Source: Frankiales bacterium | Lineage (GTDB): Bacteria > Actinomycetota > Actinomycetes > Mycobacteriales > SCTD01 | Direction: 5' to 3' | NCBI GenBank assembly: GCA_025465135.1 | Contig: JAODNA010000049.1 | Coordinates: 44,507-108,506 of the forward strand | DNA length: 64,000 nucleotides | In this document: positions 1 through 64,000 of the stretch, one piece after another | Position numbering within the stretch: the first letter of the stretch is position 1 | Layout of the letters: each line of letters starts with the position of its first letter | The notes under the pieces: generated by a model | The model's input: only the letters and a program-made list of their open reading frames with translations | Told to the model about the DNA's origin: nothing | The model's database searches: none | Position numbers and translations under genes: made by a program

Positions 1-370
1 GGACCACGCCGTGCTCGCGGTGAAGCACGAACCGCATCACGGCGCCATCCACCACGAGCATCGAGCCGACCCACAGAGCGCCGTACATCATGTCGACGCT
101 GCGACCGAAGAAGGCGCCGGGAAGCGCTCGCTCGAGGACGGCCGGCCCGACCATGGCGGGCAGCGCGCCCGGCGGGTACTCCCAGGGGAAGTCGCGGTAG
201 GGAACGCGGCTGCCCGTCAGGGCCCCATGAGCCCAGCGGGCGTAGTAGTTCGTGTCGAAGAAGACGTTCCCCCGATGCAGGGAGAAAGCGGCAACCCCCA
301 GACCCAGCGCGATCAGCCGCGTCACGCCCCACGACGCCCAACGCGCGCGGCGATACGGCGACGCGGGCAC
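1..370 (-). CDS. Membrane glycosyltransferase, GT87/DUF2029-like (N-terminal part only; gene continues beyond window start)
   Basis: Absent from the ORF track because it runs off the edge. Reverse translation from GTG at 370 (in-frame TGA two codons upstream) gives VPASPYRRARWASWGVTRLIALGLGVAAFSLHRGNVFFDTNYYARWAHGALTGSRVPYRDFPWEYPPGALPAMVG... It has hydrophobic helices plus the PYRDF-x-EYPP loop that I recall as typical of DUF2029/PimE-type mannosyltransferases. Confidence 0.55.
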   Translation of the reverse strand, partial: MPASPYRRARWASWGVTRLIALGLGVAAFSLHRGNVFFDTNYYARWAHGALTGSRVPYRDFPWEYPPGALPAMVGPAVLERALPGAFFGRSVDMMYGALWVGSMLVVDGAVMRFVLHREHGVV

Positions 371-470
371 CAGTCAAGCCTGTCCCGGGCTCCCTGAACC
401 GCTCCTGAAGGGATCGCAGCCCCGGAACCAGGGGGCCAACGGGAGCGTTCGCGTTGCGGGGGTGAGAGAC

Positions 471-1364
471 ATGACATTGCGCTGCGGCCTGCGTTGCGTC
501 TCGGCGGCCCTCACCGTTGCGGGCCTGCTCGGCGCGGGAGCAGTCTCCGGTATGCGCGAGATACGGCCGGCTGCGCTCGCGGGGGTCTCCCGTCTCACCG
601 TCTCGGGCGTGTCAGTGGCCGGCATGGCATCCGCGTTGCGCACAGCGCCCGTGGTCCGCAGAACCGTGCGTTGGACCTCAGGGGGACGGCAGAGGGCACT
701 CATCGAGGTGGCTCCGCGGACGTCGCACGGCAGGCTGCCGCTCGTGATCGTGTTGCACGGCCGGCGCCAGACCGCGTCGCGGGCCGAGCGCACGCAGCAC
801 TGGGACCAGTTCGCCGGCGCTGGCCGTGCGGTGATCGTCTACGGCGCGGGATACGGCGGATCATGGAACGCCGGCAGCTGCTGCGGTCCCGCTCAGGGTC
901 GCCACATCGACGACGTCCGCTACCTGTTGCAGGTCATCACGAGAGAGGAGAAGCGGCCGGACGTCGACCCCCGTCGCGTGCTGCTGGTCGGCTTCTCCAA
1001 TGGCGGAATGCTGGCCTTCCGGTTCGCCTGCGAGCACCCCGGCCTGCTGAGCGGCTTGGCGGTGGTCGAGGGCTCGCTGCAGGTCCCGACCTGCCGCCCG
1101 GCCGTGCCGTTGAGCGTCCTCGACGTGGAAGGCGACCGAGACCGAGTCGTCCCCTATCTCGGGAGTCGGTTCAGCGCCTTTGCCGGCGCAGCGACGACAT
1201 CTCTCTCTGCGTCGCTTCGGCCGTGGCGCCGTCGCGATGAGCACACCAGCTGCACGGTCACCGTCATTCGTCTCCCACGCCTAGGACACGACTGGCCATC
1301 CCTGTCCCGTGGCGGCTGGGATGCGACCACCCACGTGTGGGGGTTCTTCAGCCGTCTGCGTTGA
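471..1364 (+). CDS. Secreted LpqC/PHB-depolymerase-family esterase
   Basis: Lies in ORF 252..1364. The internal ATG at 471 gives a signal-like N-terminus, MTLRCGLRCVSAALTVAGLLGAGA. Motifs are LVIVLHG, GSWNAGSCCG and GFSNGGM (GxSxG). A paralog lies at 52737..53609. Confidence 0.85.
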   Translation: MTLRCGLRCVSAALTVAGLLGAGAVSGMREIRPAALAGVSRLTVSGVSVAGMASALRTAPVVRRTVRWTSGGRQRALIEVAPRTSHGRLPLVIVLHGRRQTASRAERTQHWDQFAGAGRAVIVYGAGYGGSWNAGSCCGPAQGRHIDDVRYLLQVITREEKRPDVDPRRVLLVGFSNGGMLAFRFACEHPGLLSGLAVVEGSLQVPTCRPAVPLSVLDVEGDRDRVVPYLGSRFSAFAGAATTSLSASLRPWRRRDEHTSCTVTVIRLPRLGHDWPSLSRGGWDATTHVWGFFSRLR

Positions 1365-2133
1365 CTCGTCGTCGAAGCGCCTCGTGCTCAGCAACGTCGA
1401 GAGGCTCCAGCTCCCCGACAGCTACGCCGAGGGCACGAGCCGTGATCAGGTCTGCGAGGGCCGGGTTGCGGGCGAGCACTGGCCCGTGCAGGTAGGTCCC
1501 GATGATGCGGTCGGTGACGGCCCCTTCGCTCGCGCGTGCCCGGCCGGAGCTCGGGCCGTTCCCGACGCCGCGCCGCACCGTGGCGAGGGGTCGCGTCGTC
1601 GATCCCAGGACCGTGTGGCCGCCGTGGTTCTCGAAGCCTGACAGCGGCGGGAGCGCGAGGCTCGGTTCCGGGTCGGCGAGGAGCTCACCCACTGCTCGTC
1701 GGCCGAGGCGCGACGTACGGAGGTCGAGCAGCCCGAGACCAGGGGTCTGCGTGCCGCTGCCGTCCAGGAACCACTCGCCGAGAATCTGCAGGCCCGCGCA
1801 CACCGCGAGCAGCTGAGCGCCCTGCTCCACGGCTACCGCCAGCGGCGAGGCCTCGCGCCCGCTGCCTTGCAATGCGGACATGGCAGCGAGCTGGGAACCG
1901 TCCTCCCCGCCGCCGAGGACGTAGATGTCGCCGCTGGTCGGGATCGTGTCTTCTGCGGATACGGAAACCACGTCGACGCGCTGCCCTCGCCAGCGGGCGC
2001 GCTGCGCCAGCACCAGCACGTTGCCGCCGTCGCCGTACGTCCCGAGCAAGGAAGGGAACAACGACACGATGCGGAGCGCGGATGTCCCGCGGCGAACACC
2101 GGCCACGGTCAGGGCACCGCCAATCGCCGGCAC
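1348..2133 (-). CDS. gatD: Lipid II isoglutaminyl synthase, glutamine amidotransferase subunit GatD (CobQ/CobB-type GATase)
   Basis: Motifs are LAVCAGLQILG (nucleophile Cys) and YLHGPVLARNP (His). It lies immediately downstream of murT. The start is uncertain: ATG 2133 overlaps murT by 25 nt, while an in-frame GTG at 2106 lies 2 nt after the murT stop. Confidence 0.85.
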   Translation of the reverse strand: MPAIGGALTVAGVRRGTSALRIVSLFPSLLGTYGDGGNVLVLAQRARWRGQRVDVVSVSAEDTIPTSGDIYVLGGGEDGSQLAAMSALQGSGREASPLAVAVEQGAQLLAVCAGLQILGEWFLDGSGTQTPGLGLLDLRTSRLGRRAVGELLADPEPSLALPPLSGFENHGGHTVLGSTTRPLATVRRGVGNGPSSGRARASEGAVTDRIIGTYLHGPVLARNPALADLITARALGVAVGELEPLDVAEHEALRRRVNADG

Positions 2134-3491
2134 AGCGCAGTGAAAGCGGTGTAGTTGGCCAGCAGATCGACGCGGCGTCCGAGAGCTGCCGTGTCGATGC
2201 GAGACACGGCGTCGAGCGGATCGGTCGCGAGCGTGTAAGCGACCTCGGCATAGCGCAGCCTGACTGCGAGGTCCTCAGCCCGCTCGCCCGAGACGTACAC
2301 GACCCGATCGGCGAGCTGCTCGAAGGGCACGTCCCAGATCCAGGACGTGTCCTTGCCGTCCGGTCCTTGCGCGTTCAACGCGAGCACGACCGGTCCGGGC
2401 GGTCCAGGGGGCGCTTCCTCGACTCCGAGGGCGAGCATCTCCTGCCAGCCGGCCGGGTTCTTTGCGAGCAACAACCGGACGGGTACGCCGGCAACGTCCA
2501 CGGACGCGTACCGGCCGCCGATCGAGTCGAGCCGTCGCATCGGGGGCAGGGCGCTGTCGACCGGGATTCCGAGCTGTGCTGCAGCTGCCGCAGCCATCAC
2601 GGCATTGGCCCGGTTCGCGCGACCGGGCAGGGACAGCTCCAGCGCGCGCTCGATGCGCTGTGGCCCGACGAGCGTGTCGCCCGCCAGGTGCCACGTCGGC
2701 TCGGGCTGCGCGAAGTCGCAGTATCGGCAGGCGAAGCGCGGACCGAGATCCCATGGTCGGGAGCAGCGGGGGCAGGCGGCGGCGTCAGCAGACCAGGGCT
2801 GGCCGGCGGAGACCCAGATCACCGGGAGAACGGGTGCCGACCCCGGACCGGGCAGCACGGCGGCCACGACCATGGGGTCGTCGACGTTCGCCACCACGAC
2901 CGGCGCCGGGACCCGCGACACCTCGGCCTCGGCTGCCGCCCGCCCCAGCAGCTGCTGCCAGACGCCGACCAGCACACGTACCTCTGTCATTCGATCGAGC
3001 TGATCACGAGAGAGATTGCAGAGCACGAACAGATCCGGGTGGATGTCGCCTGCCACCGGATCGAGCGCCAGCTCATCGACCTCGAACACGCAGGTCGCGA
3101 GCCGACGCCGAGGATCGGTCATCAGGGCTGTCAGGACCCCGCGGGCAAGGTTCGAGCCGTCTTCGTTGGACAGCACCGGACCGGTGGAACGCAGTGCTGC
3201 GGTGAGCATCCTGGTCGTCGTCGTCTTGCCGTTCGTCCCGGAGACGACGGCGATCCGTCGTCCTGCTCCCAGCGAGGCGAGCAGGCCGGGAGCGACACGT
3301 CCGGCGACCTTCCCCGGCAGCGTCGCCCCGGCGCCGCGCCCGGTGGCTCTCGACGCCGAGGCGGCGGCCCGACCCGCCAGCAGAGCCAGCCACTCCCGCC
3401 CACCGAGGGCCTTCACGCCGCCTACCTGGAGACGGTCGCGATGGAGGACCTGCACGTTGTTGCCATGACCGTCTCCCGTCGCGAGCTCCAT
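2109..3491 (-). CDS. murT: Lipid II isoglutaminyl synthase, Mur-ligase-like subunit MurT
   Basis: It has the P-loop VVSGTNGKTTTTRML, the Cys4 ribbon CPRCSRPW...CRYCDF and the C-terminal GRYASVDVAGVPVRLLLAKNPAGW (DUF1727-like). It pairs with gatD. The start could be an internal GTG (3455 or 3416). Confidence 0.9.
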   Translation of the reverse strand: MELATGDGHGNNVQVLHRDRLQVGGVKALGGREWLALLAGRAAASASRATGRGAGATLPGKVAGRVAPGLLASLGAGRRIAVVSGTNGKTTTTRMLTAALRSTGPVLSNEDGSNLARGVLTALMTDPRRRLATCVFEVDELALDPVAGDIHPDLFVLCNLSRDQLDRMTEVRVLVGVWQQLLGRAAAEAEVSRVPAPVVVANVDDPMVVAAVLPGPGSAPVLPVIWVSAGQPWSADAAACPRCSRPWDLGPRFACRYCDFAQPEPTWHLAGDTLVGPQRIERALELSLPGRANRANAVMAAAAAAQLGIPVDSALPPMRRLDSIGGRYASVDVAGVPVRLLLAKNPAGWQEMLALGVEEAPPGPPGPVVLALNAQGPDGKDTSWIWDVPFEQLADRVVYVSGERAEDLAVRLRYAEVAYTLATDPLDAVSRIDTAALGRRVDLLANYTAFTALCRRLAVP

Positions 3492-3602
3492 GGACAGAGT
3501 GGCAGCACCTGCTCGGGAGGAACGCTTGTCGCCGGCCTGCGTGCCCGGCCGAGGGCGGTTGCTCAGGTTGCGTTCAGGGCCCGGGGCGCCAGCGCCCCGG
3601 CA

Positions 3603-4805
3603 CTATCGCGTGAATCGCACTCCGTGCGCCTTCAGCCATGCAACCGGGTCAACGGGCTGGTCCTGCACGTGGACCTCAGCGTGCAGGTGCGGGCCGGTGC
3701 TCTCCCCCTCATCGCCCACGAGCGCGATTACCTGTCCGGCGCGGACCGGCCCCGACGTCACGAGGATCTGCGACACGTGCCCGTAGACGGTCGACACGCC
3801 GCCGGGATGGGAAAGCACGATCTCGTTCCCGAACCCCGACGCCGCTCCGGCGTAGAGCACCTGCCCGGCGCTCATGGCGTAGACCGGTGCGCCCAGCGGC
3901 GCGCCGATGTCGATGCCGTTGTGGAACTCGGGCAGCTGCGTGATCGGGTGTATGCGCATGCCGAAGGGGGACGTGATCGGACCGATGGCAGGCGGCACCC
4001 ACCCGGCGTCGGGTGAGGCGTCGGACAAGACCGACTCGACCAGGAGGTCGCCGCCAAGCGCGTGCTGCAGCACGGCCGCGACGATCGCGGGGTCAGTCTC
4101 CGGTACGGCAAGGATGAGCCCGGTCCGCGGCCGCAGCCCCAACCGGTCGCCCACGGCGCGGTTGACGACCAGTCCGACGCCCGGCAGCTGGGTGGTGGCG
4201 AAAGCACCGATCCGCAGCCGCACGGCCGAGCGCCGTCCGCGGACGAGCACAGTTCCACCCAGAGGAACGGCATTTGCCTTGGCGACAAGGTGCGCCACGA
4301 CCCCCTCACCGATGGCTGCGCGCTGCCACACCCCGGTCGCGCGGCCCGTGGCCGCCGGCGTCCAGACCCGCGTCTTGACGGGGTCAGCAGCGAGCGCGCG
4401 GGTCCGCCCGTGCCCGAGGTCGACATCACCGACGGCGACGACGAGGCTCGCGTTGGCATGCGCAAGAGACACCGCGCGGCGGACCAGGGCATCTGGCAGG
4501 GACTGGTCGCTCGTGACGAGCACGGCCGCTTGGATCAACGCACGGAGCGGCGGAAGACTCGGCAGCAGCACGGCGCGGCGCGTCGGCAAGAGCCCGCGGT
4601 CGGCCGCGGGTGCCGACGCGGGCGTCTCGGGCACGGCGGCTGGCCGCGCTGACGTCGTCCGCAGGTCGGCAGCGCCCACCACAACAAGGATCAGCAGGCT
4701 GAGGCTCAGGCCCACCGCCGAGACGTTGGCTCGCGTGAAGTGTCGATGAGAGCGCGCCACGCGAGCGAGCAGCGCGCTGAGCCGCACGACGCCTCGCCTT
4801 CCCAC
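3603..4805 (-). CDS. M23-family peptidoglycan metalloendopeptidase, membrane anchored
   Basis: The N-terminal TM is VGLSLSLLILVVVGA. The C-terminal LytM signature is FHNGIDIGAPLGAPVYA...GFGNEIVLSH...VYGH...TGPHLHAEV (HxxxD and HxH). Confidence 0.9.
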   Translation of the reverse strand: MGRRGVVRLSALLARVARSHRHFTRANVSAVGLSLSLLILVVVGAADLRTTSARPAAVPETPASAPAADRGLLPTRRAVLLPSLPPLRALIQAAVLVTSDQSLPDALVRRAVSLAHANASLVVAVGDVDLGHGRTRALAADPVKTRVWTPAATGRATGVWQRAAIGEGVVAHLVAKANAVPLGGTVLVRGRRSAVRLRIGAFATTQLPGVGLVVNRAVGDRLGLRPRTGLILAVPETDPAIVAAVLQHALGGDLLVESVLSDASPDAGWVPPAIGPITSPFGMRIHPITQLPEFHNGIDIGAPLGAPVYAMSAGQVLYAGAASGFGNEIVLSHPGGVSTVYGHVSQILVTSGPVRAGQVIALVGDEGESTGPHLHAEVHVQDQPVDPVAWLKAHGVRFTR

Positions 4806-4928
4806 GCCATGAATCGGTCACCAAGGACGCTCGTCGGCGTACCGAGCCCCCGCTACCCGCGCCCTCGCAAGGGTAGATGTCGCCGGGCAGCAGACGCCGT
4901 GACAGCGACTCACTGCTGGCGAGAGTCG

Positions 4929-6962
4929 TCAGCCTGCGTGATAGCCGACGACGTCGGCGACGAGCTGGGTCTTTGCGCCGTACACCGTGAGTGTGAGCTG
5001 CCCGTTGCGGATCGCAGAGATCGCGAGACCGGTGGTGTTGAGACCGGGCAGGAAGTTCAGGGAAGTCGTTGTGGGCGTGGTTCCTGGGGCCGACAGCCGC
5101 AGATATCCCTTCCCGGCCCCCGACACGACGGAGATGTCGATCACGACCCCCGTGGCTGAGGCGGGGACGCTGGCCGGCAGGGACACCGTGACGGGGCCGC
5201 TTCCGGGGCCGGTGGCGCCCATGCCGCCGCGGGTGTCGAGGAAGCGCTGAGGAGTGATGGCCACATAGGCGCTGCTGCTCGTCGAGCCTGCGTCGTAGAA
5301 GCCGACGACGTCCAGCACCAGCTGCGTCGGGTTGCCGGCGATGGAGACGGTCAGCGACCGGTTGTTGGTCCTGGTCATGGCAAGAGCTGTGACGGACTGA
5401 CCGCCCGTGTAGTTCAGCGCCGTCGTGGTCGGGGTGGTGCCCGTAGGGGCGATCCGGAGGTAGCCGTCGCCGCTCGGCTCGACGACCGAGACGTCGAGGA
5501 CGACACCGGCCGCGTCGGCAGGGACGCTGCTCGGCACCTGGACCGTGACATCGCCGGTGCGCGGTCCGCTGGTCGTCCCCTTGCCGGCGCGGGTGTCCAC
5601 GAAACGGACCGGCGCCAGCGGCACGTAGTGACCGCCGGAGCCGCTGGCAGCGGTGTAGTAGCCGACCAGGTCGACCACGAGCTGGCTCGAGGATGTGTAG
5701 AGGGTGAGGGTGACCCGCCGCTGCGCGTCCATCAGTGTGACGACAAGGCCGGTGACGGACTGGCCGGTGGCGAAGTTCAGCGCAGTAGTGCTCGGCTGGG
5801 CGCCGGCCGCGGACGCCCGCAGGAAGCCGGTGTGGGTCGGCCCGATGACCGAGACGTTGAGGACCACTCCGGTCGCGTCGGTGGGTACCTGGGCCGGCAC
5901 GCTGACCGTGAGCTTGCTCGTCCGACCGCTGCGGGCGCCGATGCCGCTGCGCGTGTCGACGAAGCGGACCGGGTCAACCCCGACGTACCGGCTGTTGCGT
6001 GGCGCGGTGCGCAGGTCTGCACTCGGCGGGTTGTCGTCGGGGCTGCTCGTGCCCGGACCCCACGAGCCGCTGGAGCCGCCGGTCGGCTGCGGCGTCGGGG
6101 AGGACGGCGTCCCCGACGGGCTCGGGTCGGCGGCCGCGGCGGAAGACGGGCTGGGGGTCGGCGGGGTTGTCGGCCCCGCCGCCGGCGTGGGCGTCGGCGT
6201 GCCAGGCGCGGTCGGTCCGGGTGTCGGCTGTGGGGGCGGGCCGAGGGCGAGGTCCGAGAGCCGCTGCGGGTCGCCGTGGAACTGGTCGACGTCGGTCGAG
6301 CCGCTGCTGGAGATCCCGTCGACAGATCCGCTTGAGGTGTACTGCCAGAACGTCCACGTCGGCCAGGTGAGCGAGGTGGGCGCGCTGACCCCGTAGTTCG
6401 CGATCCACAGGGGGTAGCCGGTGAAGGCGGCGCTGTTGCCCATCGAGTGCTGCCAGAAGTACGGGTACGTGTAGATCATCGGCGTACGACCCGTGAGGTT
6501 CTGCAGGGTCGTGAGGAAGGTGGTCGTCCAGTTCTCCAAGGCCGCGGCGGTCAGCCCGCCGTTCTCCTCGAGGTCGAGCGTCGGCGGCAGCGTTCCCGGG
6601 ACGTTCTGCGCGCCGATGGCACCCGCGAACGCCTGCGCCTGGCTCTGCGCCGTCGTGATGTCGGACGAGGGCCGGGCGTAGTGGTAGGCGCCGTGGATCA
6701 GGCCGGCGGACGCGGAGTCCTGCCAGTCGGGGCCGAAGTAGGGATTCGTGTACGTCGTGCCTTCGGTGGCCTTGATGAAGGTGAACTGGTCGCCGGCGTC
6801 GTGGACCCGGTGCCAGTCGATCGCCGCCCCACTGGGGTGCTGGTAGCTGGCAACGTCGGGGCCCTCGGGACCGAAGCTGCCTGCGACAGCCCGACCGGCG
6901 GGAAGGGCGAGCACCGTCCCGACGACAGCCGCCACCAAGCCAACGAGAAGCCGGGGGGACAT
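4929..6962 (-). CDS. Secreted GH25 muramidase with Pro-rich linker and three tandem C-terminal repeats
   Basis: GH25 motifs are GPDVASYQHPSGAAIDW, FTFIKATEGTTYTNPYF and GAYHYARP. ATG 6962 gives the signal peptide MSPRLLVGLVAAVVGTVLALPAGRAVA; the longest ORF starts at GTG 6989. A P/T/S linker follows, then three repeats of about 115 aa. Confidence 0.9.
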   Translation of the reverse strand: MSPRLLVGLVAAVVGTVLALPAGRAVAGSFGPEGPDVASYQHPSGAAIDWHRVHDAGDQFTFIKATEGTTYTNPYFGPDWQDSASAGLIHGAYHYARPSSDITTAQSQAQAFAGAIGAQNVPGTLPPTLDLEENGGLTAAALENWTTTFLTTLQNLTGRTPMIYTYPYFWQHSMGNSAAFTGYPLWIANYGVSAPTSLTWPTWTFWQYTSSGSVDGISSSGSTDVDQFHGDPQRLSDLALGPPPQPTPGPTAPGTPTPTPAAGPTTPPTPSPSSAAAADPSPSGTPSSPTPQPTGGSSGSWGPGTSSPDDNPPSADLRTAPRNSRYVGVDPVRFVDTRSGIGARSGRTSKLTVSVPAQVPTDATGVVLNVSVIGPTHTGFLRASAAGAQPSTTALNFATGQSVTGLVVTLMDAQRRVTLTLYTSSSQLVVDLVGYYTAASGSGGHYVPLAPVRFVDTRAGKGTTSGPRTGDVTVQVPSSVPADAAGVVLDVSVVEPSGDGYLRIAPTGTTPTTTALNYTGGQSVTALAMTRTNNRSLTVSIAGNPTQLVLDVVGFYDAGSTSSSAYVAITPQRFLDTRGGMGATGPGSGPVTVSLPASVPASATGVVIDISVVSGAGKGYLRLSAPGTTPTTTSLNFLPGLNTTGLAISAIRNGQLTLTVYGAKTQLVADVVGYHAG
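4932..5987 (-). repeat. Three tandem in-frame domain repeats (about 360, 360 and 336 nt) inside the GH25 gene
   Basis: Repeat starts are YVGVDPVRFVDTR (aa 335), YVPLAPVRFVDTR (aa 455) and YVAITPQRFLDTR (aa 575). Each repeat contains GVVL(N/D)VSV..., G(F/Y)LR..., TT(A/S)LN(F/Y) and ...LV(V/L/A)D(L/V)VG(Y/F)(Y/H). Nucleotide spans are 5987-5628, 5627-5268 and 5267-4932. Confidence 0.8.
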
Positions 6963-7153
6963 CGACCGACGGTAAGCCCGGGACTCCACTTCTCTGGGGA
7001 TTTGGGATGCTGCGAACCTGCGGTGTCGGGCGTCGCGACCCGCCCCTCGAAGTCGGCTCTCAGGTAACGGTCAGTTGCTGCCCTCGGACGCGGGGCACGC
7101 TTGGCTCTCCCATGAGGAACGGAACCCGCCGTGGAGCTGGCTGACTTCATGCC

Positions 7154-8794
7154 GTGGTCGCTGGTCGCGGCCGGGCTGCTGTGGGTCCTGACGGCCATGC
7201 GCCGGGGGTGGTGACCGCTCCGGTCCCGGGGGAAGCCGTCCCGGCACGGCGCTGGCCGTGGCGAGCCGATTCGGCCTTTCTCGTGGCGGGCGTCCTCGAG
7301 CTCATCTACCTGGCAGTGCGCCCACAGGCGCCGGACCTGCCGGCACAGCTCGCACGAGCAAGCGCCGTGTCCCGCGGCGTGCAGCTGTGGTGGGCCGGCT
7401 GGTACGGCGGGATCAACACCTCCACGTACAGCCTCATCTCCGCGCACCTGATGAGCGCCCTCGGCGTGAGCGTGGTGGGGGTGGTGGCGACCGCCGCGAT
7501 CTGCCTCTTCGGCGCCGACCTGGTCCGACCCACCGAGCGCCCGCGAGCGGGTGCGGTCGCCGTCGCGGTCGCCGCCTGCGCGAACCTCTACTCCGGTCGC
7601 ATCACCTTCGCGGCCGGCATGGCGATCTGTCTCGCGAGCTTCTGCGCCTTCCGCCGCGGCCACGTGCGCGCAGCAGTCGTGCTGTCACTGTGCACGGGCT
7701 TCGTGAGTCCCCTTGCCGCCCTGTGTCAGCTCGTGGGCCTCACGGCGCTCCTGCTGACCGGCGGCCCCCGGGCGCGGCTCGTGTCGATGAGCGTGGCGTG
7801 CCTGCTGCCGGTCGCCGTCATCTCGCTGGTGTTCGGCCAGCCGTCGTACATGCCGTTCAGTGCCGACACCTGCGTGTTCGCGTTGCTCGCCTGCGCGGGC
7901 GTGGCTCTGGCGCCGGTACCGCGCCTGGTGCGAGCCTTGGCTCTTGTCTCTGCGGTGCTGGCGATCGTTGCCGTCGCCGTCCACTCCCCGGTCGGGAGCA
8001 ACGCCGCACGGATGCCCATGCTCGCTGCCGCCCCCCTGGTTGTCGCGACCGCCCGTCGTGGCACGCAGCACGCCAAGGTGCTCGTCGTCGGTCTGCTGGT
8101 CTGGCCGCTGATCAGCTTCTCCAGCGACATGGCGATCGCAGCTCAACCCAGCAGTCACGCCTCCTTCTACTCGCCGCTGCTGCGGCAGCTCCCCCCGGCG
8201 GGTACCTCCTTGCAGCGCCTGGAGGTCCTGGATCCACGCAGTCACGGAGCCGCGTTCTACCTGTCCAGGCAGGTACCTCTTGCCCGCGGCTGGGAGCGGC
8301 AGATCGACGCAGCCAGCAATCCGATCTTCTACGTCGGACCGCTCACCGCGGCGACGTACCGTGCGTGGCTGGTGACCCACGCCGTGGGCTGGGTCGCCGT
8401 CCCCGACGGAGCGCTCGACTACAGCGCGCTCGCCGAGAAGGCCCTGGTCACCCGCGGCCTCCCCTACCTGCACCAGACGTGGTCCGATCAGCACTGGCGG
8501 CTGTACCGCGTCACGGCAGCCGCGCCCGTTGCAACCGGGGTGCTGAGCGCCACCGGGCTCACGGACACCGGCGTCGAGCTCGAGGCCCGGTCGGCCGGTA
8601 GCGGCGCGGTGCGCGTGCCCTACAGCAGGTTGCTCACGGCCCGGTCGACGAACGACCCGCGTGTGCTCGGGTGCGTCTCACCAAGCCCGAGCGGCGACGT
8701 GGTCATCACGGTGCCCGCCGCCGGACCGTACGTGCTGCACGCAGAGGTCGGCGCGTTGGCGCGGTCATGTGCATCGCCCGGGGGCCCGCAGTGA
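7154..8794 (+). CDS. Polytopic integral membrane protein with C-terminal soluble domain (possible GT-C-like enzyme; function unknown)
   Basis: 546-aa ORF with many hydrophobic segments (e.g. FLVAGVLELIYLAV, VVGVVATAAICLFGA, LLACAGVALAPV, VLAIVAVAV). It has a non-hydrophobic C-terminal part of about 200 aa (PLARGWERQIDAASNPIFY...). It is divergent from the GH25 gene. The start is uncertain. Confidence 0.7.
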   Translation: MVAGRGRAAVGPDGHAPGVVTAPVPGEAVPARRWPWRADSAFLVAGVLELIYLAVRPQAPDLPAQLARASAVSRGVQLWWAGWYGGINTSTYSLISAHLMSALGVSVVGVVATAAICLFGADLVRPTERPRAGAVAVAVAACANLYSGRITFAAGMAICLASFCAFRRGHVRAAVVLSLCTGFVSPLAALCQLVGLTALLLTGGPRARLVSMSVACLLPVAVISLVFGQPSYMPFSADTCVFALLACAGVALAPVPRLVRALALVSAVLAIVAVAVHSPVGSNAARMPMLAAAPLVVATARRGTQHAKVLVVGLLVWPLISFSSDMAIAAQPSSHASFYSPLLRQLPPAGTSLQRLEVLDPRSHGAAFYLSRQVPLARGWERQIDAASNPIFYVGPLTAATYRAWLVTHAVGWVAVPDGALDYSALAEKALVTRGLPYLHQTWSDQHWRLYRVTAAAPVATGVLSATGLTDTGVELEARSAGSGAVRVPYSRLLTARSTNDPRVLGCVSPSPSGDVVITVPAAGPYVLHAEVGALARSCASPGGPQ

Positions 8795-8831
8795 GGCGGC
8801 GCGGACGCGACGCCGTCAGCCTGTCCGTGCA

Positions 8832-9659
8832 GTGAGCCGACGTCCCTCGCGCTGGCGCGGCTGGCTCGTCTTCATCGGCCTGCTGTTCCCGGTGACTGCC
8901 GCAGCTGCCTGGTTCATCCTCACCAGCGGCGCACCCGGCGCACAGCGACCCGTGGGCTGCACGGTGGCAGCGGGTGCCGGGCACTACTCCCTCGAGCTGC
9001 CGCAAGCGGCGAACGCGGCCACGATTGCGGCAGTGGCGGCTCACTTGGGCTTGAGCGACCACGCGGTCAGCATCGCCCTGGCCACCGCGTTGCAGGAGAG
9101 CAAGCTGCACAACCTCCCTTACGGGGACCGCGACTCGGTCGGGCTCTTCCAGCAGCGGCCGTCGCAAGGCTGGGGTCCCCGCGAAAGGCTGCTCGAACCG
9201 CATTACGCGGCGTCGACGTTCTTCGCACACCTGGCGCAGGTCCCCGGATGGCAGACGATGCCCGTGGCGACCGCCGCCCAGGCTGTCCAGCGAAGCGCTG
9301 CCGGGTCGGCGTACGCCGACTGGGAGCCGGAAGCGCGCGCGATCGCCCAAGCTCTGACCGGCGAGGTGCCGCGGGGCATCGCCTGCGCCTTCGGTCACAC
9401 CGGCAGCTCGGTGCAGGGTCTGACGTCGGCGCTCGCCAGCGACCTCGGGCCACGCGCCACCGGCGTGCCCGCCTCCAGCAAGCAGCGTTGGCGGGTCGCC
9501 AGCTGGCTCGTCGCGCAAGCCGCGCAGTACGACGTGGTGACCGTGAGGTGCGGTGGCTGGCAGTGGACCCGGGCGTCCGGGGCGTGGAGTCTCAAGCCGG
9601 CTCGCTCGCCGCGCCCGATCGTGTCCTACGCCGTCGGAGCCCCAGCAGCCACGTCGTAA
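8832..9659 (+). CDS. Conserved membrane-anchored hypothetical protein (GLFQQRPSQGWG motif)
   Basis: Lies in ORF 8661..9659. The in-frame GTG at 8832 gives VSRRPSRWRGWLVFIGLLFPVTAAAAWFIL (TM). The motif is LHNLPYGDRDSVGLFQQRPSQGWG. No function can be assigned from sequence alone. Confidence 0.75.
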   Translation: MSRRPSRWRGWLVFIGLLFPVTAAAAWFILTSGAPGAQRPVGCTVAAGAGHYSLELPQAANAATIAAVAAHLGLSDHAVSIALATALQESKLHNLPYGDRDSVGLFQQRPSQGWGPRERLLEPHYAASTFFAHLAQVPGWQTMPVATAAQAVQRSAAGSAYADWEPEARAIAQALTGEVPRGIACAFGHTGSSVQGLTSALASDLGPRATGVPASSKQRWRVASWLVAQAAQYDVVTVRCGGWQWTRASGAWSLKPARSPRPIVSYAVGAPAATS

Positions 9660-10008
9660 GCGGTCTCAGAAGAGTCGGTAGCTGTCGAGGCTGATGGAGT
9701 TGCCTCCCGCGGTGCAGGCCGCGACGGTGAGCACCCCCCACGCCGCTGCGAGCAGCCGAGTCCGATCGCGCACGAGCGGACTTTGCCAGATTGCGGAGCC
9801 CAAGTGGGGGTCGTAGCGACATGAATCGAACCTGAGTGAGACAGCGGTTCGCCGAACCGAACGCCGCCGCGCGGACTCTCCTGTAGGGAGCGGGGCGCCC
9901 GCGGCAGAGCGCGCTGAGCGAGGTGGGCCGGGAACCTGGAGGCGAGGGCGTCGTTCTTCCCAGTAGGTCGAAAGGGCGCCAACAACGGCGGCGAGGGAAG
10001 TAGGTGCG

Positions 10009-11085
10009 GTGGATCGCGGTCCTGACCGGGCATATCGCGGTCTGGCGTGGACCGGCGAGCGGGCGCTGCCCTGGGGTGAGGACCTTCAGGTCCTTTACGA
10101 GCACTACCACCGCTACCTCCTGGTCCGGGCGTGGGTGACCGACCGGGACGTCCTCGACCTGGGTTGCGGTGAGGGCTACGGCGCTGACCTGCTCGCTGCG
10201 AACGCTCGATCGGTTGTCGGGATCGACATCGCCGACGAGGCCGTTCAGCACGCCCAGCGGCGATACGCCCGGCCGGGACTGCGCTTCGCTCAAGGGTCGA
10301 TGACCGACGCGTCTTCGGTGGACGCCGACAGCTGCGACATCGTCGTCTGCTTCGAAGCGCTCGAGCACGTCGTTGAGCATCAGGAGCTGCTGGCCGTCGT
10401 ACGCAAGGCACTGCGGCCCGGCGGCCTGTTCGTCACGTCGACACCGGAACGGGTGGCCTACAACGACGACCGGTCGGGCGGCGAGAACCCGTTTCATCTT
10501 CGAGAGCTCGACCGGGGGGAGTTCGCTGACCTGCTCGGCGGGGCGTTCATCAACTACGCACTGCTGGACCAGCAGATCGCCGTCGGGTCCCTGGTCACAT
10601 CCGCCAGCGCGAGCCCCGACCACTCGGCGACGGTGGCACTCCTGCGCCAAGGCGACGGATGGGTAGGCGCGGAGCTACCGCCGGCGACCTACCTACTAGG
10701 CGTGGCGTCCGACGAGCCGCTGCCGTCCTTGCCCTCGGTGTCGGTGCTCGTAGACCCGCAGATCGAGCTCGTCCGTGACGCGCAGCGACGGATGTACGAC
10801 GCGATGGACCAGGCAGCCCAGCTCCGCGACCAGCTCGCGACCGCACGAGCAGCAGCGGACCGGCGGACGGCCGACTCCATGGCGAACGCCGATGTCCTTC
10901 GCGGGGAGACCGCCCGACTAGGCCAGGAGCTGGTCGCGACACGCGAGCGGCTGCGCGATGCGGATCAGCGGGCAGCTGACCTGCGCGTGCGGGTGGACTA
11001 CCTGGAGTCCTCGCGTGCCTACCGGGTCTACCGCGCGTTGCGTGCCGCCTATGCCGCAGCCCGCTCGGCGGGCACGGCCGGCTGA
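10009..11085 (+). CDS. Class I SAM-dependent methyltransferase with about 100-aa C-terminal coiled-coil
   Basis: The SAM motif is VLDLGCGEGYGADLL, followed by IVVCFEALEHV and LRPGGLFVTSTP. The C-terminus is heptad-like and R/A/D/Q-rich (QLRDQLATARAAADRR...LRDADQRAADLRVRVDYLESSRAYRVYRAL). The RBS GAGGGAAG lies 8 nt before GTG 10009. Confidence 0.85.
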   Translation: MDRGPDRAYRGLAWTGERALPWGEDLQVLYEHYHRYLLVRAWVTDRDVLDLGCGEGYGADLLAANARSVVGIDIADEAVQHAQRRYARPGLRFAQGSMTDASSVDADSCDIVVCFEALEHVVEHQELLAVVRKALRPGGLFVTSTPERVAYNDDRSGGENPFHLRELDRGEFADLLGGAFINYALLDQQIAVGSLVTSASASPDHSATVALLRQGDGWVGAELPPATYLLGVASDEPLPSLPSVSVLVDPQIELVRDAQRRMYDAMDQAAQLRDQLATARAAADRRTADSMANADVLRGETARLGQELVATRERLRDADQRAADLRVRVDYLESSRAYRVYRALRAAYAAARSAGTAG

Positions 11086-12251
11086 GTCCCCGGGCCGCCC
11101 CTCGGCCGAGCCCGCGCGGGGGCGATCCGGTCCGCCAGCCGTAGTGCGGGGCGCTCGATGAGGAACCAGCTCGCGGCGGCTGCAGGGACGGAGACCGCGA
11201 GCAGCACGAACACGTCCACCGCGAACCCGAGACTGCCGCGAGCACCAGTGAAAACACCGTAGAGCTGTAGGTCCCGTTGAAGGAGGAAGTGCCACAGGTA
11301 GATCCCGAAGGAAATGACCCCGAGCGGCGCCAGCGCGCGGACAACCGGGCCATGGCGCCGTCCGGAGGTCAGCCACGCCAGAAGAAGTGCCCCCGCCAGG
11401 GCCCGAAGCAGCCGGCGACCATCCTGCACCGGCAGTGCGGGGACGGCGTCGAGTGCCAGCATCGCCACCGTCAGTGCGCCGACAGAGAGCGCTAGGAGCC
11501 GCGGGCGCGCGAAATCGGCCAGCACGACCGGAAGTCGGGGCCACGCGGCTGCGGCCTCGGGAGTCCGAGCCACAGCCAGGAGCATGCCGGGCACGAACAG
11601 GCACATCGTCGCGGGTACGGACAGCCTCAGGGGGCGCGACCAGACGCTGTGGTGCTCATCTCCGACTCCTGCCGCCAGCACGGCGAACGTGACCGACACA
11701 ATCGCAACCGCGATGAGCGCCCCGACAACGCGCTCCGGCGACAACGGCGTGCTCCCCCGGCGTCTCCGAACCACCACGCAGGTCAGTGGCATGAAGACGT
11801 AGAAGACGATCTCGCAGTGCAGGGTCCAGGCGACCCCGAGGCCGTGTGCGAGTTGCCCTGGGAAGGGGTTCTGCAGCAAGAGGATGTGCAGGGTCCACAT
11901 CCACCACGGCCACGGCACGTAAGGAGCAGCTGTGATCGCCGCGAGAGCGACCCAGTACGCCGGCAAGACGCGCAGCGCACGACGTACGCCGTAGCGACGC
12001 AGGTCCGGCAACGGGCCGCCGTCAAGGAGCCGACGCAGGAACGGGCCGGCGACCAGGTAGCCGGACAAGGCGAAGAAGATGTCCACCCCGATGTCGAGGT
12101 TGGCCCACAGCAGGTAGAGCACCGCGCCGGGCCAGCCCGGCGTCGGGTGTGGTCGGCCGACGGGGAACAGGCCGCTGTGGATCGCGAGCACGGACAGTGC
12201 GGCGACGGCGCGGAGGGCATCGATCCCCGGATCGCGGGCGAGCTTGGTCAC
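11049..12251 (-). CDS. Acyltransferase-3 family membrane O-acyltransferase
   Basis: IDALRAVAALSVLAIHS is the typical acyltransferase_3 N-terminal motif, followed by about 10 hydrophobic segments. GTG 12251 forms a GTGA overlap with the stop of the upstream GT gene; the longest ORF runs to 12362. Confidence 0.85.
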   Translation of the reverse strand: MTKLARDPGIDALRAVAALSVLAIHSGLFPVGRPHPTPGWPGAVLYLLWANLDIGVDIFFALSGYLVAGPFLRRLLDGGPLPDLRRYGVRRALRVLPAYWVALAAITAAPYVPWPWWMWTLHILLLQNPFPGQLAHGLGVAWTLHCEIVFYVFMPLTCVVVRRRRGSTPLSPERVVGALIAVAIVSVTFAVLAAGVGDEHHSVWSRPLRLSVPATMCLFVPGMLLAVARTPEAAAAWPRLPVVLADFARPRLLALSVGALTVAMLALDAVPALPVQDGRRLLRALAGALLLAWLTSGRRHGPVVRALAPLGVISFGIYLWHFLLQRDLQLYGVFTGARGSLGFAVDVFVLLAVSVPAAAASWFLIERPALRLADRIAPARARPRGGPGTQPAVPAERAAA

Positions 12252-14233
12252 CCGCTGAGTACGCCGAGGCGGAGCAGTGCGTCCTCGAGCGCCTGCTTCG
12301 CGGCATCGGGCGACAACCGCCCGGCGATGTGCTCGGCACCGGCGGAAGACAGTCGACGCCAAAGCTCGTCGTCCGCGAGCAGACGTAAGACGCCCTCGGC
12401 AGTGGAGGCCGCGCTGTCCGCGACGAGCAGGTGAGTTGCATCTACGAGGTCCATTCCCTCGGCACCGACGGAGGTGGTGACTACGGGAAGGCCTCGCCGC
12501 AGGGCGTCACCAACCTTGCCCTTGACCCCTGCGCCGAAGCGCAACGGCGCGACGAGCACCCGGCTCGTGTTGTGCAGCTCCGTCAGGTCCGCGACCCAGC
12601 CGAGCACCTCCACACAAGGCCCGGCAAGCTGTTCGACGTCCGGGGGCATCCGGCTGCCTACGATGCGCAGCACCGTCCCGGGCGCCCGCTCCTGGATCAG
12701 CGGCAGGATCTTCTCGACCATGTACTGCGCACTGTCGACGTTCGGCGGGTGCTGGAAGTTGCCGACCAGGAGCAACCCGGACCGCCCGTCGGGACCGGGC
12801 GGCGGTGGCAGGGTCGGGTGGATGTTGGACACGACAGCCACGTCCAGGCCGGGGTGCTCGGCCAGCAGGAGCTGACGTTCGGGCTCGCTCACGGCGAGGG
12901 TGAGGTCCACGTCAGACGCGATCGCGAGCTCCATGGCCTTCATCGTCAACGCCAACCGCGAGATGTGGCTGGCGTCGGTGGCCTCGCCCTCACGCAACAA
13001 GCGGACGAAATGCAGGTCGACGGTGTCGTACACAAGCACGGCCTGGGGGACGAGCTGCCGGACAAGGGGCAGGAATCGGAGCGCGTTGGCCGGCCGGCTC
13101 AACACCACCGCAGCGAGCTCAGGTCCCAACTCGGCCAGCACCTGGGCCGGGTCCACCGGCCCATAGCGAACCTCGACTCCCCGCTGTTGCAGACGGTCCA
13201 GCCACGGCTGGCGAAGAACCCCGTCGACGGGCAAGAGCGTCACGACGCAGCCCAGCGCGCCGAGGATCTCCAGCAGGTGCCACATCCGTTCTGAGCCGGA
13301 GTCCTCATCGGGGGTGGGGACGCGATCGTCGACGACGAGCACCCGCGGGCCGGGGCGGCGGTCCCGGGCCCGCGTGAGCCTGGGCGGCGCCTCCGGCAGC
13401 TGCTCGGCGAGCCGCTCGGCCCATCGCTCGACGAAGACCCCATGGTTGCGTACCTGATGGGCCTTGCCGCCGCTGGTCACGTCCGTCCCGTGGCTTGCTC
13501 CCTCATGGTGGAACACCGTCGCCCGCGGTTGGTAGACGACCTTCCAACCGAGCTCTCTGGCCCGAAAGCACAGGTCGGTGTCCTCGTAGTACGCCGGAGA
13601 GAAGATGGGGTCGAAGCCGTCGAGGGCCCCCCAGACCTCGCGCCGTACGAGCAGTGCCGCCCCGGAGCAGTAGTCGACCTCGCGGACGTAGGCGTACTCC
13701 CCGACGTCTGGGCTCTCGCCCCGGCCGTAGTTCCAGCCGTGGCCGCTCTGCCAGATGATGCCCCCGGCCTCCTGCAGCCTCCGGTCTGGATACACGAGCC
13801 GGCAGCCCACGACACCGACGCGGGGGTCGGCCTCTACCGTGGCGACCAGTTCATCGAGCCAGCCGGCGGTCACTTCCGTGTCGTTGTTGAGCAGCACGAC
13901 GTACTCACCGCGGGCAAGGCCGGCGCCGGTGTTCGCACTGTGCAGGAAACCGCGGTTGGCTTCGTTGCGGTGCACGAGAAGGTGGGGAACCTGGCTGAGG
14001 ACTGCGGCGCTCTCATCGGGTGAGGCGTCGTCGATCACGATGACTTCATAAGCGAGTGCGGGCGGGTTCCGCGCTATGGACTCCAAGCAGCGCACCGTCA
14101 GCTCGAGCTGGCCATAGGCGCAGATGACGACCGAGGCAGTGGGCACCGCACACGGCGCGAGCAAGACGTCCGCCGCGCGCGCAGCGAGGGCGGGGTCCGA
14201 GGCCCCGCGCTCATAGGTCAGCATGCGGCCCAT
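12248..14233 (-). CDS. Bifunctional glycosyltransferase (N-terminal GT2 + C-terminal GT4/GT1-like)
   Basis: GT2 motifs are VVICAYGQ..., VIVIDDASPDES, LLNNDTEV and YYEDTDLCFRARELGW. The C-terminal half carries GT4-like motifs (VGNFQHPPNVDSAQY..., PLRFGAGVKGKVGDALRRGLPVVTT). The start is ATG 14233 or 14224; the longest ORF (14284) would collide with the divergent ABC gene. Confidence 0.9.
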   Translation of the reverse strand: MGRMLTYERGASDPALAARAADVLLAPCAVPTASVVICAYGQLELTVRCLESIARNPPALAYEVIVIDDASPDESAAVLSQVPHLLVHRNEANRGFLHSANTGAGLARGEYVVLLNNDTEVTAGWLDELVATVEADPRVGVVGCRLVYPDRRLQEAGGIIWQSGHGWNYGRGESPDVGEYAYVREVDYCSGAALLVRREVWGALDGFDPIFSPAYYEDTDLCFRARELGWKVVYQPRATVFHHEGASHGTDVTSGGKAHQVRNHGVFVERWAERLAEQLPEAPPRLTRARDRRPGPRVLVVDDRVPTPDEDSGSERMWHLLEILGALGCVVTLLPVDGVLRQPWLDRLQQRGVEVRYGPVDPAQVLAELGPELAAVVLSRPANALRFLPLVRQLVPQAVLVYDTVDLHFVRLLREGEATDASHISRLALTMKAMELAIASDVDLTLAVSEPERQLLLAEHPGLDVAVVSNIHPTLPPPPGPDGRSGLLLVGNFQHPPNVDSAQYMVEKILPLIQERAPGTVLRIVGSRMPPDVEQLAGPCVEVLGWVADLTELHNTSRVLVAPLRFGAGVKGKVGDALRRGLPVVTTSVGAEGMDLVDATHLLVADSAASTAEGVLRLLADDELWRRLSSAGAEHIAGRLSPDAAKQALEDALLRLGVLSG

Positions 14234-14286
14234 CGTGCTACAACCAGGGATTGGACGGCCACGGAGCCGCAGCAAGGGGGACACGG

Positions 14287-15486
14287 GTGGTCGTACGCGC
14301 TGCGGGAGTCAGCAAGCGCTTCTCCGCCTATACGCACCGTCCCACATCGATCAAGGAGCGCCTCGTACGAGGACGGCTCGAGCACGACGACTTCTGGGCC
14401 CTCCGCGACATCACGCTCGACATCGAGGCCGGACAGACTGTGGGCCTCATCGGTGCAAACGGCTCCGGCAAGAGCACCCTGCTCAAGATCCTGGCCGGCA
14501 TCCTTCGGCCCACCGCCGGCGCGGTCGACGTCACCGGGCGCACCGCCTCACTCCTCGAACTGGGGGCCGGCTTCAACGGCGAGCTGACCGGCCGCGAGAA
14601 CGTCTACCTGAACGCCGCGATGCTCGGTCTCACGCGGCGTGAGGTCGACAGCCTCTTCGACGACATTGTCGAGTTCGCCGAGCTCGGGAACTTCATCGAC
14701 GGGGCCGTCAAGCACTACTCCTCGGGCATGTACGTCCGGCTCGGTTTCGCGGTGGCTGTGCACGTCGACCCCGACGTGCTGCTCGTGGACGAAGTCCTGG
14801 CCGTGGGTGATGAGGCCTTCGCCGCGAAGTGCCTGGCAAAGATCAGCGAGTTCCAGGCTGAAGGACGGACGATTCTCGTCGTCAGCCACTCCCTCGACAT
14901 GATTCAGGCGGTCTGCGACCGCGCCGTCGTGCTCAGCGCCGGGAGAGTCATTCACGACGGCGCTGCAGACGAGGGTGTGCAGGTCCTGCGTGCAGTCCTC
15001 AGCACGGCCACCCAGAAGCGGGCTGAGGAAGCCGGCTCGGATCAGGCTTCGGTGGTCGCCTGTCTGGGAGTCGAGCTCTTCGACCGAGGCGGCCGGCCGC
15101 ACATGGAGGCCGCGGCGGGCGACGGCATAAGACTTCACGTCCGCCTGCGCCTCGAAGAGCCCCGCAGCCTCGTCGTACGAGTTGTGATCACCGGCCACTT
15201 CGACCTGCCAATGTTCGTCCTGCAGACACCGACAGCGGTCGAGCTGCCGATCGGAGAGTCTGAGGTCATCTTCACGGTGGATCAGCTGCCCCCGCTCGAA
15301 GGGACGTTCTCGCTTGCCGTCGGAGTCGAGGACGGCCGAGGCGGCAGCGTCGCGGCGGCCGCGCGCTACGAGCACCGATTACACATCCGCAGCGGACACG
15401 GGCACGGCTTGCTCGCCGTGCCCCACATCGCGGCCGTTCGCCCTGCGGGCGGAGCCGCGGTCATATCACCGAAGGCTCCCACTTAG
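14287..15486 (+). CDS. Wzt/TagH-type polysaccharide-export ABC transporter ATP-binding protein with about 150-aa C-terminal extension
   Basis: Motifs are Walker A GANGSGKSTLLK, signature YSSGMYVRLGFA and Walker B LLVDEVLAVGD. A beta-rich C-terminal tail spans residues about 250-400. GTG 14287 is preceded by AAGGGGG. No ABC-2 permease gene is adjacent. Confidence 0.9.
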   Translation: MVVRAAGVSKRFSAYTHRPTSIKERLVRGRLEHDDFWALRDITLDIEAGQTVGLIGANGSGKSTLLKILAGILRPTAGAVDVTGRTASLLELGAGFNGELTGRENVYLNAAMLGLTRREVDSLFDDIVEFAELGNFIDGAVKHYSSGMYVRLGFAVAVHVDPDVLLVDEVLAVGDEAFAAKCLAKISEFQAEGRTILVVSHSLDMIQAVCDRAVVLSAGRVIHDGAADEGVQVLRAVLSTATQKRAEEAGSDQASVVACLGVELFDRGGRPHMEAAAGDGIRLHVRLRLEEPRSLVVRVVITGHFDLPMFVLQTPTAVELPIGESEVIFTVDQLPPLEGTFSLAVGVEDGRGGSVAAAARYEHRLHIRSGHGHGLLAVPHIAAVRPAGGAAVISPKAPT

Positions 15487-15530
15487 CTTTCCGCGCCTGC
15501 CCGGGATGCGCTCGCCGTGGAGGCGCACGA

Positions 15531-15932
15531 TCACCGGACGATGATGATCATCGCGCAGACCGCCAGCGTCGCTGCGGTCAAGACCACTGCCAACTGCGTT
15601 ACCAGGGCTACAGCAGGCTCTGCGGCCCGGACTGCGTCGATGCCGCGCACGAGTCGGTCGGTCATCCCGGCGACGAAGAGCCCAGTCAGCCAGGCGAGGG
15701 CGGTCAGCGGCACGACCGCCAGGAGCACCCAGAGAGCCGCGTCCCCGGCGCCCCCGTCGGTGGCGAACGCGGTCGGGCTGATCCGGCCGCCGTGCCAGCT
15801 GATCCAGGCTCCGCGCACCGACCAGGTGAAGGCGAGCGCCGCGCACACCGCTGCCGCCCGCCCCGCTGCCCGCATGTCGAGAGTGTGACCAGCCCTTGGG
15901 CCCAGGGCAAGGGTCGCCGTGGGCTCCGGCAC
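15531..15932 (-). CDS. Small hypothetical membrane protein
   Basis: Hydrophobic segments are AAAVCAALAFTW, ALWVLLAVVPLTALAWLTGLFVAG and LAVVLTAATLAVCAMIIIV. The start is uncertain (GTG 15932 or ATG 15875). There is no recognisable domain. Confidence 0.45.
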   Translation of the reverse strand: MPEPTATLALGPRAGHTLDMRAAGRAAAVCAALAFTWSVRGAWISWHGGRISPTAFATDGGAGDAALWVLLAVVPLTALAWLTGLFVAGMTDRLVRGIDAVRAAEPAVALVTQLAVVLTAATLAVCAMIIIVR

Positions 15933-15965
15933 GTCGAGGCATGAGTCGGCCCTCGGGCAGGGTTG

Positions 15966-17303
15966 CTAGTTCTGCTCTTGGCAGTGCTGGAACGCCCACT
16001 GCGTCCGCCCGTATCTGGGGTCGATGGGCTTGGCTCTGCGCCACCTGGGAGTGAGACCGAAGATCCCTTCGATGTCGTCGAGTGCTCCGGGTCTGTCGAG
16101 GCGTACGTACTCGCCGGCGTTGCAGGTCATGCGTTGCGGTTGCGTGCTCCCTGGGTCGCAGCGGCCGACGTTGTCCAGGTCCAACCTGTCACCCGGCTTG
16201 AGGCTGTTGCAGTCATAGAAGCGGCTGCGCTGGGTGTAGACGCGCAGCGCGTCATCGCTCTCCAGAACGAGGGATGGCATCGTCGTTCCCGGCTGGATGT
16301 GAAGGTGCGACGGTGACCCCGAGTCGACGTGGCTCTGCATCGACGGCATGCGGTCGACACTCGACACGTTGGCCTTCCGGTCGATGGCCAAGTAGGAGGC
16401 AAGAACCAGGGTGTGCGGACCCTCGTCCGTGCTGCCGTAGACGAGCAGGTGAAGGGTGCCGTCTGCGTCGGTGACGTACTCCACGCCGGCGAGAACGCGC
16501 GCCTTCGGATGCTCGGCCGAGCTGAGGGGGAAGGTCAGCCGCGTCGGCGGGAGCGCGTCGGGCAGCTCGACGAGCAGACGCAGGTCGCTGATCGACACCG
16601 AGAAGCGCTCTCCGTGGTGCGTCCGGAACCAATCCGTCGTGCCGACGAGTGGTCGGCCATCGACGACCTCGACGGTGGCGACCGGACCGCTGGCGGCGCG
16701 TCGCGCATAGGCACGCTGTCCGTCGTCGTACGTCCAAGCCCTTCCTTCTGAGCCGGGCAGCGCGACGCGACGCGCAGTCGTTCCGTCGGACACCACGGTG
16801 TCGGCTTTCGCGGAGCCGAACGGTGCGAGGATGGAGCCGCCCTCGAACACGTGCAGGAACTGCGCCGGGATGGCCCCACCGGGGATGGGGACCGCACCGA
16901 GGTACGTCCCCGAGCCGCTGAAGTGTGCGAGCCGGTGCTTGCTGCTGTCGAGGAACCACCATGTGCCATCGGCGGCCGGCGCAGCCGACGCCGGCCCCGA
17001 CGGCGGCGACTTCCCGCCGTGGGCGCCGGCGAGCCCGAGCTGCGAGGGACGGCTGCCGTAGCCGATCGTCATGGCCAGCTGCCACGTGCCGAGCATCTTG
17101 CCCGCGGTCGCCAACGCGAGCGACTGCCCGGAGGACACCCAAGGGATCGCGGTGCTCCTAGCAGGAGATGCCGGCGAGGGCGACTGCGGCAACGTCGGTT
17201 GCGCGGTGACCGTGCCGCCGGTGCATGCGGGCAGCAGCACGAGAAGGATCAGTAGGTTCACGAACCTGGTCGGCCGCACGGCGCCGACTGTCGCAGGTCT
17301 CAT
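15966..17303 (-). CDS. Lipoprotein, third gene of ECF cassette 1
   Basis: Lies in ORF 15966..17543. ATG 17303 gives MRPATVGAVRPTRFVNLLILLVLLPAC with the lipobox LLPAC. It lies 32 nt downstream of partner P1. The C-terminus is Cys-containing and the domain is unknown. Confidence 0.8.
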   Translation of the reverse strand: MRPATVGAVRPTRFVNLLILLVLLPACTGGTVTAQPTLPQSPSPASPARSTAIPWVSSGQSLALATAGKMLGTWQLAMTIGYGSRPSQLGLAGAHGGKSPPSGPASAAPAADGTWWFLDSSKHRLAHFSGSGTYLGAVPIPGGAIPAQFLHVFEGGSILAPFGSAKADTVVSDGTTARRVALPGSEGRAWTYDDGQRAYARRAASGPVATVEVVDGRPLVGTTDWFRTHHGERFSVSISDLRLLVELPDALPPTRLTFPLSSAEHPKARVLAGVEYVTDADGTLHLLVYGSTDEGPHTLVLASYLAIDRKANVSSVDRMPSMQSHVDSGSPSHLHIQPGTTMPSLVLESDDALRVYTQRSRFYDCNSLKPGDRLDLDNVGRCDPGSTQPQRMTCNAGEYVRLDRPGALDDIEGIFGLTPRWRRAKPIDPRYGRTQWAFQHCQEQN

Positions 17304-17335
17304 GCCGCTTTGCCGTCTCGCGTCGCCTTGCTGCG

Positions 17336-18241
17336 TCAGTCCGCCGGGACGAAACGGATGTCCCCGAACTCTCCGCCCGTCACATGCTTGCCCGTCCACT
17401 GGGCCACGACCACCGCATAGCCGGGGAACTGGTCGTAATGCTCCACGGCCGCGGCCAGCCGAACTCCACGGGCGTCGACCGTGCCGGCCTTCGCGTTCGT
17501 CGCGACGACGCCGCCGATGAGGCTGCATCGAGGTTCCTCGCACGGTGGTCCGAGGACGGGGTCGAGGTGCTCGACCCCGTCAGGGGTCACGATGCTTCCC
17601 GCACAGACATGCTGGAACGGGTCGGGCTGACCCCAGCAGGGAACGGTGCCCGCGCCCGGTCTGGACGCCTCAAGCCAGGTTTGGGAGCCGGCGATGCCCG
17701 TGTCCCGCAGGGATCCCGGAACCGCCTGCGGCAGGTCTGCGTAGGTGAAGTGAAGCAACACGGGGCGACCGTGCTCGCCGACGGCAGAGACGTGGGCAAC
17801 GCCATCCTGGCGCGACGCGCAGCCGTACATCGTGACGGTCGCCGCTGCCGAGCTCGTTTGGTATCGGAACTCGTGCGATCCCCTCGCTGCCTGCGCGGCG
17901 GCTGCGGCCAGACGGGCACACTCCCGCAGGCGCTCGGCGACGTAGGAAGGCGCCGTCGACGCCGTCACGACGGTGATGGTCGCGGCGCCGGACCCCGCGG
18001 AGAGGGTGGATCCGCCGTCGGTCCCGAGCTGTCCATTGGCGCTCCCGCCGCCGCCTGGCAGTCCGGTGATCACGAACGCCGTCGCGGCGGCGGCGAACGC
18101 GCCAGCCGCGCCGAGCGCGGCGCTGCGGCGGCGGTGACGGCGCCTGCCTTCGCGGAACACGGCTGCCGCGGGCGGCATCGCGCCGTGCGAGGCGATCTCC
18201 CGCGCGCCGTCCCGCATCAGTGTGACGAGGGGATCAGTCAT
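17336..18241 (-). CDS. ECF cassette 1 partner P1: single-pass membrane protein (putative anti-sigma/sensor)
   Basis: ATGA overlap with the sigma-1 stop (18238-18241). The N-terminus is MTDPLVTLMRDGAREIA...GRRRHRRRS followed by the TM AALGAAGAFAAAATAFVITGL, then an ectodomain of about 240 aa. No HxxxCxxC motif is present. Confidence 0.8.
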   Translation of the reverse strand: MTDPLVTLMRDGAREIASHGAMPPAAAVFREGRRRHRRRSAALGAAGAFAAAATAFVITGLPGGGGSANGQLGTDGGSTLSAGSGAATITVVTASTAPSYVAERLRECARLAAAAAQAARGSHEFRYQTSSAAATVTMYGCASRQDGVAHVSAVGEHGRPVLLHFTYADLPQAVPGSLRDTGIAGSQTWLEASRPGAGTVPCWGQPDPFQHVCAGSIVTPDGVEHLDPVLGPPCEEPRCSLIGGVVATNAKAGTVDARGVRLAAAVEHYDQFPGYAVVVAQWTGKHVTGGEFGDIRFVPAD

Positions 18242-18774
18242 CGCGCTTGCTCCTGTTCAGCTAAGGACAGCAAGTCGACGAGGCGCGCTCGCGCCCGGAC
18301 AAGCTGCGTCTTGACGGTGTTCTCCGACCTCCCGAGCTCCCGGGCGACCTCAGCAACGGGCAGGTCGAGCAGGTGGTGCAGCACCACCACCTGCCGCTGT
18401 TCACTGGACAGCTGGGCGACCGCTCTGACGACGTCGACGGCGGCCTCCCCCGGAGCAGGCGCCGGCGCCGGTGGGCCTTCTTGCTCAGCGATACGTCGTC
18501 GTACTCGCCGGCGGCGATGGCCGTCGACGGCCAGGTTCATTGCGACGCGCCGCACCCACGCTTCGGGGTTGTCGCACGAACGGACCGTCCGCCAGCGCGC
18601 CGCCGCGCGGGCGAACGCCTCCTGAAGGCAGTCCTGCGCGTCCTGGAGGTCTCCTGTTGCGAGCACGAGCGCGGGCAGCAGGCGTCGGCTGGAGACCCCG
18701 TAGAACTCATCGAAGTCCAACGCCGGTCTGTCCACACCTCGCACACGCGCCAGGTGCTTCCCAGGTTTCTCCAC
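18238..18774 (-). CDS. ECF sigma factor 1 (sigma-70 family, subfamily B)
   Basis: Region 2 is DFDEFY...DAQDCLQEAFARAAARWRTV...NPEAWVRRVAMNLAVD. Region 4 is QRQVVVLHHLLDLPVAEVARELGRSENTVKTQLVRARARL. The true start is possibly GTG 18735 (see the promoter feature). Confidence 0.9.
   Translation of the reverse strand: MEKPGKHLARVRGVDRPALDFDEFYGVSSRRLLPALVLATGDLQDAQDCLQEAFARAAARWRTVRSCDNPEAWVRRVAMNLAVDGHRRRRVRRRIAEQEGPPAPAPAPGEAAVDVVRAVAQLSSEQRQVVVLHHLLDLPVAEVARELGRSENTVKTQLVRARARLVDLLSLAEQEQAR
18743..18767 (-). promoter_or_regulatory. ECF-type promoter candidate for sigma-1 (AACC-N17-GTGT)
   Basis: On the reverse strand, GAAACC (AACC 18767-18764) is followed by 17 nt and GTGT (18746-18743). Seven nt further is the in-frame GTG 18735 (VDRPALDFDEFY...). 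The element lies inside the longest-ORF version of sigma-1, which argues for the shorter, leaderless start. Confidence 0.4.
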
Positions 18775-18859
18775 GTGCCGAATATTCTCGCCTCGACGCT
18801 TGTTCGCCGAGTCAGCCGGCAGTGCCGGGAGCCGCCGTCCGGTGACCTGGCTCCGGACG

Positions 18860-20170
18860 TCAGTGCGTCAAGGGCACCACGATCTGGCTGTTCCCAGTGA
18901 CGCGTACTGCTGTCGATGCGTCGGGCACGAGGGCTGCGTCGCGACCGGCGCGGATCCACGCTCCGGTGCCGATGCGGTACTCCAGGGTGCGCTCGAAGGA
19001 GGCGACGATCCACCCGTCCGAGTCTGGAAGGCGGATCGCGACCGGCAGGGGCGACGCGGGATCGACCTCGCCGCCCGGGACGAATACCTGCCCGGAGCCA
19101 GTTCCGAGGACGGCGTACAGGTGGCTCGGGTCTTCCTCGAGCTGGTGCTCACCGACGACCACCTGTCGGCCGCTCGGCGTCGTGCCGTAGGCGTACCAGA
19201 GGCTGAAGCCCTCCGAGAACGGAGTGCCACCGCTTTGATGCGCGCGCACGGCAGCGTTGAAGCGTGCCCGCAGCTGACCGGCGTCCGCCTGCCAAGATCC
19301 GCCTAGCGGCATCACCGTCTCACCCTGCCCACCGGGGTTGATCCAATCGAGCCGCTTCATTGCTGGCCGCGTGTCCACGACTCCCCCCAACACGCCTCGC
19401 ACGTCGTCCGGGCTGGTGACCGGGAGCAGGCCTAGGTGCACGGAAAGCCCCGGAACTGTTCCCGGTGGAAGCTCGAAGAGCGCGACGCCGTCGTGCTGGG
19501 ACATCGGCGCATAGGTGCGGGATACAGACCCGTCCTTGCCGTACACCCAGCCGAACGAGATGCCGAGCGGCTTGCCGGTATCCAGCGCAGCAACCACGTG
19601 CCGGCCGCTGTCGACGTACCAGGCGATGTCCGACTGGACGCCGGGTGCGGGGTAGGTGTCGGCGACGACTGTGGGCTGGCCGTCCGCCCCGGGACCAACG
19701 AAGCCGAGTAGCTGGTAGACCCCCTCGTGCTCGAGCGAGATGTCGGCGTGGTGGTGCAAGAAGGCGTCCTGACTGACCACAGCTGCCGGCCCCGCGGGGG
19801 TGGTGCCTGCCCAAACGACCTTCGCCTGGCCCCTCATGTCTTCGAAGATGCCTCGCCCAGCGTTGAGCGACGTGGCGTGGCTCGCTCCCCACGCCTGCAG
19901 GACCGAGGCGCGGTACGTGGCATCCGAGGACAGATCGCCGTGGGTCTGACCGTCGAACAGCGCGCCGGCGAACACGACGCGATCCGGGCCCTGACGCGAC
20001 AAGGCGCGCGGTGCTGCGAATCCGACCAGCGCCAGCACGAGTGCTAGGGAGCCAGCCGATGCGCGGCGGCGGCGGATGCGCCGCTGACCGCCGCGGCGCG
20101 TCTGGGTCAGCAGTGCCGGGGACGGCTCGACGTCGGTCGTCGCCAGTTCAAGGAGCTTGGTCAGTTCCAT
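18860..20170 (-). CDS. ECF cassette 2 partner P2: single-pass membrane protein (putative anti-sigma/sensor)
   Basis: ATG 20170 shares 1 nt with the sigma-2 TGA; a TTG at 20176 is an alternative start. The N-terminus is MELTKLLELATTDV...GGQRRIRRRRA followed by the TM SAGSLALVLALVGFAA, then an ectodomain of about 390 aa with no known motif. Confidence 0.8.
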   Translation of the reverse strand: MELTKLLELATTDVEPSPALLTQTRRGGQRRIRRRRASAGSLALVLALVGFAAPRALSRQGPDRVVFAGALFDGQTHGDLSSDATYRASVLQAWGASHATSLNAGRGIFEDMRGQAKVVWAGTTPAGPAAVVSQDAFLHHHADISLEHEGVYQLLGFVGPGADGQPTVVADTYPAPGVQSDIAWYVDSGRHVVAALDTGKPLGISFGWVYGKDGSVSRTYAPMSQHDGVALFELPPGTVPGLSVHLGLLPVTSPDDVRGVLGGVVDTRPAMKRLDWINPGGQGETVMPLGGSWQADAGQLRARFNAAVRAHQSGGTPFSEGFSLWYAYGTTPSGRQVVVGEHQLEEDPSHLYAVLGTGSGQVFVPGGEVDPASPLPVAIRLPDSDGWIVASFERTLEYRIGTGAWIRAGRDAALVPDASTAVRVTGNSQIVVPLTH

Positions 20171-20649
20171 CAGCAAGGTTCCTCAGCAAAGGCGAGTAGT
20201 GCTCGTAGGCGAGGCAGCGCGCGGGCCGTCTGGCTCTTGACCGTGCCGGTGGAGCAACCGAGCGCTGCGGCGGTCTGGTCGATCGACAGGTCATCGAAAA
20301 ACCGGAGGATGACGACGGCTCGCTGACCCGGAGGCAGCGTGGCGAGGGCCGCGAGGACGTCGCGACATGCGGACTCGGGCTCGGTGCCGGCGGCGGCGTC
20401 GCGCTCCCCGAGCGGCACTTCGGCGTGGCGACGGCGGGTGCGCCAGCGATTGGTGGCGGCGTGCGCGATTGCTCGCCTCGCGTACGCGTGCGGGTCGTCG
20501 ATCCGGGACCAGCGTGCGTACATGCGCTCCAGGACGTCTTGCAGGAGGTCCTCTGCGGTACCGCGGTCGCCGACCAGCAGGAAGGCGGTGCGGAGCAAGC
20601 GACGGGACGCTCCTAGGACGAAAACGTCGAAGCCCTCGTCCCTCGCCAC
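20170..20649 (-). CDS. ECF sigma factor 2 (subfamily A, actinobacterial SigE-like type)
   Basis: Region 2 is FDVFVLGASRRLLRTAFLLVGDRGTAEDLLQDVLERMYARWSRIDDPHAYARRA. Region 4 is GQRAVVILRFFDDLSIDQTAAALGCSTGTVKSQTARALPRLR. Confidence 0.9.
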   Translation of the reverse strand: MARDEGFDVFVLGASRRLLRTAFLLVGDRGTAEDLLQDVLERMYARWSRIDDPHAYARRAIAHAATNRWRTRRRHAEVPLGERDAAAGTEPESACRDVLAALATLPPGQRAVVILRFFDDLSIDQTAAALGCSTGTVKSQTARALPRLRALLAFAEEPC

Positions 20650-20680
20650 GTGCCTGCCTCTCTTCGGTCCCGAGGGAAGG

Positions 20681-20704
20681 ACACCGCAGGCGGGCTCCTA
20701 GGTT
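20681..20704 (-). promoter_or_regulatory. ECF-type promoter candidate for sigma-2 (AACC-N16-GTGT)
   Basis: The reverse strand reads GACAACC-taggagcccgcctgcg-GTGTCC. A 31-nt leader containing AAGAGAGG precedes GTG 20649. Confidence 0.4.
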
Positions 20705-20708
20705 GTCA

Positions 20709-20722
20709 CGCCCTATAGGGCG
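20709..20722. promoter_or_regulatory. 14-bp perfect palindrome CGCCCTATAGGGCG in the sigma-2/sigma-3 divergent region
   Basis: It is self-complementary over all 14 nt and has an AT core in very GC-rich surroundings. It lies 5 nt upstream of the sigma-2 candidate -35. Confidence 0.3.
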
Positions 20723-20867
20723 AGAGACCGGGACACGAGCAGCACGAGCGTGGAGCTGGTGGCGCACGGCCCACGACACGATGAAGCGGACGACTCCTCC
20801 CGACGATGCAAGGGCCGTCCGGTGCGTCCCGCGGGGGCGCCTGCGCCAAATACTTCGATCGAACGAG

Positions 20868-20892
20868 AACCGCTGGGCGCTCGACAGCGTGT
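20868..20892 (+). promoter_or_regulatory. ECF-type promoter candidate for sigma-3 (AACC-N17-GTGT)
   Basis: The sequence is GAGAACC-gctgggcgctcgacagc-GTGTGT. A 42-nt leader precedes GTG 20935. Confidence 0.4.
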
Positions 20893-20934
20893 GTTGGGCG
20901 TGGCTGCTGCACGCGGCGGCCGGAACGGGACGGT

Positions 20935-21411
20935 GTGGACGACTTCGAAAGCTTCTACGTGGGCAGCTATCGGCGGCTGTTCCACGACCTCCTGCTGGTG
21001 ACCGCCGACCAGGCCGATACCGAAGACGTCCTGCAGGACGCCTACACGCGGGCGGCTGTTCGCTGGCGCAGGGTGCGCTCGCTGGACAACCCTGAGGCGT
21101 GGGTACGACGGGTCGCGATCAACCGAAGCCTCGACCTGCACCGGCGGCACAGCCGGCAGCGTCGCGCCTACGCCAGGCTGGCGCCAGCCGTCGAGCACCA
21201 GGACGACCTGAGTCTCGAGGTCCTCGACGCCCTGCGGCAGCTGCTCCCAGAGCTTCGCCAGGTCGTTGTGCTGCACCACCTGCTCGGCGAGACCGTCGAG
21301 TCCATCGCGGCCATCGTCGGTCGCCCGACCGGGACCGTGAAGGGTCAGCTCGTCCGCGGCCGTGCCGCGCTGCACGCTGCCCTGAGTCCCGCTGCCGAGG
21401 AGCTGTCGTGA
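20935..21411 (+). CDS. ECF sigma factor 3 (subfamily B)
   Basis: Lies in ORF 20806..21411. The in-frame GTG 20935 gives VDDFESFYVGSYRRLFHDLLLVTADQADTEDVLQDAYTRAAVRWRRV...NPEAWVRRVAINRSLD. Region 4 is LRQVVVLHHLLGETVESIAAIVGRPTGTVKGQLVRGRAAL. Confidence 0.9.
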   Translation: MDDFESFYVGSYRRLFHDLLLVTADQADTEDVLQDAYTRAAVRWRRVRSLDNPEAWVRRVAINRSLDLHRRHSRQRRAYARLAPAVEHQDDLSLEVLDALRQLLPELRQVVVLHHLLGETVESIAAIVGRPTGTVKGQLVRGRAALHAALSPAAEELS

Positions 21412-22517
21412 CGGACCAGCTGGATTCGCTGCTCGCGCACACCGCCGAGCACCTCAGCAGGGACGTCGTCGCTCCGCCCTCCGGCCCACTGCTCGCGCGG
21501 GCCCGCCGTCGGCGCGTGCTGCGCGTCGCGGTGCCGACGGTGCTGACGCCGCTCCTGGCTGCGACGCTCGCTGTGGCCCTCGGCGCTGGGCCGTCTCTGG
21601 TGCTCCCGGGCCACCACGGCCTGCGGACGGTCTACGCCAGGGGCGGCCCCGAGCTCGGGCACCTGCCGCTGCCCGCCGCCGCGCGTGCACAGCTGGCAGA
21701 GCTCGGCGGCGACCTCGCCGCGGACGCGCCCGCCGACCTGCTGGCTGTCGCGACGACCAAGAACGGCCGAGCCAGGCTGATCGGATTCCAGCGACGCAGC
21801 GGCGCCCGCTGCGTCTTCCAGGACTACGTCGTGCCGTTTCTGAACTCCAACGGCGGTGTGGATTGCGGGCTGAACGGAAGGGAGCCCCTCGACCGGCAGC
21901 CGATCACCGTGGCCGGGAGCGCGGACAGCACCCCGGGCTCCATCAAAGCGGCGCCCATCTCGTTCGGCTCGGCACCTCCGGGCACCCGTACCGTCGAGTT
22001 CACCGCGCCAGCGACTCAGACGGTCCGCGCCGTCGCCCGCGACGGCGGGCCGGCTTACCGCCATCGGTCCTTCTTCCTCACCTCGTGGCCGGTGGGCGTG
22101 AGTTCCACCGTGCGGGCCCTTGATGCGCAGGGTCGCGAGCTGGCTCGCGTCCAGCTGCCGGGACAGGATGCCCGGCAGGTTGCCCGCCAGTGTCAGGACG
22201 TGGCGGGTGTCCTGCTGTCGCACCTGCAGCGCGCAACGCTCGTCGGTACGAAATGGGCGCGGGCGCATCCCCAGTCCGGAGATGCCGCCAGACTCCGCTT
22301 CCTCGACGGTGTCGCCGTCGGTCCGGGCCGACACGTTGCTCGCGAGTCCGAGGCGCTCGCGCGTCTGCAACTCGCGGACGCTGAAGCGTCCCGGCTCGGC
22401 CCAGAGGAGACCTACGAGTACCGGCTCGCAGCTGTGCTCCTCCTTGGTGACGGCAAGGGCTGCTTCACCGGACCGATCCTGTCGACGGCCCGTGAGTTCC
22501 TCAGCAAGACCCGCTGA
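21408..22517 (+). CDS. ECF cassette 3 partner P3: single-pass membrane protein
   Basis: GTGA overlap with the sigma-3 stop (21408-21411). The N-terminus is VTDQLDSLLAHTAEHLS...ARARRRRVLRV followed by the TM AVPTVLTPLLAATLAVALGAG, then an ectodomain of about 310 aa. Confidence 0.8.
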   Translation: MTDQLDSLLAHTAEHLSRDVVAPPSGPLLARARRRRVLRVAVPTVLTPLLAATLAVALGAGPSLVLPGHHGLRTVYARGGPELGHLPLPAAARAQLAELGGDLAADAPADLLAVATTKNGRARLIGFQRRSGARCVFQDYVVPFLNSNGGVDCGLNGREPLDRQPITVAGSADSTPGSIKAAPISFGSAPPGTRTVEFTAPATQTVRAVARDGGPAYRHRSFFLTSWPVGVSSTVRALDAQGRELARVQLPGQDARQVARQCQDVAGVLLSHLQRATLVGTKWARAHPQSGDAARLRFLDGVAVGPGRHVARESEALARLQLADAEASRLGPEETYEYRLAAVLLLGDGKGCFTGPILSTAREFLSKTR

Positions 22518-22602
22518 CCTGCACAGACCGAGGCAGGAGATGGGCGCGACCTGCCGAATAGGGGGCCTAGGTCACCGGTGCCAGACCGCTCAGGGGGTTG
22601 CT

Positions 22603-23082
22603 GTGAAGGTCCGAGGTCTCCTCCTCGCCATGACCGCGCTCGCGACCGCGTCGGCTCTGCCCGCCTCAGCCGGCGGCTCCGTGGCCCTGTCCCCCGGCCA
22701 GACGGCGTCGATCAAGGGTCACCTGCAGGGCGTCTCGCCAACCGGTCCGGTGTACGCCCCCGGCGCGGCCGACGTCTGCATCAGCAACGCGTGCGACGTC
22801 ACGACCGTGAAGCTGCGGCTGCCAGCCGGCAGGCGCGGGGACCTCACCGTCAACGCTGTGGCGGGCGCGACGGTCGTCGGCTTGACCATCCGCGTCTTCG
22901 ACGTCACCGGACAGCTGTTGGGCTCGAACACGGCTGGCGGCACCGCCGTCACCGCGACTCCGTCTCAAGGCGCACAAGCCGTCGTGCGGGGCCTGTCGGC
23001 TGCGTCGTACACGGTGCAGCTCTCGGTCGGAGCAGGGACGGCTGACTTCACCGAGACCCTGAAGCTCGCTGTGGCCCGGTAG
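22603..23082 (+). CDS. Small secreted beta-rich protein (pre-peptidase C-terminal/PPC-like pattern, tentative)
   Basis: Lies in ORF 22120..23082. GTG 22603 follows CAGGGGG and gives the signal peptide VKVRGLLLAMTALATASALPASA. The body resembles a PPC-type beta sandwich (DLTVNAVAG...LTIRVFDVTGQLLG...SYTVQLSVGAGTADF). This is recalled pattern only. Confidence 0.7.
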   Translation: MKVRGLLLAMTALATASALPASAGGSVALSPGQTASIKGHLQGVSPTGPVYAPGAADVCISNACDVTTVKLRLPAGRRGDLTVNAVAGATVVGLTIRVFDVTGQLLGSNTAGGTAVTATPSQGAQAVVRGLSAASYTVQLSVGAGTADFTETLKLAVAR

Positions 23083-23095
23083 CTCCCACGCCTTC

Positions 23096-23446
23096 ATGGT
23101 CAAGCAGAAGCTCGCCGGGTCGGTGCTGCTCGCCCTGGCTGCGCTCGTCTTCCTCGTGCCGTGGCCGCACCACGTCTTGACGTGGACAGGAACGTCCAAC
23201 GGCCAGACCGTGGACTCCGCCGCCTATGCGCGGAGCTTCAAGATCACCACCGCGCAGGTTCCCAGCATCCAGAGGGGCGACCCGGTCCTCACTGCCATCG
23301 TCCGCTCGAATCAGGCCGCCGCGCACAATGGCCTGGCGGCGAACCGGCGTCTGCTGTGCTTGGTGCTCGGGCTGCCAGGTGCCTACCTCCTTGGACGGGG
23401 CCGCCGTGGCAGCGCGGCCGCTCACAGCGGGCCGGGCACCAGCTAG
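23096..23446 (+). CDS. Small hypothetical membrane protein
   Basis: The N-terminal TM is GSVLLALAALVFLVPW and a second hydrophobic segment is LLCLVLGLPGAYLL. It lies 13 nt after the preceding gene. Confidence 0.55.
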   Translation: MVKQKLAGSVLLALAALVFLVPWPHHVLTWTGTSNGQTVDSAAYARSFKITTAQVPSIQRGDPVLTAIVRSNQAAAHNGLAANRRLLCLVLGLPGAYLLGRGRRGSAAAHSGPGTS

Positions 23447-23502
23447 AGCGCACGCTGCGGCACAGGAGGTGGCGGGCAGGAGAGCTCGGCAGAACGCGCG
23501 AA

Positions 23503-24030
23503 CTACTGGACCTGGAGCTGGAGCATCGCCAGGGCCTGGCCAGCACCGCACGGCGTCGGCGACTCCAGCTCGGTCAGCAGCGCGTAGGACCCACTCGCCA
23601 ACTGGTCCGGACGCGCGACCTTGACGGTGAGCTCGGGCCCGGTTGCAGCCGACTTTCCTGAAGCCAGAGCAAGGTGATCGGCATCCCGTGCGGTCACGCT
23701 GTCGTTCTGAGTGCCCGCCGGGAGGACGAAGACCTGCAACCCCGAGAACGCAGTCACCGAGCCGGCAGCGCTCCGGACCGTGACCGAGAGCCCGTCATGA
23801 CGGCTGATCGTGCTGCTGGCCGGGGACTCATGGATCCCGTCTTCGGCCATGACCCCGTTGACCAGAACCGCGAAGGGCGGCGCCAGACCCGGACCGGTGC
23901 ACGGCGTAGGCGGGCTGGACTCGTGGGTCTGGGCGGCTCCGGCCCGCTCCGCGTCGCCAGCCGTGACCGTGCCGCAACCGGCCGCCAACGACACGCACGC
24001 CAGCAGCCCGAGCAGAGGACGGACGGCCAT
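23503..24030 (-). CDS. Lipoprotein, divergent from sigma-4
   Basis: The N-terminus MAVRPLLGLLACVSLAAGC carries the lipobox LAAGC. Two further Cys residues are present. No known domain. Confidence 0.75.
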   Translation of the reverse strand: MAVRPLLGLLACVSLAAGCGTVTAGDAERAGAAQTHESSPPTPCTGPGLAPPFAVLVNGVMAEDGIHESPASSTISRHDGLSVTVRSAAGSVTAFSGLQVFVLPAGTQNDSVTARDADHLALASGKSAATGPELTVKVARPDQLASGSYALLTELESPTPCGAGQALAMLQLQVQ

Positions 24031-24081
24031 GCGGCGCAGTATCCCCAGCGCAGCGCTATCCCTCGCTTCTGCCGTCTACTC

Positions 24082-24106
24082 AACCGATCGGGCGGCTCGC
24101 GCGTTT
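24082..24106 (+). promoter_or_regulatory. ECF-type promoter candidate for sigma-4 (AACC-N17-GTTT)
   Basis: The sequence is CTCAACC-gatcgggcggctcgcgc-GTTTGATGAG, with 8 nt before GTG 24115. It shares the 11-mer TTGATGAGGTG with the sigma-8 promoter/start region. Confidence 0.4.
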
Positions 24107-24114
24107 GATGAGGT

Positions 24115-24654
24115 GTGGGCATTGACGGGAAGGGCACGAGCGCGGACTTCGATGCGTTCGTGGCCAGCCGCGCGACCGCACTGCTTCGATACGGCGTTCT
24201 GCTGTTCGGCAACCAGGGCGATGCTGAAGACGCGCTCCAGGACGGGCTGGAGAAGACGTGGCGTCGATGGGACCGCCTGTCCGGGGCCGCGCCCGAGGCC
24301 TACGTCCGCCAGTGCCTGTTGAACGCGGCACGAGACTCGGCGAGGCGTCGCCGGGTACGCCTGAACGCCGCTGCCCGCCTCTTCACCAGGCCTCCTGAGT
24401 CCGTGACCACCGCCGTGGATGGCCGGGACGAGTTGCTGCAGGCCCTCGGGGCGTTACCCCCTCGGCAACGCGCAGTGCTGCTCCTGCGCTACTGGCTGGA
24501 CATGGCCGAGGCCGATGTCGCCCGCGAGCTCGGCTGCTCGGTCGGGACGGTGAAGAGCCAGGCAGCTCGCGGGCTAGCCAGGCTGCGCAGCACCGACGCG
24601 CGGCTGCCTGAGGCAACCGCGCGCTCGACATCACGGACCGGAGAGACGGCATGA
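24115..24654 (+). CDS. ECF sigma factor 4 (subfamily A)
   Basis: Region 2 is DFDAFVASRATALLRYGVLLFGNQGDAEDALQDGLEKTWRRWDRL...PEAYVRQCLLNAARD. Region 4 is RQRAVLLLRYWLDMAEADVARELGCSVGTVKSQAARGLARLR. Confidence 0.9.
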   Translation: MGIDGKGTSADFDAFVASRATALLRYGVLLFGNQGDAEDALQDGLEKTWRRWDRLSGAAPEAYVRQCLLNAARDSARRRRVRLNAAARLFTRPPESVTTAVDGRDELLQALGALPPRQRAVLLLRYWLDMAEADVARELGCSVGTVKSQAARGLARLRSTDARLPEATARSTSRTGETA

Positions 24655-25691
24655 CCGACACCGAGCTCATCGCGCGCTTCCGCCAGGCCTGCGAGGACGC
24701 CACCGACGCGGTGGAGGCACCGTCGCTGTTCGTCCCGGCGCGAGCTCGGCGTGCCCGGCGCACCCGGTGGGGAGCGCCGTTGGCGAGTGCGGTTCTCGCC
24801 GGCGGCGCCGCCTTGGGAGCGTTCATGCTCCAGCAGCAGCTCGGTGCGACGGCGCACCGATCTGACGCGACCGTGCAGTTCGCCGGGGTGTGCGACAGCC
24901 CGTACAACGTGCCGGCCCGCCCCGGCCACGTGATCGCGAAGGGGTTCCGGGTCGGCGACATCGTCGTTGCACCCGCCGGCGGCACTCCCGTCCCCTCCGA
25001 GGCGACGGTGCGGGCCCAGCTCCGGAAGGCAGATCTTCCGGTCGGCGCGCAACTGAGGTGGGCCTCGATCATCGAACCCGCCCTGTCCCCCACCGCCACG
25101 GACCACTGGCTCCTGACCAGCTGCGGGCAACCGGGCGCCTTCCTGCGGCCGACAGCCACGGACCCGTCGCCGATGTCTCGGATCTACCAGACCGCCACCT
25201 ACAGCGTCGTCGGTCCGACAGGGCAGCCCGGACAGCCGTTCACGGTCCAGCTGAACCAGCCGCAGTGCCCGCATCGCATCGGCACTGCCGGGGGACCCAG
25301 CAACGGGAAGCCAAGCTCAGCCCGCCTGGTGGACGGGCACGTGACCGCTGGTCTGTTCTGCCGCTACTACTCGGTCCTTCCGGGCCCCGGAAACAAGTAC
25401 CCCGGCACCGAGCACGGTGCCGCTGGGATCCCCCCGGATCTGGCTGCCGCGATGGCCAAGGCGATCAACGCACTTCCACCTGCCAGTGGGGTGGCCATGA
25501 GCTGTCCGAACGACATCGGCGTGACCGACGTCCTGTCCTTCCAGACCTCGAACGGACCGCAGCAGGTCTGGGTCTCGGCCACCGGCTGCAACGTCTTCAA
25601 GAACGGAGCCCGGGTCGCGATCGGGAGTGGGCCGGCGATGGCGACCTACCTCGAGCTCCGGGCTCGCCTCGTCCTGCCTAGCGTCCGGTGA
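24651..25691 (+). CDS. ECF cassette 4 partner P4: single-pass membrane protein
   Basis: ATGA overlap at 24651-24654. The N-terminus is MTDTELIARFRQACEDA...ARARRARRTRW followed by the TM GAPLASAVLAGGAALGAFML, then a Cys-containing ectodomain of about 285 aa. Confidence 0.8.
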   Translation: MTDTELIARFRQACEDATDAVEAPSLFVPARARRARRTRWGAPLASAVLAGGAALGAFMLQQQLGATAHRSDATVQFAGVCDSPYNVPARPGHVIAKGFRVGDIVVAPAGGTPVPSEATVRAQLRKADLPVGAQLRWASIIEPALSPTATDHWLLTSCGQPGAFLRPTATDPSPMSRIYQTATYSVVGPTGQPGQPFTVQLNQPQCPHRIGTAGGPSNGKPSSARLVDGHVTAGLFCRYYSVLPGPGNKYPGTEHGAAGIPPDLAAAMAKAINALPPASGVAMSCPNDIGVTDVLSFQTSNGPQQVWVSATGCNVFKNGARVAIGSGPAMATYLELRARLVLPSVR

Positions 25692-25713
25692 CGCAGCGGG
25701 CGCTCAGCCATCG

Positions 25714-27819
25714 CTACAGCGATCGGGTCTGGCGGCGCTCATGGTGGGGGCCGCTGTCGCGGAAGACGATCTCCACGACGGCGAAGTGCCCGTTGCTGTT
25801 GCCGGAGAAGTGGAACGTGGCGGGATAGGAGTGCTTGGTTCCGCTCACGCACTGCGGTGTGCAGTCGTTCTCCGACAGGACCCCCTCCGCCGTCGCCTCG
25901 GTCTGACCCCACGACGTCCACGTCAGGCTCTCGGCGATGCTGCTGCCGTCCGCGCAGGCGAGCGCGACGTACGACGGGCGGATCGGCCGGTCGCTGCAGG
26001 TGGGGTCGAAGGTGGTGGGTTGGCCAGCGGATTGTCGCGTCGTGCTCACCTGGTCCGGCTCCACGGGCGACACCACGATGCGGCTCCCCGGATCGCCGGG
26101 CCCGCAGTAGCCCAGCCGGCTCGGCGTGGCGGGCAAGGGGACCTGCAGGGGGAACGCGCGGCCGGGAAGCGTGACGTCGACGGCCGCCGCGAGCGCCTTG
26201 TCGCCAAGGTCGCAGCGGTACTTGCCGAACGCGACATAGGCAAGGCCCCCGACCGGAACAGTCACTTCCCCAGCCGGGCCGGCGGTGATGGTCTGGCTGC
26301 CGGTGTGCTCGATGGAGAACGCGAGCGGCTTGCCGCGAAGGTCGAGCAGGGTGAGCTCGGGGTAGCCGTCGAGCACGCACGGCCCTGGACCGATGTTGGT
26401 GATGGCGAGCAGGACGCCACTCTCACCGCCGGCTCCGCCCGCGGCCGGGCTGGCGGAGATGGCGAGCTTGGATCGCTCGCAAGGGCCGGGCGAGGGCAGT
26501 GGCGGCGGCGGACGGGTGGAACGGGCAACGGAATAGGCGGTCCACCGGCTCGTTCCGGTGCCCGACCAGACGGCGCCGGCGCCGTCGGCCTGGCCAGGGG
26601 CGACGCCGCGACCGTCCAGGAGGACCTGCACGGGTCCGAAGAAGTCAGAGTTGTCGGTCACCGGCACCCAGGAGTGGCCGCCGTCCGCGGTCGCGGAGAC
26701 CTCGCCGCGCGACGCGCTGACGTAGGCCGTCGAGGCGCTCGACGCGGCGATGGAGGCGGCGTAGCCGCGGTCGGGCAACAGCGCCGCCGGCCGGAAGGGC
26801 TGCCCGGTTCCCGACGACACGAAGACGCGCTTGCGCTGAAGTCCCGCGGACCCCTCTTGCGTGCACAGGACCCACACGGCCCCTGTCTGCGTGGTGCTGA
26901 TGTCGGCGGTGCTGTACGGACCTGCGCCGTCCGGCCCCTGGCACGGTGCGGCCTCGCGGGTCCACGTGCTGCCGTCATCGGCGGAGGTGAAGATCGCGTC
27001 CGGCAGGAGCTGGGCCGCGCCTACCGGCTGGCGGACCGCCACTGCGGCACGCCCTCCTGCCGCCCGCGACACGACGACTGCGCCACCAGCATGCGAGGTG
27101 GGCAACGGGAGGGTGGCGAACGATGCCGGGTCCTGTCCGGCCTTCCCGCCGCGTAGCCCCAGCGCGCAGCCGTCGGCGCCGGGCCGGGCCGGGCAGTCCA
27201 TCGTCGCGATCCAGACCGAGTCGGAGTCAGGAGCGACGTCGAGATCGACGAGCTGACCGGCCAGCTGATCCCGGCTCGTCCAGGTCGCGCCGTCGTCGTT
27301 GGAGTAGGCCAGGCCGTTGCCCCAGACGTAGACGCTGTGCTGACCTGCCACCGAGACGCGACGGACATCGGGTGCGTGAGCGCCCTCGGGAAGAACGCGT
27401 TCAGTACCGGGGTCGAGGGTCCGGCCGCGGTCGGAGGTGAGACGCAGCAGCTGCCGGCAGGGACTGACGTCGGCCAGGCAGGTGCCGACGACGGCGGCTC
27501 CCGTGCCGTCGGGGCGCAGGGCGATCGCGGACACGAACGCTGGGGGTTGCGGCGCCGGAGACGGGGAGTCGGTCGGCTCGCCGGTCGACGTCGCGGCCGG
27601 AACCGGCGCCGCGGTGCGGGCAGCGTTGCGAGTGGCCGCCGTCACTCCCCCAGCCACCGCGATCACGGCGAGCACCGAGGCCGCCGCGGCCAGCGCTGTT
27701 CTGCGCCGGCGCGCGCGCCGGAGCCGACCATCGAGCCAGCTCCCGTCGGTGTGGACCGCGCGGTGGCGTTCGCCCAGATCGGCCAGCAGTGCAGCCAGGC
27801 GACGCTCCTCAGGCGTCAT
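25714..27819 (-). CDS. ECF cassette 5 partner P5: single-pass membrane protein with BNR/Asp-box beta-propeller + DUF4232-like + C-terminal Cys-rich domain
   Basis: It overlaps sigma-5 by 11 nt. The N-terminus is MTPEERRLAALLADLGERH...RRARRRRT followed by a TM. Asp-boxes are SNDDGATW, SADDGSTW and TADGGHSW. The DUF4232-like stretch is CERSKLAISASPAAGGAGGESGVLLAITNIGPGPCVLDGYPELTLLD. Confidence 0.85.
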   Translation of the reverse strand: MTPEERRLAALLADLGERHRAVHTDGSWLDGRLRRARRRRTALAAAASVLAVIAVAGGVTAATRNAARTAAPVPAATSTGEPTDSPSPAPQPPAFVSAIALRPDGTGAAVVGTCLADVSPCRQLLRLTSDRGRTLDPGTERVLPEGAHAPDVRRVSVAGQHSVYVWGNGLAYSNDDGATWTSRDQLAGQLVDLDVAPDSDSVWIATMDCPARPGADGCALGLRGGKAGQDPASFATLPLPTSHAGGAVVVSRAAGGRAAVAVRQPVGAAQLLPDAIFTSADDGSTWTREAAPCQGPDGAGPYSTADISTTQTGAVWVLCTQEGSAGLQRKRVFVSSGTGQPFRPAALLPDRGYAASIAASSASTAYVSASRGEVSATADGGHSWVPVTDNSDFFGPVQVLLDGRGVAPGQADGAGAVWSGTGTSRWTAYSVARSTRPPPPLPSPGPCERSKLAISASPAAGGAGGESGVLLAITNIGPGPCVLDGYPELTLLDLRGKPLAFSIEHTGSQTITAGPAGEVTVPVGGLAYVAFGKYRCDLGDKALAAAVDVTLPGRAFPLQVPLPATPSRLGYCGPGDPGSRIVVSPVEPDQVSTTRQSAGQPTTFDPTCSDRPIRPSYVALACADGSSIAESLTWTSWGQTEATAEGVLSENDCTPQCVSGTKHSYPATFHFSGNSNGHFAVVEIVFRDSGPHHERRQTRSL

Positions 27820-28336
27820 GGCGCACCTCTTGGGCGTGATCAGGATCGGACAGGAGGCCGCTTTGCCGGAGCGCTTCGAGCGCCCGGTTGGCTCTGCTCT
27901 TGACCGTCCCCAGCGAGCAGTCGAGCGCGTCGGCGGTCTCGCGCTCGGAGAGCTGCTGGTAGTAGCGCAACACGACCACAGCCCGCTGCTGGTACGGCAG
28001 CGCGCGAAGAGCCCGAGCGAGGGCGTCCTGGGTCGCCATACGGTCGGCGTCGTCGGGCCCGGCAGCCTCCGGCAGCCGGGCGGTCGGCACCTCGCCGCTC
28101 CATCTGCGCTGCCCCCAGCGCGCCGCCAAGCGGACCATGATCATGCGCGTGTAGGCCTCCGCGGCTCCTTTGTCCGCAAGGCGGTCCCAGCGCATGGCGG
28201 TCTTGGTCAGCGCGGCCTGCACGAGGTCCTCCCCTGCTGCTGTATCCCCGACGAGCAGCGAGCCGGCGCGCACCAAGGCCGGGTAGCGGCCGCGCATGAA
28301 CTCCGCGAACTCGTCATCGGCCCGGTGCACCCTCAC
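27809..28336 (-). CDS. ECF sigma factor 5 (subfamily A)
   Basis: Region 2 is EFAEFMRGRYPALVRAGSLLVGDTAAGEDLVQAALTKTAMRWDRL. Region 4 is QQRAVVVLRYYQQLSERETADALDCSLGTVKSRANRALEALR. Confidence 0.9.
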   Translation of the reverse strand: MRVHRADDEFAEFMRGRYPALVRAGSLLVGDTAAGEDLVQAALTKTAMRWDRLADKGAAEAYTRMIMVRLAARWGQRRWSGEVPTARLPEAAGPDDADRMATQDALARALRALPYQQRAVVVLRYYQQLSERETADALDCSLGTVKSRANRALEALRQSGLLSDPDHAQEVRHDA

Positions 28337-28355
28337 CTCGCTCTCACTCTCTAGG

Positions 28356-28378
28356 AGACATCAGCGGCCGGGAAGGTT
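28356..28378 (-). promoter_or_regulatory. ECF-type promoter candidate for sigma-5 (GGAACC-N15-GTCT)
   Basis: The reverse strand reads CGGAACC-ttcccggccgctgat-GTCTCC. A 19-nt purine-rich leader precedes GTG 28336. Confidence 0.45.
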
Positions 28379-28382
28379 CCGT

Positions 28383-28411
28383 GCGCTCGCCTACGTCGGG
28401 TTGGCGAGCGC
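28383..28411 (-). terminator. Hairpin (9-bp GC-rich stem, 11-nt loop) between cassette 6 and the sigma-5 promoter
   Basis: GCGCTCGCC (28383-28391) pairs with GGCGAGCGC (28403-28411). It abuts the sigma-5 -35 element and there is no U-tract. It is a possible insulator or terminator for the sigma-6/P6 transcript. Confidence 0.3.
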
Positions 28412-28596
28412 GAAGCCAAGGCGGGCCAGCGAGACCGGGACGGGAGTGCTCGTGGGTAATGGCACCACCGTCGGTCCCTCGGTGACCAGCAAGAGCTCCG
28501 CGGGCAGGAAGTCCAGCGAGTCGTTGGTCGACGTCTGTGGTCGCCTGCGGACGATGCGCCAGCCGCGCGAGCTCTTCGGCGCCGCGGCGCCGGGCC

Positions 28597-29379
28597 CTAG
28601 CCGCGTCCGGTGACGAGGCCGGTCTCCAACACCTGGACGTTCGCCAATGCATCGAGGCAGGAGAAGACGCGCTGCTGTTGGGCTTGGGTTCCCGTGACGG
28701 TGACGCCGCGGGTGAGACGGTCGTTGGGCTCCTGCCCCGTTGCCCGAGCTCCGGGCAAGGAGAGGCAGTGCCTGAATGCCTCGTGTCGAGCCGGGGCGTC
28801 GGGGTCGACGCCCCGCTCATAGGCCGCGACGAAGTGGACTCGCACGCCGACGCCGAACACCGCCGCTACCAGTTGGGGAGTGACTTGGCGGTAGGTCAGG
28901 GTGCGATTGTTGCGGATGAAACCGCAGCCGGTGTTCACGTTGAAGACCTCAGTCGCGAGGCTGGCAGAGCGCACCGTGATGTCCGCATTGCGATACGGCC
29001 CCGGATTCTGGCAGGGCCAGGTCCTCTCCACCGGGATCGCCGGACTGTCGTTGGCGGCAGCCAGAAAGGCGGCCAGCCGAGGCTTGGTCAGGTCCTCGCA
29101 AGTCGTGGGGCTTCCGGCGCGACACACGGTCGCGCTCGTTGCTCGTTCGCTCACGAACGGCTGAGACACGACGCCCGGCTGCGAGGAGTCACCTCCCGTC
29201 GGCAAGGCGAGGTACAGCGCCGCTCCGGACGCGACCAAGAGGAATCCCGCCGTCCCGGTCATGGCCACACGACGGCGACGGCGCCTGTCAGCGGCTCGTT
29301 CGAGGACGGAGAACGGCGGGGCGGGCAGGCTGCGTACCGGTGCAGCGAGCTCGTTGAGCAGCGTGGACAGGTCGGTCAT
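28597..29379 (-). CDS. ECF cassette 6 partner P6: single-pass membrane protein with Cys-rich ectodomain
   Basis: Lies in ORF 28597..29925. ATG 29379 forms an ATGA overlap with the sigma-6 stop. The N-terminus is MTDLSTLLNELAAPVRS...AADRRRRRRV followed by the TM AMTGTAGFLLVASGAALYLAL. Confidence 0.8.
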   Translation of the reverse strand: MTDLSTLLNELAAPVRSLPAPPFSVLERAADRRRRRRVAMTGTAGFLLVASGAALYLALPTGGDSSQPGVVSQPFVSERATSATVCRAGSPTTCEDLTKPRLAAFLAAANDSPAIPVERTWPCQNPGPYRNADITVRSASLATEVFNVNTGCGFIRNNRTLTYRQVTPQLVAAVFGVGVRVHFVAAYERGVDPDAPARHEAFRHCLSLPGARATGQEPNDRLTRGVTVTGTQAQQQRVFSCLDALANVQVLETGLVTGRG

Positions 29380-29897
29380 GGTTGCTCCTCCGTCAACAGC
29401 GGTGCGAGCGCGGCTCTCGCTCTGTTCAGCCGGGATTTCACGGTGCCCATAGGAACTCTGAGCTCCTGAGCGACCCTTTCCAGCGGCAGACCGACCAGGT
29501 GGTGCAGCACCACCACTTGTCGCTGAGCCACGGGCAGCGCTGCGAGAGCGCGGGCGACGTCCATCGCCAACAGCGACGGCTCGGGGCTCGTTGTCGCCCC
29601 CTCTATGCGCCCCAACGCGGCGCGGGCCCGCCGGAGCTGTCGAAATCGGTTGCTCAGCAGGCGAAAGGCCACCTGCCGCACCCATGCTTCGGGGTCCTGA
29701 TATCGAGAGATGGCCTGCCAGCGCGGCACCAGCCGGATGAAGGCCTCCTGCACGACCTCTTCCGCCTCGCGGTGGTCGCCGGCGGCGACGGTAAGAACGG
29801 CCAGCAACCGCGAGTAGGTAGCCGCGTAGAAGTCGGCAAGCGCCGTGTGGGACGCCTCCGACTCCGGTGGCGCGGTCGCGTCCTGCTTCACGATCAC
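29376..29897 (-). CDS. ECF sigma factor 6 (subfamily B)
   Basis: Region 2 is ADFYAATYSRLLAVLTVAAGDHREAEEVVQEAFIRLVPRWQAI...DPEAWVRQVAFRLL. Region 4 is QRQVVVLHHLVGLPLERVAQELRVPMGTVKSRLNRARAAL. Confidence 0.9.
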   Translation of the reverse strand: MIVKQDATAPPESEASHTALADFYAATYSRLLAVLTVAAGDHREAEEVVQEAFIRLVPRWQAISRYQDPEAWVRQVAFRLLSNRFRQLRRARAALGRIEGATTSPEPSLLAMDVARALAALPVAQRQVVVLHHLVGLPLERVAQELRVPMGTVKSRLNRARAALAPLLTEEQP

Positions 29898-29904
29898 CTA
29901 GGTA

Positions 29905-29929
29905 ACACCCCGAAGCGGGTGCCAAGGTT
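29905..29929 (-). promoter_or_regulatory. ECF-type promoter candidate for sigma-6 (GGGAACC-N17-GTGT)
   Basis: The reverse strand reads GGGAACC-ttggcacccgcttcggg-GTGTTACCTAG, followed directly by GTG 29897 (7 nt after GTGT, so leaderless-like). Confidence 0.45.
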
Positions 29930-29989
29930 CCCGGTCCCCAGGACGCAGGCAGGGACAGCGCCGACTGTCGACTCGCTGGCGCGCGTGAC

Positions 29990-31126
29990 CTAGCCCGTCC
30001 GTGCGGTGAGCGCGCTACCGAAAAGGCGGCTACACACCGTCGCCCCTCGAGACCTGAAACCGCTAGCCGCCCTCGCGAACGCCGGCCTCCCAGCCTTGGC
30101 CGCGGCCAGGCTCCGTGTCACGGATGCGCGGTCCCCGTTCTTCGCGGAGGCCGCGGCGGTGAGGGTGTCGTCCAAGAACTGAAGCACTCCCCGCAGCGGT
30201 GCGGCGACGAGCCGCTCGTGCAAGGCCGCATCAGCAGACGGCACCTTCACCAGGAGGACCCGTTCCACTCCCTCCCGCAGCGTCAACCCCAGATCCGTGA
30301 TCGCCGGGGGTGCAGGCCGCGAGTCTGCTGCGAGGAAGGCCAGAGAGCTGATCGACTCACCGCACGCGCCGTCGGCGGCGAGGACCCATGCGGCGCGGCT
30401 CACCGCGTCGCGTCGGCTGGCGACCTTCGAGCTCGGCGTCGCAGGGACGTCGTGCGTCCCGAACGCGGCCTCGAGAGCCGACGCCCAGTACGCCGCTGCG
30501 GCGTCGAGCTGCTCCTGTACCTGCAAGACCGTGTCGATGCCCCCCGGGTCCGTCCCGGGCGCGCCGGGAGTGCGCCCGACGCTGACCGCCGTCGACGCGA
30601 GACTGTCCAGAGCCGTCACAAGTCCTGTGGCAGCTCGTGCTGCCGCAGCAGGCGGCTTCACCCTGCGCAGGGCAGCCAGTTGTGCCGCAAGCCCCTCCTG
30701 CACGCCAGCTCGGGTGAACACGTCCGCGCGCACGTCCGAGCCGACCTGCCCGAGCACCAACGTGTCCGTGGTGGCGTCGAGCAGCGGCTGCACTTGGTCG
30801 AACACTGCTTCAGCTATCGGTCGGACAGCCCTGCGGAAGCGGTCCACCGCCGCCCGCTTGGCCGACGCCGCGCGCGCCACCTGCTGCTTTGCCCGGAGCG
30901 AATCCACCGCCAAGCCATCGGAGACGAGAGTGCCGACCAAGGCCATGCAGACGGCAACGGGAAGCGCGACCCGGGATCGACGTGAGGCCAAGGCGACTCC
31001 GGGCAGGTGGCGGTCCGACGGGGTCCGCGGTCGACAGAAGGCTTCGATGTTGCCACGCCAGGGAATCGGCGCGGATCGTTGCGATCGCCCGCTGCGGCCC
31101 AAGCAAACAACAGAAGGCCTGGGCAT
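29990..31126 (-). CDS. Hypothetical membrane-anchored Ala-rich protein
   Basis: 378-aa ORF with one hydrophobic segment (VALPVAVCMALVGTLV), followed by helical, Ala-rich sequence. The start is uncertain (ATG 31126, or TTG about 30991). No domain recognised. Confidence 0.6.
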   Translation of the reverse strand: MPRPSVVCLGRSGRSQRSAPIPWRGNIEAFCRPRTPSDRHLPGVALASRRSRVALPVAVCMALVGTLVSDGLAVDSLRAKQQVARAASAKRAAVDRFRRAVRPIAEAVFDQVQPLLDATTDTLVLGQVGSDVRADVFTRAGVQEGLAAQLAALRRVKPPAAAARAATGLVTALDSLASTAVSVGRTPGAPGTDPGGIDTVLQVQEQLDAAAAYWASALEAAFGTHDVPATPSSKVASRRDAVSRAAWVLAADGACGESISSLAFLAADSRPAPPAITDLGLTLREGVERVLLVKVPSADAALHERLVAAPLRGVLQFLDDTLTAAASAKNGDRASVTRSLAAAKAGRPAFARAASGFRSRGATVCSRLFGSALTARTG

Positions 31127-31135
31127 CTCACGGCG

Positions 31136-31684
31136 TTAGAGGCTCAGGTCTGCTTGGACCAGGGAGAAGATCGCAAGGTCGACCCGCCCGGCATGGATGT
31201 AGCCGGCGCGCCGTGCCACCCCTTCGCGGAGGAATCCGGCCTTCTCGGCCACGCGCAGCGAGGCTGCGTTCCCCGTAGCGATCCGCAGCTCCACCCGGTG
31301 CAAGCCGAGGTCTGTCAACGCCCACCTCGCCATCGCCTGTACGGCCTCCGTGACGAACCCCTGCGACCTTGCCCACGGGCACGCCAGATAGCCGATCTCC
31401 GTCACCCCCGCTGCCCATTCGGTTCGCTTGAAGTCGATGGTCCCGGCAAGCTGACCGGCCGCGTCGATGGCTCGCACGAGGCCGAAGCCGGAACGCTGCC
31501 GGTCAGGAGCGACCTGGCCGATCCATCGCAGAGCGTCGCCCTCCGAATAGGGGCGAGGGAGAGGGAGCCACGTTTGCGTCAGATCGTCGGAACCCGCAGC
31601 CGCGAGGGCAGCAGCATCGGTCATCTCCAACGGCCGAAGCGTGAGCCGGGCCGTTGTCAGGGTCGTCTCAGGAAACGTGCTCAC
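31136..31684 (-). CDS. GNAT family N-acetyltransferase (RimJ/RimL-like)
   Basis: The N-terminus is TTARLTLRPLEMTDAAAL. The core is EIGYLACPWARSQGFVTEAVQAMARWAL...LHRVELRIATGNAASLRVAEKAGFLREG. Confidence 0.85.
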   Translation of the reverse strand: MSTFPETTLTTARLTLRPLEMTDAAALAAAGSDDLTQTWLPLPRPYSEGDALRWIGQVAPDRQRSGFGLVRAIDAAGQLAGTIDFKRTEWAAGVTEIGYLACPWARSQGFVTEAVQAMARWALTDLGLHRVELRIATGNAASLRVAEKAGFLREGVARRAGYIHAGRVDLAIFSLVQADLSL

Positions 31685-31717
31685 GCTGCGACGGTATTGC
31701 GCGGGAGGTTCCGGCAG

Positions 31718-32287
31718 TCACCTTCGCCCGGCGTCCAGGGCTGTCGTCAGACTCCGATATGTGGCCGCGATATCGCTCTCCCGCGTCTGGACCGACAGGG
31801 CATCCGGTCTTTCCGCACGGACGGCCTCGATGCGGTCATGCATCTCGGCAAGCGCGTTCGCTCCGCCGATGGTGCGAACGGCTTCGGCATGATGCTCGGC
31901 CCAGCGAGGGTCGTCCTTACGCGCCTCGAACCGAGCGAGGGCGACCTGGCGGTCGTCTGTCAGGTAGACCTCGAAGAACTGTCCACCAGCCGATGCGGCG
32001 GCCTGGGCAAGCTCGTCGATGAACGCCGGCCGCGCGACGTACTGGGGCACGACGACGTCATGGCCGCTGTCGAGGTGCGTACGGACCATCGCCAGGGCCA
32101 TGGCTCTCGCCAGCAGTCCTGATTCCTCCTGACGGAGCTCCCATCCGCCTATCAGGCGACGCAAGCCGTCGATGTCCAGGCAGAAGGCCAGCGGTCTGTC
32201 TTTGACGTAACGCCGTGCGAGCGTGGACTTGCCGATCCCGGGAGGTCCATTGAGCAGGATCACGCGTGGCCCTGGATGGCTGTCCAT
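31718..32287 (-). CDS. P-loop NTPase/kinase (AAA_33-like)
   Basis: The Walker A is LLNGPPGIGKSTLARRY. At about 190 aa it has a small-molecule/nucleotide kinase-like size. The substrate is unknown. Confidence 0.8.
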   Translation of the reverse strand: MDSHPGPRVILLNGPPGIGKSTLARRYVKDRPLAFCLDIDGLRRLIGGWELRQEESGLLARAMALAMVRTHLDSGHDVVVPQYVARPAFIDELAQAAASAGGQFFEVYLTDDRQVALARFEARKDDPRWAEHHAEAVRTIGGANALAEMHDRIEAVRAERPDALSVQTRESDIAATYRSLTTALDAGRR

Positions 32288-32347
32288 CGCCCGAGGTTAG
32301 GGCTGGTGCTCCATACCGTTCGGACGGTGCCGGGCGGCCGTGGGTCG

Positions 32348-33247
32348 CTAGAAGGGCCCGTTCACGACGAGCAGCCGGATGTCCTCCGGCGACGTGGTCA
32401 AGGCGACGCCTGCGTTGAGCTGCGCGGCCGTGTTCGTCGTTCCCCAGACGTCTCCGGCGAGCGCCCAGATGGTTGACCGCGAGGCGGCCGCGCCCGAAAT
32501 GACCGTGGAGCCGGGGGCGCAGCCGAGGCCGACCGGCCTGGTTCCGCCTGTCAGCTGGGCGCTCCCTTGGCCGGTCTGAGCGGTCGAGAGGGATTGGCAG
32601 GGCACGGCCGCGACCGCGAGGCTGCCCCCCGACCCGCCCGCTGCGGTGGCGTGCGTGAAGTGCTCGATGGTCTGCGAGTTGCTCGAGACGTAGAGGTCGG
32701 CGACGTCGGCGGCCCGCAGCAGCTGCAGCCGTCGATGGATCAGGCCGCCGTGCCACCCGCTGCCGCGCGCTGGCCGGCTGACCTGAGTGAGCCGGTCGTC
32801 GGCGACCAGGCCGATCACGAGTCGCCGGGCATCTGTCCTCGAGGCGGGAATGGTCACGTCAACGAAGACCAGGTTGCCGGCCCGGCTCTCGCAGACTGTC
32901 TCAGGCTGGACGGGCAGGGTCGTGCATCCTGCTGGGGATCCGGTGGCGTTGGTCTGTGGCGCGAAGACGCCAGCCGGTTGTACGACGAGGTCTGGGCGTT
33001 CGATCGGTTGCCCCGCCCGGTCGAGCACCCAGAACGCCACCGGAGCTGTCGAGTAGCCGGCTGTCCCGACCTGGATGTGCAGCACGAGCGGGCCATCCGC
33101 AGTTCCAGCCAAGCGGCTGAACGAGTACACCCGGGAAACCGTATGTATCCGAGCGGCATCTGAGGACGGCGACGCCGTCGCGGGACCTGCTGCGAGGCAG
33201 CAACATGCTGCGACAACGGCTAGGGTCGCCCGCGACCAAACCCCCAT
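32348..33247 (-). CDS. Secreted hypothetical protein
   Basis: Lies in ORF 32348..33328. ATG 33247 gives the signal peptide MGVWSRATLAVVAACCCLAAGPATA. No known motif. Confidence 0.65.
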   Translation of the reverse strand: MGVWSRATLAVVAACCCLAAGPATASPSSDAARIHTVSRVYSFSRLAGTADGPLVLHIQVGTAGYSTAPVAFWVLDRAGQPIERPDLVVQPAGVFAPQTNATGSPAGCTTLPVQPETVCESRAGNLVFVDVTIPASRTDARRLVIGLVADDRLTQVSRPARGSGWHGGLIHRRLQLLRAADVADLYVSSNSQTIEHFTHATAAGGSGGSLAVAAVPCQSLSTAQTGQGSAQLTGGTRPVGLGCAPGSTVISGAAASRSTIWALAGDVWGTTNTAAQLNAGVALTTSPEDIRLLVVNGPF

Positions 33248-33506
33248 GACCCATACGGTTCGACACCCGGCACGCCGTTCCTGCCTCAACTCCGACAGCG
33301 GCCCGCGTCGCCCGGACAGGGCACCCATTCAGTGCCACGTCATGAACGGGTCGAGCAGCGGCTCCCGTCATCGCCTGGGCTCATGATGTTCGGCGGTTCC
33401 ACGGCGGCCACCTGAGTCGGAGCATCCGCCGTCGTCCAGGCCCGGCATCCGCGCAGGTAGTCATCTCGGGCGGTGGGATCGACGAACAAAGCACCGACGA
33501 CAAGGA

Positions 33507-33800
33507 TCACCCAACCCAAGCTACGTCGGACCAAGCACCAACGAACGGCACCTCCAGGCGGTGCTTGGACACCCAACGGAAGGCAACCGCGCAATACGCC
33601 ATGAGGACGACCGACAGCACCACGATCGACACGACCGCCGACGTGATGATGCTCAGAGGAAGCATCAGCGGCCCGAGCAGAACCAGAAGCCAGGCGTACT
33701 TCATCCACACCGGAGGCTCGATGTCGTGTGGCCGCTGGAACCGCTTGCCGTACGTCTCAGCCCGACGGTCCAGACCGCGAAGCCGTTGCGCTACACGCAT
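33507..33800 (-). CDS. Small hypothetical two-TM membrane protein
   Basis: Hydrophobic segments are YAWLLVLLGPLMLPLSIITSAVVSIVVLSVVLMAYCAVAF. Third-position G/C bias looks coding by eye. No domain. Confidence 0.45.
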   Translation of the reverse strand: MRVAQRLRGLDRRAETYGKRFQRPHDIEPPVWMKYAWLLVLLGPLMLPLSIITSAVVSIVVLSVVLMAYCAVAFRWVSKHRLEVPFVGAWSDVAWVG

Positions 33801-33932
33801 GCAGTCAGTCTCGGATCTGCGATGCCGCCTGACAAGGAAGGTAGGAGTGGCACCTAGCGTTCTGACGGTGCGGCGGCAAAGACCGGGTCTTCGGAGGCCA
33901 ACCGTTCGGCCGTGAGGTGCATGTCGGAACCG

Positions 33933-34463
33933 TCAGCTGTCGGGAAGTCGTGACCATATCTCGGTGTCCTCGCGTAGATCCTGCTTGAAGTGCCTCGACC
34001 GGAGCACACCCTCACGCACATAACCGCATCGCTGCGCGACCCGCTGCGACGCGGCATTGTCGACGCTGATGTAGAGCTCGATCCTCAACGCTCCCAAGAC
34101 GGAGAGCGCCCAGTCTGTGAGTTGGCTCAGGGCGGCCGTGGCGACACCCTGACCGCGCGCCTCAGGCGCGACGAGGTAACCGAGTTCGACGGTCCTTGTT
34201 GAAGAGTTGATATCAGGAGCGAGAGCGACGCCCAGGAACTCGTCGCACTCGCCCGCGATCGCAAACGCCTCGCGCGTTCCGTCGACTCGTCCGCCTTGGT
34301 AACTCTGTAGCCACGCGCGCTCGAAGCCATCCGGCACGGGCACCGGAACCCTCGAGAAGCGCAGGACGTGCTCATCGGCCAGCATCGCCCGCAACGAGGC
34401 CAGGTGCTGTTCGCCGAACAACACCAGCCCGAGCTGCGGCCGTTGCGGCGGTGCCGTTGTCAT
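33933..34463 (-). CDS. GNAT family N-acetyltransferase
   Basis: Lies in ORF 33933..34529, starting at ATG 34463. The core is ELGYLVAPEARGQGVATAALSQLTDWAL...ALRIELYISVDNAASQRVAQRCGYVREG. Confidence 0.85.
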   Translation of the reverse strand: MTTAPPQRPQLGLVLFGEQHLASLRAMLADEHVLRFSRVPVPVPDGFERAWLQSYQGGRVDGTREAFAIAGECDEFLGVALAPDINSSTRTVELGYLVAPEARGQGVATAALSQLTDWALSVLGALRIELYISVDNAASQRVAQRCGYVREGVLRSRHFKQDLREDTEIWSRLPDS

Positions 34464-34844
34464 GACGCGAGTATGCCGAAAGAGTCGGGGTCCGCTGGGA
34501 GGCGAGTCTCCAACTGGATCATCGGGCACGGCACCTACTTGCGGCGGAGCGAGCCGAGCCTGCGGCGAGTCGCGTCACCAGCGCCACGCGCCATCCATCG
34601 CCGACAGGGATGCCTCTGGGACTGGGCGGGCTTGGGAAGCCACGTTGTTTCGGCAGGCGAAGCAGTCATCCATCAACCGATGGCTAAGCCGGGTGCCGTC
34701 GTGAACCGCCACTTCGTTCGCCGTGGCCAGGGGTGCCATGCGTGGCAGATCGGTGGTTCTCCGTGCCACGACGCGGTGAGGGTGTCATGAAGCGCACAGA
34801 GCCGCGCCCCGGATGGCGCCTCGGGATGACCATGGAGGGAAAGC

Positions 34845-35000
34845 GTGGCGGACCGGCACGCGCTGCTGCTGATGTTCACGGGCGTGGCGGTCGCGGGTGC
34901 CGCGTTCTTGTTACTCAGCCTGGCATTGGCTGTGGCTACTCGGGGACTCGCCGGTGGGGCAGTAGTCGTTTCAGTAGCTATGGGAGGTCTGGCCTCGTGA
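34845..35000 (+). CDS. Candidate 51-aa two-helix membrane peptide (not in ORF track)
   Basis: GTG 34845 lies 4 nt after GGAGGG. The translation is VADRHALLLMFTGVAVAGAAFLLLSLALAVATRGLAGGAVVVSVAMGGLAS*. Codons such as TTA, GTA, GTT and TCA are atypical for this genome, so this is a weak call. Confidence 0.25.
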   Translation: MADRHALLLMFTGVAVAGAAFLLLSLALAVATRGLAGGAVVVSVAMGGLAS

Positions 35001-35103
35001 CACGCCGTGGTCGTCATCAATCCGCGCTGGCAGACCGGGTCGGGCACCGACGCCAGACTGCCCGGACATAAAGCTCGGCAGTCGCCTCTCGATATGCCTT
35101 GGG

Positions 35104-35610
35104 TCAGCAGCGGGTGGCCGCCTTGTCCACTTCTTGGCTGCCCGCCTGTAGGTGCACCTGAAGTCGTTGTCGGGCCCGGTGGATGCGTACTCGCACAGTG
35201 CCCGGGCTCCTGCCGAGGACAGTCGCGATCTCCGCGGGCGTGAGCTGGTCGTAGACCATGAGCTCGATGAGCTCACGGTCGCTCGGCGACAGCTTGCTGA
35301 GTAGTTCGCTGACGTGCAGGTCGTCGAGCGAAGGCTCGTATTGCTCCACCACCTGCTCTCGTAGGCGTTCAGCGAGGGAGTTCTGCACCTGCTTACCCCG
35401 GCGGTGTGCCGCGAGCACTTTTCGGGCGACCCCGAAGAGCCAGAGGCGTGGGTTGTCGTGGGACACCCCACGGTGCCGCCAGGCCACGACGAAGACGTCA
35501 GACAGCAGATCCGCTGCATCCGCTGGCTGCTGGACTCGTCGCAAGAAGTAGCGCAGCACATCATCTCGGTTAGCTTCGTACAGCTGGGCGAACGGCTCGT
35601 CGTCGGTCAC
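35104..35610 (-). CDS. ECF sigma factor 7 (distinct subfamily)
   Basis: Lies in ORF 35104..35820. GTG 35610 forms a GTGA overlap with the stop of P7. Region 2 is FAQLYEANRDDVLRYFLRRV...AADLLSDVFVVAWRHR. Region 4 is SDRELIELMVYDQLTPAEIATVLGRSPGTVRVRIHRARQRL. Confidence 0.85.
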   Translation of the reverse strand: MTDDEPFAQLYEANRDDVLRYFLRRVQQPADAADLLSDVFVVAWRHRGVSHDNPRLWLFGVARKVLAAHRRGKQVQNSLAERLREQVVEQYEPSLDDLHVSELLSKLSPSDRELIELMVYDQLTPAEIATVLGRSPGTVRVRIHRARQRLQVHLQAGSQEVDKAATRC

Positions 35611-36266
35611 GAGGCCGGCCACGGCCGGGGGTCGGGGCAGTTGATGTCGACGTATTGCTGCAGCGGCGCGGGGTCGCCCTGCTGGGCTTGTTCGACCAGC
35701 CGGAGGTTGTAGGAGCGCAGGTTGATCCGGCGAGCGAGGTCTGAGTCCGCCAAGCGCCTCATGTGCTCGAGCGCGCCGGGGTCGGTCGTCGACGTCCGCG
35801 CCCACGAGCAGAAGGCCCACGACAGCCCCGAGCCCCGGACGCCGGTGACCTGCATGACGTAGCCGCGACCGCGCAGCTCAGGGGCGGTATCGGCGTCCAT
35901 GCGACGAGGGTCGAGTAGCCCCAGGTACATCTGCGCGGAGTAGCCCGGCGCATAGTCGAAACCCGACGTGTAGCGCAGGGCGACGTCCCGGAAGTCGGGA
36001 GCATTGAGGTCTAGGTATTCGCTCGTGTCGTTCTCGGTCGCGCCCGGCAGGCCGAACAGACCGGTGTGGCTGCCGCCGGTCGCTACCGCTACGCCGCCAA
36101 TGCCCATGACAGCCGCGCTGACCGCGCCGATGGCGACGAAACGACGGCGGCGGCTCGACGCAGGGCGGATCTGCCTCACGGCAGCGAGGAGTCCCTCGTA
36201 GCCCTCCTCGCAGCTCAGCTCGACGGGACTCAGGCGGGCACGGAGCTCGTCCACTACATCGGTCAT
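35607..36266 (-). CDS. ECF cassette 7 partner P7: single-pass membrane protein, encoded UPSTREAM of its sigma
   Basis: The N-terminus is MTDVVDELRARLSPVEL...PASSRRRRF followed by the TM VAIGAVSAAVMGIGGVAVA, then an ectodomain of about 155 aa. Confidence 0.75.
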   Translation of the reverse strand: MTDVVDELRARLSPVELSCEEGYEGLLAAVRQIRPASSRRRRFVAIGAVSAAVMGIGGVAVATGGSHTGLFGLPGATENDTSEYLDLNAPDFRDVALRYTSGFDYAPGYSAQMYLGLLDPRRMDADTAPELRGRGYVMQVTGVRGSGLSWAFCSWARTSTTDPGALEHMRRLADSDLARRINLRSYNLRLVEQAQQGDPAPLQQYVDINCPDPRPWPAS

Positions 36267-36449
36267 GCCCCTACCTGTCTGCAGGACGGCGCATCGTTAC
36301 ATCGCATTGACATCCTTTTACGAGGACGCTTCGGTCCAGCGCGAGGCGCACGCTCCGGCGCTACCGACGCGGATGGCAGCGCCCCGTCTGAAGCGCAGCT
36401 GCCTGACACCTGTGTAGACCGCCGCTCTGCCGAGCGCCAGGATTGACTG

Positions 36450-36773
36450 ATGCGCAGGGGGCTGGTGTCGCTTGGTGTGGCCCTCGGGCTGAGCCTCGGC
36501 ACTGCGGCGCTCTTGCTCGTCCCTAGCCGCGTGCACGTGGCGAGCAGCACGATGCCCCAACTGGTGGGGCAGACCCAGGTGCAGACGGCCCCGGCCCAGA
36601 CACTCGACTGCGGCTCGGTTATCAGCCCTGGACCACAGTGGAGCTCAGAAGGAGGCACCTGTCAGGCAGTGATCAGCGGGCGGCGATCGGATGCGCTGGC
36701 CGTCGGCGTCCTTGCCTCGTTGGCCGTCACTACGGCCGCGATCCGGCTCGCTGTACCCGGACGACGACGCTAG
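36450..36773 (+). CDS. Small hypothetical protein with N- and C-terminal hydrophobic segments
   Basis: The N-terminus is MRRGLVSLGVALGLSLGTAALLLV and the C-terminus is ALAVGVLASLAVTTAAIRLAVPGRRR. No domain. Confidence 0.45.
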   Translation: MRRGLVSLGVALGLSLGTAALLLVPSRVHVASSTMPQLVGQTQVQTAPAQTLDCGSVISPGPQWSSEGGTCQAVISGRRSDALAVGVLASLAVTTAAIRLAVPGRRR

Positions 36774-36831
36774 TCGCGCGCTTCCGGGAGAACGGCTCGA
36801 TGCGACTCGCCGACAACCGGCGCTGCAGTTG

Positions 36832-37491
36832 CTAGCTCGACCTCACGCAGTTCCGTGCACCGATGGTCGTCGTGGCGCCAGGCTGCTGCGTGCGGTCGAC
36901 GGTCGTCCCTGCGTACAACCCGGTGCTCTGGGTCGCAAGAGTCCCCACCCCCGTCACGGTATCCACGCTGATCTTGCTGATCTTGTCTCCCGCGCGTGTG
37001 TGCCCGATGAGATCCCGCGGCAGCACGATACGCACTTCGTTGGTGGTCGGATCGAACTCACCAGTCACCGGGATCGTGGCGGTGAAGCCGGGGGCGGCCT
37101 GCTTCTCCGCGAAGTCTCCGGCAACCCAGAACTGAAGCCCGTCGATCGCCCTGGCCGCGGTGGCCGCGAACCCCCCGCCGCGAAAGGTGAAGTAAACGAC
37201 CCATTGGTCGAGCCGGGGACCGGCATCGACGGCTGTTCCCAGCCCGGCTACCCGCACGACGAGGGTGAGGTTCCGGGCCCCGGACGCAACGTCCGCCGAC
37301 AGAACGTCGAGGGCAGGGTCGTTCGGCGTCGCAGACGGCACCCTGCTGGACAGAGAAGCGTCACCCGCGGGGTCGGTAACGAGTCGACAGGGCACGACGC
37401 CAGCAGGCGCTGCCGTCGCGCTTCCCGCCATGAGCAGGCCAGCCGTTACTGCCGCAGCCGGCGCGACGCGCAACAGCTTGGTCCACCGCAC
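36832..37491 (-). CDS. Secreted hypothetical protein
   Basis: Lies in ORF 36832..37629. GTG 37491 gives VRWTKLLRVAPAAAVTAGLLMAGSATAAPA (signal peptide). The body is beta-rich. Confidence 0.65.
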   Translation of the reverse strand: MRWTKLLRVAPAAAVTAGLLMAGSATAAPAGVVPCRLVTDPAGDASLSSRVPSATPNDPALDVLSADVASGARNLTLVVRVAGLGTAVDAGPRLDQWVVYFTFRGGGFAATAARAIDGLQFWVAGDFAEKQAAPGFTATIPVTGEFDPTTNEVRIVLPRDLIGHTRAGDKISKISVDTVTGVGTLATQSTGLYAGTTVDRTQQPGATTTIGARNCVRSS

Positions 37492-37677
37492 GGCCGTCCC
37501 CCCGGGTACGCAGTCGGATAGCGATTCGACAGCGGATCGGCGAATCCTGCACCGGCCGTTCGTGCCGCTCGGCGGGAGGCAGCCTCGACTTGCTGGGCGC
37601 CGGGCAGACTTCTGCTCGGACCGGTGCATACAGCGGAGAGGGCGCGACGGAGGGTGCCGCGGTTGGCTCGTCCGCGA

Positions 37678-37956
37678 TTAGCGGCCGAGCTGGGTAGGCG
37701 AGCACTCGCCCTCCTCCCCACGTACAGATCCGCTCCCGCTGGAAGGACCTTGGTCGTGCCATTCGGACCAGGCCGCCGCAGCCGCCATGGAGCTGACCGC
37801 AGCTGCGCTCGCGACGTCCGATGCATCGAAGAAGTGCACGCCGAGCAGGTGCTCGTTGATGACGATCAACAGCGACCCAACGAACGCATAGATCGGGACC
37901 GGCCAAGGCAGCGCAAACAAGATGGCCGAGGTACAGCGGCGTCTCCGTTCCTCCAC
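37678..37956 (-). CDS. Possible small membrane protein
   Basis: 92-aa ORF with one hydrophobic segment (AILFALPWPVPIYAFVGSLLIVI). Third-position G/C is high by eye and the stop is TAA. It sits in an otherwise unexplained 550-bp divergent gap. Confidence 0.3.
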   Translation of the reverse strand: MEERRRRCTSAILFALPWPVPIYAFVGSLLIVINEHLLGVHFFDASDVASAAAVSSMAAAAAWSEWHDQGPSSGSGSVRGEEGECSPTQLGR

Positions 37957-38043
37957 GGATGCAAGGACGCGGGGCTTGCCAGGTCGGTTCCGTGGGTGGA
38001 ACTACTCAGGTCCGCATGGCCCGGTCGCATCACGATTGCGGAC

Positions 38044-38385
38044 ATGGCCACTCCTCGGATCTCCGATGTCACGCCCCGCTTCACGTCATTGCTGCTTGCC
38101 GCCGGACCGCTCCTGTCACTGCTGCTGGCGCTGCCGCTGCTGCAGGCGGCCGCTCGTCACGATCGGCACTGGCGGACGACCACGAACGGTGTCGTCGACC
38201 ATCGAGTTGGCGCCGGTCTCTTCGTGCTCTACGGCCTCGCCGCAGCGACGCCGACATTCGCCACGGCCGCGTTCGGACCGCGCCATCGGGTGGGGGCAGC
38301 CTGGATGGCGGCGTGTGTCCTGGGACTGGCCGTACTCTGCGAGCTCGTCGTCTCCGTCGCCCCTGAGCCCTGGTTCACCTTCTAA
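38044..38385 (+). CDS. Small hypothetical membrane protein (3-4 TM)
   Basis: Lies in ORF 37624..38385. ATG 38044 gives MATPRISDVTPRFTSLLLAAGPLLSLLLALPLL, followed by GLFVLYGLAAATPTF and AAWMAACVLGLAVLCELVV. Confidence 0.55.
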   Translation: MATPRISDVTPRFTSLLLAAGPLLSLLLALPLLQAAARHDRHWRTTTNGVVDHRVGAGLFVLYGLAAATPTFATAAFGPRHRVGAAWMAACVLGLAVLCELVVSVAPEPWFTF

Positions 38386-38520
38386 CGAAGCGAAGAGCGA
38401 CGTCGCGCGACACAGCTCCTCAGGGCCCAGGAGGGTCCGTGACGGCGGCTAGGCGCGCAGGATGGCGATGCTCTGCGTCAGGACGGACCGTTGACCGCTA
38501 GACGACGGCGCCGGGCCGCT

Positions 38521-38545
38521 CGCGGACACAGCGGTCGTGTCCGCG
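38521..38545 (+). promoter_or_regulatory. Perfect 9-bp inverted repeat (7-nt spacer) at the arr start region
   Basis: CGCGGACAC-agcggtc-GTGTCCGCG. The right arm begins with the longest-ORF GTG (38537). It lies 22 nt upstream of the alternative GTG 38567. Confidence 0.35.
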
Positions 38546-39040
38546 GCGCGTGCGACGATCCTCTTCGTGCCAGACGACTTCGATCCGCCGCCGCCCGCGA
38601 CACTGGCAGACCACGGCCATGTGGGTGGGCCGTTCCTCCACGGCACCAAGGTCCCCTTCGCGCCTGGCGAGCTCGTTCTGCCCAGGCGACCCTCGCACTT
38701 CCGTCCCGCCCGCCCGCTGGAGCACGTCTACTTCACGACGCGAAGCGAGACAGCCGTTTGGGGTGCAGAGCTCGCAGCCGCGCTCGCCCCCGACGGCGTG
38801 GACGGGGTTTCGATGCCCCGCATCTACAAGGTCGAGCCGCTCGGCCCGTTCGAGGACGACCCGAACGTCACGGACCGCCGGTTCCCCGGAAACCCGACCC
38901 GGTCCTACAGATCCCGCGAGCCACTCCGCGTCCTCGCTGAGGTCTCGGAGTGGACCGGGCACACCGACGACGAACTACAGCGGATGCTCACGTCGCTGGC
39001 CGGGCTGCGCGCTCAGGGCCTGGACCTCGTCCAGGACTAG
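38537..39040 (+). CDS. arr: NAD(+)-rifampin ADP-ribosyltransferase (Arr)
   Basis: Near-colinear with my recollection of M. smegmatis Arr. Matching stretches are GPFLHGTK, HVYFT, AVWGAELAA, YKVEPLGPFEDDPNVTDRRFPGNPTRSYRSREPLRV and LAGLRAQGL. The start is GTG 38537 or, closer to Arr-ms length, GTG 38567. Confidence 0.92.
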   Translation: MSAARATILFVPDDFDPPPPATLADHGHVGGPFLHGTKVPFAPGELVLPRRPSHFRPARPLEHVYFTTRSETAVWGAELAAALAPDGVDGVSMPRIYKVEPLGPFEDDPNVTDRRFPGNPTRSYRSREPLRVLAEVSEWTGHTDDELQRMLTSLAGLRAQGLDLVQD

Positions 39041-39259
39041 GCCACGAGCAGTCCTCTGGCAGCTCGTCAGGGTCGCTTTCGTGCTCCTGTTCGTAGTACA
39101 AGGCTCCATGCCATCAAACGCCATGACTACTTGATGGTCACTTCGATGGCGGTCGGGACTGCTGCCTTGATTTGGTCCGGCGTTCTGTCCGCGAGGTCCA
39201 GGCTCCGCCGCGGGTAGGTGCCTCGCAGCTCCCCCGGCACTCGAGAACGATACGGACGG

Positions 39260-39282
39260 AACCAACCGGCCCTCTGTGGTGT
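39260..39282 (+). promoter_or_regulatory. ECF-type promoter candidate for sigma-8 (GGAACC-N15-GTGT)
   Basis: The sequence is CGGAACC-aaccggccctctgtg-GTGTCTTGATGAG, followed by GTG 39292 (9 nt after GTGT). Confidence 0.45.
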
Positions 39283-39291
39283 CTTGATGAG

Positions 39292-39783
39292 GTGCCGATC
39301 GCCTTCGAGGAGTACGTCGCTGCGCGCTTCCCGGCGCTGCGACGGCTCGCCTATCTGCTGACCGGTGACTGGACCGAGGCAGAGGACCTCGTCCAGGACG
39401 CGCTCGTGCGCTGCGAGCGACGCTGGTCCGGGATCGCCACTGACGACCCGCACGCCTACGTGCGGCGTTCGGTGGTGAACGGTGCTGCGAACTGGCGGCG
39501 ACGCCGACGGATCGAGCTTCCACTCGACGAGGGCGGCGCCGTTGCTGACCACACGCCCGCCACGGATGAGCGTCTGGTCCTGCTGGAGGCACTGCGGCGC
39601 CTGCCTGTCGACCAGCGCCAGGTCCTCGCTCTGCGCTTCTTCGAGCAACTCAGCGAAGCCGAGACCGCCCATGCGCTCGACATCGCGCCGGGCACGGTCA
39701 AGAGCCGTACTTCTCGCGGCTTGGCGGCGCTGCGGGAGGCCGGTCTCACGGCCGGGTCGAAACGGATGGAGATCACGTCATGA
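39292..39783 (+). CDS. ECF sigma factor 8 (subfamily A)
   Basis: Lies in ORF 39172..39783. GTG 39292 gives VPIAFEEYVAARFPALRRLAYLLTGDWTEAEDLVQDALVRCERRWSGI...DPHAYVRRSVVN. Region 4 is DQRQVLALRFFEQLSEAETAHALDIAPGTVKSRTSRGLAALR. Confidence 0.9.
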   Translation: MPIAFEEYVAARFPALRRLAYLLTGDWTEAEDLVQDALVRCERRWSGIATDDPHAYVRRSVVNGAANWRRRRRIELPLDEGGAVADHTPATDERLVLLEALRRLPVDQRQVLALRFFEQLSEAETAHALDIAPGTVKSRTSRGLAALREAGLTAGSKRMEITS

Positions 39784-41450
39784 CCGATCTTGAGCAGCTG
39801 TTCCAGGACTCCGTCGCGCTGGCCGAGCAGGGCCACTCGTCGCCTGGGGATCCTCTCGGGCGGCTGACTGCGGCCCGATCCGCGTACCGGCGTCGTCGAT
39901 GGGGGGCGGTCGCAATCCCGGCCGCTGCCGCGGCAGTCGCCGCAGTCATGATCCTGCCGTCGGTGCTCACCCCAGGCGGTGGTGGCGGAGCCGTCGTCGC
40001 GGCCGGCGACGGCCCGACCCCGTCGGCGTTCGTGGCGCTGGTCGCCGGCCGGGCTGGTCTGTTCAATGCGACTGACGGCACGCGAGTACTGGACTTCGGG
40101 TCGGCTACAGCAGTCTCCACCGACCCGCTCGGGGTGTACGTCGGGGCCGGCGCCGGGTGCTCGTCCGTCCTGCGCTTCTTCCACGCCGGGCAGTCGTCGT
40201 TCCTCGACGGTGAAGGACCTATCGGCGGCCACATGAGTGCGCTGGCCATCTCGCCGGGGGGGCGGACCCTTGCCTACACGCTGGGCCACCGCCCTGACGC
40301 CGAGCCGGGCGTGCCGTGCGGAAGCCCCGACCTGGTACTGCGCGACGGCCCTACCGGTGCAGTGCGCCGGTGGACCGGCGAGGTGGGCAGCGGGGAGATA
40401 TCGCAGCTGTCGTGGTCCGCCGACGGCAAGCACCTCGCCTTCCAGACCAGCGTGTGCTGCGACGCCAGCACCACGCTGCACGTGCTCGCGACAGACGCGG
40501 CTCCAACCCCGGTGACCCAGGTGCCCGCTGCGCTCCACGGGCGGCAGACGTGCCAGTTCACGCTGCCGGTGTACTCGGGCAACCAGCTGCTTGCGGTCCG
40601 TCAGTGCGACGGCGGCGCCGACCTGGTCCGGATCGGGCTCGACGGCGCGGTCAGCCTCGAGCGAAAGCTGCCAGCAGGCAGCCCCATCGCTCTCTCGGCC
40701 GCCGGCGGGGCACTGCTGCTCTCTGAGTACGGCACGCCGGAGACACCGGGCAAGCTCCTACGGCTGGACGCCGACGGCACCGCGACTGTCCTCGGCACTG
40801 GCTTCTCGCAGCCCAGCTGGGCCGTGCCCGGATCGACGCAGGCGTCACCCACGGCGTCCGCCGCGGCAACGGCCGCGCCGCAGGAAAGCGCTGCGGCAAC
40901 GAGCTGCGTCTACCGCCCTTCACCGAAGGACGCGGTCGGCCCGGCCGTCGGACTTCCCGCGGCGGAGCCCCGCAACCTACCTGCCAGCGCGACCATCCAC
41001 ACCAGCCGCGGCGACATCACCGTGGACTTCAGGCCGGAGCGCACCCAGGCGCCCTGCACGGTGAACAGCTTTGCGCACCTGGCCACGAGCAAGTTCTACG
41101 ACGGCACCCGCTGCCATCGCCTGACCACCGCGGGCATCTACGTCCTGCAGTGCGGCGACCCGTCCGGCACCGGTAGCGGTGGTCCCGGCTACACGTTCGC
41201 CGACGAGCACCTGCCGGGCACGACGTACCCGACGGGCACGGTGGCGATGGCCAACGCGGGCCCCGACTCGAACGGCAGCCAGTTCTTCCTCGTCTACAAG
41301 ACCAGCCAGCTCGGCCCGGACTACACCGTCTTCGGACACATCACGGCCGGACTCGACGTCCTGACGGGTGTTGCCGCTGGCGGCGCGCTTCCCCCCAACG
41401 ACGGAGCACCGAAGCTGCCGGTTCGGATCGTGAACGTCGCCCTCGGCTGA
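39780..41450 (+). CDS. ECF cassette 8 partner P8: single-pass membrane protein with PD40-like beta-propeller region and C-terminal cyclophilin-type PPIase
   Basis: ATGA overlap at 39780-39783. The N-terminus is MTDLEQLFQDSVALAEQG...SAYRRRRW followed by the TM GAVAIPAAAAAVAAVMILPSV. PD40-like motifs are ISPGGRTLAY and WSADGKHLAF. The cyclophilin stretch is APCTVNSFAHLA..FYDGTRCHR...LQCGDPSGTGSGGPGYTFADE...GTVAMANAGPDSNGSQFFLVY...YTVFGHI. Confidence 0.9.
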   Translation: MTDLEQLFQDSVALAEQGHSSPGDPLGRLTAARSAYRRRRWGAVAIPAAAAAVAAVMILPSVLTPGGGGGAVVAAGDGPTPSAFVALVAGRAGLFNATDGTRVLDFGSATAVSTDPLGVYVGAGAGCSSVLRFFHAGQSSFLDGEGPIGGHMSALAISPGGRTLAYTLGHRPDAEPGVPCGSPDLVLRDGPTGAVRRWTGEVGSGEISQLSWSADGKHLAFQTSVCCDASTTLHVLATDAAPTPVTQVPAALHGRQTCQFTLPVYSGNQLLAVRQCDGGADLVRIGLDGAVSLERKLPAGSPIALSAAGGALLLSEYGTPETPGKLLRLDADGTATVLGTGFSQPSWAVPGSTQASPTASAAATAAPQESAAATSCVYRPSPKDAVGPAVGLPAAEPRNLPASATIHTSRGDITVDFRPERTQAPCTVNSFAHLATSKFYDGTRCHRLTTAGIYVLQCGDPSGTGSGGPGYTFADEHLPGTTYPTGTVAMANAGPDSNGSQFFLVYKTSQLGPDYTVFGHITAGLDVLTGVAAGGALPPNDGAPKLPVRIVNVALG

Positions 41451-41510
41451 ACGCAGCCCCTGATCTGGTGAGGAAGCGGATCCTCGGGCAGGGAAGAGGT
41501 GGCTAGGGTG

Positions 41511-41583
41511 CTCCCCCGTCTGGACTTGAACCAGAAACCCTGCGATTAACAGTCGCATGCTCTGCCAATTGAGCTACGGGGGA
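41511..41583 (-). tRNA. tRNA-Asn (anticodon GTT)
   Basis: The reverse strand reads TCCCCCG-TA-GCTC-AATTGGCA-GAGC-A-TGCGA-CTGTTAA-TCGCA-GGGTT-TCTGG-TTCAAGT-CCAGA-CGGGGGA-G. This is a full cloverleaf with a 7-bp acceptor stem and anticodon loop CT-GTT-AA. CCA is not encoded. Confidence 0.93.
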
Positions 41584-41688
41584 TCGCGCCGGCGGACCGG
41601 CGGCGGAAGCCAACATTAGCGCAACCGACAGCCCGCCTTTCGTCCGGTTTCGCCTACAGGGGCGGCCTGGGTCACCGACACTAGAGGT

Positions 41689-42825
41689 GTGCTGACCCGT
41701 CCCGAACGCCTCATCGCCGTCGCAGCGGGCGGCGTGCTCGTGGTGGGTCTGGTGAGCACCTCGTACGCCGGCCCGCCGGCCGTCGCCGCCAAGGCGGCCG
41801 ACGTCACGACGCCGACCACCGCCCCGGCTCCGACGACGGCGCCGACGATGGGCCCGGTCGCGCCCACGCCGACGCTCCAGCCGAAGCCAGCGCCCGTCCA
41901 GGCACCCGCCGTACCGGGCGCGCTGCCGGCCATGGCCGCCGCGCCGACGGTCCCGCAGTCGGGCTGTCCCGCTCCGGTCCAGCACCCGAGCTCGTGGACG
42001 CCGAAGCCACTCGGTGCCCCGGCTGTCGCTGACGCCGCACTGCCCAAGACGCTCCCCCGTCGGGCGAAGGCCACCGACCTCAGCGCCGTGACCGGCAAGG
42101 GGATCTGGGTCACCAACTGGCCGAAGGACACGGTCGACGTGAAGGGGGTCGTCGCGAAGGCGAAGGCCGCGGGCCTGACGAGCATCTGGGTCCGCACCGG
42201 CGGCTCCCGCCAGGGCTACTACGGCAACCGCGTCCTGCCCGCCCTCGTGCCGGCAGCCCACCGCGCCGGGCTGAAGGTCGTCGCCTGGGACTTCCCGTTC
42301 CTGTCCGATCCCGTGTCCGACGTCGTGCGCGCCCACAAGGCGCTCGCCGCCGGCATCGACGCGTTCGCACCCGACATCGAGACCGCCGCCGAGGGCACCC
42401 ATGCGAGCAGCCGCCGGGTGTCGCTCTACCTGTCGCTGGTGCGGTCCGTGGCCGGCAACCGGCCCATCGCCGCGACGGTGCCACGGCCCACGCCGAAGCG
42501 CCTGACGTCCTTCCCGTACGCCGCCTTCGCGCCGTACGCCGACCTGTTCGTCCCGATGGTCTACTGGTCCTGCAACGAGCCCGGGCTGCTGGTGCAGCAG
42601 TCCCTGCAGCGCCTGGGGCGCTGGCTCCCCGTCGCGCCGGTGGGCCAGGCCTACGACATGCGCACCGATGGCGGCCGCGGCGGCCTGCCGACCCGCGCGG
42701 AGACGTGGCGCTTCCTCGACAGCGCCCGTCGCGGCGGCGCGGTCGGCGCCAGCCTGTGGACGATCGAGACCATCGGAGCCGGCCAGTGGTCCGCGCTGAA
42801 GGCCTACCCCTGGTTGGGACGCTAG
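41689..42825 (+). CDS. Secreted protein with Pro/Thr/Ala linker; possible glycoside-hydrolase-like TIM-barrel domain
   Basis: GTG 41689 gives a signal/TM (LIAVAAGGVLVVGLVSTSYA). A P/T/A-rich linker follows. The C-terminal domain carries ...SIWVRTGG...AHRAGLKVVAWDFPF...GIDAFAPDIE, which is weakly reminiscent of GH-like hypothetical families. Function is unverified. Confidence 0.75.
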   Translation: MLTRPERLIAVAAGGVLVVGLVSTSYAGPPAVAAKAADVTTPTTAPAPTTAPTMGPVAPTPTLQPKPAPVQAPAVPGALPAMAAAPTVPQSGCPAPVQHPSSWTPKPLGAPAVADAALPKTLPRRAKATDLSAVTGKGIWVTNWPKDTVDVKGVVAKAKAAGLTSIWVRTGGSRQGYYGNRVLPALVPAAHRAGLKVVAWDFPFLSDPVSDVVRAHKALAAGIDAFAPDIETAAEGTHASSRRVSLYLSLVRSVAGNRPIAATVPRPTPKRLTSFPYAAFAPYADLFVPMVYWSCNEPGLLVQQSLQRLGRWLPVAPVGQAYDMRTDGGRGGLPTRAETWRFLDSARRGGAVGASLWTIETIGAGQWSALKAYPWLGR

Positions 42826-42886
42826 ATCCGCCGGATCGCGGGTAGGGGTCCAGCCAACTGACCCCTGAACGTCCCCGGAGGACCCC

Positions 42887-43237
42887 GTGATCCGCAAGCT
42901 CACCCTCGCCGCCGGCTTCGGTGCCGGCTACGTCCTCGGCGCCAAGGCCGGCACGCAGCGCTACGACCAGATCGTCGGCAAGCTCCGCGAGCTGGCCGGC
43001 ATGCCCGCCGTGCAGGAGGTCAAGGAGACGCTCGCCGACACGGCCGGCCAGATCGGTGACAAGGCCAAGGCCACCGTCAACGAGAAGGTCGCGGCGGTGG
43101 GCGACAAGGTCAGTGACGTCGTCGACCTCGGTGCAGGAACCTCCACCGGCGGGAGCGGCAAGTCCCGCACGGGAGCGCGCACCGCAGCCGCGCCCATGCC
43201 TGGCGCGGCACCCAGCGCGACGGCCCCGGACGCCTGA
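42887..43237 (+). CDS. Small Gly-zipper/YtxH-like protein
   Basis: GGAGG lies upstream of GTG 42887. The translation begins MIRKLTLAAGFGAGYVLGAKAGTQRYDQIVGKLRELAG..., followed by a helical K/E/A-rich body. Confidence 0.7.
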   Translation: MIRKLTLAAGFGAGYVLGAKAGTQRYDQIVGKLRELAGMPAVQEVKETLADTAGQIGDKAKATVNEKVAAVGDKVSDVVDLGAGTSTGGSGKSRTGARTAAAPMPGAAPSATAPDA

Positions 43238-43626
43238 TGAGCTCGCGTCTCCCGGAGACCCCCTCGGCGATGGAGGCGGAGGGCATCCCCGACACCGACG
43301 ACGACGGCGCCATGGAGCCGCCGCACGACGTCGCGATTGCCGTCGACGACTTCGGTACGACGGCGGCCGAGATGCACGACGGCGAGCCCCTCGACGGCCG
43401 CATCGCCCGCGAGGAGCCCGACGTCATCTCGCTCGTCGACCAGGACGCCGACGAGAGTGCCGGCCTTGACGACCGTCGCGCCGGCCAGGGCGTCGGCCGG
43501 CTCGTCGAGTCCGACGAAGGCGCACGCACCGACACCGAGGCCGAGCTGGTCGCGGCCGACGTCGGCACCGACCTCGGCGGCTACTCCGCCGAGGAGTCGG
43601 CGATGCACCTCGAGCCCGAGGTCTGA
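43237..43626 (+). CDS. Small highly acidic protein
   Basis: Its ATG shares 1 nt with the preceding stop (TGATG). It is very D/E-rich (EAEGIPDTDDDGAMEPP...EEPDVISLVDQDADES...) and ends EESAMHLEPEV. It resembles conserved actinobacterial acidic proteins, from memory only. Confidence 0.65.
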   Translation: MSSRLPETPSAMEAEGIPDTDDDGAMEPPHDVAIAVDDFGTTAAEMHDGEPLDGRIAREEPDVISLVDQDADESAGLDDRRAGQGVGRLVESDEGARTDTEAELVAADVGTDLGGYSAEESAMHLEPEV

Positions 43627-43636
43627 CGAGCACGTC

Positions 43637-44692
43637 GTGGCAGCCACCCGACTGCGCCGCATCTCCTGCTCCGGACCGGGACTCGCCCGGCGACGGCGCG
43701 GGAAGGGGTTCGTCTACGTCGACGCCGGCGGCCACCTGGTCACCGACCCGGCGACACTCGCCCGCATCAAGGCGCTGGTGATCCCCCCGGCGTGGAACGA
43801 CGTCTGGATCTGCCCGACCTCCAGCGGGCACATCCAGGCGACGGGCGTCGACGCGCGCGGCCGGCGGCAGTACCGCTACCACGACGTGTGGCGGTTGCAG
43901 CGCGACCTCGCGAAGCACGACCGCATCCTCGACTTCGCAGCCCGGCTCCCGGCCGCCCGCGAGCGCATCAAGGCCGACCTCGCTGGTGACGACCTCACCC
44001 GCGAGCGGGTGCTGGCGTGCGCCGTCCGCCTGCTGGACCTCGGGTTCTTCCGCATCGGCGGTGAGCAGTACGCCGAGGAGAACCAGACCTACGGCCTGGC
44101 AACGATGCGCAAGGACCACCTGCACGTCGCCAAGGACGGGACGCTGACCTTCGACTACACCGCGAAGAGCGGCAAGCACCTGCACAAGTCACTCGCGGAG
44201 CCGGAGGTCGGCGCGGTCATGGCCGCCCTCAAGCGCCGGCGCGGCGGCGGCGAGGAGGTGCTCGCGTATCGCGGCACCGACGGCGCGTGGGTCGACGTCA
44301 AGAGCGGTGACATCAACGTCTACCTGCGGCAGGCCACCGGTGGCGAGGACTCCGCGAAGGACTTCCGCACGTGGTCCGCCACGGTGCTCGCGGCGATCGG
44401 GCTCGCGGTGTCGACCAACGCCGTGACGGAGTCGGCGCGCAAGCGGGCCGTAGCGCGCGTGGTGAAAGAGGTCTCGGAGCAGCTCGGCAACACGCCGGCG
44501 GTGTGTCGCTCGTCGTACATCGACCCGCGCATCATCGACCTGTACGACGCCGGCGTCACGATCCGCAAGGACCTCGACAAGCTCGGTGCCGACGCGTCGT
44601 ACGGCGAGCCCGCGTTCCAGGGCGCCATCGAGGCCGCGGTGCTGCGGCTCCTGCGCGACGCCCCGGAAGAGATCCTCTCCAAGGCCGGCTAG
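43637..44692 (+). CDS. DNA topoisomerase IB (poxvirus-like bacterial TopIB)
   Basis: Lies in ORF 43337..44692, starting at GTG 43637. Motifs are GKGFVYVDAGG, IPPAWNDVWICP, GHIQATGVDARGRRQYRYH, FRIGGEQYAEENQTYGLATMRK and KDFRTW. The catalytic-Tyr motif is VCRSSYIDPRI. Confidence 0.9.
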   Translation: MAATRLRRISCSGPGLARRRRGKGFVYVDAGGHLVTDPATLARIKALVIPPAWNDVWICPTSSGHIQATGVDARGRRQYRYHDVWRLQRDLAKHDRILDFAARLPAARERIKADLAGDDLTRERVLACAVRLLDLGFFRIGGEQYAEENQTYGLATMRKDHLHVAKDGTLTFDYTAKSGKHLHKSLAEPEVGAVMAALKRRRGGGEEVLAYRGTDGAWVDVKSGDINVYLRQATGGEDSAKDFRTWSATVLAAIGLAVSTNAVTESARKRAVARVVKEVSEQLGNTPAVCRSSYIDPRIIDLYDAGVTIRKDLDKLGADASYGEPAFQGAIEAAVLRLLRDAPEEILSKAG

Positions 44693-45891
44693 CGACGGGG
44701 GCGCAGGGCGGCGACGGCTCCGACGGCCGAGAGCACGGCGGCGATGGCGAAGCCGACCGAGCCCGACGCGGGCAGCACCAGCGCGATGGCCGCCCCGAAC
44801 ACCCAGGTCAGCTGCAGCGCCGTCTCCGACCGCGCGAACGCGCTGCTCACCGAACGCGCCGGCACCTCCGTCTGCAGCGAGGCGTCGAGCCCGAACTTCG
44901 ACATCGACGCGACGAAGCTGGCCACCCCGGCGGCGACCGCAGGCAGTACGCCGTGGGGCCGGACCGCCGCGGCGAGGCAGGCCAGTCCCGCGAGCAGCGG
45001 CGACAGCCGCGTCAGGGCCCGCACCGAGATCCGGATCCGGGCGGCGCCGATCGTTCCGCCGATCTGACCGACCGCAGCCGCTCCGACGACGAGCGCGACG
45101 TCCCAGGCCGACGCGTGCGTCGCCCGGAGCAGGAAGGCCAGGAACACCGTGAGCAGCCCGGAGACCGACCGCAGCGCGGCGGCCGAGCTCAGGGCGCCGA
45201 GGACCACCGGACCCGAGTCGCGCAGCAGGAACGGCGCCGAGCGCTCGGCCGGATCAGCCGGTGCCTCGTCGACCCGGCTCGGCAGTCGCAGCGCGAGGAC
45301 CCCGGCGGCGAGCAGCAGCAAGCTGGCGGCGTACAGCACCCACGAGGCGCCCAGCGTCTTGGCGACGACCGCGCCCACCGCTGCTGCAGCCGACGACGAC
45401 GCGGTGCCCGCGATGTTCAGCCGCGCGTTGGCCTGCACCAGCCCCATCCCCTCGGGGCGGACCCGCGGCGTCGCCGCACTCCTCGCGACGCCGTACGCCC
45501 GCGCGAGCACGAGCACTCCGAGCGCGAGCGGGTAGAGCCCGAGCCCGGCGATCGCGCCGGCCATCACCCACGTCAGCAACCCGCGCCCGCCCGCGGTCGC
45601 GGCAAGGACGTTGCGCCGGCCGTGCCGGAACCGGTCGAGCAGCGGGCCGGCGATCGGGACGAGGAACGAGAACGGCAGCAGCGTCAGGACGAGGTAGAGC
45701 GCGACCCGGCCACGGGCCTGCCCGAGCGGGACGGAGAAGAACAGCGTCCCCGCCAGCGCCACCGCCACCAACGCGTCGCCGGCCGACTGCAGGGCATGGA
45801 CGCCCAGCAGCGCGGACAGACCGCTGCTGCCGGCGCCGTCGGCGCGCGCCGCCTTCCGCAGCCGTCGCGCTGCGGGCCGGACCAGCTCCAT
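44689..45891 (-). CDS. MFS transporter
   Basis: About 12 hydrophobic segments are visible. The motif LLDRFRHGRRNVL lies after TM2-3 (D-R-x-G-R-R-like). Confidence 0.85.
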   Translation of the reverse strand: MELVRPAARRLRKAARADGAGSSGLSALLGVHALQSAGDALVAVALAGTLFFSVPLGQARGRVALYLVLTLLPFSFLVPIAGPLLDRFRHGRRNVLAATAGGRGLLTWVMAGAIAGLGLYPLALGVLVLARAYGVARSAATPRVRPEGMGLVQANARLNIAGTASSSAAAAVGAVVAKTLGASWVLYAASLLLLAAGVLALRLPSRVDEAPADPAERSAPFLLRDSGPVVLGALSSAAALRSVSGLLTVFLAFLLRATHASAWDVALVVGAAAVGQIGGTIGAARIRISVRALTRLSPLLAGLACLAAAVRPHGVLPAVAAGVASFVASMSKFGLDASLQTEVPARSVSSAFARSETALQLTWVFGAAIALVLPASGSVGFAIAAVLSAVGAVAALRPRR

Positions 45892-45938
45892 GCCCGAAGG
45901 CTAGGGCGCGCGGACGCCGTACGTCGTACGGTGAGGCG

Positions 45939-47207
45939 ATGACGCGGCGAGGAAGGTGGGCCGGGGCCCTGCTCGCCCTCGGGCTCGTGGCGGCCGCCGT
46001 ACCGGCCTTCGCCGCCGGCACCGCGGCCCAGCGCACCTGGAACTTCGACCAGGTGCACATCCCCGCCGCACGGACGGCAGGCCACTCGGGCGCCGGGGTG
46101 ACGGTCGCCGTCCTCGACTCCTGGGTCGACGCTTCCCACCGCGACTTCGAGGGGCGGGTGCTGCCGGGTGCCGACTGCATCGGCGGGACGTGCAAGGACG
46201 GCCCGGCGACCCCCGACAAGTGCGACCACGGCACGCACGTCGCCGGCACCGTGGCCTCCTCCTCGTTCGGGGTTGCCCCGAAGGCGCGGGTCCTGCCGGT
46301 GCGCGTCCTCACCTATGACGCGAAGTCCGGCAACTGCATCGGCCAGCCCGACGACGTCGCGGCCGGGATCCGCTGGGCGGTCGCCCGCGGCGCCCGCATC
46401 CTGAACCTGTCCCTCGGCCCCGACGTCCCCGGCCTGTCCTCGTCGACCGCCATCCCCAGCGCCGTGACGGAAGCCGCGGACGCAGGTGCGGTCGTCATCT
46501 TCTCCGCCGGCAACAGCAGCGCGCCGGTCGCCAACAGCTACGGCTCCGACGCCATCGTCATCGCCGCGACCGCCCGCTCCGGGCAGCTGGCGTCGTACAG
46601 CCAGCGCGGCACGGGCGTCGACCTCGCCGCGCCCGGTGGCGACCCGAAGACCAAGGACACCTGCACGCAGTCCGACTGCGTCACGTCGCTCTACCCGGGC
46701 AACCGCTACGCCGTCGCGGCCGGTACGTCGATGGCGGCGCCCCACGTCAGCGGGATCGCCGCGCTGCTGCTCGCGCAGGACCCGGCGCGCACGCGCGACC
46801 AGGTCATCTCGCGGCTCGAGGACACGGCCCGGCCGCTGGCCCAGGCCGGGCACGGGGTCGTCGACGCCGCCGCCGCACTGGGCGTACCGGCCACCGCTCC
46901 CCGGGCCTCGCAGGCGCCGAGTCCGGTCCCGGTGGTGCGGCCCGCGAAGTCCCCCGTGGCCAAGCCGAGCCCGAAGCCGGTTGCAAGCCGTGTGGCCGCC
47001 CCGCCCAGCCTCGGGCCGGGAAGTCCGAGCCCCACACCGCCGGCGCCGGTGGTCGAAGCGAGTCCTTCGACGGCCGTCGCCGAGCCGCGTGCCACCAGCC
47101 GCTCGGAGCAGGACGAGATCCCGCTCCCCCTCACGCTGCTCGCGGCTGGTCTGGTCACGCTCGCGGGCGCGTCCGTGGCGGCGGTCTGGCGGCCTCGCCG
47201 CCGGTAG
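45939..47207 (+). CDS. S8 (subtilisin-family) serine peptidase with Pro-rich stalk and C-terminal TM anchor
   Basis: Lies in ORF 45261..47207, starting at ATG 45939. The signal peptide is MTRRGRWAGALLALGLVAAAVPAFA. The triad motifs are VAVLDSWVD, HGTHVAGT and GTSMAAPHVSG. The C-terminus is LPLTLLAAGLVTLAGASVAAVWRPRRR. Confidence 0.9.
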   Translation: MTRRGRWAGALLALGLVAAAVPAFAAGTAAQRTWNFDQVHIPAARTAGHSGAGVTVAVLDSWVDASHRDFEGRVLPGADCIGGTCKDGPATPDKCDHGTHVAGTVASSSFGVAPKARVLPVRVLTYDAKSGNCIGQPDDVAAGIRWAVARGARILNLSLGPDVPGLSSSTAIPSAVTEAADAGAVVIFSAGNSSAPVANSYGSDAIVIAATARSGQLASYSQRGTGVDLAAPGGDPKTKDTCTQSDCVTSLYPGNRYAVAAGTSMAAPHVSGIAALLLAQDPARTRDQVISRLEDTARPLAQAGHGVVDAAAALGVPATAPRASQAPSPVPVVRPAKSPVAKPSPKPVASRVAAPPSLGPGSPSPTPPAPVVEASPSTAVAEPRATSRSEQDEIPLPLTLLAAGLVTLAGASVAAVWRPRRR

Positions 47208-47210
47208 CGG

Positions 47211-47708
47211 TCAGCCGATGGTGCGGCGCGCCGTCTCCAGGTGAGCTTCCGCCTGCGAGCGCAGCGCCGGGTCGTCCGGGTCGGTGTCGCGGTCGAAGAC
47301 GAGCTGCCAGTCGAGGACCTCACGGCCGGCCCGGCGGCGCCCGACGATCCGCACCCCGCCCGCCGGCTTGAGCTTCACGTGCGACGTCCACGCGACGCTC
47401 GCGCTGATCCGCGAGCGGACCACCTCGGGCAGGTCGGTGTCGTGGTCGAGATCGAGGTCGAGCTCGTGGGTGCGGCCGCTGCCCTCGCGCTCCGTCAGCT
47501 CGACCAGCCGCAGCGTCGGCTTCTCCCACTGCGCCCGCTCGATCTCGTCCCAGGCCAGGGTCGTGCCGTCGGGCAGGTACAGCGCGCGCGTGCTCGCCAC
47601 CACCGGCTGACCGTCCGGCGTCGTCCCCCACGCGACCCGCCGCTCCCCCGATCCCAGCGCGACCGCCTTCACCGCATCAGGCACGGAGGTACGCCGGAGG
47701 AGAGCCAC
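47211..47708 (-). CDS. Conserved hypothetical protein (third gene after dnaG-rpoD)
   Basis: 165-aa ORF starting at GTG 47708, 9 nt after the rpoD stop. No recognisable motif. Confidence 0.7.
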   Translation of the reverse strand: MALLRRTSVPDAVKAVALGSGERRVAWGTTPDGQPVVASTRALYLPDGTTLAWDEIERAQWEKPTLRLVELTEREGSGRTHELDLDLDHDTDLPEVVRSRISASVAWTSHVKLKPAGGVRIVGRRRAGREVLDWQLVFDRDTDPDDPALRSQAEAHLETARRTIG

Positions 47709-47717
47709 GTCGTGACG

Positions 47718-48935
47718 CTAATCCAGGTAGTCGCGGAGCTTCTGGGAGCGGCTCGGATGGCGCAGCTTGGACAGGGTCTTGGACTCGATCTGGCGGATCC
47801 GCTCACGGGTGACGCCGAACTCCTTGCCGACCTCCTCCAGCGTCCGCGGGTGACCGTCGGTCAGCCCGAAGCGCAGCTGGATGACCTTCTTCTCCCGCTC
47901 GCTCAAGGAGTGCAGGACCGAGTCGAGCTGCTCCTGCAGCAGGATGAACGACGCCGCGTCGATCGGGACGATCGCGTCGGAGTCCTCGATGAAGTCGCCG
48001 AGGTGCGAGTCGTCCTCCTCGCCGATGGGCGTGTCGAGCGAGACGGGCTCCTGCGCGAGCTTCTGGATCTCAAGGACCTTGTCGGGCGGCAGGTCCATCT
48101 CCTTGCCCACCTCTTCGGGCGTCGGCTCGCGGCCGAGGTCCTGCAGCAGCTGGCGCTGGATCCGGATCAGCTTGTTGATCGTCTCGACCATGTGCACAGG
48201 GATGCGGATCGTGCGCGCTTGGTCGGCGATCGCGCGCGTGATCGCCTGCCGGATCCACCACGTCGCGTAGGTCGAGAACTTGTAGCCCTTGGTGTAGTCG
48301 AACTTCTCGACCGCGCGGATCAGCCCGAGGTTGCCCTCCTGGATCAGGTCGAGGAAGAGCATGCCGCGGCCGACGTAGCGCTTCGCGATCGACACGACCA
48401 GCCGCAGGTTGGCCTCGACGAGCCGGCGCTTGGCGATCGAGCCGTCGTACTCGATGGCCTCGAGGTCACGCCGCAGCGCAGCAGGCACGCGCATCGTCAC
48501 GAGCTTCTCGGAGGCGAACAACCCGGCCTCGATCCGCTTCGCGAGGTCGACCTCCTCCTCGGCCGTGAGCAGCGCGACCTTGCCGATCTCCTTGAGGTAC
48601 ATCCGGACGGGGTCGTTGGTGGGACTCGCCTTCAGGGCGAGCTCCTCCTCCTTGCGCAGCCGCGCCTCGTCCTTCTCCGCGGCCTCGAGCTCCTCGCCGG
48701 AGTCGATGATCTCGATGCCCTCGTCGTTGATCACGGCGAGCACGGAGTCCATCGCCTCGGGCGTGATCTCGGCCGCCGCGAGCACCGTGCCGACCTCGTC
48801 GGCCGACAGGAAGCCGGCCTCCTTGCCCCGAGCGATCAGCGATCGGACCTCATCGACCTGCGCCTCCCTCGGCAGTGTGGCCAAGGGCTGAGGCGGTACG
48901 ACGACTGTCGCGACGACACGCTCGGGTGCGATCAC
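47718..48935 (-). CDS. rpoD: Principal RNA polymerase sigma factor (RpoD/SigA/HrdB type)
   Basis: Region 1.2 is [29 protein letters not shown]. Region 2 is [38 protein letters not shown]. Region 4 is [15 protein letters not shown]...[33 protein letters not shown] 48935 is preceded by GGAG. Confidence 0.95.
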
Positions 48936-50779
48936 AAGGCTCCGATCCCTCGCTCACGATGCGAGCGGGCCGTCTGCTCGAGGCGTATCAGCTCAGTGAA
49001 CAACGCGTTGTACTTCTCAGGGTCCTCCACGGGGTTGACCCGTTGGAGCCGTGGCTTCAGCTCGGTCACCTTGCGGGTCACGGCGTGCTCCTGCACGCGC
49101 GCCAGCACGGCGCCGGCGTAGCGCTCGTCGGGCGGGTTGTCGCTGCGCAGCCCTTCGACGGCGAGCATCGTCACGTGCTGGCGGACCCGGTCGTCGGGGC
49201 ACTGCTCGAGGAGCTTGGTCACCCACGCCTCGCCGCCCGACGACGTCGCCGCACCGCCGGCCGCGATCACGACCTGGTGCACCGCACGGAGGTCGTCGTC
49301 CGTGAACACCTCTTCCCCGAGAGCGTCGTAGAGAGGCCCCGCCAGCACCGGCAGCTGCACCGCGAGCTTGACTGCCTCGCGCTCAACAGCGACCGCGGCC
49401 GCATCGGCCGACCGCGCCGGCGACGTCGTACGGCGCTGGTGGGGTGCGCGGGTGTCGCCCGCGAGCTCGGCGACCCGCGAGGCCACCGGCTCGACCTCCA
49501 TGCCCATCCAGCCGGCGAGGCGGCGGGCGTACTCCGGCCGCAGCGCGCGGTCCTTGATCTTGGCGACGAGCGGCGCGGTGGTCTGCATCGCCTGGACCCG
49601 GCCCTCGGCGGTCTCGAGGTCGTACTTCGCGAGCATCGACTTGATCGCGAACTCCACCAGGGGCACCCGGCTCGCGACGACGTCGCGCACCGCGACATCG
49701 CCCTTGGCCAGGCGGAGGTCGCACGGGTCCATCCCGTCCGGGCTGATCGCGACGTAGGTCTGCGCGACGAACTTCTGCTCGTCGCCGAAGGCCTTCAGCG
49801 CCGCCTTCTGCCCCGCGTCGTCACCGTCGAAGGTGAAGATGACTTCGCCGCGGAACTCGTCCTGGTCCATGAGCAGCCGGCGGATCACCTGGATGTGGTC
49901 GGCACCGAAGGCGGTGCCACACGTGGCGACGGCGGTCGGTACGCCGGCGAGATGCATCGCCATCACGTCGGTGTAGCCCTCGACGACCACGGCCTGCCGG
50001 CGCCGGGCGATCTCCTTCTTCGCCGCGTCGACGCCGTACAGGACGTGCGACTTCTTGTAGATCGGCGTCTCCGGGCTGTTGAGGTACTTCGGCCCGTTGT
50101 CGCTCTCGTGCAGCCGCCGCGCACCGAAGCCGATGATGTCGCCGGTGATGTCGCGGATCGGCCAGGTGAGCCGGCCGCGGAAGCGGTCGATCGGGCCGCG
50201 CTTGCCCTCGGAGGCGAGTCCGGCCGTGAGGAGCTCCTCCCCCGAGAACCCCTTGCCGCGAAGATGGACGATCAGGTGGTCCCAGCCGTTGGGCGCGTAG
50301 CCGACGCCGAACTGCTCGGCCGCTGCCTGGTCGAAGCCGCGCTCGGCCAGGAAGCTGCGTCCGATCACGGCCTCCTCACCGGCGAGGTGCTCGACGAAGA
50401 ACTCCTGCGCCAACCGGTGGGCCTCCACCAGTCGCGTGCGCTGGCCGGTGTTGCGGCCGGTTGCGGAGCCGCCCTGCTCGTACTGCAGCTGCACGCCGTA
50501 GCGACCCGCCAGGTGCTCGACCGCCTCGACGAACGACAGGTGGTCGTTCTCCCGGACAAAGGTGATGACGTCACCCGACTGCCCACAGCCGAAGCAGTGG
50601 AACATGTTGAGCGCGGGGTTGACGTTGAACGACGGGGTCTTCTCGTCGTGGAAGGGGCACAGGCCCTTCAGCCGGCCACCGCCGGCGCTGCGCAGCTGGA
50701 CGCTCTCACCGATGACGTCGGCGATCGGCGCGCGCTCGCGCACCAGGACCACGTCCTCGTCGCGGATGCGCCCGGCCAC
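48932..50779 (-). CDS. dnaG: DNA primase DnaG
   Basis: Lies in ORF 48932..51733. GTG 50779 is preceded by GGAGG. The zinc ribbon is [30 protein letters not shown]. Also present are RLTWPIRD and the TOPRIM motifs [11 protein letters not shown] and [11 protein letters not shown]. Confidence 0.95.
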
Positions 50780-50872
50780 TCGACCTCCTGCCTCCCCCGG
50801 CTGCACGCCGAACTTGCGGGCGGCTTGGGGGAAGGGCCCGATGGGGCAGTCTAAGCCCCCTAGGCTTCCGAT

Positions 50873-52648
50873 ATGCCCTCCTTGTTGCTGTCCCGCCGTG
50901 ACCTGGACTTCCTGCTCTACGAGTGGCTCGACGTCGAGCTCCTGACGAAGCGGGCCAGGTACGCCGAGCACTCGCGGGAGACCTTCGACAGCGTGCTCGA
51001 CCTGTCCGAGCAGATGGCGACCAGGCACTTCAGGCCCCACAACAAGAAGAGCGACGCCAACGAGCCGACCTTCGACGGCGAGCGGGTGCACCTCATCCCC
51101 GAGGTCAAGGCCGCGCTCGACGTCTTCGCGCAGAGCGGGCTGGTCGCCAGCTCCATGAATCACGAGATCGGCGGGATGCAGCTGCCGAGCGTCGTCGCCG
51201 GCGCCTGCTTCGCGTGGTTCCAGGCCGCCAACGTCGGCACGTCGTCGTACCCGTTCTTGACGATCGGGAATGCCAACCTGCTGCAGAAGTACGGCACCCC
51301 GGAGATCGTCGACGCCTACGTGCGGCCGATGGTCGAGGGCCGGTTCTTCGGCACGATGTGCCTGAGTGAGCCGCAGGCCGGGTCGTCGCTGTCCGACGTG
51401 ACGACGCGGGCCGAGCCGCAGGACGACGGGACCTACCGCCTCTTCGGCAACAAGATGTGGATCTCCGGCGGCGAGCACGAGCTGTCGGAGAACATCGTGC
51501 ATCTCGTCCTCGCGAAGATCCCTGGCGGGCCGGCTGGCGTGAAGGGCATCTCGCTGTTCGTCGTACCGAAGCACGTTGTCGAGACCGGCGAGCGCAACGA
51601 CGTCGTGCTCGCGGGGCTGAACCACAAGATGGGCTACCGGGGTACCACGAACACCCTGCTCAACTTCGGCGAGGGCGTGCACCGGCCCGGCGGAGAGCCG
51701 GGGGCCGTCGGCTTCCTCGTCGGTGAGCAGCACCGCGGCCTGGCCTACATGTTCACGATGATGAACGAGGCACGCATCGGCGTCGGCTCCGGCGCGATGT
51801 CACTCGGCTACACCGGCTACCTGCAGTCGCTGGACTACGCGCGCAACCGGCCGCAGGGCAGGCCGATCGCGTCGAAGGACCCGACGCAGCCGCAGGTGCC
51901 GATCATCGAGCACGCGGATGTGAAGCGGATGCTGCTGGCGCAGAAGTCGTACGTCGAAGGAGCGCTGGCGCTGCTCCTCTACTGCAACCGCCTCGTCGAC
52001 GAGGAGCGGACTGCGGACAGCGATGAGGACCGGGCCCGCGCGACGCTGCTGCTCGACGTGCTGACCCCGATCGCGAAGTCCTGGCCGTCGCAGTGGTGCC
52101 TCGAGGCCAACAGCCTCGCCATCCAGGTCCTCGGCGGCTACGGCTACACCCGCGAGTACGACGTCGAGCAGCTCTACCGCGACAACCGCCTCAACCCCAT
52201 CCACGAGGGAACCCACGGCATCCAGGGCCTCGACCTCCTGGGCCGCAAGGTCGTCATGCAGGGAGGTGCCGGACTCCAGCTGCTGGCCCAGACGATCAAG
52301 GCAACGACCGAGCGGGCCGGTGGCGCCGAGCGCAGCGAGGCCGCCGCTCTCCAAAGCGCGCTCGAACGCGTGGTGCAGGTCACCGCGGCGCTGTGGTCCA
52401 CGGGCGACCCGGAGACCGCGCTGGCCAACTCGTCCGTCTACCTCGAGGCGGTCGGCCACATCGTGGTGGCCTGGATCTGGCTGGAGCAGCTGCTCGCGGC
52501 CGAGGGCCGGACAGGCGACTTCTACGACGGCAAGCGGCAGGCGGCGCGGTACTTCTTCCGCTACGAGCTGCCGAAGACCGGCCCGATGCTCGATCTGCTG
52601 GCCAGCCTGGACCGGACCACCGTGGAGATGTCGGACAGCTGGTTCTAG
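50873..52648 (+). CDS. Long acyl-CoA dehydrogenase (about 590 aa)
   Basis: Motifs are GTMCLSEPQAGSSLSD, FGNKMWISGGEH, MGYRGTTNTLLNFG and VLGGYGYTREYDVEQLYRDNRLNPIHEGTHGIQ. There is a C-terminal extension. Confidence 0.9.
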   Translation: MPSLLLSRRDLDFLLYEWLDVELLTKRARYAEHSRETFDSVLDLSEQMATRHFRPHNKKSDANEPTFDGERVHLIPEVKAALDVFAQSGLVASSMNHEIGGMQLPSVVAGACFAWFQAANVGTSSYPFLTIGNANLLQKYGTPEIVDAYVRPMVEGRFFGTMCLSEPQAGSSLSDVTTRAEPQDDGTYRLFGNKMWISGGEHELSENIVHLVLAKIPGGPAGVKGISLFVVPKHVVETGERNDVVLAGLNHKMGYRGTTNTLLNFGEGVHRPGGEPGAVGFLVGEQHRGLAYMFTMMNEARIGVGSGAMSLGYTGYLQSLDYARNRPQGRPIASKDPTQPQVPIIEHADVKRMLLAQKSYVEGALALLLYCNRLVDEERTADSDEDRARATLLLDVLTPIAKSWPSQWCLEANSLAIQVLGGYGYTREYDVEQLYRDNRLNPIHEGTHGIQGLDLLGRKVVMQGGAGLQLLAQTIKATTERAGGAERSEAAALQSALERVVQVTAALWSTGDPETALANSSVYLEAVGHIVVAWIWLEQLLAAEGRTGDFYDGKRQAARYFFRYELPKTGPMLDLLASLDRTTVEMSDSWF

Positions 52649-52736
52649 GCAGGGATCTTCCGGGGTACGCCGAAACCAGATCCGACCCGAGTCGTTGATC
52701 AACGTGGCGCGCCCGCGCCCGGAGCCAAGGGGAGAC

Positions 52737-53609
52737 GTGTCGCAGGTCCGCCGCATGCTCGCGCTGCTCGTGACGGTCGCTGTGGCCGTCCTCGCTGCGC
52801 CTGCCTCCGCGGCCCCGGTGGGCGGCATCGACGCCACCATCGCGACGCCGTACGCCGGCCAGGTCCGGACCTTCAACCTCTACGTCGCTCCCCGCGTGCC
52901 GGTGCAGACGCCGGTGCCGTTGCTGATCGTCCTGCACGGGCTCTACCTCGACCCTGCGAGCGCCGAGGCGAGCAGCGGCCTCGATGCCGTCGCCGACAAC
53001 GAGGACGTCGCGCTCGCCTACCCGGCGGGCGTGCAGGGCAGCTGGAACGCCGGCACCTGCTGCGGCGACAGCCATGCGCAGGGCATGGACGACGTGGGCT
53101 TCCTCGTCCAGGTGGTGCGTCTGGTCCAGAAGATCCGGCCGATCGATCTCGACCGCGTCTACATCGCCGGCTTCTCCAACGGCGGCATGATGGCGCTGAA
53201 GGCCGTCTGCAACCGTCCTGACGTCTTCGCGGGCGCCGTCTCGGCATCGGGTCCGCTGCAGGCCCCCTGTCTCGGCCGGCGGCCGGTCAACGCGATGATC
53301 ATCCACGGCCTGCGCGACACGACCGTGCCGTACGACGGCGAGGCACACAGCACGTTCCTCGGCGTGCCGGTCAGGTCCGCGCCCGCGTCCGCGGCAATGC
53401 TGGCGGCCCGGTCGGGATGCACGGCGCGACACACGTCGAGTGCGAAGCGCTACCTGCGGATGGACTACCGCGGCTGCTCCGAGCGCACCTCGGTGCAGCT
53501 GATCACGGTCCCGGCCATGGGCCACCGATGGCCGACCGCACAGCACGACGGCGTCGACGGCGGAGCGCTCGCATGGCGGTTCCTGCAGGCGCAGCGCCGC
53601 CTCGACTAG
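52737..53609 (+). CDS. Secreted LpqC/PHB-depolymerase-family esterase (paralog of 471..1364)
   Basis: Lies in ORF 52266..53609. GTG 52737 lies 6 nt after AAGGGGAG. The signal peptide is [25 protein letters not shown]. Motifs are [17 protein letters not shown] and GFSNGGM. Confidence 0.85.
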
Positions 53610-54790
53610 CTCAGCTGCCGGTGCAACGCGGCCGCGGCCGCATCGGTCAGCCCCGCGACCTGGTCCACGACCACGCGCAGCCGCATGGTGTCGTCGCCGG
53701 CCGACGTCCAGGCCTCGGCGTACGACGGCTCGAGGGGCCCTGGCGCCTGGTCCGCGAGCAGCGACACCAGCTCGGAGACGACCTGGCGCTCCCGCTCCTG
53801 GACCACGCGCACCCCCGGCCGGTCCATGACGTAGCGCGCGGTCACCGCTTTCAGCACCGCGCACTCGGCGCGGGCGGTCTCCGGCACGACGAGATCAGCG
53901 TCGTAGCGCGTCAGCGGCCCGTCGCCGTGCGCTGCGCGCGTCCGGTCCTCCGCCGCCCGGCAGAAGCGCCCGATCAGCGAGCTGGTCGCGGACTTCAACG
54001 CGACCTGCGCGCCGGAGGAGCCGTCGTACTGCCGCGGCCACCAGGGCTGGGCCAGCAGCTCCTCCAGCGCGGCGCCCAGGTCGGCCGCTGGCTCGGAGTA
54101 GGCACGAGCGGCTGCGATCACCGCGTCGCGGTCGCCGGCGAGAGCGTCCAGGGGGATCAGGCCGGCCACGACGCCGTCCTCGAGGTCGTGGACCGAGTAG
54201 GCCACGTCATCGGCCCAGTCCATGACCTGCGTCTCCAGGCAGCGCCGCCCTTCGGGTGCCCCCGCACGGAGCCACGCGAAGATCGGCTCGTCGTCGTCGT
54301 ACACGCCGTACTTCGGGCCATCGCCCTTGCGCCACGGGTACTTCGTCGCGGCGTCGAGCGTCGCGCGGGTGAGGTTGAGCCCCGCACCCGGGACCTTCAC
54401 CTCGAGCCGGCTGAGCAGCCGCAGCGACTGCGCGTTGCCCTCGAACCCGCCGCACGCCTTGGCCGCGTCGTCGAGCGCGGTCTCGCCGTTGTGACCGTAC
54501 GGCGGGTGCCCCAGGTCGTGGGCCAGGCAGGCCGTGTCGACGAGATCCGGGTCGCAGCCGAGCGCCGCCCCGAGCTCGCGGCCGACCTGCGCGCACTCGA
54601 GGGAGTGGGTCAGCCGAGTGCGCGGGACGCTGGCGCTGCTCGGCTCGACCACCTGCGTCTTGCCGGCAAGACGGCGCAACGCGCTGCTGTGGAGGACGCG
54701 TGCGCGGTCGCGCGCGAACGCCCCACGACCCGACTGCGACGGTGACTCGGGGACGAGCCGCTCCGCGTCGACGTCGTCGTAGCCAGGCAT
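53606..54790 (-). CDS. dgt: dGTP triphosphohydrolase-like HD-domain protein (Dgt)
   Basis: Lies in ORF 53606..54865, starting at ATG 54790. Motifs are [39 protein letters not shown] and [15 protein letters not shown]. Confidence 0.9.
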
Positions 54791-54800
54791 TGCAGCGAGC

Positions 54801-55148
54801 CTACGGCGTGGCGACCTCCCACGGGCGGGTGTCGGTCGCCGCGCTGTCGATGCGCCCGTCCGCACCGCGGGTGATGTTGACGCGAGCCCAGATGAGGTCG
54901 GCTCGGCGCCCTGCGAAGCCGGTGTGGTCCTTGAGGATCCGGCCCTCCCGGGCGGCGACGGCTTCGGCCTCCGGGATCGTCAGGCCGAGGTAGTGGTCGG
55001 TGGGCAGCAGGATCACGGCGACGGCGCCTCGCATGCCCTCCGCGAACTCCTCGAACGTCGTGGGCCGGTCACTCGGCTCAGGCGGGTGCTCGCGCATCAG
55101 GGTCTCGGCGAGGTCGAGCCGCTCCTTCAGCCACTCCTCCGGCGTCAT
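54801..55148 (-). CDS. Hypothetical protein (115 aa)
   Basis: Lies in ORF 54801..55664. ATG 55148 forms an ATGA overlap with the stop of the upstream lipoprotein gene. The translation is [21 protein letters not shown]...[21 protein letters not shown]. No confident family. Confidence 0.55.
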
Positions 55149-55717
55149 GGCCGGTACTGCTCCTCGATCCCGACGACGAGGCCGTTCTCGACGTCGAAGT
55201 GGAACAAGGGCTTGCGCTCCGTGGGCGTGTGCAGGTAGGTCAGCCACTGCGTCACGGTGACCGCGCGGGGCGTGTCCGCATGGGCGTTGTCGACGCGCCA
55301 GATGTGCACGGCGCCGGCGAGGACGTAGCGCCTGGTCCTGGGGTTGTTGTTCACGAGGAAGTAGTCGTTGGCGTAGTCCTGGCCGGCCGCAGCGGCCGCC
55401 TTCTCGCCCTCGTCGCCGGAGAGCATGTCGACGCGGTCGACGTCGACCGAGACCCGACCCTGGGACCGGATCGCCCTGACCACGAGGCCGAACTCGTCGG
55501 TCTCGGCGAGCCTCACGGTCGGGGCGGACTTGATGCCCGCGACGGCTGCGCGCGTCGCAGGAGCGGAGGGCAGATCCGCGGCGGGCGACGACGACGACGA
55601 CTCCGGAACCGCGAGCGGGGCGCGGGCGGGCGACGCCGTACAGGCAGCGAGCAACGGTGCGCACAGCAGCGCCACGGCCAGTTGCCTGCAGCGGCGCACC
55701 ACCTCCGAAGCATGCAC
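55145..55717 (-). CDS. Lipoprotein (hypothetical)
   Basis: Lies in ORF 55145..56011. Candidate GTG starts are 55717, 55702 and 55699. The N-terminus ...RRCRQLAVALLCAPLLAAC carries the lipobox LLAAC. Confidence 0.65.
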   Translation of the reverse strand: MHASEVVRRCRQLAVALLCAPLLAACTASPARAPLAVPESSSSSPAADLPSAPATRAAVAGIKSAPTVRLAETDEFGLVVRAIRSQGRVSVDVDRVDMLSGDEGEKAAAAAGQDYANDYFLVNNNPRTRRYVLAGAVHIWRVDNAHADTPRAVTVTQWLTYLHTPTERKPLFHFDVENGLVVGIEEQYRP

Positions 55718-55762
55718 CGAAAACCGCTTGCCCGCGCCCTTCTCAGTGACTCTGATGCAGCC

Positions 55763-56542
55763 GTGACACCCACGCCGTACGACGAGCTGAACGCCCTGCT
55801 CACGGACCTCGTCCGGCGCGCGTCGAGCGTTCTCGGCGACAACTTCCACGGTGCCTACGTGCAAGGGTCGTTCGCTCTCGACGCCGGCGACCTGCAGAGC
55901 GACTGCGACTTCCTGGTGACGACGCGGGCGCCGTTGACCGCCGAGCAGGAGGCCGGCATCCGTGCGCTGCATGACGAGATCCCGACCCGGCCCGGGCACT
56001 GGACGCACCACCTCGAAGGCTCGTACGCCGTCGCCGACGAGCTGCGATCGGTCTCATCCCTCGGCCGCGCATGGCTGTTCGTCGACCACGGGTGGCGCGA
56101 GATGTCGTGGTCGACCCACTGCAACAGCGAGGTCGCGCGCTGGATCACGCGCGAGCGCGGCATCACCCTTGCCGGACCGGGCCCGCAGTCGGTGATCGAC
56201 GTCGTACCGCCGTCGGCCCTGCGTTCCGCCATGAAGGAGCAGATCCCCAGGCTGCTCGACGACCTCGCAACGTGGGTCAGCCTCGACCTCGCCTGGGGCC
56301 AGCGCTACGCCGTCACCACGTACGCCCGGATGCTCTACACGCTCGAGACCGCCGAGGTCGCGTCGAAGGCAGGCGCCCTGATCTGGGCCCACGCCGCGTT
56401 GGACCCCGCCTGGCAACCCCTGCTGGAGCAGACCTTCCTCGACCGGCCGCTCGGCTTCGACCCCGACGCCACGGCCCGCCCCGGCAGCGTCGCGCAGACC
56501 CGAGCCTTCGCCCGGTACGCCGAGTCGCTCGCGGCGGGCTAG
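55763..56542 (+). CDS. Nucleotidyltransferase-domain protein, aminoglycoside adenylyltransferase (ANT/AadA, DUF4111)-like
   Basis: Lies in ORF 55199..56542, starting at GTG 55763. The NTase motif is GAYVQGSFALDAGDLQSDCDFLV (G-S...D-x-D). Its length of about 259 aa and helical C-terminal half fit AadA-type enzymes. The substrate is unverified. Confidence 0.8.
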   Translation: MTPTPYDELNALLTDLVRRASSVLGDNFHGAYVQGSFALDAGDLQSDCDFLVTTRAPLTAEQEAGIRALHDEIPTRPGHWTHHLEGSYAVADELRSVSSLGRAWLFVDHGWREMSWSTHCNSEVARWITRERGITLAGPGPQSVIDVVPPSALRSAMKEQIPRLLDDLATWVSLDLAWGQRYAVTTYARMLYTLETAEVASKAGALIWAHAALDPAWQPLLEQTFLDRPLGFDPDATARPGSVAQTRAFARYAESLAAG

Positions 56543-56770
56543 CGAGCCGGCATGCCAGCATGGCCGCGCAGGTGGCCATCGCGCCGGCTGCACGACACCG
56601 AGCACCGCGCAGGGGCGTTCCTCGTCGGACAGGGCCTACTGCCCACGCCGTGGTGCTGGTGCCGTGTCCACGGCTGAGGACCTACACCGCCGCTGACGGC
56701 AACGTCACGGGCAGGAGCGCGGGTCAGTCCGCGGCTCCGAAAGAAGGCTGTGCACAGGGGACATTCACGC

Positions 56771-56803
56771 TTGACACGGCCTTTTCTTCGAACTAGTGTT
56801 CGA
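56771..56803 (+). promoter_or_regulatory. Promoter (TTGACA-17-TAGTGT) overlapped by a perfect LexA SOS box TCGAAC-TAGT-GTTCGA
   Basis: TTGACA lies at 56771-56776 and TAGTGT at 56794-56799. The box TCGAACTAGTGTTCGA lies at 56788-56803. The ATG of the DUF222 gene is at 56806, 6 nt after the -10, which implies a leaderless mRNA. Confidence 0.7.
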
Positions 56804-56805
56804 AC

Positions 56806-58347
56806 ATGTTCATCACGACCAGCGCCGCGCCGCAGGTCGATGACGGCTGGGAAGCCTTCGCGCGGCCGGAGTTCAGGGACGACCTCGAGCTGCTGGCGAC
56901 ATCCGTGCGCGCCGACGGTGAGCGCTGGGCGGAGCAGGCGATCGTCACGGCCCGACTTGCCGCCCAGGTGCCCTGCGAGGCTGGGATCACCCGGACCGCG
57001 ACCGCCTGGAAGTCCTTCGTCCGGGAGATCGCGGTCGCGCGTCGCTGCAGCGACCAGGCCGCAGCCAAGGAGATCTACCTGTCGGTCGCGCTGACGACGT
57101 CGCATCCGAAGACGCTTGCCTTCCTGCAAACCGGCCGGCTCCCCCTCTACAACGCCCGCGTCCTGCTCGAGGAGTCGGCCGGCTGCGAGTCGGCCATCGG
57201 CGCTGCAGTGGATGCCGAGCTCGCAGAACGGGCCTGCCGGCTGACACCGTCGCGGATCCGCGACGCCGTCCGCCAGATCGAGCTCCGCATGGACGCTGAT
57301 GCGGCTGCCGCCCGGTCAGCCAAGGCGACAGCGACCCGCAACGTGCGGCTGAGCGCTGACCGCGACGACCAGGCAACGATCGTGCTGTCCGGACCGGCCC
57401 TTCCCCTCGTCCAGTTCTACGAGACCGTCACGGCCGCGGCGCGCGCCGCCCGCGCCGCCGGGGATCCGCGGGGCATCGACGCGCTCCGCTTCGACCTCGC
57501 CCTCGATGTGCCTGCCGAGGTCCCCGTCGCTGCCGCGATGCGGTCGGTCGTCGAGACCGGGGACACCGACGCATCGGAGGCCGTCGCCTCAGAGGCAGGT
57601 GGCCCCGACGAGCGATCGACCGGGTCGGTGGTCCCGAGCTGGCTCGGCGACCGCCGCCTGCTGCGACCGATCCAAGCGCTGCTCAACCTGTCCGTGACAA
57701 CAGCGCTGGGGCTCGACAACGAGCCGGGCTGGCTGCACGGCTACGGCTGGGTCAGCGCCCCCCAGTGCCGGCAGTGGCTGACGGAGGCCGAGCTGCGGCA
57801 GGTCTGCGTGGGGCGCGACGGCTTCGTGCTCGACACCGCGGACCGCGTGGTCCGTCCCGAGCCGACGCCGGTGGGCGTGCGCGACGCGGTCCTCGCGATG
57901 GTCTCCGATCCCGGAGAGATCACCGACAAGACGTTCCGATCCGAGCCGCGGCACGACCCGAGCCCGGCGCTGGCGGGCTTCGTCGATGTCCGCGACCTCG
58001 ACTGCGACGGGCCTACGGGCACGCGCGTGCCGGCCTCGCGGTGCGAGCACGACCACGACATCCGCTACCCGGACGGGCCGACGGCCGCGTGGAACCTCAA
58101 GCCGCGCGCGACCCGCACGCACGTGCTGAAGTACAACGGCTGGACGCCACTACGCACGGCCACCGCGACGCTCTGGTTCAGTCCGGCCGGCCAGATCGTC
58201 GAGGTCCCGCATCACACCGGGCCACCACCCGACCTCGATCCGGACGCCGAGCTGCCCGATCCACAAGAGCTTCATGACGTGGAAGCCGAGCTGCTGCGAC
58301 CGCCGGGTCCCGACGACCAGCCACCGTGGGACGCGCCACCCTTCTGA
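56806..58347 (+). CDS. DUF222 / HNH-endonuclease-domain protein (13E12-repeat-family type)
   Basis: The N-terminal DUF222-like region is ...ARLAAQVPCEAG...FLQTGRLPLYNARVLLEE... The C-terminal HNH-like region is CDGPTGTRVPASRCEHDHDIRYPDGPTAAWNLKPRATRTHVLKYNGW; the second half of the motif looks degenerate. Confidence 0.85.
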   Translation: MFITTSAAPQVDDGWEAFARPEFRDDLELLATSVRADGERWAEQAIVTARLAAQVPCEAGITRTATAWKSFVREIAVARRCSDQAAAKEIYLSVALTTSHPKTLAFLQTGRLPLYNARVLLEESAGCESAIGAAVDAELAERACRLTPSRIRDAVRQIELRMDADAAAARSAKATATRNVRLSADRDDQATIVLSGPALPLVQFYETVTAAARAARAAGDPRGIDALRFDLALDVPAEVPVAAAMRSVVETGDTDASEAVASEAGGPDERSTGSVVPSWLGDRRLLRPIQALLNLSVTTALGLDNEPGWLHGYGWVSAPQCRQWLTEAELRQVCVGRDGFVLDTADRVVRPEPTPVGVRDAVLAMVSDPGEITDKTFRSEPRHDPSPALAGFVDVRDLDCDGPTGTRVPASRCEHDHDIRYPDGPTAAWNLKPRATRTHVLKYNGWTPLRTATATLWFSPAGQIVEVPHHTGPPPDLDPDAELPDPQELHDVEAELLRPPGPDDQPPWDAPPF

Positions 58348-59292
58348 TCAGCCGAGGCCGCTGACGAGCTCCGCGACGACGTCGGCGGCCGGGCTGACGT
58401 CGGTGACGCTGCCGACGCCCTCACCGGCGTACAGGGCCATGGCTGCGACCTCGCCCTCGACGTGCCGGCTCGGGGTGGCGACCCCGAACCGCGGCACCGC
58501 CACCCGCACCGGCCCGGAGACCACGTGACCGACGAAGTCCCCGTCGAACGCCTCGGCTGCCGCGACCGCTGACCGCAGCACCCGGTGCGGCGCATCGGGC
58601 CAGCCCTCGCTGAAGGTCGTCGTGAGCACGGTGTCCTCACCCGACGTCGCAGCAACCAGGGCGGAGATGTACGCCGGGTGCGCCCGCGACTCGGCGGTCG
58701 CGACGAACCGCGTGCCGACCCGCACCCCCGCGGCCCCCGCACCGATCACCGCTGCCACGTCGGGCGCGCTGGAGATGCCTCCCGCCGCCAGCACCGGCAG
58801 CGACGTACGACCCAAAACCGCCGCGAGCAGCTCGTCGCGGCCGGTGCTTCCCCGCACGTGCCCCCCGGCCTCGACGCCCTGCACGATGACGAAGTCGCAG
58901 CCGGCGTCCGCGGCGGCCAGGGCTGCGTCGACGGTCCCGACCTGCCAGGCCACGCGGGCCGCACCCGACCGGCGGGCCCGGCCGACGACGGCGGGGTCCG
59001 GCTCGGTCCAGAACACCTCGACGACGCGCAACCGCGACGCGGCATCCTCGAAGGTCGCGAGGTCACCGTCCATCCACTGTCCGAAGAAGCCCATGCCGAC
59101 GGCCCCACCGCCGCTCAGCTGCAGCGCGCGCGTGATGCGGTCGGTCGACGGCTCCACGTCGAACTCGCAGAGCATCCCGAGCGCCCCGGCGGCGGCGACC
59201 GCTCCGGCGAGCTCGGGCCCCGCGACCCCGCCCATCGCGGCCTGCTGGAGCGGGTGCGTGCAGTCGACGAGCTGCGTGAACGGCGTCTCCAT
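58348..59292 (-). CDS. Nitronate monooxygenase / 2-nitropropane dioxygenase-family FMN oxidoreductase
   Basis: Motifs are PLQQAAMGGVAGPELAGAVAAAGALGML, VIVQGVEAGGHVRG, PVLAAGGISS and GAAGVRVGTRFVATAES. ATG 59292 follows GGGGGG; ATG 59313 is an alternative start. Confidence 0.85.
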   Translation of the reverse strand: METPFTQLVDCTHPLQQAAMGGVAGPELAGAVAAAGALGMLCEFDVEPSTDRITRALQLSGGGAVGMGFFGQWMDGDLATFEDAASRLRVVEVFWTEPDPAVVGRARRSGAARVAWQVGTVDAALAAADAGCDFVIVQGVEAGGHVRGSTGRDELLAAVLGRTSLPVLAAGGISSAPDVAAVIGAGAAGVRVGTRFVATAESRAHPAYISALVAATSGEDTVLTTTFSEGWPDAPHRVLRSAVAAAEAFDGDFVGHVVSGPVRVAVPRFGVATPSRHVEGEVAAMALYAGEGVGSVTDVSPAADVVAELVSGLG

Positions 59293-59337
59293 CGTGACCC
59301 CCCGGCGCAGCATTCTGCGCCCATCGGCGGCCCGCGG

Positions 59338-60345
59338 CTAGGGCTTGCCTCCCCCTCGGGCGCGCATCTCCTTGCTGAAGCGCTTGTACTTCGCGCGCTC
59401 CTCGGAGCGCAGCCGGGCATCGGTGCGGCGGGCCTGGAACGCCAGCTCGCGCTGCAGCTTGCGCCACGAGTCCACGCGTACCTGGGCCAGGTCGCCGGCC
59501 TCGACGCTCGCCGTGATCGCGCACCCCGGCTCGTCGCCGTGCCGGCAGTCGCTGAAGCGGCACGCACTCGCCAGCTCCTCGACCTCGGCGAAGGCCCGGG
59601 AGAGGCCCTCGTCCGCCGCGTAGAGAGCGACACCGCGCAGTCCCGGCGTGTCCACGACGACCGCCCGGTTCGGCAGCACGATCAGCTCCCGGTGACTCGT
59701 GGTGTGCCGCCCCTTCCCGTCCACCTGCCGGACGTCGCCGGTCGCCATGACCGGGGCCCCGGCCAGCGCATTCACGAGGGTGGACTTCCCGGCACCGGAC
59801 GAGCCCAGCAGGGCTACCGTCGCGCCCTCCACGACGTACGGCCGCAGCGCCTCGACATCCCCCGTCGCGGCGGACACCGCGATGACCTCGGCGCCGGGCG
59901 CGTGCGGCAGCACCATCCGTACGGCGGCCTCCGGGTCCGCACAGAGGTCAGCCTTCGTCAGTACAACGACAGGAGTCGCGCCGCTCTCCCACGACAGGGC
60001 GAGGAGCCGCTCGATGCGGCGGACCGGCGGCGCGCCGGTCAGGCCGGCGCAGATCAGCACGACGTCGACGTTGGCCGCGAGCGGCTGGGCCGTGCTCGTC
60101 CCCGACGACGCCCCGCGGGCGAGCAGGGTGCGCCGCGGCAGCAGGGCGACGATCTCGGTGTCGGTGACTGCGAGCCAGTCTCCCACCGTGGGCGCGTCGA
60201 GCGGGTCCGGTGGAGCGGGCCACGCGGGCAGCCGCAGGTGCCCGGTGTCGGTCAGGACGTCGTAGGCGGAGCGGTCGACCCGGGCAAGCCGGGCCAGAAC
60301 GGTGCCGTCAGGAAGAGCGTGGTCGAGCGGAGCGCCAGGCAGCAC
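59338..60345 (-). CDS. rsgA: Ribosome small-subunit-dependent GTPase A (RsgA/YjeQ)
   Basis: The circularly permuted GTPase motifs are VVLTKADL and LLGSSGAGKSTLVNAL. The zinc knuckle is CRFSDCRHGDEPGCAI. Confidence 0.9.
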   Translation of the reverse strand: MLPGAPLDHALPDGTVLARLARVDRSAYDVLTDTGHLRLPAWPAPPDPLDAPTVGDWLAVTDTEIVALLPRRTLLARGASSGTSTAQPLAANVDVVLICAGLTGAPPVRRIERLLALSWESGATPVVVLTKADLCADPEAAVRMVLPHAPGAEVIAVSAATGDVEALRPYVVEGATVALLGSSGAGKSTLVNALAGAPVMATGDVRQVDGKGRHTTSHRELIVLPNRAVVVDTPGLRGVALYAADEGLSRAFAEVEELASACRFSDCRHGDEPGCAITASVEAGDLAQVRVDSWRKLQRELAFQARRTDARLRSEERAKYKRFSKEMRARGGGKP

Positions 60346-60434
60346 AGCAGTGCCTTCCGGAAGGAGGAGTGGGGGTCAGGCGAAACAACGGCATGACCAC
60401 ACCCCCTCGCGCTCGGGCGGCCCCTGAACGGCCG

Positions 60435-60463
60435 CGCGGGGACAGGCTAGGCCTGTCCCCGCG
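60435..60463 (-). terminator. GC-rich hairpin (13-bp stem) downstream of the ydcF-BNR operon; no U-tract
   Basis: CGCGGGGACAGGC (60435-60447) pairs perfectly with GCCTGTCCCCGCG (60451-60463) around a TAG loop. It lies 20 nt after the BNR gene stop (60483) and upstream of rsgA. No T/U run follows on either strand. Confidence 0.45.
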
Positions 60464-60482
60464 TCGACGTACAGCGAATTAG

Positions 60483-61877
60483 CTACAGCGCGCTGCGCCC
60501 ACCGGTCTGCTTGGCCCAGACGACCCGGCCGGCCTTGCCGCCGTAGCCGGAGTTGTCGGCATAGGCGACCTGCGCCATGCCGTCGGGCCCGATGGCCAGC
60601 TCGAAGAAGTCGGCGAGGCTGCGGTCGCCGCCGGCGATGCAGAGCAGGCCGTTGAGGCAGATGTCGCCCTTGTGGATCGGGTCGGCGTCGATCAGCGACC
60701 GCGTGATGCTCGGGTGCGCCGAGGTCGCGTTGCGGACCTGGGCGAAGTGCACCTTCCAGTTGGCCGTCTTGTCGGCCGGGCTGGCCGCGGCATCCGCGCC
60801 GTACCAGGCGATGTCGACGACGCCGGCGGCTCCGGCCTGACCGGTCGCGTAGACCTGCGCACCCGCTGCCATCGGCGCGTCATCGACCTTGACCGGCTTC
60901 GACCAGGACTTCGACTTGTCCTTCGACACGACGTAGTAGGTGTGGAAGTGGCCCGGCGTCCCCGCGTCGCTGTTGAACAAGATGTAGACGTTGCCGGCCT
61001 TGTCGATGGTGCCCCACGGGAAGATGGCCCCGTTGATCGACTTTCCGTCGCTGGTCACGGCGTACTTGTTCGTGAAGGACGTGTCCTCGGCGCCCTTGTG
61101 CGCGACGACGATGCCGCGGGTCGGGCCGTACGGCGGCGTCGTGGTGCCGACCGTGTTGCTGCCGAGGTCGGAGATCGAGTAGAGGACGTACTGGTCGCGC
61201 TGGTCCGGGCTGATGAGCATCGGGCCGCTGAAGGTGTTGCCGCCCTGGTCGAGCAGCGACGCCGAGCCACCTGGCTTGGCGGGCGTGACGGGACCGCCGG
61301 GCGTGACCTGGTCGGCACCGTTGACGGGGTTGGCGGCGTCGGCCGTCGGCCACGTCTTGCCGCCGTCGGTGCTGCGCGCGAAGAACTCACCCTCGGCCGC
61401 GAAGTCGTGGTAGACGAGGTAGGTCGTCTTGCCGTCCGCCGAGTGCGCGAACCACTGCCGGTCCTGCTCCACACCGACGCTGCGGCCGCCGTCGAACGTC
61501 TTGCCGAAGTCGTGCGAGAGCTTGACGTTGCTGTCGTAGACCTCGAGGTCGGCGTTGAGCAGGTCGCCGTTCGGCAGGAAGTCGAGCTCGCAGTCGCCGC
61601 CGCCGTTGTCGCTCGCGGTGGCTGTCTTGCCGAAGGAGTGGCCGTCGTTGCCGGAGTACCAGACGTAGGTCCCGCTGCCGCCCGGCACGCAGACGGCGAT
61701 GTGCTTGCCGTCCTTGGTGATCGCCAGCGAGGGCTCGCCGTAGGACCCCTGCGGGTCCAGCACGGTGTTGCGGAACGCCAGCGGCTTCGGGGCGGTCGCT
61801 GCCTGGGCGAAGGACACGGCCGAGAGCGCGGCAACCACGGCCGAGGCCACGACGAGAGAAGGACGACGCAGGATCAT
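60483..61877 (-). CDS. Secreted BNR/Asp-box repeat (sialidase-fold) protein
   Basis: Lies in ORF 60483..62441. ATG 61877 gives the signal peptide MILRRPSLVVASAVVAALSAVSFAQA. Asp-boxes are STDGGKTW, SHDFGKTF and SKDKSKSW. Confidence 0.85.
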   Translation of the reverse strand: MILRRPSLVVASAVVAALSAVSFAQAATAPKPLAFRNTVLDPQGSYGEPSLAITKDGKHIAVCVPGGSGTYVWYSGNDGHSFGKTATASDNGGGDCELDFLPNGDLLNADLEVYDSNVKLSHDFGKTFDGGRSVGVEQDRQWFAHSADGKTTYLVYHDFAAEGEFFARSTDGGKTWPTADAANPVNGADQVTPGGPVTPAKPGGSASLLDQGGNTFSGPMLISPDQRDQYVLYSISDLGSNTVGTTTPPYGPTRGIVVAHKGAEDTSFTNKYAVTSDGKSINGAIFPWGTIDKAGNVYILFNSDAGTPGHFHTYYVVSKDKSKSWSKPVKVDDAPMAAGAQVYATGQAGAAGVVDIAWYGADAAASPADKTANWKVHFAQVRNATSAHPSITRSLIDADPIHKGDICLNGLLCIAGGDRSLADFFELAIGPDGMAQVAYADNSGYGGKAGRVVWAKQTGGRSAL

Positions 61878-61912
61878 GCAACGTCTTTCGACGCCGCGCC
61901 CCGCATTCCTGC

Positions 61913-62530
61913 TCAGACCGCTTGGGGACCGGCCTCGCTGCTCGCTCCGAAGATCCGGTAGTAGAGGTAGGCGGCCGTCTCCCTGGCCACGTAGCGCAGC
62001 TCGGTCCCACGGTCCCGGACGGCCGGGCCGGTGCGGGTGGGCGACGTCCAGGCCTTGATCCCGAGGTCGGAGGCCATCCGGCGGGCCCGCAGCTCGTGCC
62101 AGGGATCGGTGACGAGGACCGCCGTCTTCCAGCCCTGGGCGGTGAACTCGGTCTTCAGCGCCTGCAAGGACTGCAGGGTGTTGCGGCCCTTCCCGACCGC
62201 CACCGCGTCGACGCCGCGGTCCCGGAGGAAGCGGGCGCCGGCCTCCGCCTCGGTGAACCGGTCGCCGGGCGCGCCCCCGCCCACCGTGACCACGCGGGGG
62301 GCGACGCCCTCGTCGTACAGGACCTTGGCGTGCAGCAGCCGGGCTCGGAAGACGGTGCTCGGCTTGCCGTCGAACTGCGAGGCGCCGAGTACGACGATCG
62401 CATCGCTGGTGGGGTGATGGTCCTGCCGGGCGACCCACCACACCCGGAAGGCGGTGGTGCCCACGACGAGCAGGACAAGGAGCAGCAGCCCGGCGAGGAC
62501 CCGGCGGGCGACCTTGAAGGCGAGGAACAC
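61913..62530 (-). CDS. YdcF/DUF218 (ElyC/SanA-like) family membrane-anchored protein
   Basis: The N-terminal TM is VLAGLLLLVLLVVGTTAF. Other motifs are DAIVVLGASQFDG..., VVTVGGGAPGDRFTEAEAG and VLVTDPWHELRARR. The GTG start directly follows the ppdK stop. Confidence 0.8.
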   Translation of the reverse strand: MFLAFKVARRVLAGLLLLVLLVVGTTAFRVWWVARQDHHPTSDAIVVLGASQFDGKPSTVFRARLLHAKVLYDEGVAPRVVTVGGGAPGDRFTEAEAGARFLRDRGVDAVAVGKGRNTLQSLQALKTEFTAQGWKTAVLVTDPWHELRARRMASDLGIKAWTSPTRTGPAVRDRGTELRYVARETAAYLYYRIFGASSEAGPQAV

Positions 62531-64000
62531 CTAGCGGGTGTCGCTCCCGCCGCCCTCGAGGGCCGCACGACCGGCCTCGAGTCGGGCGACCGGGACCCGG
62601 AACGGCGAGCAGGACACGTAGTCCAGCCCGACCTCGTGGAAGAAGTGGATGCTGTCGGGATCGCCGCCGTGCTCCCCGCAGACCCCGAGGTGCAGGTCGG
62701 GACGGGTGGCCCGGCCTTCCTGCACGGCGATCTGCACGAGCCGGCCGATGCCGTCGCGGTCGAGCGACTCGAACGGGCTGACGCCGAAGACGCCCAGGTC
62801 GAGGTAGCGCGAGAAGAAGGACGCCTCGACGTCGTCACGGCTGAAGCCCCAGCCCATCTGGGTCAGGTCGTTGGTCCCGAAGGAGAAGAACTCGGCGGCC
62901 TCGGCGATCTGACCGGCCGTGAGTGCCGCGCGCGGCACCTCGATCATGGTCCCGATCAGCGCCTCGACGCCGACCTCGGCCAGGATCTGCTCGGCCTCCT
63001 CGCGAACCACCTCCAGCTCCTGCACGGCGCCGACGAGCGGAACCATGATCTCGGGCCGCGGATCGAGGCCCTCCTCCTTCAGCGCCTTCGCCGCCTCCGC
63101 GATCGCCCGCACCTGCAGGGCGAACAGGCCGGGGATGACGAGACCGAGGCGGACCCCGCGCAGGCCGAGCATCGGGTTCTGCTCGTGCAGCCGGCGGACG
63201 GCCGTCAGCAGCTTGCGCTGCGCATCGTCGACCTTCTTGCCGGTCGCGTCCGCGACGGCGATCTCGACCGAGAGCTCCGTCATGTCGGGCAGGAACTCGT
63301 GCAGCGGCGGGTCGATCAGCCGCACCGTGACCGGCAGGCCGTCCATCGCCCGGAAGATGCCGATGAAGTCCTCCCTTTGCAGAGGCAGGAGCGCTTGCAG
63401 GGCCTCGCGTTGCTCGTCCTCGCCTTCGGCGAGAACGAGCCGCTCGACGAGCATTCTTCGGTCGCCCAGGAACATGTGCTCTGTGCGGCACAGGCCGATG
63501 CCGGCCGCGCCGAAGCGGCGGGCGCGCTCGGCATCCTCCGGGGTGTCGGCGTTGGCCCGGACCTTCAAGCGCCGTACGCCGTCGGCCTGCTTCGTGAGCC
63601 GGTCGACCGCCTCGACGAGGTCGTTGGCCTTCGCGTCGAGAGTGCCCTCGAAGTACTGCACGACCTCGCTGGGGCTGACCGGCACCTCGCCGAGGTAGAC
63701 CGCACCGGTCGTGCCGTCGATGGACAGGACGTCGCCCTCTTCAACGGTCGTGCCGTCCTTGAGCCGGATCTGCTTGGCGTTGACGTCGACGTCGAGCTCC
63801 TCGGCGCCGCAGACGCAGGTCTTGCCCATGCCACGGGCGACGACCGCCGCGTGGCTCGTCTTCCCGCCGCGGCTGGTGAGGATGCCCTGCGCGGCGATCA
63901 TGCCGACGAGGTCGTCGGGATTGGTCTCGCGCCGCACGAGGATCACGGACTCACCGCGCGCGGCCCACTCGGCGGCCGTCTCGCTGGAGAAGACGGCCTT
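62531..64000 (-). CDS. ppdK: Pyruvate, phosphate dikinase (C-terminal about 490 aa; 5' end outside window)
   Basis: The phospho-His region is ILTSRGGKTSHAAVVARGMGKTCV. The PEP-utilising TIM barrel carries GLCRTEHMF, GTNDLTQ and GVCGEHGGDP. The reading frame stays open to the window end. Confidence 0.92.
   Translation of the reverse strand, partial: KAVFSSETAAEWAARGESVILVRRETNPDDLVGMIAAQGILTSRGGKTSHAAVVARGMGKTCVCGAEELDVDVNAKQIRLKDGTTVEEGDVLSIDGTTGAVYLGEVPVSPSEVVQYFEGTLDAKANDLVEAVDRLTKQADGVRRLKVRANADTPEDAERARRFGAAGIGLCRTEHMFLGDRRMLVERLVLAEGEDEQREALQALLPLQREDFIGIFRAMDGLPVTVRLIDPPLHEFLPDMTELSVEIAVADATGKKVDDAQRKLLTAVRRLHEQNPMLGLRGVRLGLVIPGLFALQVRAIAEAAKALKEEGLDPRPEIMVPLVGAVQELEVVREEAEQILAEVGVEALIGTMIEVPRAALTAGQIAEAAEFFSFGTNDLTQMGWGFSRDDVEASFFSRYLDLGVFGVSPFESLDRDGIGRLVQIAVQEGRATRPDLHLGVCGEHGGDPDSIHFFHEVGLDYVSCSPFRVPVARLEAGRAALEGGGSDTR

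What the first reader, a model, noticed from the sequence alone, without database searches (positions are those of the whole stretch)
39780..41450. Sigma-coupled membrane protein ending in a cyclophilin-type peptidyl-prolyl isomerase
P8 has four parts. First is the short MTD/poly-Arg head and a TM. Second is a region of about 300 aa with PD40/TolB-like motifs (ISPGGRTLAY, WSADGKHLAF). Third is an Ala/Ser/Thr linker. Fourth is a complete cyclophilin domain (...APCTVNSFAHLA..FYDGTRCHR..LQCGDPSGTGSGGPGYTFADE..VAMANAGPDSNGSQFFLVY..YTVFGHI).

Its gene overlaps the stop of sigma-8 by ATGA. An extracytoplasmic foldase tethered to what looks like an anti-sigma chassis suggests a sensor that reads unfolded or proline-containing exported clients. 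It could equally be a sigma-controlled periplasmic chaperone. I am not aware of a described ECF partner with this architecture, but this is from memory and unverified.
Basis: partly seen in the sequence, partly recalled or inferred. Interest (0 to 1): 0.62.

Follow-up and report, generated by a model that had tools for sequence, protein, structure and literature searches.

The report
Sigma-coupled membrane-anchored propeller–cyclophilin protein
Directly behind an alternative sigma factor gene, this uncultured soil actinobacterium encodes a single-pass membrane protein whose outer part carries a TolB-like propeller and an intact cyclophilin folding enzyme; it is most likely a rare, undescribed type of anti-sigma factor that links gene control to protein folding outside the cell.

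Summary
Window 39780-41450(+) is one uninterrupted 556-aa gene with five regions:
- a conserved 40-aa cytoplasmic head;
- one TM helix after RRRR;
- a six-bladed TolB-like propeller;
- an Ala/Ser/Thr/Pro linker;
- a cyclophilin domain (PF00160, 92 bits) with every catalytic residue invariant in 14 homologues.

Its ATG overlaps the stop of a SigE-family ECF sigma gene (ATGA). That 4-bp overlap recurs in all 9 related loci examined, while the other neighbours differ.

A conserved ECF-type promoter (GGAACC-N17-GTCTTG, then GTG 5 nt later) sits in front of the sigma gene in the window and in 7/7 orthologous loci. This implies a leaderless, autoregulated two-gene operon.

Sigma coupling follows the head, not the ectodomain. 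Relatives carry the propeller only, the cyclophilin only (apparently lost twice), or the propeller plus another domain, and all sit behind a sigma gene. Stand-alone exported cyclophilins do not. The same exported cyclophilin type is also fused to Ser/Thr kinases, a caspase-like domain and a zinc ribbon.

Best reading: an anti-sigma factor with a catalytically competent foldase ectodomain. Anti-sigma function and the signal are inferred, because the head matches no known anti-sigma domain. I found no description in the literature. It is a new variant of a known kind.

The parts
39258..39286 (+). ECF-type promoter: -35 GGAACC (39258-39263) and -10 GTCTTG (39281-39286). The sigma GTG start follows 5 nt after the -10, so the mRNA is probably leaderless.
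   Evidence: This block is conserved at the DNA level while its flanks are not, in five aligned loci. The pattern occurs exactly once per locus, at the same position, in 7/7 orthologous loci. It is absent from L005, L006 and L008. In the window, 0.03 matches are expected by chance.
39292..39783 (+). ECF sigma factor gene of the SigE family, 163 aa from GTG 39292. The longest ORF begins at 39172.
   Evidence: It matches TIGR02983 at 162.7 bits against a cut-off of 141.55, and PF04542 plus PF08281. The start was set from the alignment of orthologues and the conserved GTG. Orthologues in the related loci are 75-80% identical.
39780..41450 (+). P8 gene, 556 aa plus stop. Its ATG overlaps the sigma TGA (ATGA).
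   Evidence: Full-length homologues are P0002-P0014.
39780..39899 (+). Cytoplasmic head, residues 1-40: a short amphipathic helix (3-16), a Pro-rich turn, then a basic helix ending in RRRR. This is the putative sigma-binding segment.
   Evidence: Invariant residues are T2, L4, E5, L7, F8, A15, E16, R33 and R37-39. Pairwise identity is 66%. Helices are predicted at 3-16 and from residue 25, but with low pLDDT. The partners of the other sigma genes in the window share the same head template.
39900..39968 (+). Single transmembrane helix, residues about 41-63, Ala-rich with invariant Pro47. The N-terminus faces the cytoplasm.
   Evidence: The Kyte-Doolittle maximum is 2.2 at residues 41-63. Four Arg residues lie immediately before the helix. 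No strict Tat consensus was found in any of the 14 members.
40026..40823 (+). Extracytoplasmic six-bladed TolB/PD40-like beta-propeller, residues 83-348, with five invariant Cys (127, 180, 226, 227, 276) and one nearly invariant Cys (258).
   Evidence: The AF2 model has pLDDT about 85-92 here. Foldseek matches TolB at E about 1e-10. PD40 is sub-threshold here and above threshold in relatives.
40824..40904 (+). Ala/Ser/Thr/Pro-rich flexible linker, residues 349-375.
   Evidence: pLDDT is below 50. Identity between homologues is 28% and the length varies.
40905..41447 (+). Exported-type cyclophilin domain with its conserved pre-segment (residues 376-556). The Pfam match covers 405-553, which is 40992-41438.
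   Evidence: PF00160 scores 92.2 bits, with PDB matches. Catalytic positions R447, F/Y454, Q457, N492, Q501, F503, L511 and Y515 are conserved in all 14 members. Four Cys (376, 426, 445, 458) are shared with other exported actinobacterial cyclophilins.
39147..39176 (+). Terminator-like hairpin between the upstream arr gene and the sigma promoter. It marks the left boundary of the operon.
41510..41583 (-). Convergent tRNA-Asn gene. It marks the right boundary of the operon.

Best explanation
The locus is a self-contained, autoregulated two-gene module. It consists of a SigE-family ECF sigma factor (39292-39783) and, translationally coupled to it, a single-pass membrane protein, P8.

Shown:
- P8 has a 40-aa cytoplasmic head, one TM helix, a TolB-like six-bladed propeller, a flexible linker and a cyclophilin domain. 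All catalytic residues of the cyclophilin are conserved.
- The topology places the propeller and the cyclophilin outside the membrane.
- The sigma-P8 pairing and a conserved ECF-type promoter in front of the sigma gene recur in every orthologous locus.

Inferred:
- The conserved head holds the sigma factor at the membrane, which is anti-sigma function.
- The ectodomain is an active, membrane-tethered prolyl isomerase. The propeller acts as a client-binding platform, in the way the WD40 domain does in PPWD1/CYP71.
- When the ectodomain is occupied, most plausibly by unfolded proline-containing exported proteins, the anti-sigma factor is inactivated or degraded and sigma is released.
- Sigma then transcribes its own operon from the GGAACC...GTCTTG promoter.
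- Because sigma and P8 are made together, induction raises the amount of foldase at the membrane and also re-supplies the inhibitor. The result is a self-limiting 'foldase on demand' loop.

The signal and the release mechanism are the weakest steps.
For: - Single gene and domain content.
- Active site intact in all 14 members.
- Topology, with RRRR before the only TM helix, extracytoplasmic Cys that are invariant or (C258) nearly so, and a cyclophilin type shared with lipoprotein and TM-anchored relatives.
- Sigma directly upstream with a 4-bp overlap in 9/9 related loci while all other neighbours differ.
- Coupling follows the head. Propeller-only (P0123), cyclophilin-only (P0121, P0152) and full-length forms are all sigma-coupled. 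Exported cyclophilins without the head are not (L005, L006).
- The head is as conserved as the enzyme domain (0.66 against 0.70), while the TM helix and linkers are not.
- The same head template occurs on the partners of the paralogous sigma genes in the window.
- Promoter conserved in the window and in 7/7 orthologous loci, once per locus, 5 nt before the GTG start.
- The operon is bounded by a terminator-like hairpin and a convergent tRNA gene.
- The cyclophilin is retained while the propeller was apparently lost twice.
- The same cyclophilin type is fused to other transmembrane signalling heads, namely Ser/Thr kinases, a caspase-like domain and a zinc ribbon.
Against: - The head has no detectable similarity to any described anti-sigma domain in Pfam, NCBIfam or the PDB.
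- At about 40 aa the head is shorter than a class I anti-sigma domain, and AF2 models it with low confidence (pLDDT 44-61).
- No target of the sigma factor other than its own operon was seen.
- Nothing identifies the signal.
- The closest relatives of the cyclophilin domain are ordinary exported foldases, so the enzyme could be cargo rather than a sensor.
- The family is tiny and comes only from metagenomes or MAGs, so there is no experimental handle yet.
Confidence: 0.55

Rival explanations
1. P8 is only an effector: a sigma-dependent, membrane-anchored extracytoplasmic foldase comparable to PpiD, PrsA or mycobacterial PpiB. It is co-transcribed with the sigma factor but does not regulate it. 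The sigma factor is controlled in some other way, for example by transcription alone.
For: The catalytic residues are fully conserved. The nearest relatives of the cyclophilin domain are stand-alone exported PPIases with no sigma neighbour. Mycobacterial PpiB is a known membrane or secreted foldase. The head matches no known anti-sigma domain.
Against: A plain membrane anchor does not need an invariant cytoplasmic T2-L4-E5-L7-F8...A15-E16 motif. That motif is as conserved as the enzyme domain. The same head template sits on the partners of the other sigma genes in the window, which carry unrelated ectodomains. The 4-bp coupling is kept whichever ectodomain is present.
Confidence: 0.2
2. The head plus hydrophobic segment is a long cleavable signal peptide (Sec or Tat). 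The mature product would then be a soluble, secreted propeller-cyclophilin protein, and the closeness to the sigma gene would reflect co-regulation only.
For: An Arg run precedes the hydrophobic segment. In Cellulomonas fimi an exported cyclophilin has an experimentally determined leader, which the review gives as 53 aa in its text and 51 aa in a figure legend (PMC12757957).
Against: None of the 14 members has the strict Tat consensus. By eye, the printed sequences show no conserved small-x-small cleavage motif after the hydrophobic stretch (VP[ST]xL, then Gly- or charge-rich). This was not scored. The hydrophobic stretch is about 21 residues long and strongly hydrophobic. Signal-peptide n-regions are not normally invariant. 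Cleavage would also be compatible with the main model, as a site-1 step like that of RsiV.
Confidence: 0.1
3. The propeller is the real sensor, as in the cyclophilin-less relatives, and the cyclophilin is an accessory or passenger domain with no part in signalling.
For: A broader set of head-TM-propeller proteins without cyclophilin exists. One of them, P0123, was checked and is sigma-coupled. P0122 carries a different C-terminal domain.
Against: Within the orthologous sigma group the cyclophilin is the constant part. The propeller-less forms P0121 and P0152 keep the same head, the same sigma (about 77% identity) and the same promoter, and they nest inside the full-length family (bootstrap 77 for P0121, weak for P0152). 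The cyclophilin is the most conserved region of the protein.
Confidence: 0.15

Closest known systems
ECF sigma / single-pass anti-sigma pairs whose ectodomain is an enzyme-like sensor (for example Clostridium thermocellum SigI/RsgI with CBM/GH domains, Bacillus SigV/RsiV, which binds lysozyme, and E. coli RpoE/RseA, which senses unfolded OMPs). Comparison from established knowledge.
   Same: The sigma gene is followed by a co-transcribed, N-in single-pass membrane protein with a short cytoplasmic part and a large ectodomain. The promoter is autoregulated and of ECF type.
   Different: The head is only about 40 aa and matches no known anti-sigma domain. I found no anti-sigma factor with a PPIase or cyclophilin ectodomain in the literature. 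The link to folding stress is through a fused foldase, not through a PDZ protease as in DegS.
Actinobacterial exported cyclophilin PpiB (M. tuberculosis Rv2582, S. coelicolor SCO1510, C. fimi Celf_2022)
   Same: A cyclophilin domain sits outside the membrane, behind an N-terminal anchor or leader and a Ser/Thr/Pro-rich linker. Proteins with this layout, such as P0079 and P0061, are 54-58% identical to the P8 cyclophilin and share its four Cys.
   Different: Those proteins have no conserved head and no propeller. In the two loci examined (L005, L006) they have no sigma neighbour. Direct orthology to Rv2582 was not tested.
PPWD1 / Arabidopsis CYP71 (WD40 propeller plus C-terminal cyclophilin)
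   Same: The order is the same: a beta-propeller followed by a cyclophilin. These are the top Foldseek matches over both domains (5yzg_2, E 5e-14). The cyclophilin sequences are among the best PDB matches (2a2n, 6lkb).
   Different: They are eukaryotic, nuclear and soluble. Their propeller is a WD40 propeller, not a TolB/PD40 type. The relative domain orientation is not comparable (rmsd above 20 A). The resemblance is convergent architecture, not homology of the whole protein.
TolB C-terminal beta-propeller
   Same: A six-bladed PD40-type propeller fold.
   Different: There is no TolB N-terminal domain, identity is 12-17%, and the organism is not diderm with a Tol-Pal system. The TIGR02800 match in relative P0123 is far below its cut-off.
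E. coli PpiD / Bacillus PrsA (membrane-tethered extracytoplasmic PPIase chaperones). Comparison from established knowledge.
   Same: An N-terminal membrane tether and an extracytoplasmic chaperone-plus-PPIase layout. Expression is linked to envelope stress.
   Different: Those proteins use a parvulin domain rather than a cyclophilin. They are not encoded behind, or translationally coupled to, a sigma factor gene.

Membership tests
Cyclophilin-type PPIase (PF00160) | Match to the family HMM above the gathering score | tested here: met
   92.2 bits against a cut-off of 21.7, covering residues 405-553 and 155 of 159 profile positions.
Cyclophilin-type PPIase (PF00160) | Catalytic and substrate-binding residues (hCypA R55, F60, Q63, N102, Q111, F113, L122, H126) | tested here: met
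   The equivalents are R447, Y/F454, Q457, N492, Q501, F503, L511 and Y515. Tyr at the H126 position also occurs in active E. coli PpiB. All are conserved in 14/14 members. The W121 position is missing, so weak cyclosporin binding is predicted; this is an inference.
Cyclophilin-type PPIase (PF00160) | Cyclophilin beta-barrel fold | tested here: met
   Foldseek matches many cyclophilin structures with TM-score 0.7-0.8 normalised to the target and rmsd 3.2-3.8 A.
Cyclophilin-type PPIase (PF00160) | Prolyl cis-trans isomerase activity | not testable with these tools
   This needs an enzyme assay on residues 376-556.
ECF (group IV) sigma factor, SigE family (applies to the upstream gene) | Sigma-2 and sigma-4 regions only, with a family HMM above its cut-off | tested here: met
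   PF04542 and PF08281 both match. TIGR02983 scores 162.7 bits against a cut-off of 141.55. No ECF group number was assigned.
ECF anti-sigma factor | Recognisable anti-sigma domain (zf-HC2/class I, RsdA, RskA, NepR/CnrY class II and others) | tested here: not met
   Pfam and NCBIfam give no credible match to the head at E up to 1: only two sub-threshold chance matches (DUF4335, K_channel_TID) and weak sub-threshold CU044_5270 matches over the Arg-TM stretch. A PDB profile search gave only chance hits.
ECF anti-sigma factor | Encoded next to and co-transcribed with the sigma gene, with the pairing conserved across relatives | tested here: met
   An ATGA overlap is present here and in 9/9 related loci.
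ECF anti-sigma factor | N-in single-pass topology with a conserved cytoplasmic segment | tested here: met
   There is one TM helix after RRRR. The head shows 66% pairwise identity with invariant positions.
ECF anti-sigma factor | Binds and inhibits its sigma factor | not testable with these tools
TolB / PD40 beta-propeller | PD40 repeat HMM above the gathering score | tested here: inconclusive
   P8 scores 17.2 bits against a cut-off of 20.9. Relatives P0122 (31.7) and P0123 (24.1) pass.
TolB / PD40 beta-propeller | Six-bladed propeller fold | tested here: met
   The model has about 24 strands in six sets of four. Foldseek matches TolB at E 3e-10 over about 290 columns.
TolB protein proper | N-terminal alpha/beta domain and equivalog-level match (TIGR02800) | tested here: not met
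   There is no such domain. TIGR02800 did not match P8, and scored only 16.8 bits against a cut-off of 343 in relative P0123.

The most novel reading that the evidence does not exclude
The cyclophilin ectodomain is itself a receptor. Occupancy of its proline-binding site would be transmitted through the single TM helix to release the ECF sigma factor. The ligand could be unfolded exported proteins or a cyclophilin-binding macrocycle from competing soil microbes (cyclosporin- or sanglifehrin-like). The same exported cyclophilin module would serve as a general extracytoplasmic sensor domain on Ser/Thr kinases, caspase-like proteins and zinc-ribbon proteins in Actinobacteria. That would make it a previously unrecognised class of bacterial sensor domain, and the sigma/P8 pair would be a self-limiting 'foldase on demand' circuit.
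Probability: 0.25. Interest if true: 0.75.

Novelty: new variant of a known kind. Interest (0 to 1): 0.52.

Why it matters
ECF sigma/anti-sigma pairs are a major route of bacterial transmembrane signalling, and for most of them the input is unknown. Here the ectodomain is a recognisable enzyme with a defined ligand class (Xaa-Pro peptides), and it has well-known inhibitors and point mutants. The input side is therefore unusually open to experiment.

If the cyclophilin is the sensor, this would be a direct link between extracytoplasmic prolyl folding and transcription in a monoderm actinobacterium. It would be a functional counterpart of the RseA/DegS unfolded-protein response built from different parts.

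The same exported cyclophilin recurs on kinases, a caspase-like protein and a zinc-ribbon protein. This suggests a wider, unrecognised use of cyclophilin as a signalling module.

If P8 is only a tethered foldase, the locus is still a compact sigma/promoter/anti-sigma candidate set with a defined promoter.

Tried and rejected
- Two genes or a frameshift: rejected. The codon-position GC pattern is uniform, and full-length homologues exist.
- Failure of the cyclophilin HMM: rejected.
- Known anti-sigma domain in the head: Pfam and NCBIfam at permissive E-values and a PDB profile search of 22 aligned heads gave only chance hits.
- Foldseek against afdb50: the library was not available.
- Tat signal peptide: no member has the strict consensus.
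- Literature on anti-sigma factors with cyclophilin or PPIase domains: three searches returned nothing relevant. One further search was rejected for its syntax. The supplements of the ECF reclassification paper are not held, and its text gave no group assignment that I could test.
- Genome collection scan with the head+propeller profile: a single MAG was found among 185,579 species, and the source organism of the window was not found.
- Search for further sigma targets with the promoter pattern: there is one extra full match, inside a paralogous partner gene (28664-28692, minus strand), and one related site in front of a paralogous sigma gene (28356-28380). There are no other targets in the fetched loci.
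Full report
**1. The observation**

The window is high-GC (0.67-0.74), which fits an actinobacterial origin.

The DNA at the junction reads GTCATGACC. The P8 ATG (39780-39782) therefore overlaps the TGA of the upstream gene (39781-39783).

Pfam finds a cyclophilin domain (PF00160) at residues 405-553, scoring 92.2 bits against a cut-off of 21.7. In the upstream protein it finds sigma-70 regions 2 and 4. NCBIfam places that protein in the SigE family, TIGR02983, at 162.7 bits against a cut-off of 141.55.

P8 has one strongly hydrophobic segment, residues 41-63, directly after RRRR. Third-position GC stays at 0.78-0.94 in one frame along the whole ORF, so there is no frameshift and no second gene.

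**2. Anatomy**

An AlphaFold2 model built on 14 family sequences shows the following regions:
- a short helix at residues 3-16;
- a long helix running into the TM segment;
- a confident all-beta domain at residues 83-348, with pLDDT about 85-92 and about 24 strands;
- a disordered linker at residues 349-375;
- the cyclophilin barrel.

Foldseek against the PDB matches the middle domain to TolB six-bladed propellers, with E 3e-10 to 1e-9, about 290 columns and rmsd 4.1-4.6 A. It matches the C-terminal domain to many cyclophilins. The best matches over both domains are PPWD1, a eukaryotic WD40-plus-cyclophilin protein.

The PD40 HMM is just below threshold in P8 and above threshold in relatives.

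The catalytic and substrate-binding positions are R447, F/Y454, Q457, N492, Q501, F503, L511 and Y515. All are conserved in all 14 members. The W121 position is absent, which from established knowledge predicts poor cyclosporin binding.

Nine invariant and one nearly invariant (C258) cysteines lie in the ectodomain. Four of them (376, 426, 445, 458) are shared with other exported actinobacterial cyclophilins.

**3. The family and its context**

A search of 5.8 billion proteins found 13 full-length relatives (541-576 aa, 46-63% identity) and one 99% identical copy. All come from soil-type metagenomes or MAGs labelled Frankiales or Actinomycetota, and they are annotated only as peptidyl-prolyl isomerase.

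Four of their contigs were fetched (L001-L004). In each, an orthologous sigma gene lies directly upstream with a 4-bp overlap, and all other neighbours differ.

The next-closest cyclophilins are different:
- a Nocardioides lipoprotein with two tandem cyclophilin domains (L005);
- a Dactylosporangium TM-anchored cyclophilin (L006).

Neither has a sigma neighbour.

A profile of the head plus propeller, searched against 1.84 billion representatives, found three further kinds of relative:
- head-TM-propeller proteins that stop at the end of the propeller (P0123-P0134);
- one protein with a different C-terminal domain (P0122);
- a head-TM-cyclophilin protein with no propeller (P0152).

A second propeller-less form, P0121, had come from the word-based search.

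P0123, P0152 and P0121 each sit behind a sigma gene with the same 4-bp overlap. So does the only hit among 185,579 species genomes, a MAG (L009).

Sigma coupling therefore tracks the head, and the ectodomain is modular.

The sigma factors of all cyclophilin-bearing loci are 75-80% identical to the window's. The propeller-only locus has a 62% relative, and the closest paralogue in the window is 50% identical.

In a neighbour-joining tree of the cyclophilin domains, P0121 is sister to the window protein (bootstrap 77). P0152 nests among the full-length members, with weak support. This points to two separate losses of the propeller with the cyclophilin kept.

**4. Promoter and operon**

I aligned the DNA upstream of the sigma genes from five loci. 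The flanks are unalignable, but one block is conserved: GGAACCgAtC...TGTGGTGTCTTGAtGnnGTG.

This block is a typical ECF promoter, with GGAAC at -35 and GTCTT at -10. It ends 5 nt before an invariant GTG that begins the conserved part of the protein. I therefore place the sigma start at 39292 (163 aa, as called in L003 and L009) and infer a leaderless transcript.

The pattern occurs once per locus, at this position, in 7/7 orthologous loci. It is absent from L005, L006 and L008. In the window, 0.03 matches are expected by chance.

A terminator-like hairpin (39147-39176) separates the operon from the upstream arr gene, and a convergent tRNA-Asn gene (41510-41583) closes it.

The module is thus a bounded, probably autoregulated two-gene unit.

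**5. Is P8 an anti-sigma factor?**

Evidence for:
- The pairing and the translational coupling are conserved.
- The topology is N-in and single-pass.
- The head is as conserved as the enzyme domain (0.66 against 0.70 pairwise identity; TM 0.45, propeller 0.51, linkers about 0.27). Its invariant residues, T2, L4, E5, L7, F8, A15 and E16, lie on a short, moderately amphipathic helix.
- The window holds eight SigE-type sigma genes. For seven of them I found an adjacent gene (downstream of six, upstream of the eighth at 35131-35523) encoding a protein with the same template: M-T-D-x-x-x-L, a Pro-rich turn, an Arg run and a TM helix, followed by an unrelated ectodomain.

Evidence against:
- The head matches no described anti-sigma domain in Pfam, NCBIfam or the PDB.
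- It is short, and AF2 models it with low confidence.
- I could not test binding.

I therefore file P8 as a putative anti-sigma factor by position, topology and conservation. I do not file it as a member of any known anti-sigma domain family.

**6. Mechanism**

Shown: the domain set, the outside location of an apparently active cyclophilin, the conserved coupling, and the conserved promoter.

Inferred:
- The head sequesters sigma.
- The propeller recruits clients for the cyclophilin.
- Occupancy of the ectodomain, most plausibly by unfolded Pro-containing exported proteins, inactivates P8.
- Released sigma transcribes its own operon.
- Because sigma and P8 are made together, foldase capacity rises and the system resets.

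The Ala-rich TM helix with invariant Pro47 would suit intramembrane proteolysis, but such helices are common in high-GC organisms, so this point is weak.

The same exported cyclophilin type, with its active site intact in the example I checked by eye (P0067), is fused to about 20 Ser/Thr kinases in Actinomadura and Spirillospora. Fusions to a caspase-like domain (P0109) and a zinc ribbon (P0061) also occur. This favours a signalling role for the domain over coincidence.

The rivals are scored separately in the report: effector only, cleaved signal peptide, and propeller as the sole sensor.

**7. Comparison with what is known, and novelty**

Functionally the module resembles ECF sigma/anti-sigma pairs with enzyme-like sensor ectodomains. 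It also resembles membrane-tethered foldases (PpiD, PrsA, mycobacterial PpiB; PMC12757957). In domain order it resembles PPWD1/CYP71.

I found no paper that describes an anti-sigma factor with a PPIase or cyclophilin ectodomain. The main text of the ECF reclassification paper does not mention an isomerase.

The family is very small and uncultured.

Verdict: this is a real feature and a new variant of a known kind. Interest is moderate, because the input domain is an enzyme with known ligands and mutants, which makes the signalling question directly testable.

Noticed in passing
window 17336-29897 and 35131-36266: The window holds eight paralogous SigE-type ECF sigma genes, at about 18238-18774(-), 20170-20649(-), 20806-21411(+), 24115-24654(+), 27809-28336(-), 29376-29897(-), 35131-35523(-) and 39292-39783(+). 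For seven of them, an adjacent gene (downstream of six, upstream of the 35131-35523 gene) encodes a protein with an 'MTD...RRRR-TM' head and a different ectodomain. One example is the 701-aa partner at 25714-27819, which has DUF4232 and BNR-like repeats. This density of sigma/partner modules is unusual.
   Followed up: partly
window 35607-36266(-) and 35131-35523(-): Here the head-TM protein (219 aa) lies upstream of its sigma-like gene rather than downstream. This is the reverse of the order in the other pairs.
   Followed up: no
window 38537-39040(+): A rifampin ADP-ribosyltransferase (Arr, PF12120, E 1e-36) is encoded immediately upstream of the sigma/P8 operon. A terminator-like hairpin at 39147-39176 separates the two.
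   Followed up: no
window 28356-28380(-) and 28664-28692(-): There are two more GGAACC...GTCT(T) promoter-like sites. One lies just upstream of the paralogous sigma gene 27809-28336, and the other lies inside the neighbouring partner gene. They suggest related promoter specificities, and possibly cross-talk, among the paralogous sigma factors.
   Followed up: partly
window 41510-41583(-): A tRNA-Asn (GTT) gene is convergent with P8.
   Followed up: no
proteins P0067, P0071, P0077, P0080, P0081, P0094, P0097-P0099, P0101, P0106, P0107, P0112, P0114, P0116-P0119: In Actinomadura and Spirillospora, Ser/Thr protein kinases carry the same exported cyclophilin type after a TM helix, in the order kinase-TM-cyclophilin. 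The catalytic residues appear intact in P0067, judged by eye. My one literature search aimed at this failed on syntax, so whether it is described is unchecked.
   Followed up: partly
proteins P0109, P0061, P0025: Other fusions of this cyclophilin type exist. They are a caspase-like Peptidase_C14 domain with TM and cyclophilin (P0109), a zinc ribbon with TM and cyclophilin (P0061), and a Nocardioides lipoprotein with two tandem cyclophilin domains (P0025).
   Followed up: no
protein P0122: This protein has the same head, TM helix and propeller. Its C-terminal domain of about 150 aa is not a cyclophilin and has no Pfam match. It is another ectodomain variant on the same chassis.
   Followed up: no
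window 40455-40460 (residues C226-C227) and relatives: An invariant vicinal Cys-Cys-Asp motif (VCCD) lies in the propeller. It is also conserved in the cyclophilin-less relatives. Vicinal cysteines are rare, and their role here (structural disulfides or redox sensing) is unknown.
   Followed up: no
window 32001-38000: GC content dips to 0.665-0.68 here, against 0.70-0.74 in the flanks.
   Followed up: no

Follow-up and report, generated by a model that had tools for sequence, protein, structure and literature searches.

The whole stretch of DNA analysed here, called the window in the following, has a length of 64,000 nucleotides (64 kb) and contains a stand-alone gene of the DUF222/HNH family. 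This gene is best explained as being repressed by LexA at a leaderless SOS promoter, as encoding an HNH nuclease and as receiving an upstream input from DnaA, and we assign a probability of roughly 0.75 to this explanation. A LexA box on the promoter of a 13E12-type gene is an arrangement already known from M. tuberculosis; the DnaA-like element is possibly a new, second regulatory input. The features are as follows.

56748..56757, forward strand: DnaA-box-like element CTGTGCACA(G), window sequence CTGTGCACAG; the 10-mer is a perfect palindrome
56771..56776, forward strand: -35 hexamer TTGACA; TTGAC(A/T/G) at equal distance to the box in 8/9 of the closest relatives
56788..56803, no strand: SOS box TCGAAC-TAGT-GTTCGA (TCGAACTAGTGTTCGA), predicted LexA operator, 12/12 specified positions
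56794..56799, forward strand: -10 hexamer TAGTGT (TANNNT type) inside the operator, 17-nt spacer from the -35
56806..56808, forward strand: ATG start codon and inferred transcription start site (TSS; leaderless), 6 nt past the -10, without Shine-Dalgarno sequence
56806..58347, forward strand: ORF of 513 aa, DUF222/HNH (13E12-type), identical to 'hypothetical protein JWP11_891 [Frankiales bacterium]'
57019..57507, forward strand: DUF222 core, residues 72-234 (HMM of canonical DUF222/HNH proteins, domain 1, 59.8 bits)
57991..58143, forward strand: HNH-like beta-beta-alpha core, residues 396-446, RD..CDGPTG...RC.HDH...GPTAAWNL..R..RTH.LKY.GW
58132..58134, forward strand: codon TAC (Tyr443); His in 103/104 relatives

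In the undamaged cell, a LexA dimer would occupy the 16-bp operator and shut out RNA polymerase, since the operator extends from -18 to -3 within a promoter of the sigma-A type (TTGACA-17-TAGTGT). Upon DNA damage, active RecA would trigger the self-cleavage of LexA, and the promoter would fire; the first nucleotide of the transcript would be the A of the start codon (56806), and this leaderless mRNA would be translated directly. The product would consist of a helical DUF222 DNA-binding region and an HNH beta-beta-alpha-metal core, which would have retained the catalytic Asp-His, Asn and His but lost its structural zinc site. The upstream element, situated about 54 nt before the start and on the same helical face, would tie expression to the replication status when bound by DnaA.

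The SOS box at the gene start

The initial annotation had described a perfect match to the TCGAAC-N4-GTTCGA consensus, which has been defined for M. tuberculosis (PMC3381160). This match is confirmed with exact coordinates, and a count of other SOS boxes within the window yielded no further exact one: the pattern TCGAACNNNNGTTCGA occurs a single time in the 64 kb and in none of 100 dinucleotide-preserving shuffles. If two mismatches are permitted, there are four sites in the window versus 2.6 expected, which is the level of chance, so that only the exact site is meaningful. A lexA gene was not found within the 64 kb window.

The stronger evidence comes from related genes. The window and 43 related loci together make up 415 kb, and each of the 27 exact boxes in them is located at the start of a DUF222/HNH-family gene. 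We compared 52 promoters from uncultured Frankiales/Mycobacteriales and from the cultured genera Modestobacter and Quadrisphaera, and the box at the gene start is exact in 36 of them, has one mismatch in 13 and two mismatches in three. The site, which had been put forward as a LexA operator, is therefore found in the same place with at most one mismatch in 49 of the 52 homologous promoters, despite the fact that the proteins behind them are only 24-72% identical. Judged by this comparative evidence, the predicted SOS box is functional. The idea that the palindrome arose by chance or serves as the operator of some other repressor is effectively refuted by the comparative data, as the box is kept across Actinomycetota orders where the surrounding sequence is not, and its exact form never appeared in the shuffles.

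That members of the 13E12 family are LexA-regulated in M. tuberculosis had been stated in the initial annotation, and the literature agrees: LexA ChIP-seq revealed six peaks at 13E12 genes, and the TSS of Rv2100 maps inside the SOS box, where translation probably starts as well (PMC3381160). The LexA-controlled REP13E12/DUF222 genes of M. tuberculosis are Rv2100, Rv0336, Rv0515, Rv1702c, Rv1588c and Rv0095c. The window gene shares with them a DUF222 N-terminal region combined with a C-terminal HNH-type motif, a TCGAAC-N4-GTTCGA operator at the start of transcription and translation, and membership in a family that is multicopy and dispersed (PMC3381160; PMC13157036). There are also several differences. 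Pfam PF02720 does not recognise the window protein owing to its divergence, two of the zinc-ligand cysteines have been exchanged in its subfamily, its box is free of mismatches as against one to three in the 13E12 boxes of M. tuberculosis, and, in contrast to the REP13E12 genes, no RecA-NDp-like element is evident at the window promoter.

At the level of sequence, the comparison shows the predicted SOS control by an operator on a leaderless promoter to be ancient and near-universal in the family, far beyond the mycobacteria. This is of interest, since 13E12/DUF222 genes are among the M. tuberculosis genes most strongly under LexA and are located at recurrent inversion breakpoints. Cultured Modestobacter share the architecture and therefore offer a tractable system.

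The upstream DnaA-box-like element

The upstream element ends 31 nt ahead of the SOS box; counted from the inferred TSS, it occupies roughly -58 to -49. Scored against the DnaA matrix published for M. tuberculosis, it reaches 13.86 of a maximum of 15.18, which places it in the top 0.007% of the window 9-mers. CTGTGCACA agrees with the actinobacterial DnaA box TTGTCCACA at 7/9 positions, and its core differs only at the N of TTWTNCACA. Across the family, roughly every second promoter is preceded by the consensus YYGTCCACAG, always in the same orientation. A matrix score of at least 13 is found on the forward strand of 27 of the 52 promoters, versus four promoters when the reverse strand is scored and 0.8 expected from random segments. 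Moreover, the spacing between element and box is quantised: the distances cluster at 10-12, 19-21, 31-32 and 42-44 nt, that is, in steps of about 10.7 nt (Rayleigh p ~6e-8; reached by 0/5000 random sets). Such a quantisation of TCCACA relative to the SOS box was not seen in unrelated viral contigs, and no DUF222 homolog is encoded by those viral contigs that contain both TCCACA and an SOS box.

The element most likely binds DnaA and would thereby couple expression to the replication status. We put it forward as a tentative proposal, held with somewhat less than even confidence, that the DUF222/HNH promoters in Frankiales, Geodermatophilaceae and related uncultured Actinomycetota are switches with two inputs, LexA and DnaA. 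In such a switch, the LexA operator would lie over the core promoter, and one DnaA box would stand upstream of it at a distance of one to four helical turns, mostly centred near -54 from the leaderless TSS. The findings in M. tuberculosis are mixed in this respect. DnaA pull-downs and IDAP-seq do not list the 13E12 promoters but do list the LexA-bound Rv0071 promoter, where the in-vitro DnaA site 79400-79425 coincides with a LexA peak, and it counts against a DnaA input that the Rv2100 and Rv1702c transcripts are unchanged in dnaA mutants. By matrix score, there is no good DnaA-like site in the syntenic ortholog of the window gene (locus L002). To our knowledge, no report describes an element resembling a DnaA box at the 13E12 genes of M. 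tuberculosis.

Dual control by DnaA and LexA is known from uvrB, recN and dinJ of E. coli, where both proteins modulate transcription (PMC6015884). As in these genes, an SOS box and the DnaA box or boxes share one promoter region. However, E. coli belongs to another phylum, other genes are concerned and the boxes have other sequences, and DnaA of E. coli represses and partly competes with LexA, whereas the sites in the window are separate (31 nt) and helically phased.

It is also possible, if somewhat doubtful, that YYGTCCACAG is a real element but the site of another factor. Candidates are an MtrA-type response regulator (GTCACAgcg), an unnamed activator or the DUF222 protein itself; in the last case the gene might be autoregulated, or the element might be a cleavage or recognition site. 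The case for MtrA would be the resemblance to the MtrA box in the oriC of M. tuberculosis (PMC4285127) together with the GTCACA variants at two loci (L001 and L004), but MtrA needs tandem direct repeats and these are mostly missing at the promoters studied here. The weak ParB-like helix-turn-helix in the DUF222 region might speak for the DUF222 protein. Furthermore, lone DnaA boxes are usually weak, and the 13E12 promoters are absent from the DnaA sites of M. tuberculosis. On the other hand, the TCCACA core is found in 29 instances and the variants TGCACA and TTCACA alter only the N position of the DnaA consensus, the element positions 1-3 are Y, Y and G as in TTGTCCACA, one locus (L192) has the full TTGTCCACA and another (L050) has TTATCCACA. 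The excess of matrix matches over the 0.8 expected argues against another factor as well.

If the DnaA reading is true, expression would occur only when LexA cleavage coincides with a particular state of the replication initiator. The architecture would be the first conserved one in Actinobacteria to combine LexA and DnaA at a promoter, and it would link the replication status to a gene family that occurs at M. tuberculosis inversion breakpoints. A real phased DnaA-like box would also make it possible to test directly under which circumstances, and for what reason, cells use 13E12/DUF222 nucleases.

Two further assignments of TCCACAG were rejected. It is not the -35 of a second promoter, as there is no TANNNT at a suitable distance, and it is probably not a RecA-NDp/PafBC motif, as its sequence differs from that of RecA-NDp (TGTCRGTG-N8-TANNNT). 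A hairpin containing TCCACAG is restricted to two loci (L004 and L020).

The protein, its HNH core and its genomic setting

The assignment of the 513-aa protein to the DUF222/HNH family, made in the initial annotation, is upheld by profile comparisons but not by Pfam on the protein itself. Pfam reported no family even at E<=1, the gathering score of PF02720 was not reached, and NCBIfam, PADLOC and PHROGs did not recognise the protein either. PF02720 is matched in its homologues, with scores above the gathering cut-off in 20 of 29 relatives (44-72% identity). An hhalign comparison with PF02720-positive proteins gave a probability of 100% (E 1.2e-43, residues 24-466, 431 columns), and an HMM built from 109 canonical DUF222/HNH proteins scored 98 bits against the protein in hmmsearch (E 3.5e-26). 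Placed by these profiles, the protein is a member of the DUF222/HNH, that is 13E12, family. The ORF is shown to be under purifying selection by dN/dS values of 0.18-0.29, which are similar to those of the flanking housekeeping genes.

The AF2 model of the protein has a pLDDT of 85, and a Foldseek search with it yielded no significant match to solved or viral structures. Residues ~75-120 resemble weakly a ParB/Spo0J-like helix-turn-helix (E 0.039, Foldseek probability 0.87-0.89). The best Foldseek matches are structures of ParB and Noc, with scores below significance; unlike ParB, Spo0J and Noc, the window protein has neither a CTPase nor a ParB N-terminal domain, so that this similarity is a lead only.

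The HNH motif had been called partly degenerate on the basis of the peptide ...CEHDHD...NLKPRATRTHVLK, which is present in the ORF translation. This description applies to the zinc site and not to the catalytic residues. The canonical DUF222/HNH pattern for structural zinc has four ligands (C-x4-C ... C ... C). Among 104 relatives, the canonical Cys is absent throughout the subfamily at positions 405 (Gly/Gln) and 435 (Ala/Ser/Gly), and the rest of the ligand set is incomplete as well, with Cys400 in 94/104 and Cys413 in 58/104 sequences. In addition, the second helix His (H-x3-H) is missing in the window copy alone (H443Y); the syntenic ortholog has His at this position. In contrast, D416, H417 and N430 are present in 104/104 relatives and H439 in 103/104, in sequences down to 44% identity. 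D416-H417, N430 and H439 align with the canonical DUF222/HNH pattern HH...N...HH, and the strands 414-417 and 431-434 and the helix 436-443 of the AF2 model correspond to a beta-beta-alpha topology. According to the alignment, loss of the zinc site has thus not been accompanied by loss of the predicted catalytic HNH residues. Given the lost zinc cysteines and Tyr443, the nuclease of this particular copy may be weakened or inactive.

Could the protein have ceased to be a nuclease, its HNH region being reduced to a fold for binding DNA or protein and its SOS-induced role being non-catalytic? A binder of DNA ends or of recombination intermediates would be one example of such a role. The loss of the canonical Cys at 405 and 435 in all 104 relatives, the patchy Cys413, the H443Y exchange and the missing match to Pfam HNH are all in line with this idea. 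We nevertheless consider it rather unlikely, since the conservation of D416, H417 and N430 (100%) and of H439 (99%) is that of an active site. Structural zinc is also absent from many active HNH enzymes, for example the HNH domain of Cas9 and the colicin DNases. The Pfam HNH model misses even canonical DUF222/HNH proteins. Finally, MSMEG_1275 of M. smegmatis, a stress-induced HNH-type DNase, is active with a reduced H-N-N motif, which demonstrates that degenerate HNH motifs can still be active; as far as its paper states, it does not belong to the DUF222 proteins, and its regulation depends on an ArsR-type factor and not on an SOS box (PMC9416677).

We infer that the product is a damage-induced enzyme nicking or cutting DNA. 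It would belong to a multicopy, probably selfish family that promotes recombination between its own copies. Counting DUF222/HNH copies, as the initial annotation had suggested for the genome, we identified one in the 64 kb window, two to four copies in several related MAGs and several paralogs in Modestobacter versicolor. The neighbours of the window copy are housekeeping genes, the gene itself is monocistronic and the downstream gene is convergent. The syntenic ortholog shares flanks of 77-82% nucleotide identity and a gene of 72% identity, with indels on both sides. The window copy is therefore old and resident, and a recent mobility is ruled out. Inverted repeats upstream and partner motifs past the stop codon were searched for and not found; a mobile element with terminal repeats was rejected, since neither terminal repeats nor other hallmarks of mobile elements were found. 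The same holds true for an origin from a defence system or a phage, as neither PADLOC nor PHROGs gave a match and the neighbours are housekeeping genes.

Instead of a selfish or recombination-promoting element, the gene might encode a toxin for SOS-triggered self-killing, that is, a nuclease for abortive or programmed death. When over-expressed in M. smegmatis, the HNH nuclease MSMEG_1275 indeed breaks up the chromosome and is lethal, but four of five over-expressed HNH proteins of this species were non-toxic (PMC9416677). A tight occlusion by LexA on a leaderless promoter would fit a toxic product, yet there is no partner gene for immunity or an antitoxin next to this monocistronic gene with its housekeeping neighbours and convergent downstream gene, PADLOC found no match, and several paralogs per genome are under purifying selection. 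We therefore regard a toxin as quite unlikely.

The core promoter and the start codon

All promoter elements given in the initial annotation (TTGACA, the 17-nt spacer, TAGTGT and the ATG 6 nt downstream) are present at exactly the coordinates given there. The bases between TAGTGT and the ATG are TCGAAC, and 2 nt separate the end of the SOS box from the ATG. TANNNT is the -10 consensus in Actinobacteria, as is known from mycobacterial TSS maps, and TAGTGT fits it. Leaderless mRNAs of the mycobacterial type have their TANNNT 6-8 nt ahead of an ATG or GTG and lack a Shine-Dalgarno sequence. The leaderless layout proposed for the window gene recurs among its relatives: 46 of the 52 promoters have a TANNNT 5-7 nt ahead of the ATG or GTG of a long ORF.

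The overlap of operator and -10, which had also been pointed out before, is reflected in the spacer of the box. The box and the -10 occur in four registers, about 10 nt apart, and the operator overlaps the core promoter or TSS in all four. With the -10 inside the box, only TAGT and TAAT occur as the N4 spacer (12/12 promoters); where the -10 lies elsewhere, the spacer is free, with 17 different tetramers. N4 hence covaries with the position of the -10.

A last alternative, which we consider improbable, accepts regulation by LexA but assumes that the mRNA is leadered or that translation begins elsewhere, so that the promoter as read here would not be the one used. A generic sigma-70 scanner did not call a promoter at 56771-56799, because TAGTGT fits TATAAT at just 3/6 positions, and some relatives have two possible in-frame starts, at box position 9 and 11-13 nt past the box. 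However, in all 12 promoters with the -10 inside the box the ATG follows TAGTGT or TAATGT at exactly 6 nt and without a purine-rich Shine-Dalgarno sequence, and the N-termini of the homologues align at the Met of the ATG at 56806. The TSSs of Rv2100, Rv1378c and Rv1000c of M. tuberculosis coincide with the start codons, too. A leaderless start at 56806 would thus place the window gene beside the leaderless LexA-regulated genes Rv1378c, Rv1000c and Rv3395c, which have their TSS at or within the SOS box and a start codon at the same or an adjacent position; they share this layout with the window gene and differ from it in their products.

Predicted LexA operator and promoter layouts

The initial annotation had described a perfect SOS box overlapping the -10 element of a leaderless DUF222/HNH gene, and direct reading of the promoter region (cTTGACAcggccttttctTCGAACTAGTGTTCGAacATGttc) confirmed this description in every detail. 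The locus comprises the following features:

Upstream neighbours: dGTPase, small lipoprotein, AadA-like nucleotidyltransferase
56771-56776, + strand: -35 element TTGACA (direct sequence reading)
Spacer: 17 nt between TTGACA and TAGTGT
56788-56803: palindromic SOS box TCGAAC-N4-GTTCGA (direct sequence reading)
56794-56799, + strand: -10 element TAGTGT (direct sequence reading)
56806-58347, + strand: ORF of 513 aa, starting with ATG (ORF reading)
Downstream neighbours: convergent nitronate monooxygenase (NMO), then RsgA

The exact SOS box occurs only once in the 64 kb and was not obtained in any of 100 dinucleotide-preserving shuffles, while sites with two mismatches are found in the window at chance level. 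A generic sigma-70 scan of the window made no call at this promoter, because TAGTGT matches only the relaxed actinobacterial TANNNT form.

Scans of species-representative genomes (43 loci) and metagenomes (51 loci), together with five Modestobacter genes and the window, yielded 52 promoters that belong to homologous genes; the encoded proteins share 24-72% identity with the window protein. At the gene start, the box is exact in 36 of these promoters, has one mismatch in 13 and two mismatches in three; only two loci having upstream sequence (L065 and L088) lack it. All 27 exact boxes in 415 kb (window and genome loci) are located at genes of the DUF222/HNH family. The sequence that flanks and separates the promoter elements shows no conservation, so that selection acts on the box itself. 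A matching promoter (TTGCGA-cg-TCGAACGCGTGTTCGA-TATGAT-cacggc-ATG, L043:4226-4256) is present in the cultured Quadrisphaera sp. INWT6 (Kineosporiales), where the gene product is a distant DUF222/HNH protein of 827 aa with 28% identity. Upstream of another family gene, two overlapping degenerate SOS-like boxes occur in tandem (TCGAACGCTTGTACTA and ACGTACGCTTGTTCTA, L066:1414-1444).

In 46 of the 52 promoters, TANNNT is followed 5-7 nt later by the ATG or GTG of the long ORF, a gap that leaves insufficient space for a Shine-Dalgarno sequence. The register of the -10 element relative to the box varies among the promoters:

Promoter layouts of the DUF222/HNH family
Layout A, 15 promoters (window and closest relatives): -10 inside the box, from box position 7-8; ATG 2-3 nt past the box
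Layout B, 24 promoters: -10 starts at position 17-19, immediately 3' of the box; -35 adjoins the box on its 5' side
Layout C, 5 promoters (Modestobacter): last base of the -10 is the first T of the box; start codon at box positions 9-11
Intermediate layout, 2 promoters: -10 from box position 12

If the box spacer doubles as -10 element, N4 is predicted to covary with the register. In layout A proper, with the -10 starting at position 7 and hence at the spacer, N4 is TAGT in nine promoters and TAAT in three; the other promoters show 17 different values. Experimental mapping in M. tuberculosis has shown the arrangement of layout C: the 13E12 gene Rv2100 and Rv1378c have their transcription start sites inside their own SOS boxes, probably at the start codons (PMC3381160).

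The box and layout comparison, together with the profile homology of the protein, supports the interpretation as a leaderless promoter with LexA operator at a DUF222/HNH gene; the predicted leaderless nature of the window gene itself is well supported by sequence comparison. LexA-controlled 13E12/DUF222 genes are a known class, to which this gene belongs. What goes beyond present knowledge of this class is that throughout the family the operator is almost universally paired with leaderless promoters, in shifting registers. From the anatomy and conservation of the promoter we infer that LexA at -18 to -3 would block it and, indeed, that a LexA-bound operator would exclude RNA polymerase in every layout. 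DNA damage would free the promoter via RecA* and self-cleavage of LexA, and a leaderless mRNA would then start at 56806.

The window protein and its locus

The window protein is identical to 'hypothetical protein JWP11_891' from a Frankiales MAG and gave no match in Pfam, NCBIfam, PADLOC, PHROGs or a PDB sequence search. However, 20 of 29 relatives score above the cut-off of PF02720 (DUF222), and hhalign of a profile of 104 family members against DUF222/HNH proteins of Quadrisphaera and Modestobacter resulted in a probability of 100% (E 1.2e-43, residues 24-466). The window protein is also matched, in two pieces (residues 72-234 and 379-507; 98 bits, E 3.5e-26), by an HMM built from 109 canonical proteins of the 'HNH endonuclease signature motif' type. 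Since the DUF222 domain defines the M. tuberculosis 13E12 family (PMC13157036), this homology identifies the protein as a divergent 13E12-type protein.

The suspected partial degeneration of the HNH motif holds for the zinc site and not for the catalytic residues. The canonical motif C-x4-C...C-x2-(H/D)H...N-L-x2-L-C-x2-HH-x3-H is replaced in the subfamily by C-x4-G...C-x2-DH...N-L-x2-R-A-x2-TH-x3-H. In 104 sequences, neither of the two lost positions ever carries a Cys and Cys413 is present in only 58, whereas D416, H417 and N430 are invariant and H439 is kept in 103. This zinc-less HNH variant has likewise not been part of the known picture. Position 443 is His in 103 of the 104 sequences, including the syntenic ortholog L002 from another MAG, and Tyr (codon TAC, 58132-58134) in the window protein only. 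A single C-to-T change explains H443Y, which may reflect either a genuine, attenuating mutation or an error in the MAG consensus. The AlphaFold model (pLDDT 85, pTM 0.81) contains a beta-beta-alpha unit (414-417, 431-434, 436-443). Compared with the ortholog and with close relatives, the gene has dN/dS values of 0.18-0.29, which equal those of the adjacent dGTPase and NMO genes; selection thus maintains the protein. The family probably retains a functional catalytic core, and H443Y may attenuate the window copy.

The product would bind DNA and nick or cut it, and in a multicopy family such activity would promote recombination among the copies, which is consistent with the location of 13E12 genes at inversion breakpoints in M. 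tuberculosis (PMC13157036). Residues ~75-120 (57028-57165) resemble the ParB/Spo0J helix-turn-helix at a level below significance (profile E 0.039), and the top Foldseek matches, ParB and Noc structures, agree with this, also below significance (probability 0.87-0.89, E 0.35). As a lead only, this suggests a sequence-reading DNA-binding module.

The gene has housekeeping genes on both sides, and the 64-kb window contains neither a second DUF222 gene nor lexA. Its TGA stop abuts that of the convergent NMO gene (TCA on the + strand) in TGATCA (58345-58350), so that the pair has zero intergenic space and no terminator in between. The flanks are 77-82% identical to those of L002 at the nucleotide level, and the gene is 72% identical. 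The window has ~2 kb extra upstream (54804-56790 vs L002:4535-4953), encoding the lipoprotein and the AadA-like nucleotidyltransferase, and immediately downstream of the gene L002 carries ~0.6 kb (L002:6476-7037) with two small ORFs that the window lacks; both flanks are therefore indel-prone. Synteny and the divergence of flanks and gene identify the window copy as an old resident and rule out its recent insertion.

A phased DnaA-box-like element

In many promoters, a (Y)(Y)G-TCCACA-G element, also beyond what is known of these genes, lies 5' of the box. The position that varies in its core is the N of the classical DnaA box TTWTNCACA. Both strands of the 415 kb together contain 39 copies of TCCACAG, 14 of them in forward orientation at most 70 nt before a box. 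Exact TCCACA is found in 22 of 47 promoters, always forward, at distances to the box of 10, 10, 10, 11, 12; 19, 19, 20, 20, 20, 21, 21; 31, 31, 32, 32, 32; and 42, 42, 43, 43, 44 nt. This spacing is periodic (~10.7-11 nt; Rayleigh R 0.87, p ~6e-8; matched by none of 5000 random sets), and the sequence in between is not conserved. Promoters without exact TCCACA carry TGCACA (window, L016) or TTCACA (L010, L027) in phase. Unrelated viral contigs with TCCACA and an SOS box showed no spacing rule. Relative to the inferred start site, the 9-mer lies at about -58 to -50 in the main class (17 promoters of layouts A, B and C), and one turn nearer or one to three turns farther in minor classes. Positions 1-3 are Y in 25, Y in 27 and G in 22 of 29 instances.

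In the cultured Modestobacter genes, the element lies exactly 42 nt 5' of the box in five of five cases, and one of them (L192:1442-1451) has the complete TTGTCCACA, which in M. tuberculosis and S. coelicolor is the DnaA box of high affinity (PMC4285127). On the published M. tuberculosis DnaA matrix (PMC7738170 Table S10), the window site CTGTGCACA (56748-56756) scores 13.86 of 15.18, a value reached by 9 of 127,984 9-mers of the window. It is part of a perfect 10-bp palindrome, CTGTGCACAG (56748-56757), so that either strand can be read as a DnaA box. A forward hit scoring 13 or higher lies no more than 83 nt from the box in 27 of the 52 promoters, compared with four on the reverse strand of the same segments and a mean of 0.8 (maximum 4) in random segments.

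The phased element would add a second input, for which DnaA is a probable candidate. Precedents for such two-input promoters are E. coli uvrB, recN and dinJ, which are controlled by DnaA and LexA (PMC6015884), and the Rv0071 promoter of M. tuberculosis H37Rv, where a secondary region of in-vitro DnaA enrichment (79400-79425; PMC7738170 Table S8) falls together with peak 17 of the LexA ChIP-seq data (79429-79535; PMC3381160 Table 1), possibly making it a natural LexA and DnaA promoter. However, 13E12 promoters are absent from the M. tuberculosis in-vitro DnaA sites (PMC7738170), Rv2100 and Rv1702c do not change in dnaA mutants, and L002 has no good DnaA-matrix site, all of which weakens the DnaA reading. 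The Quadrisphaera promoter has no DnaA-like site nearby. Our literature search found no paper connecting 13E12/DUF222 promoters with DnaA. We put binding of the element by DnaA at an even chance or somewhat below; alternatively, it might be bound by the DUF222 protein itself, by an MtrA-like factor or by an unknown one.

DnaA-box-like repeat clusters (TGTGGACAA, TGGGGACAA, TCCTCCACAG) adjoin one or several SOS boxes also in four IMG/VR contigs that encode no DUF222 protein (L162, L141, L149 and L154), which have 62-70% GC and resemble actinobacterial viruses.
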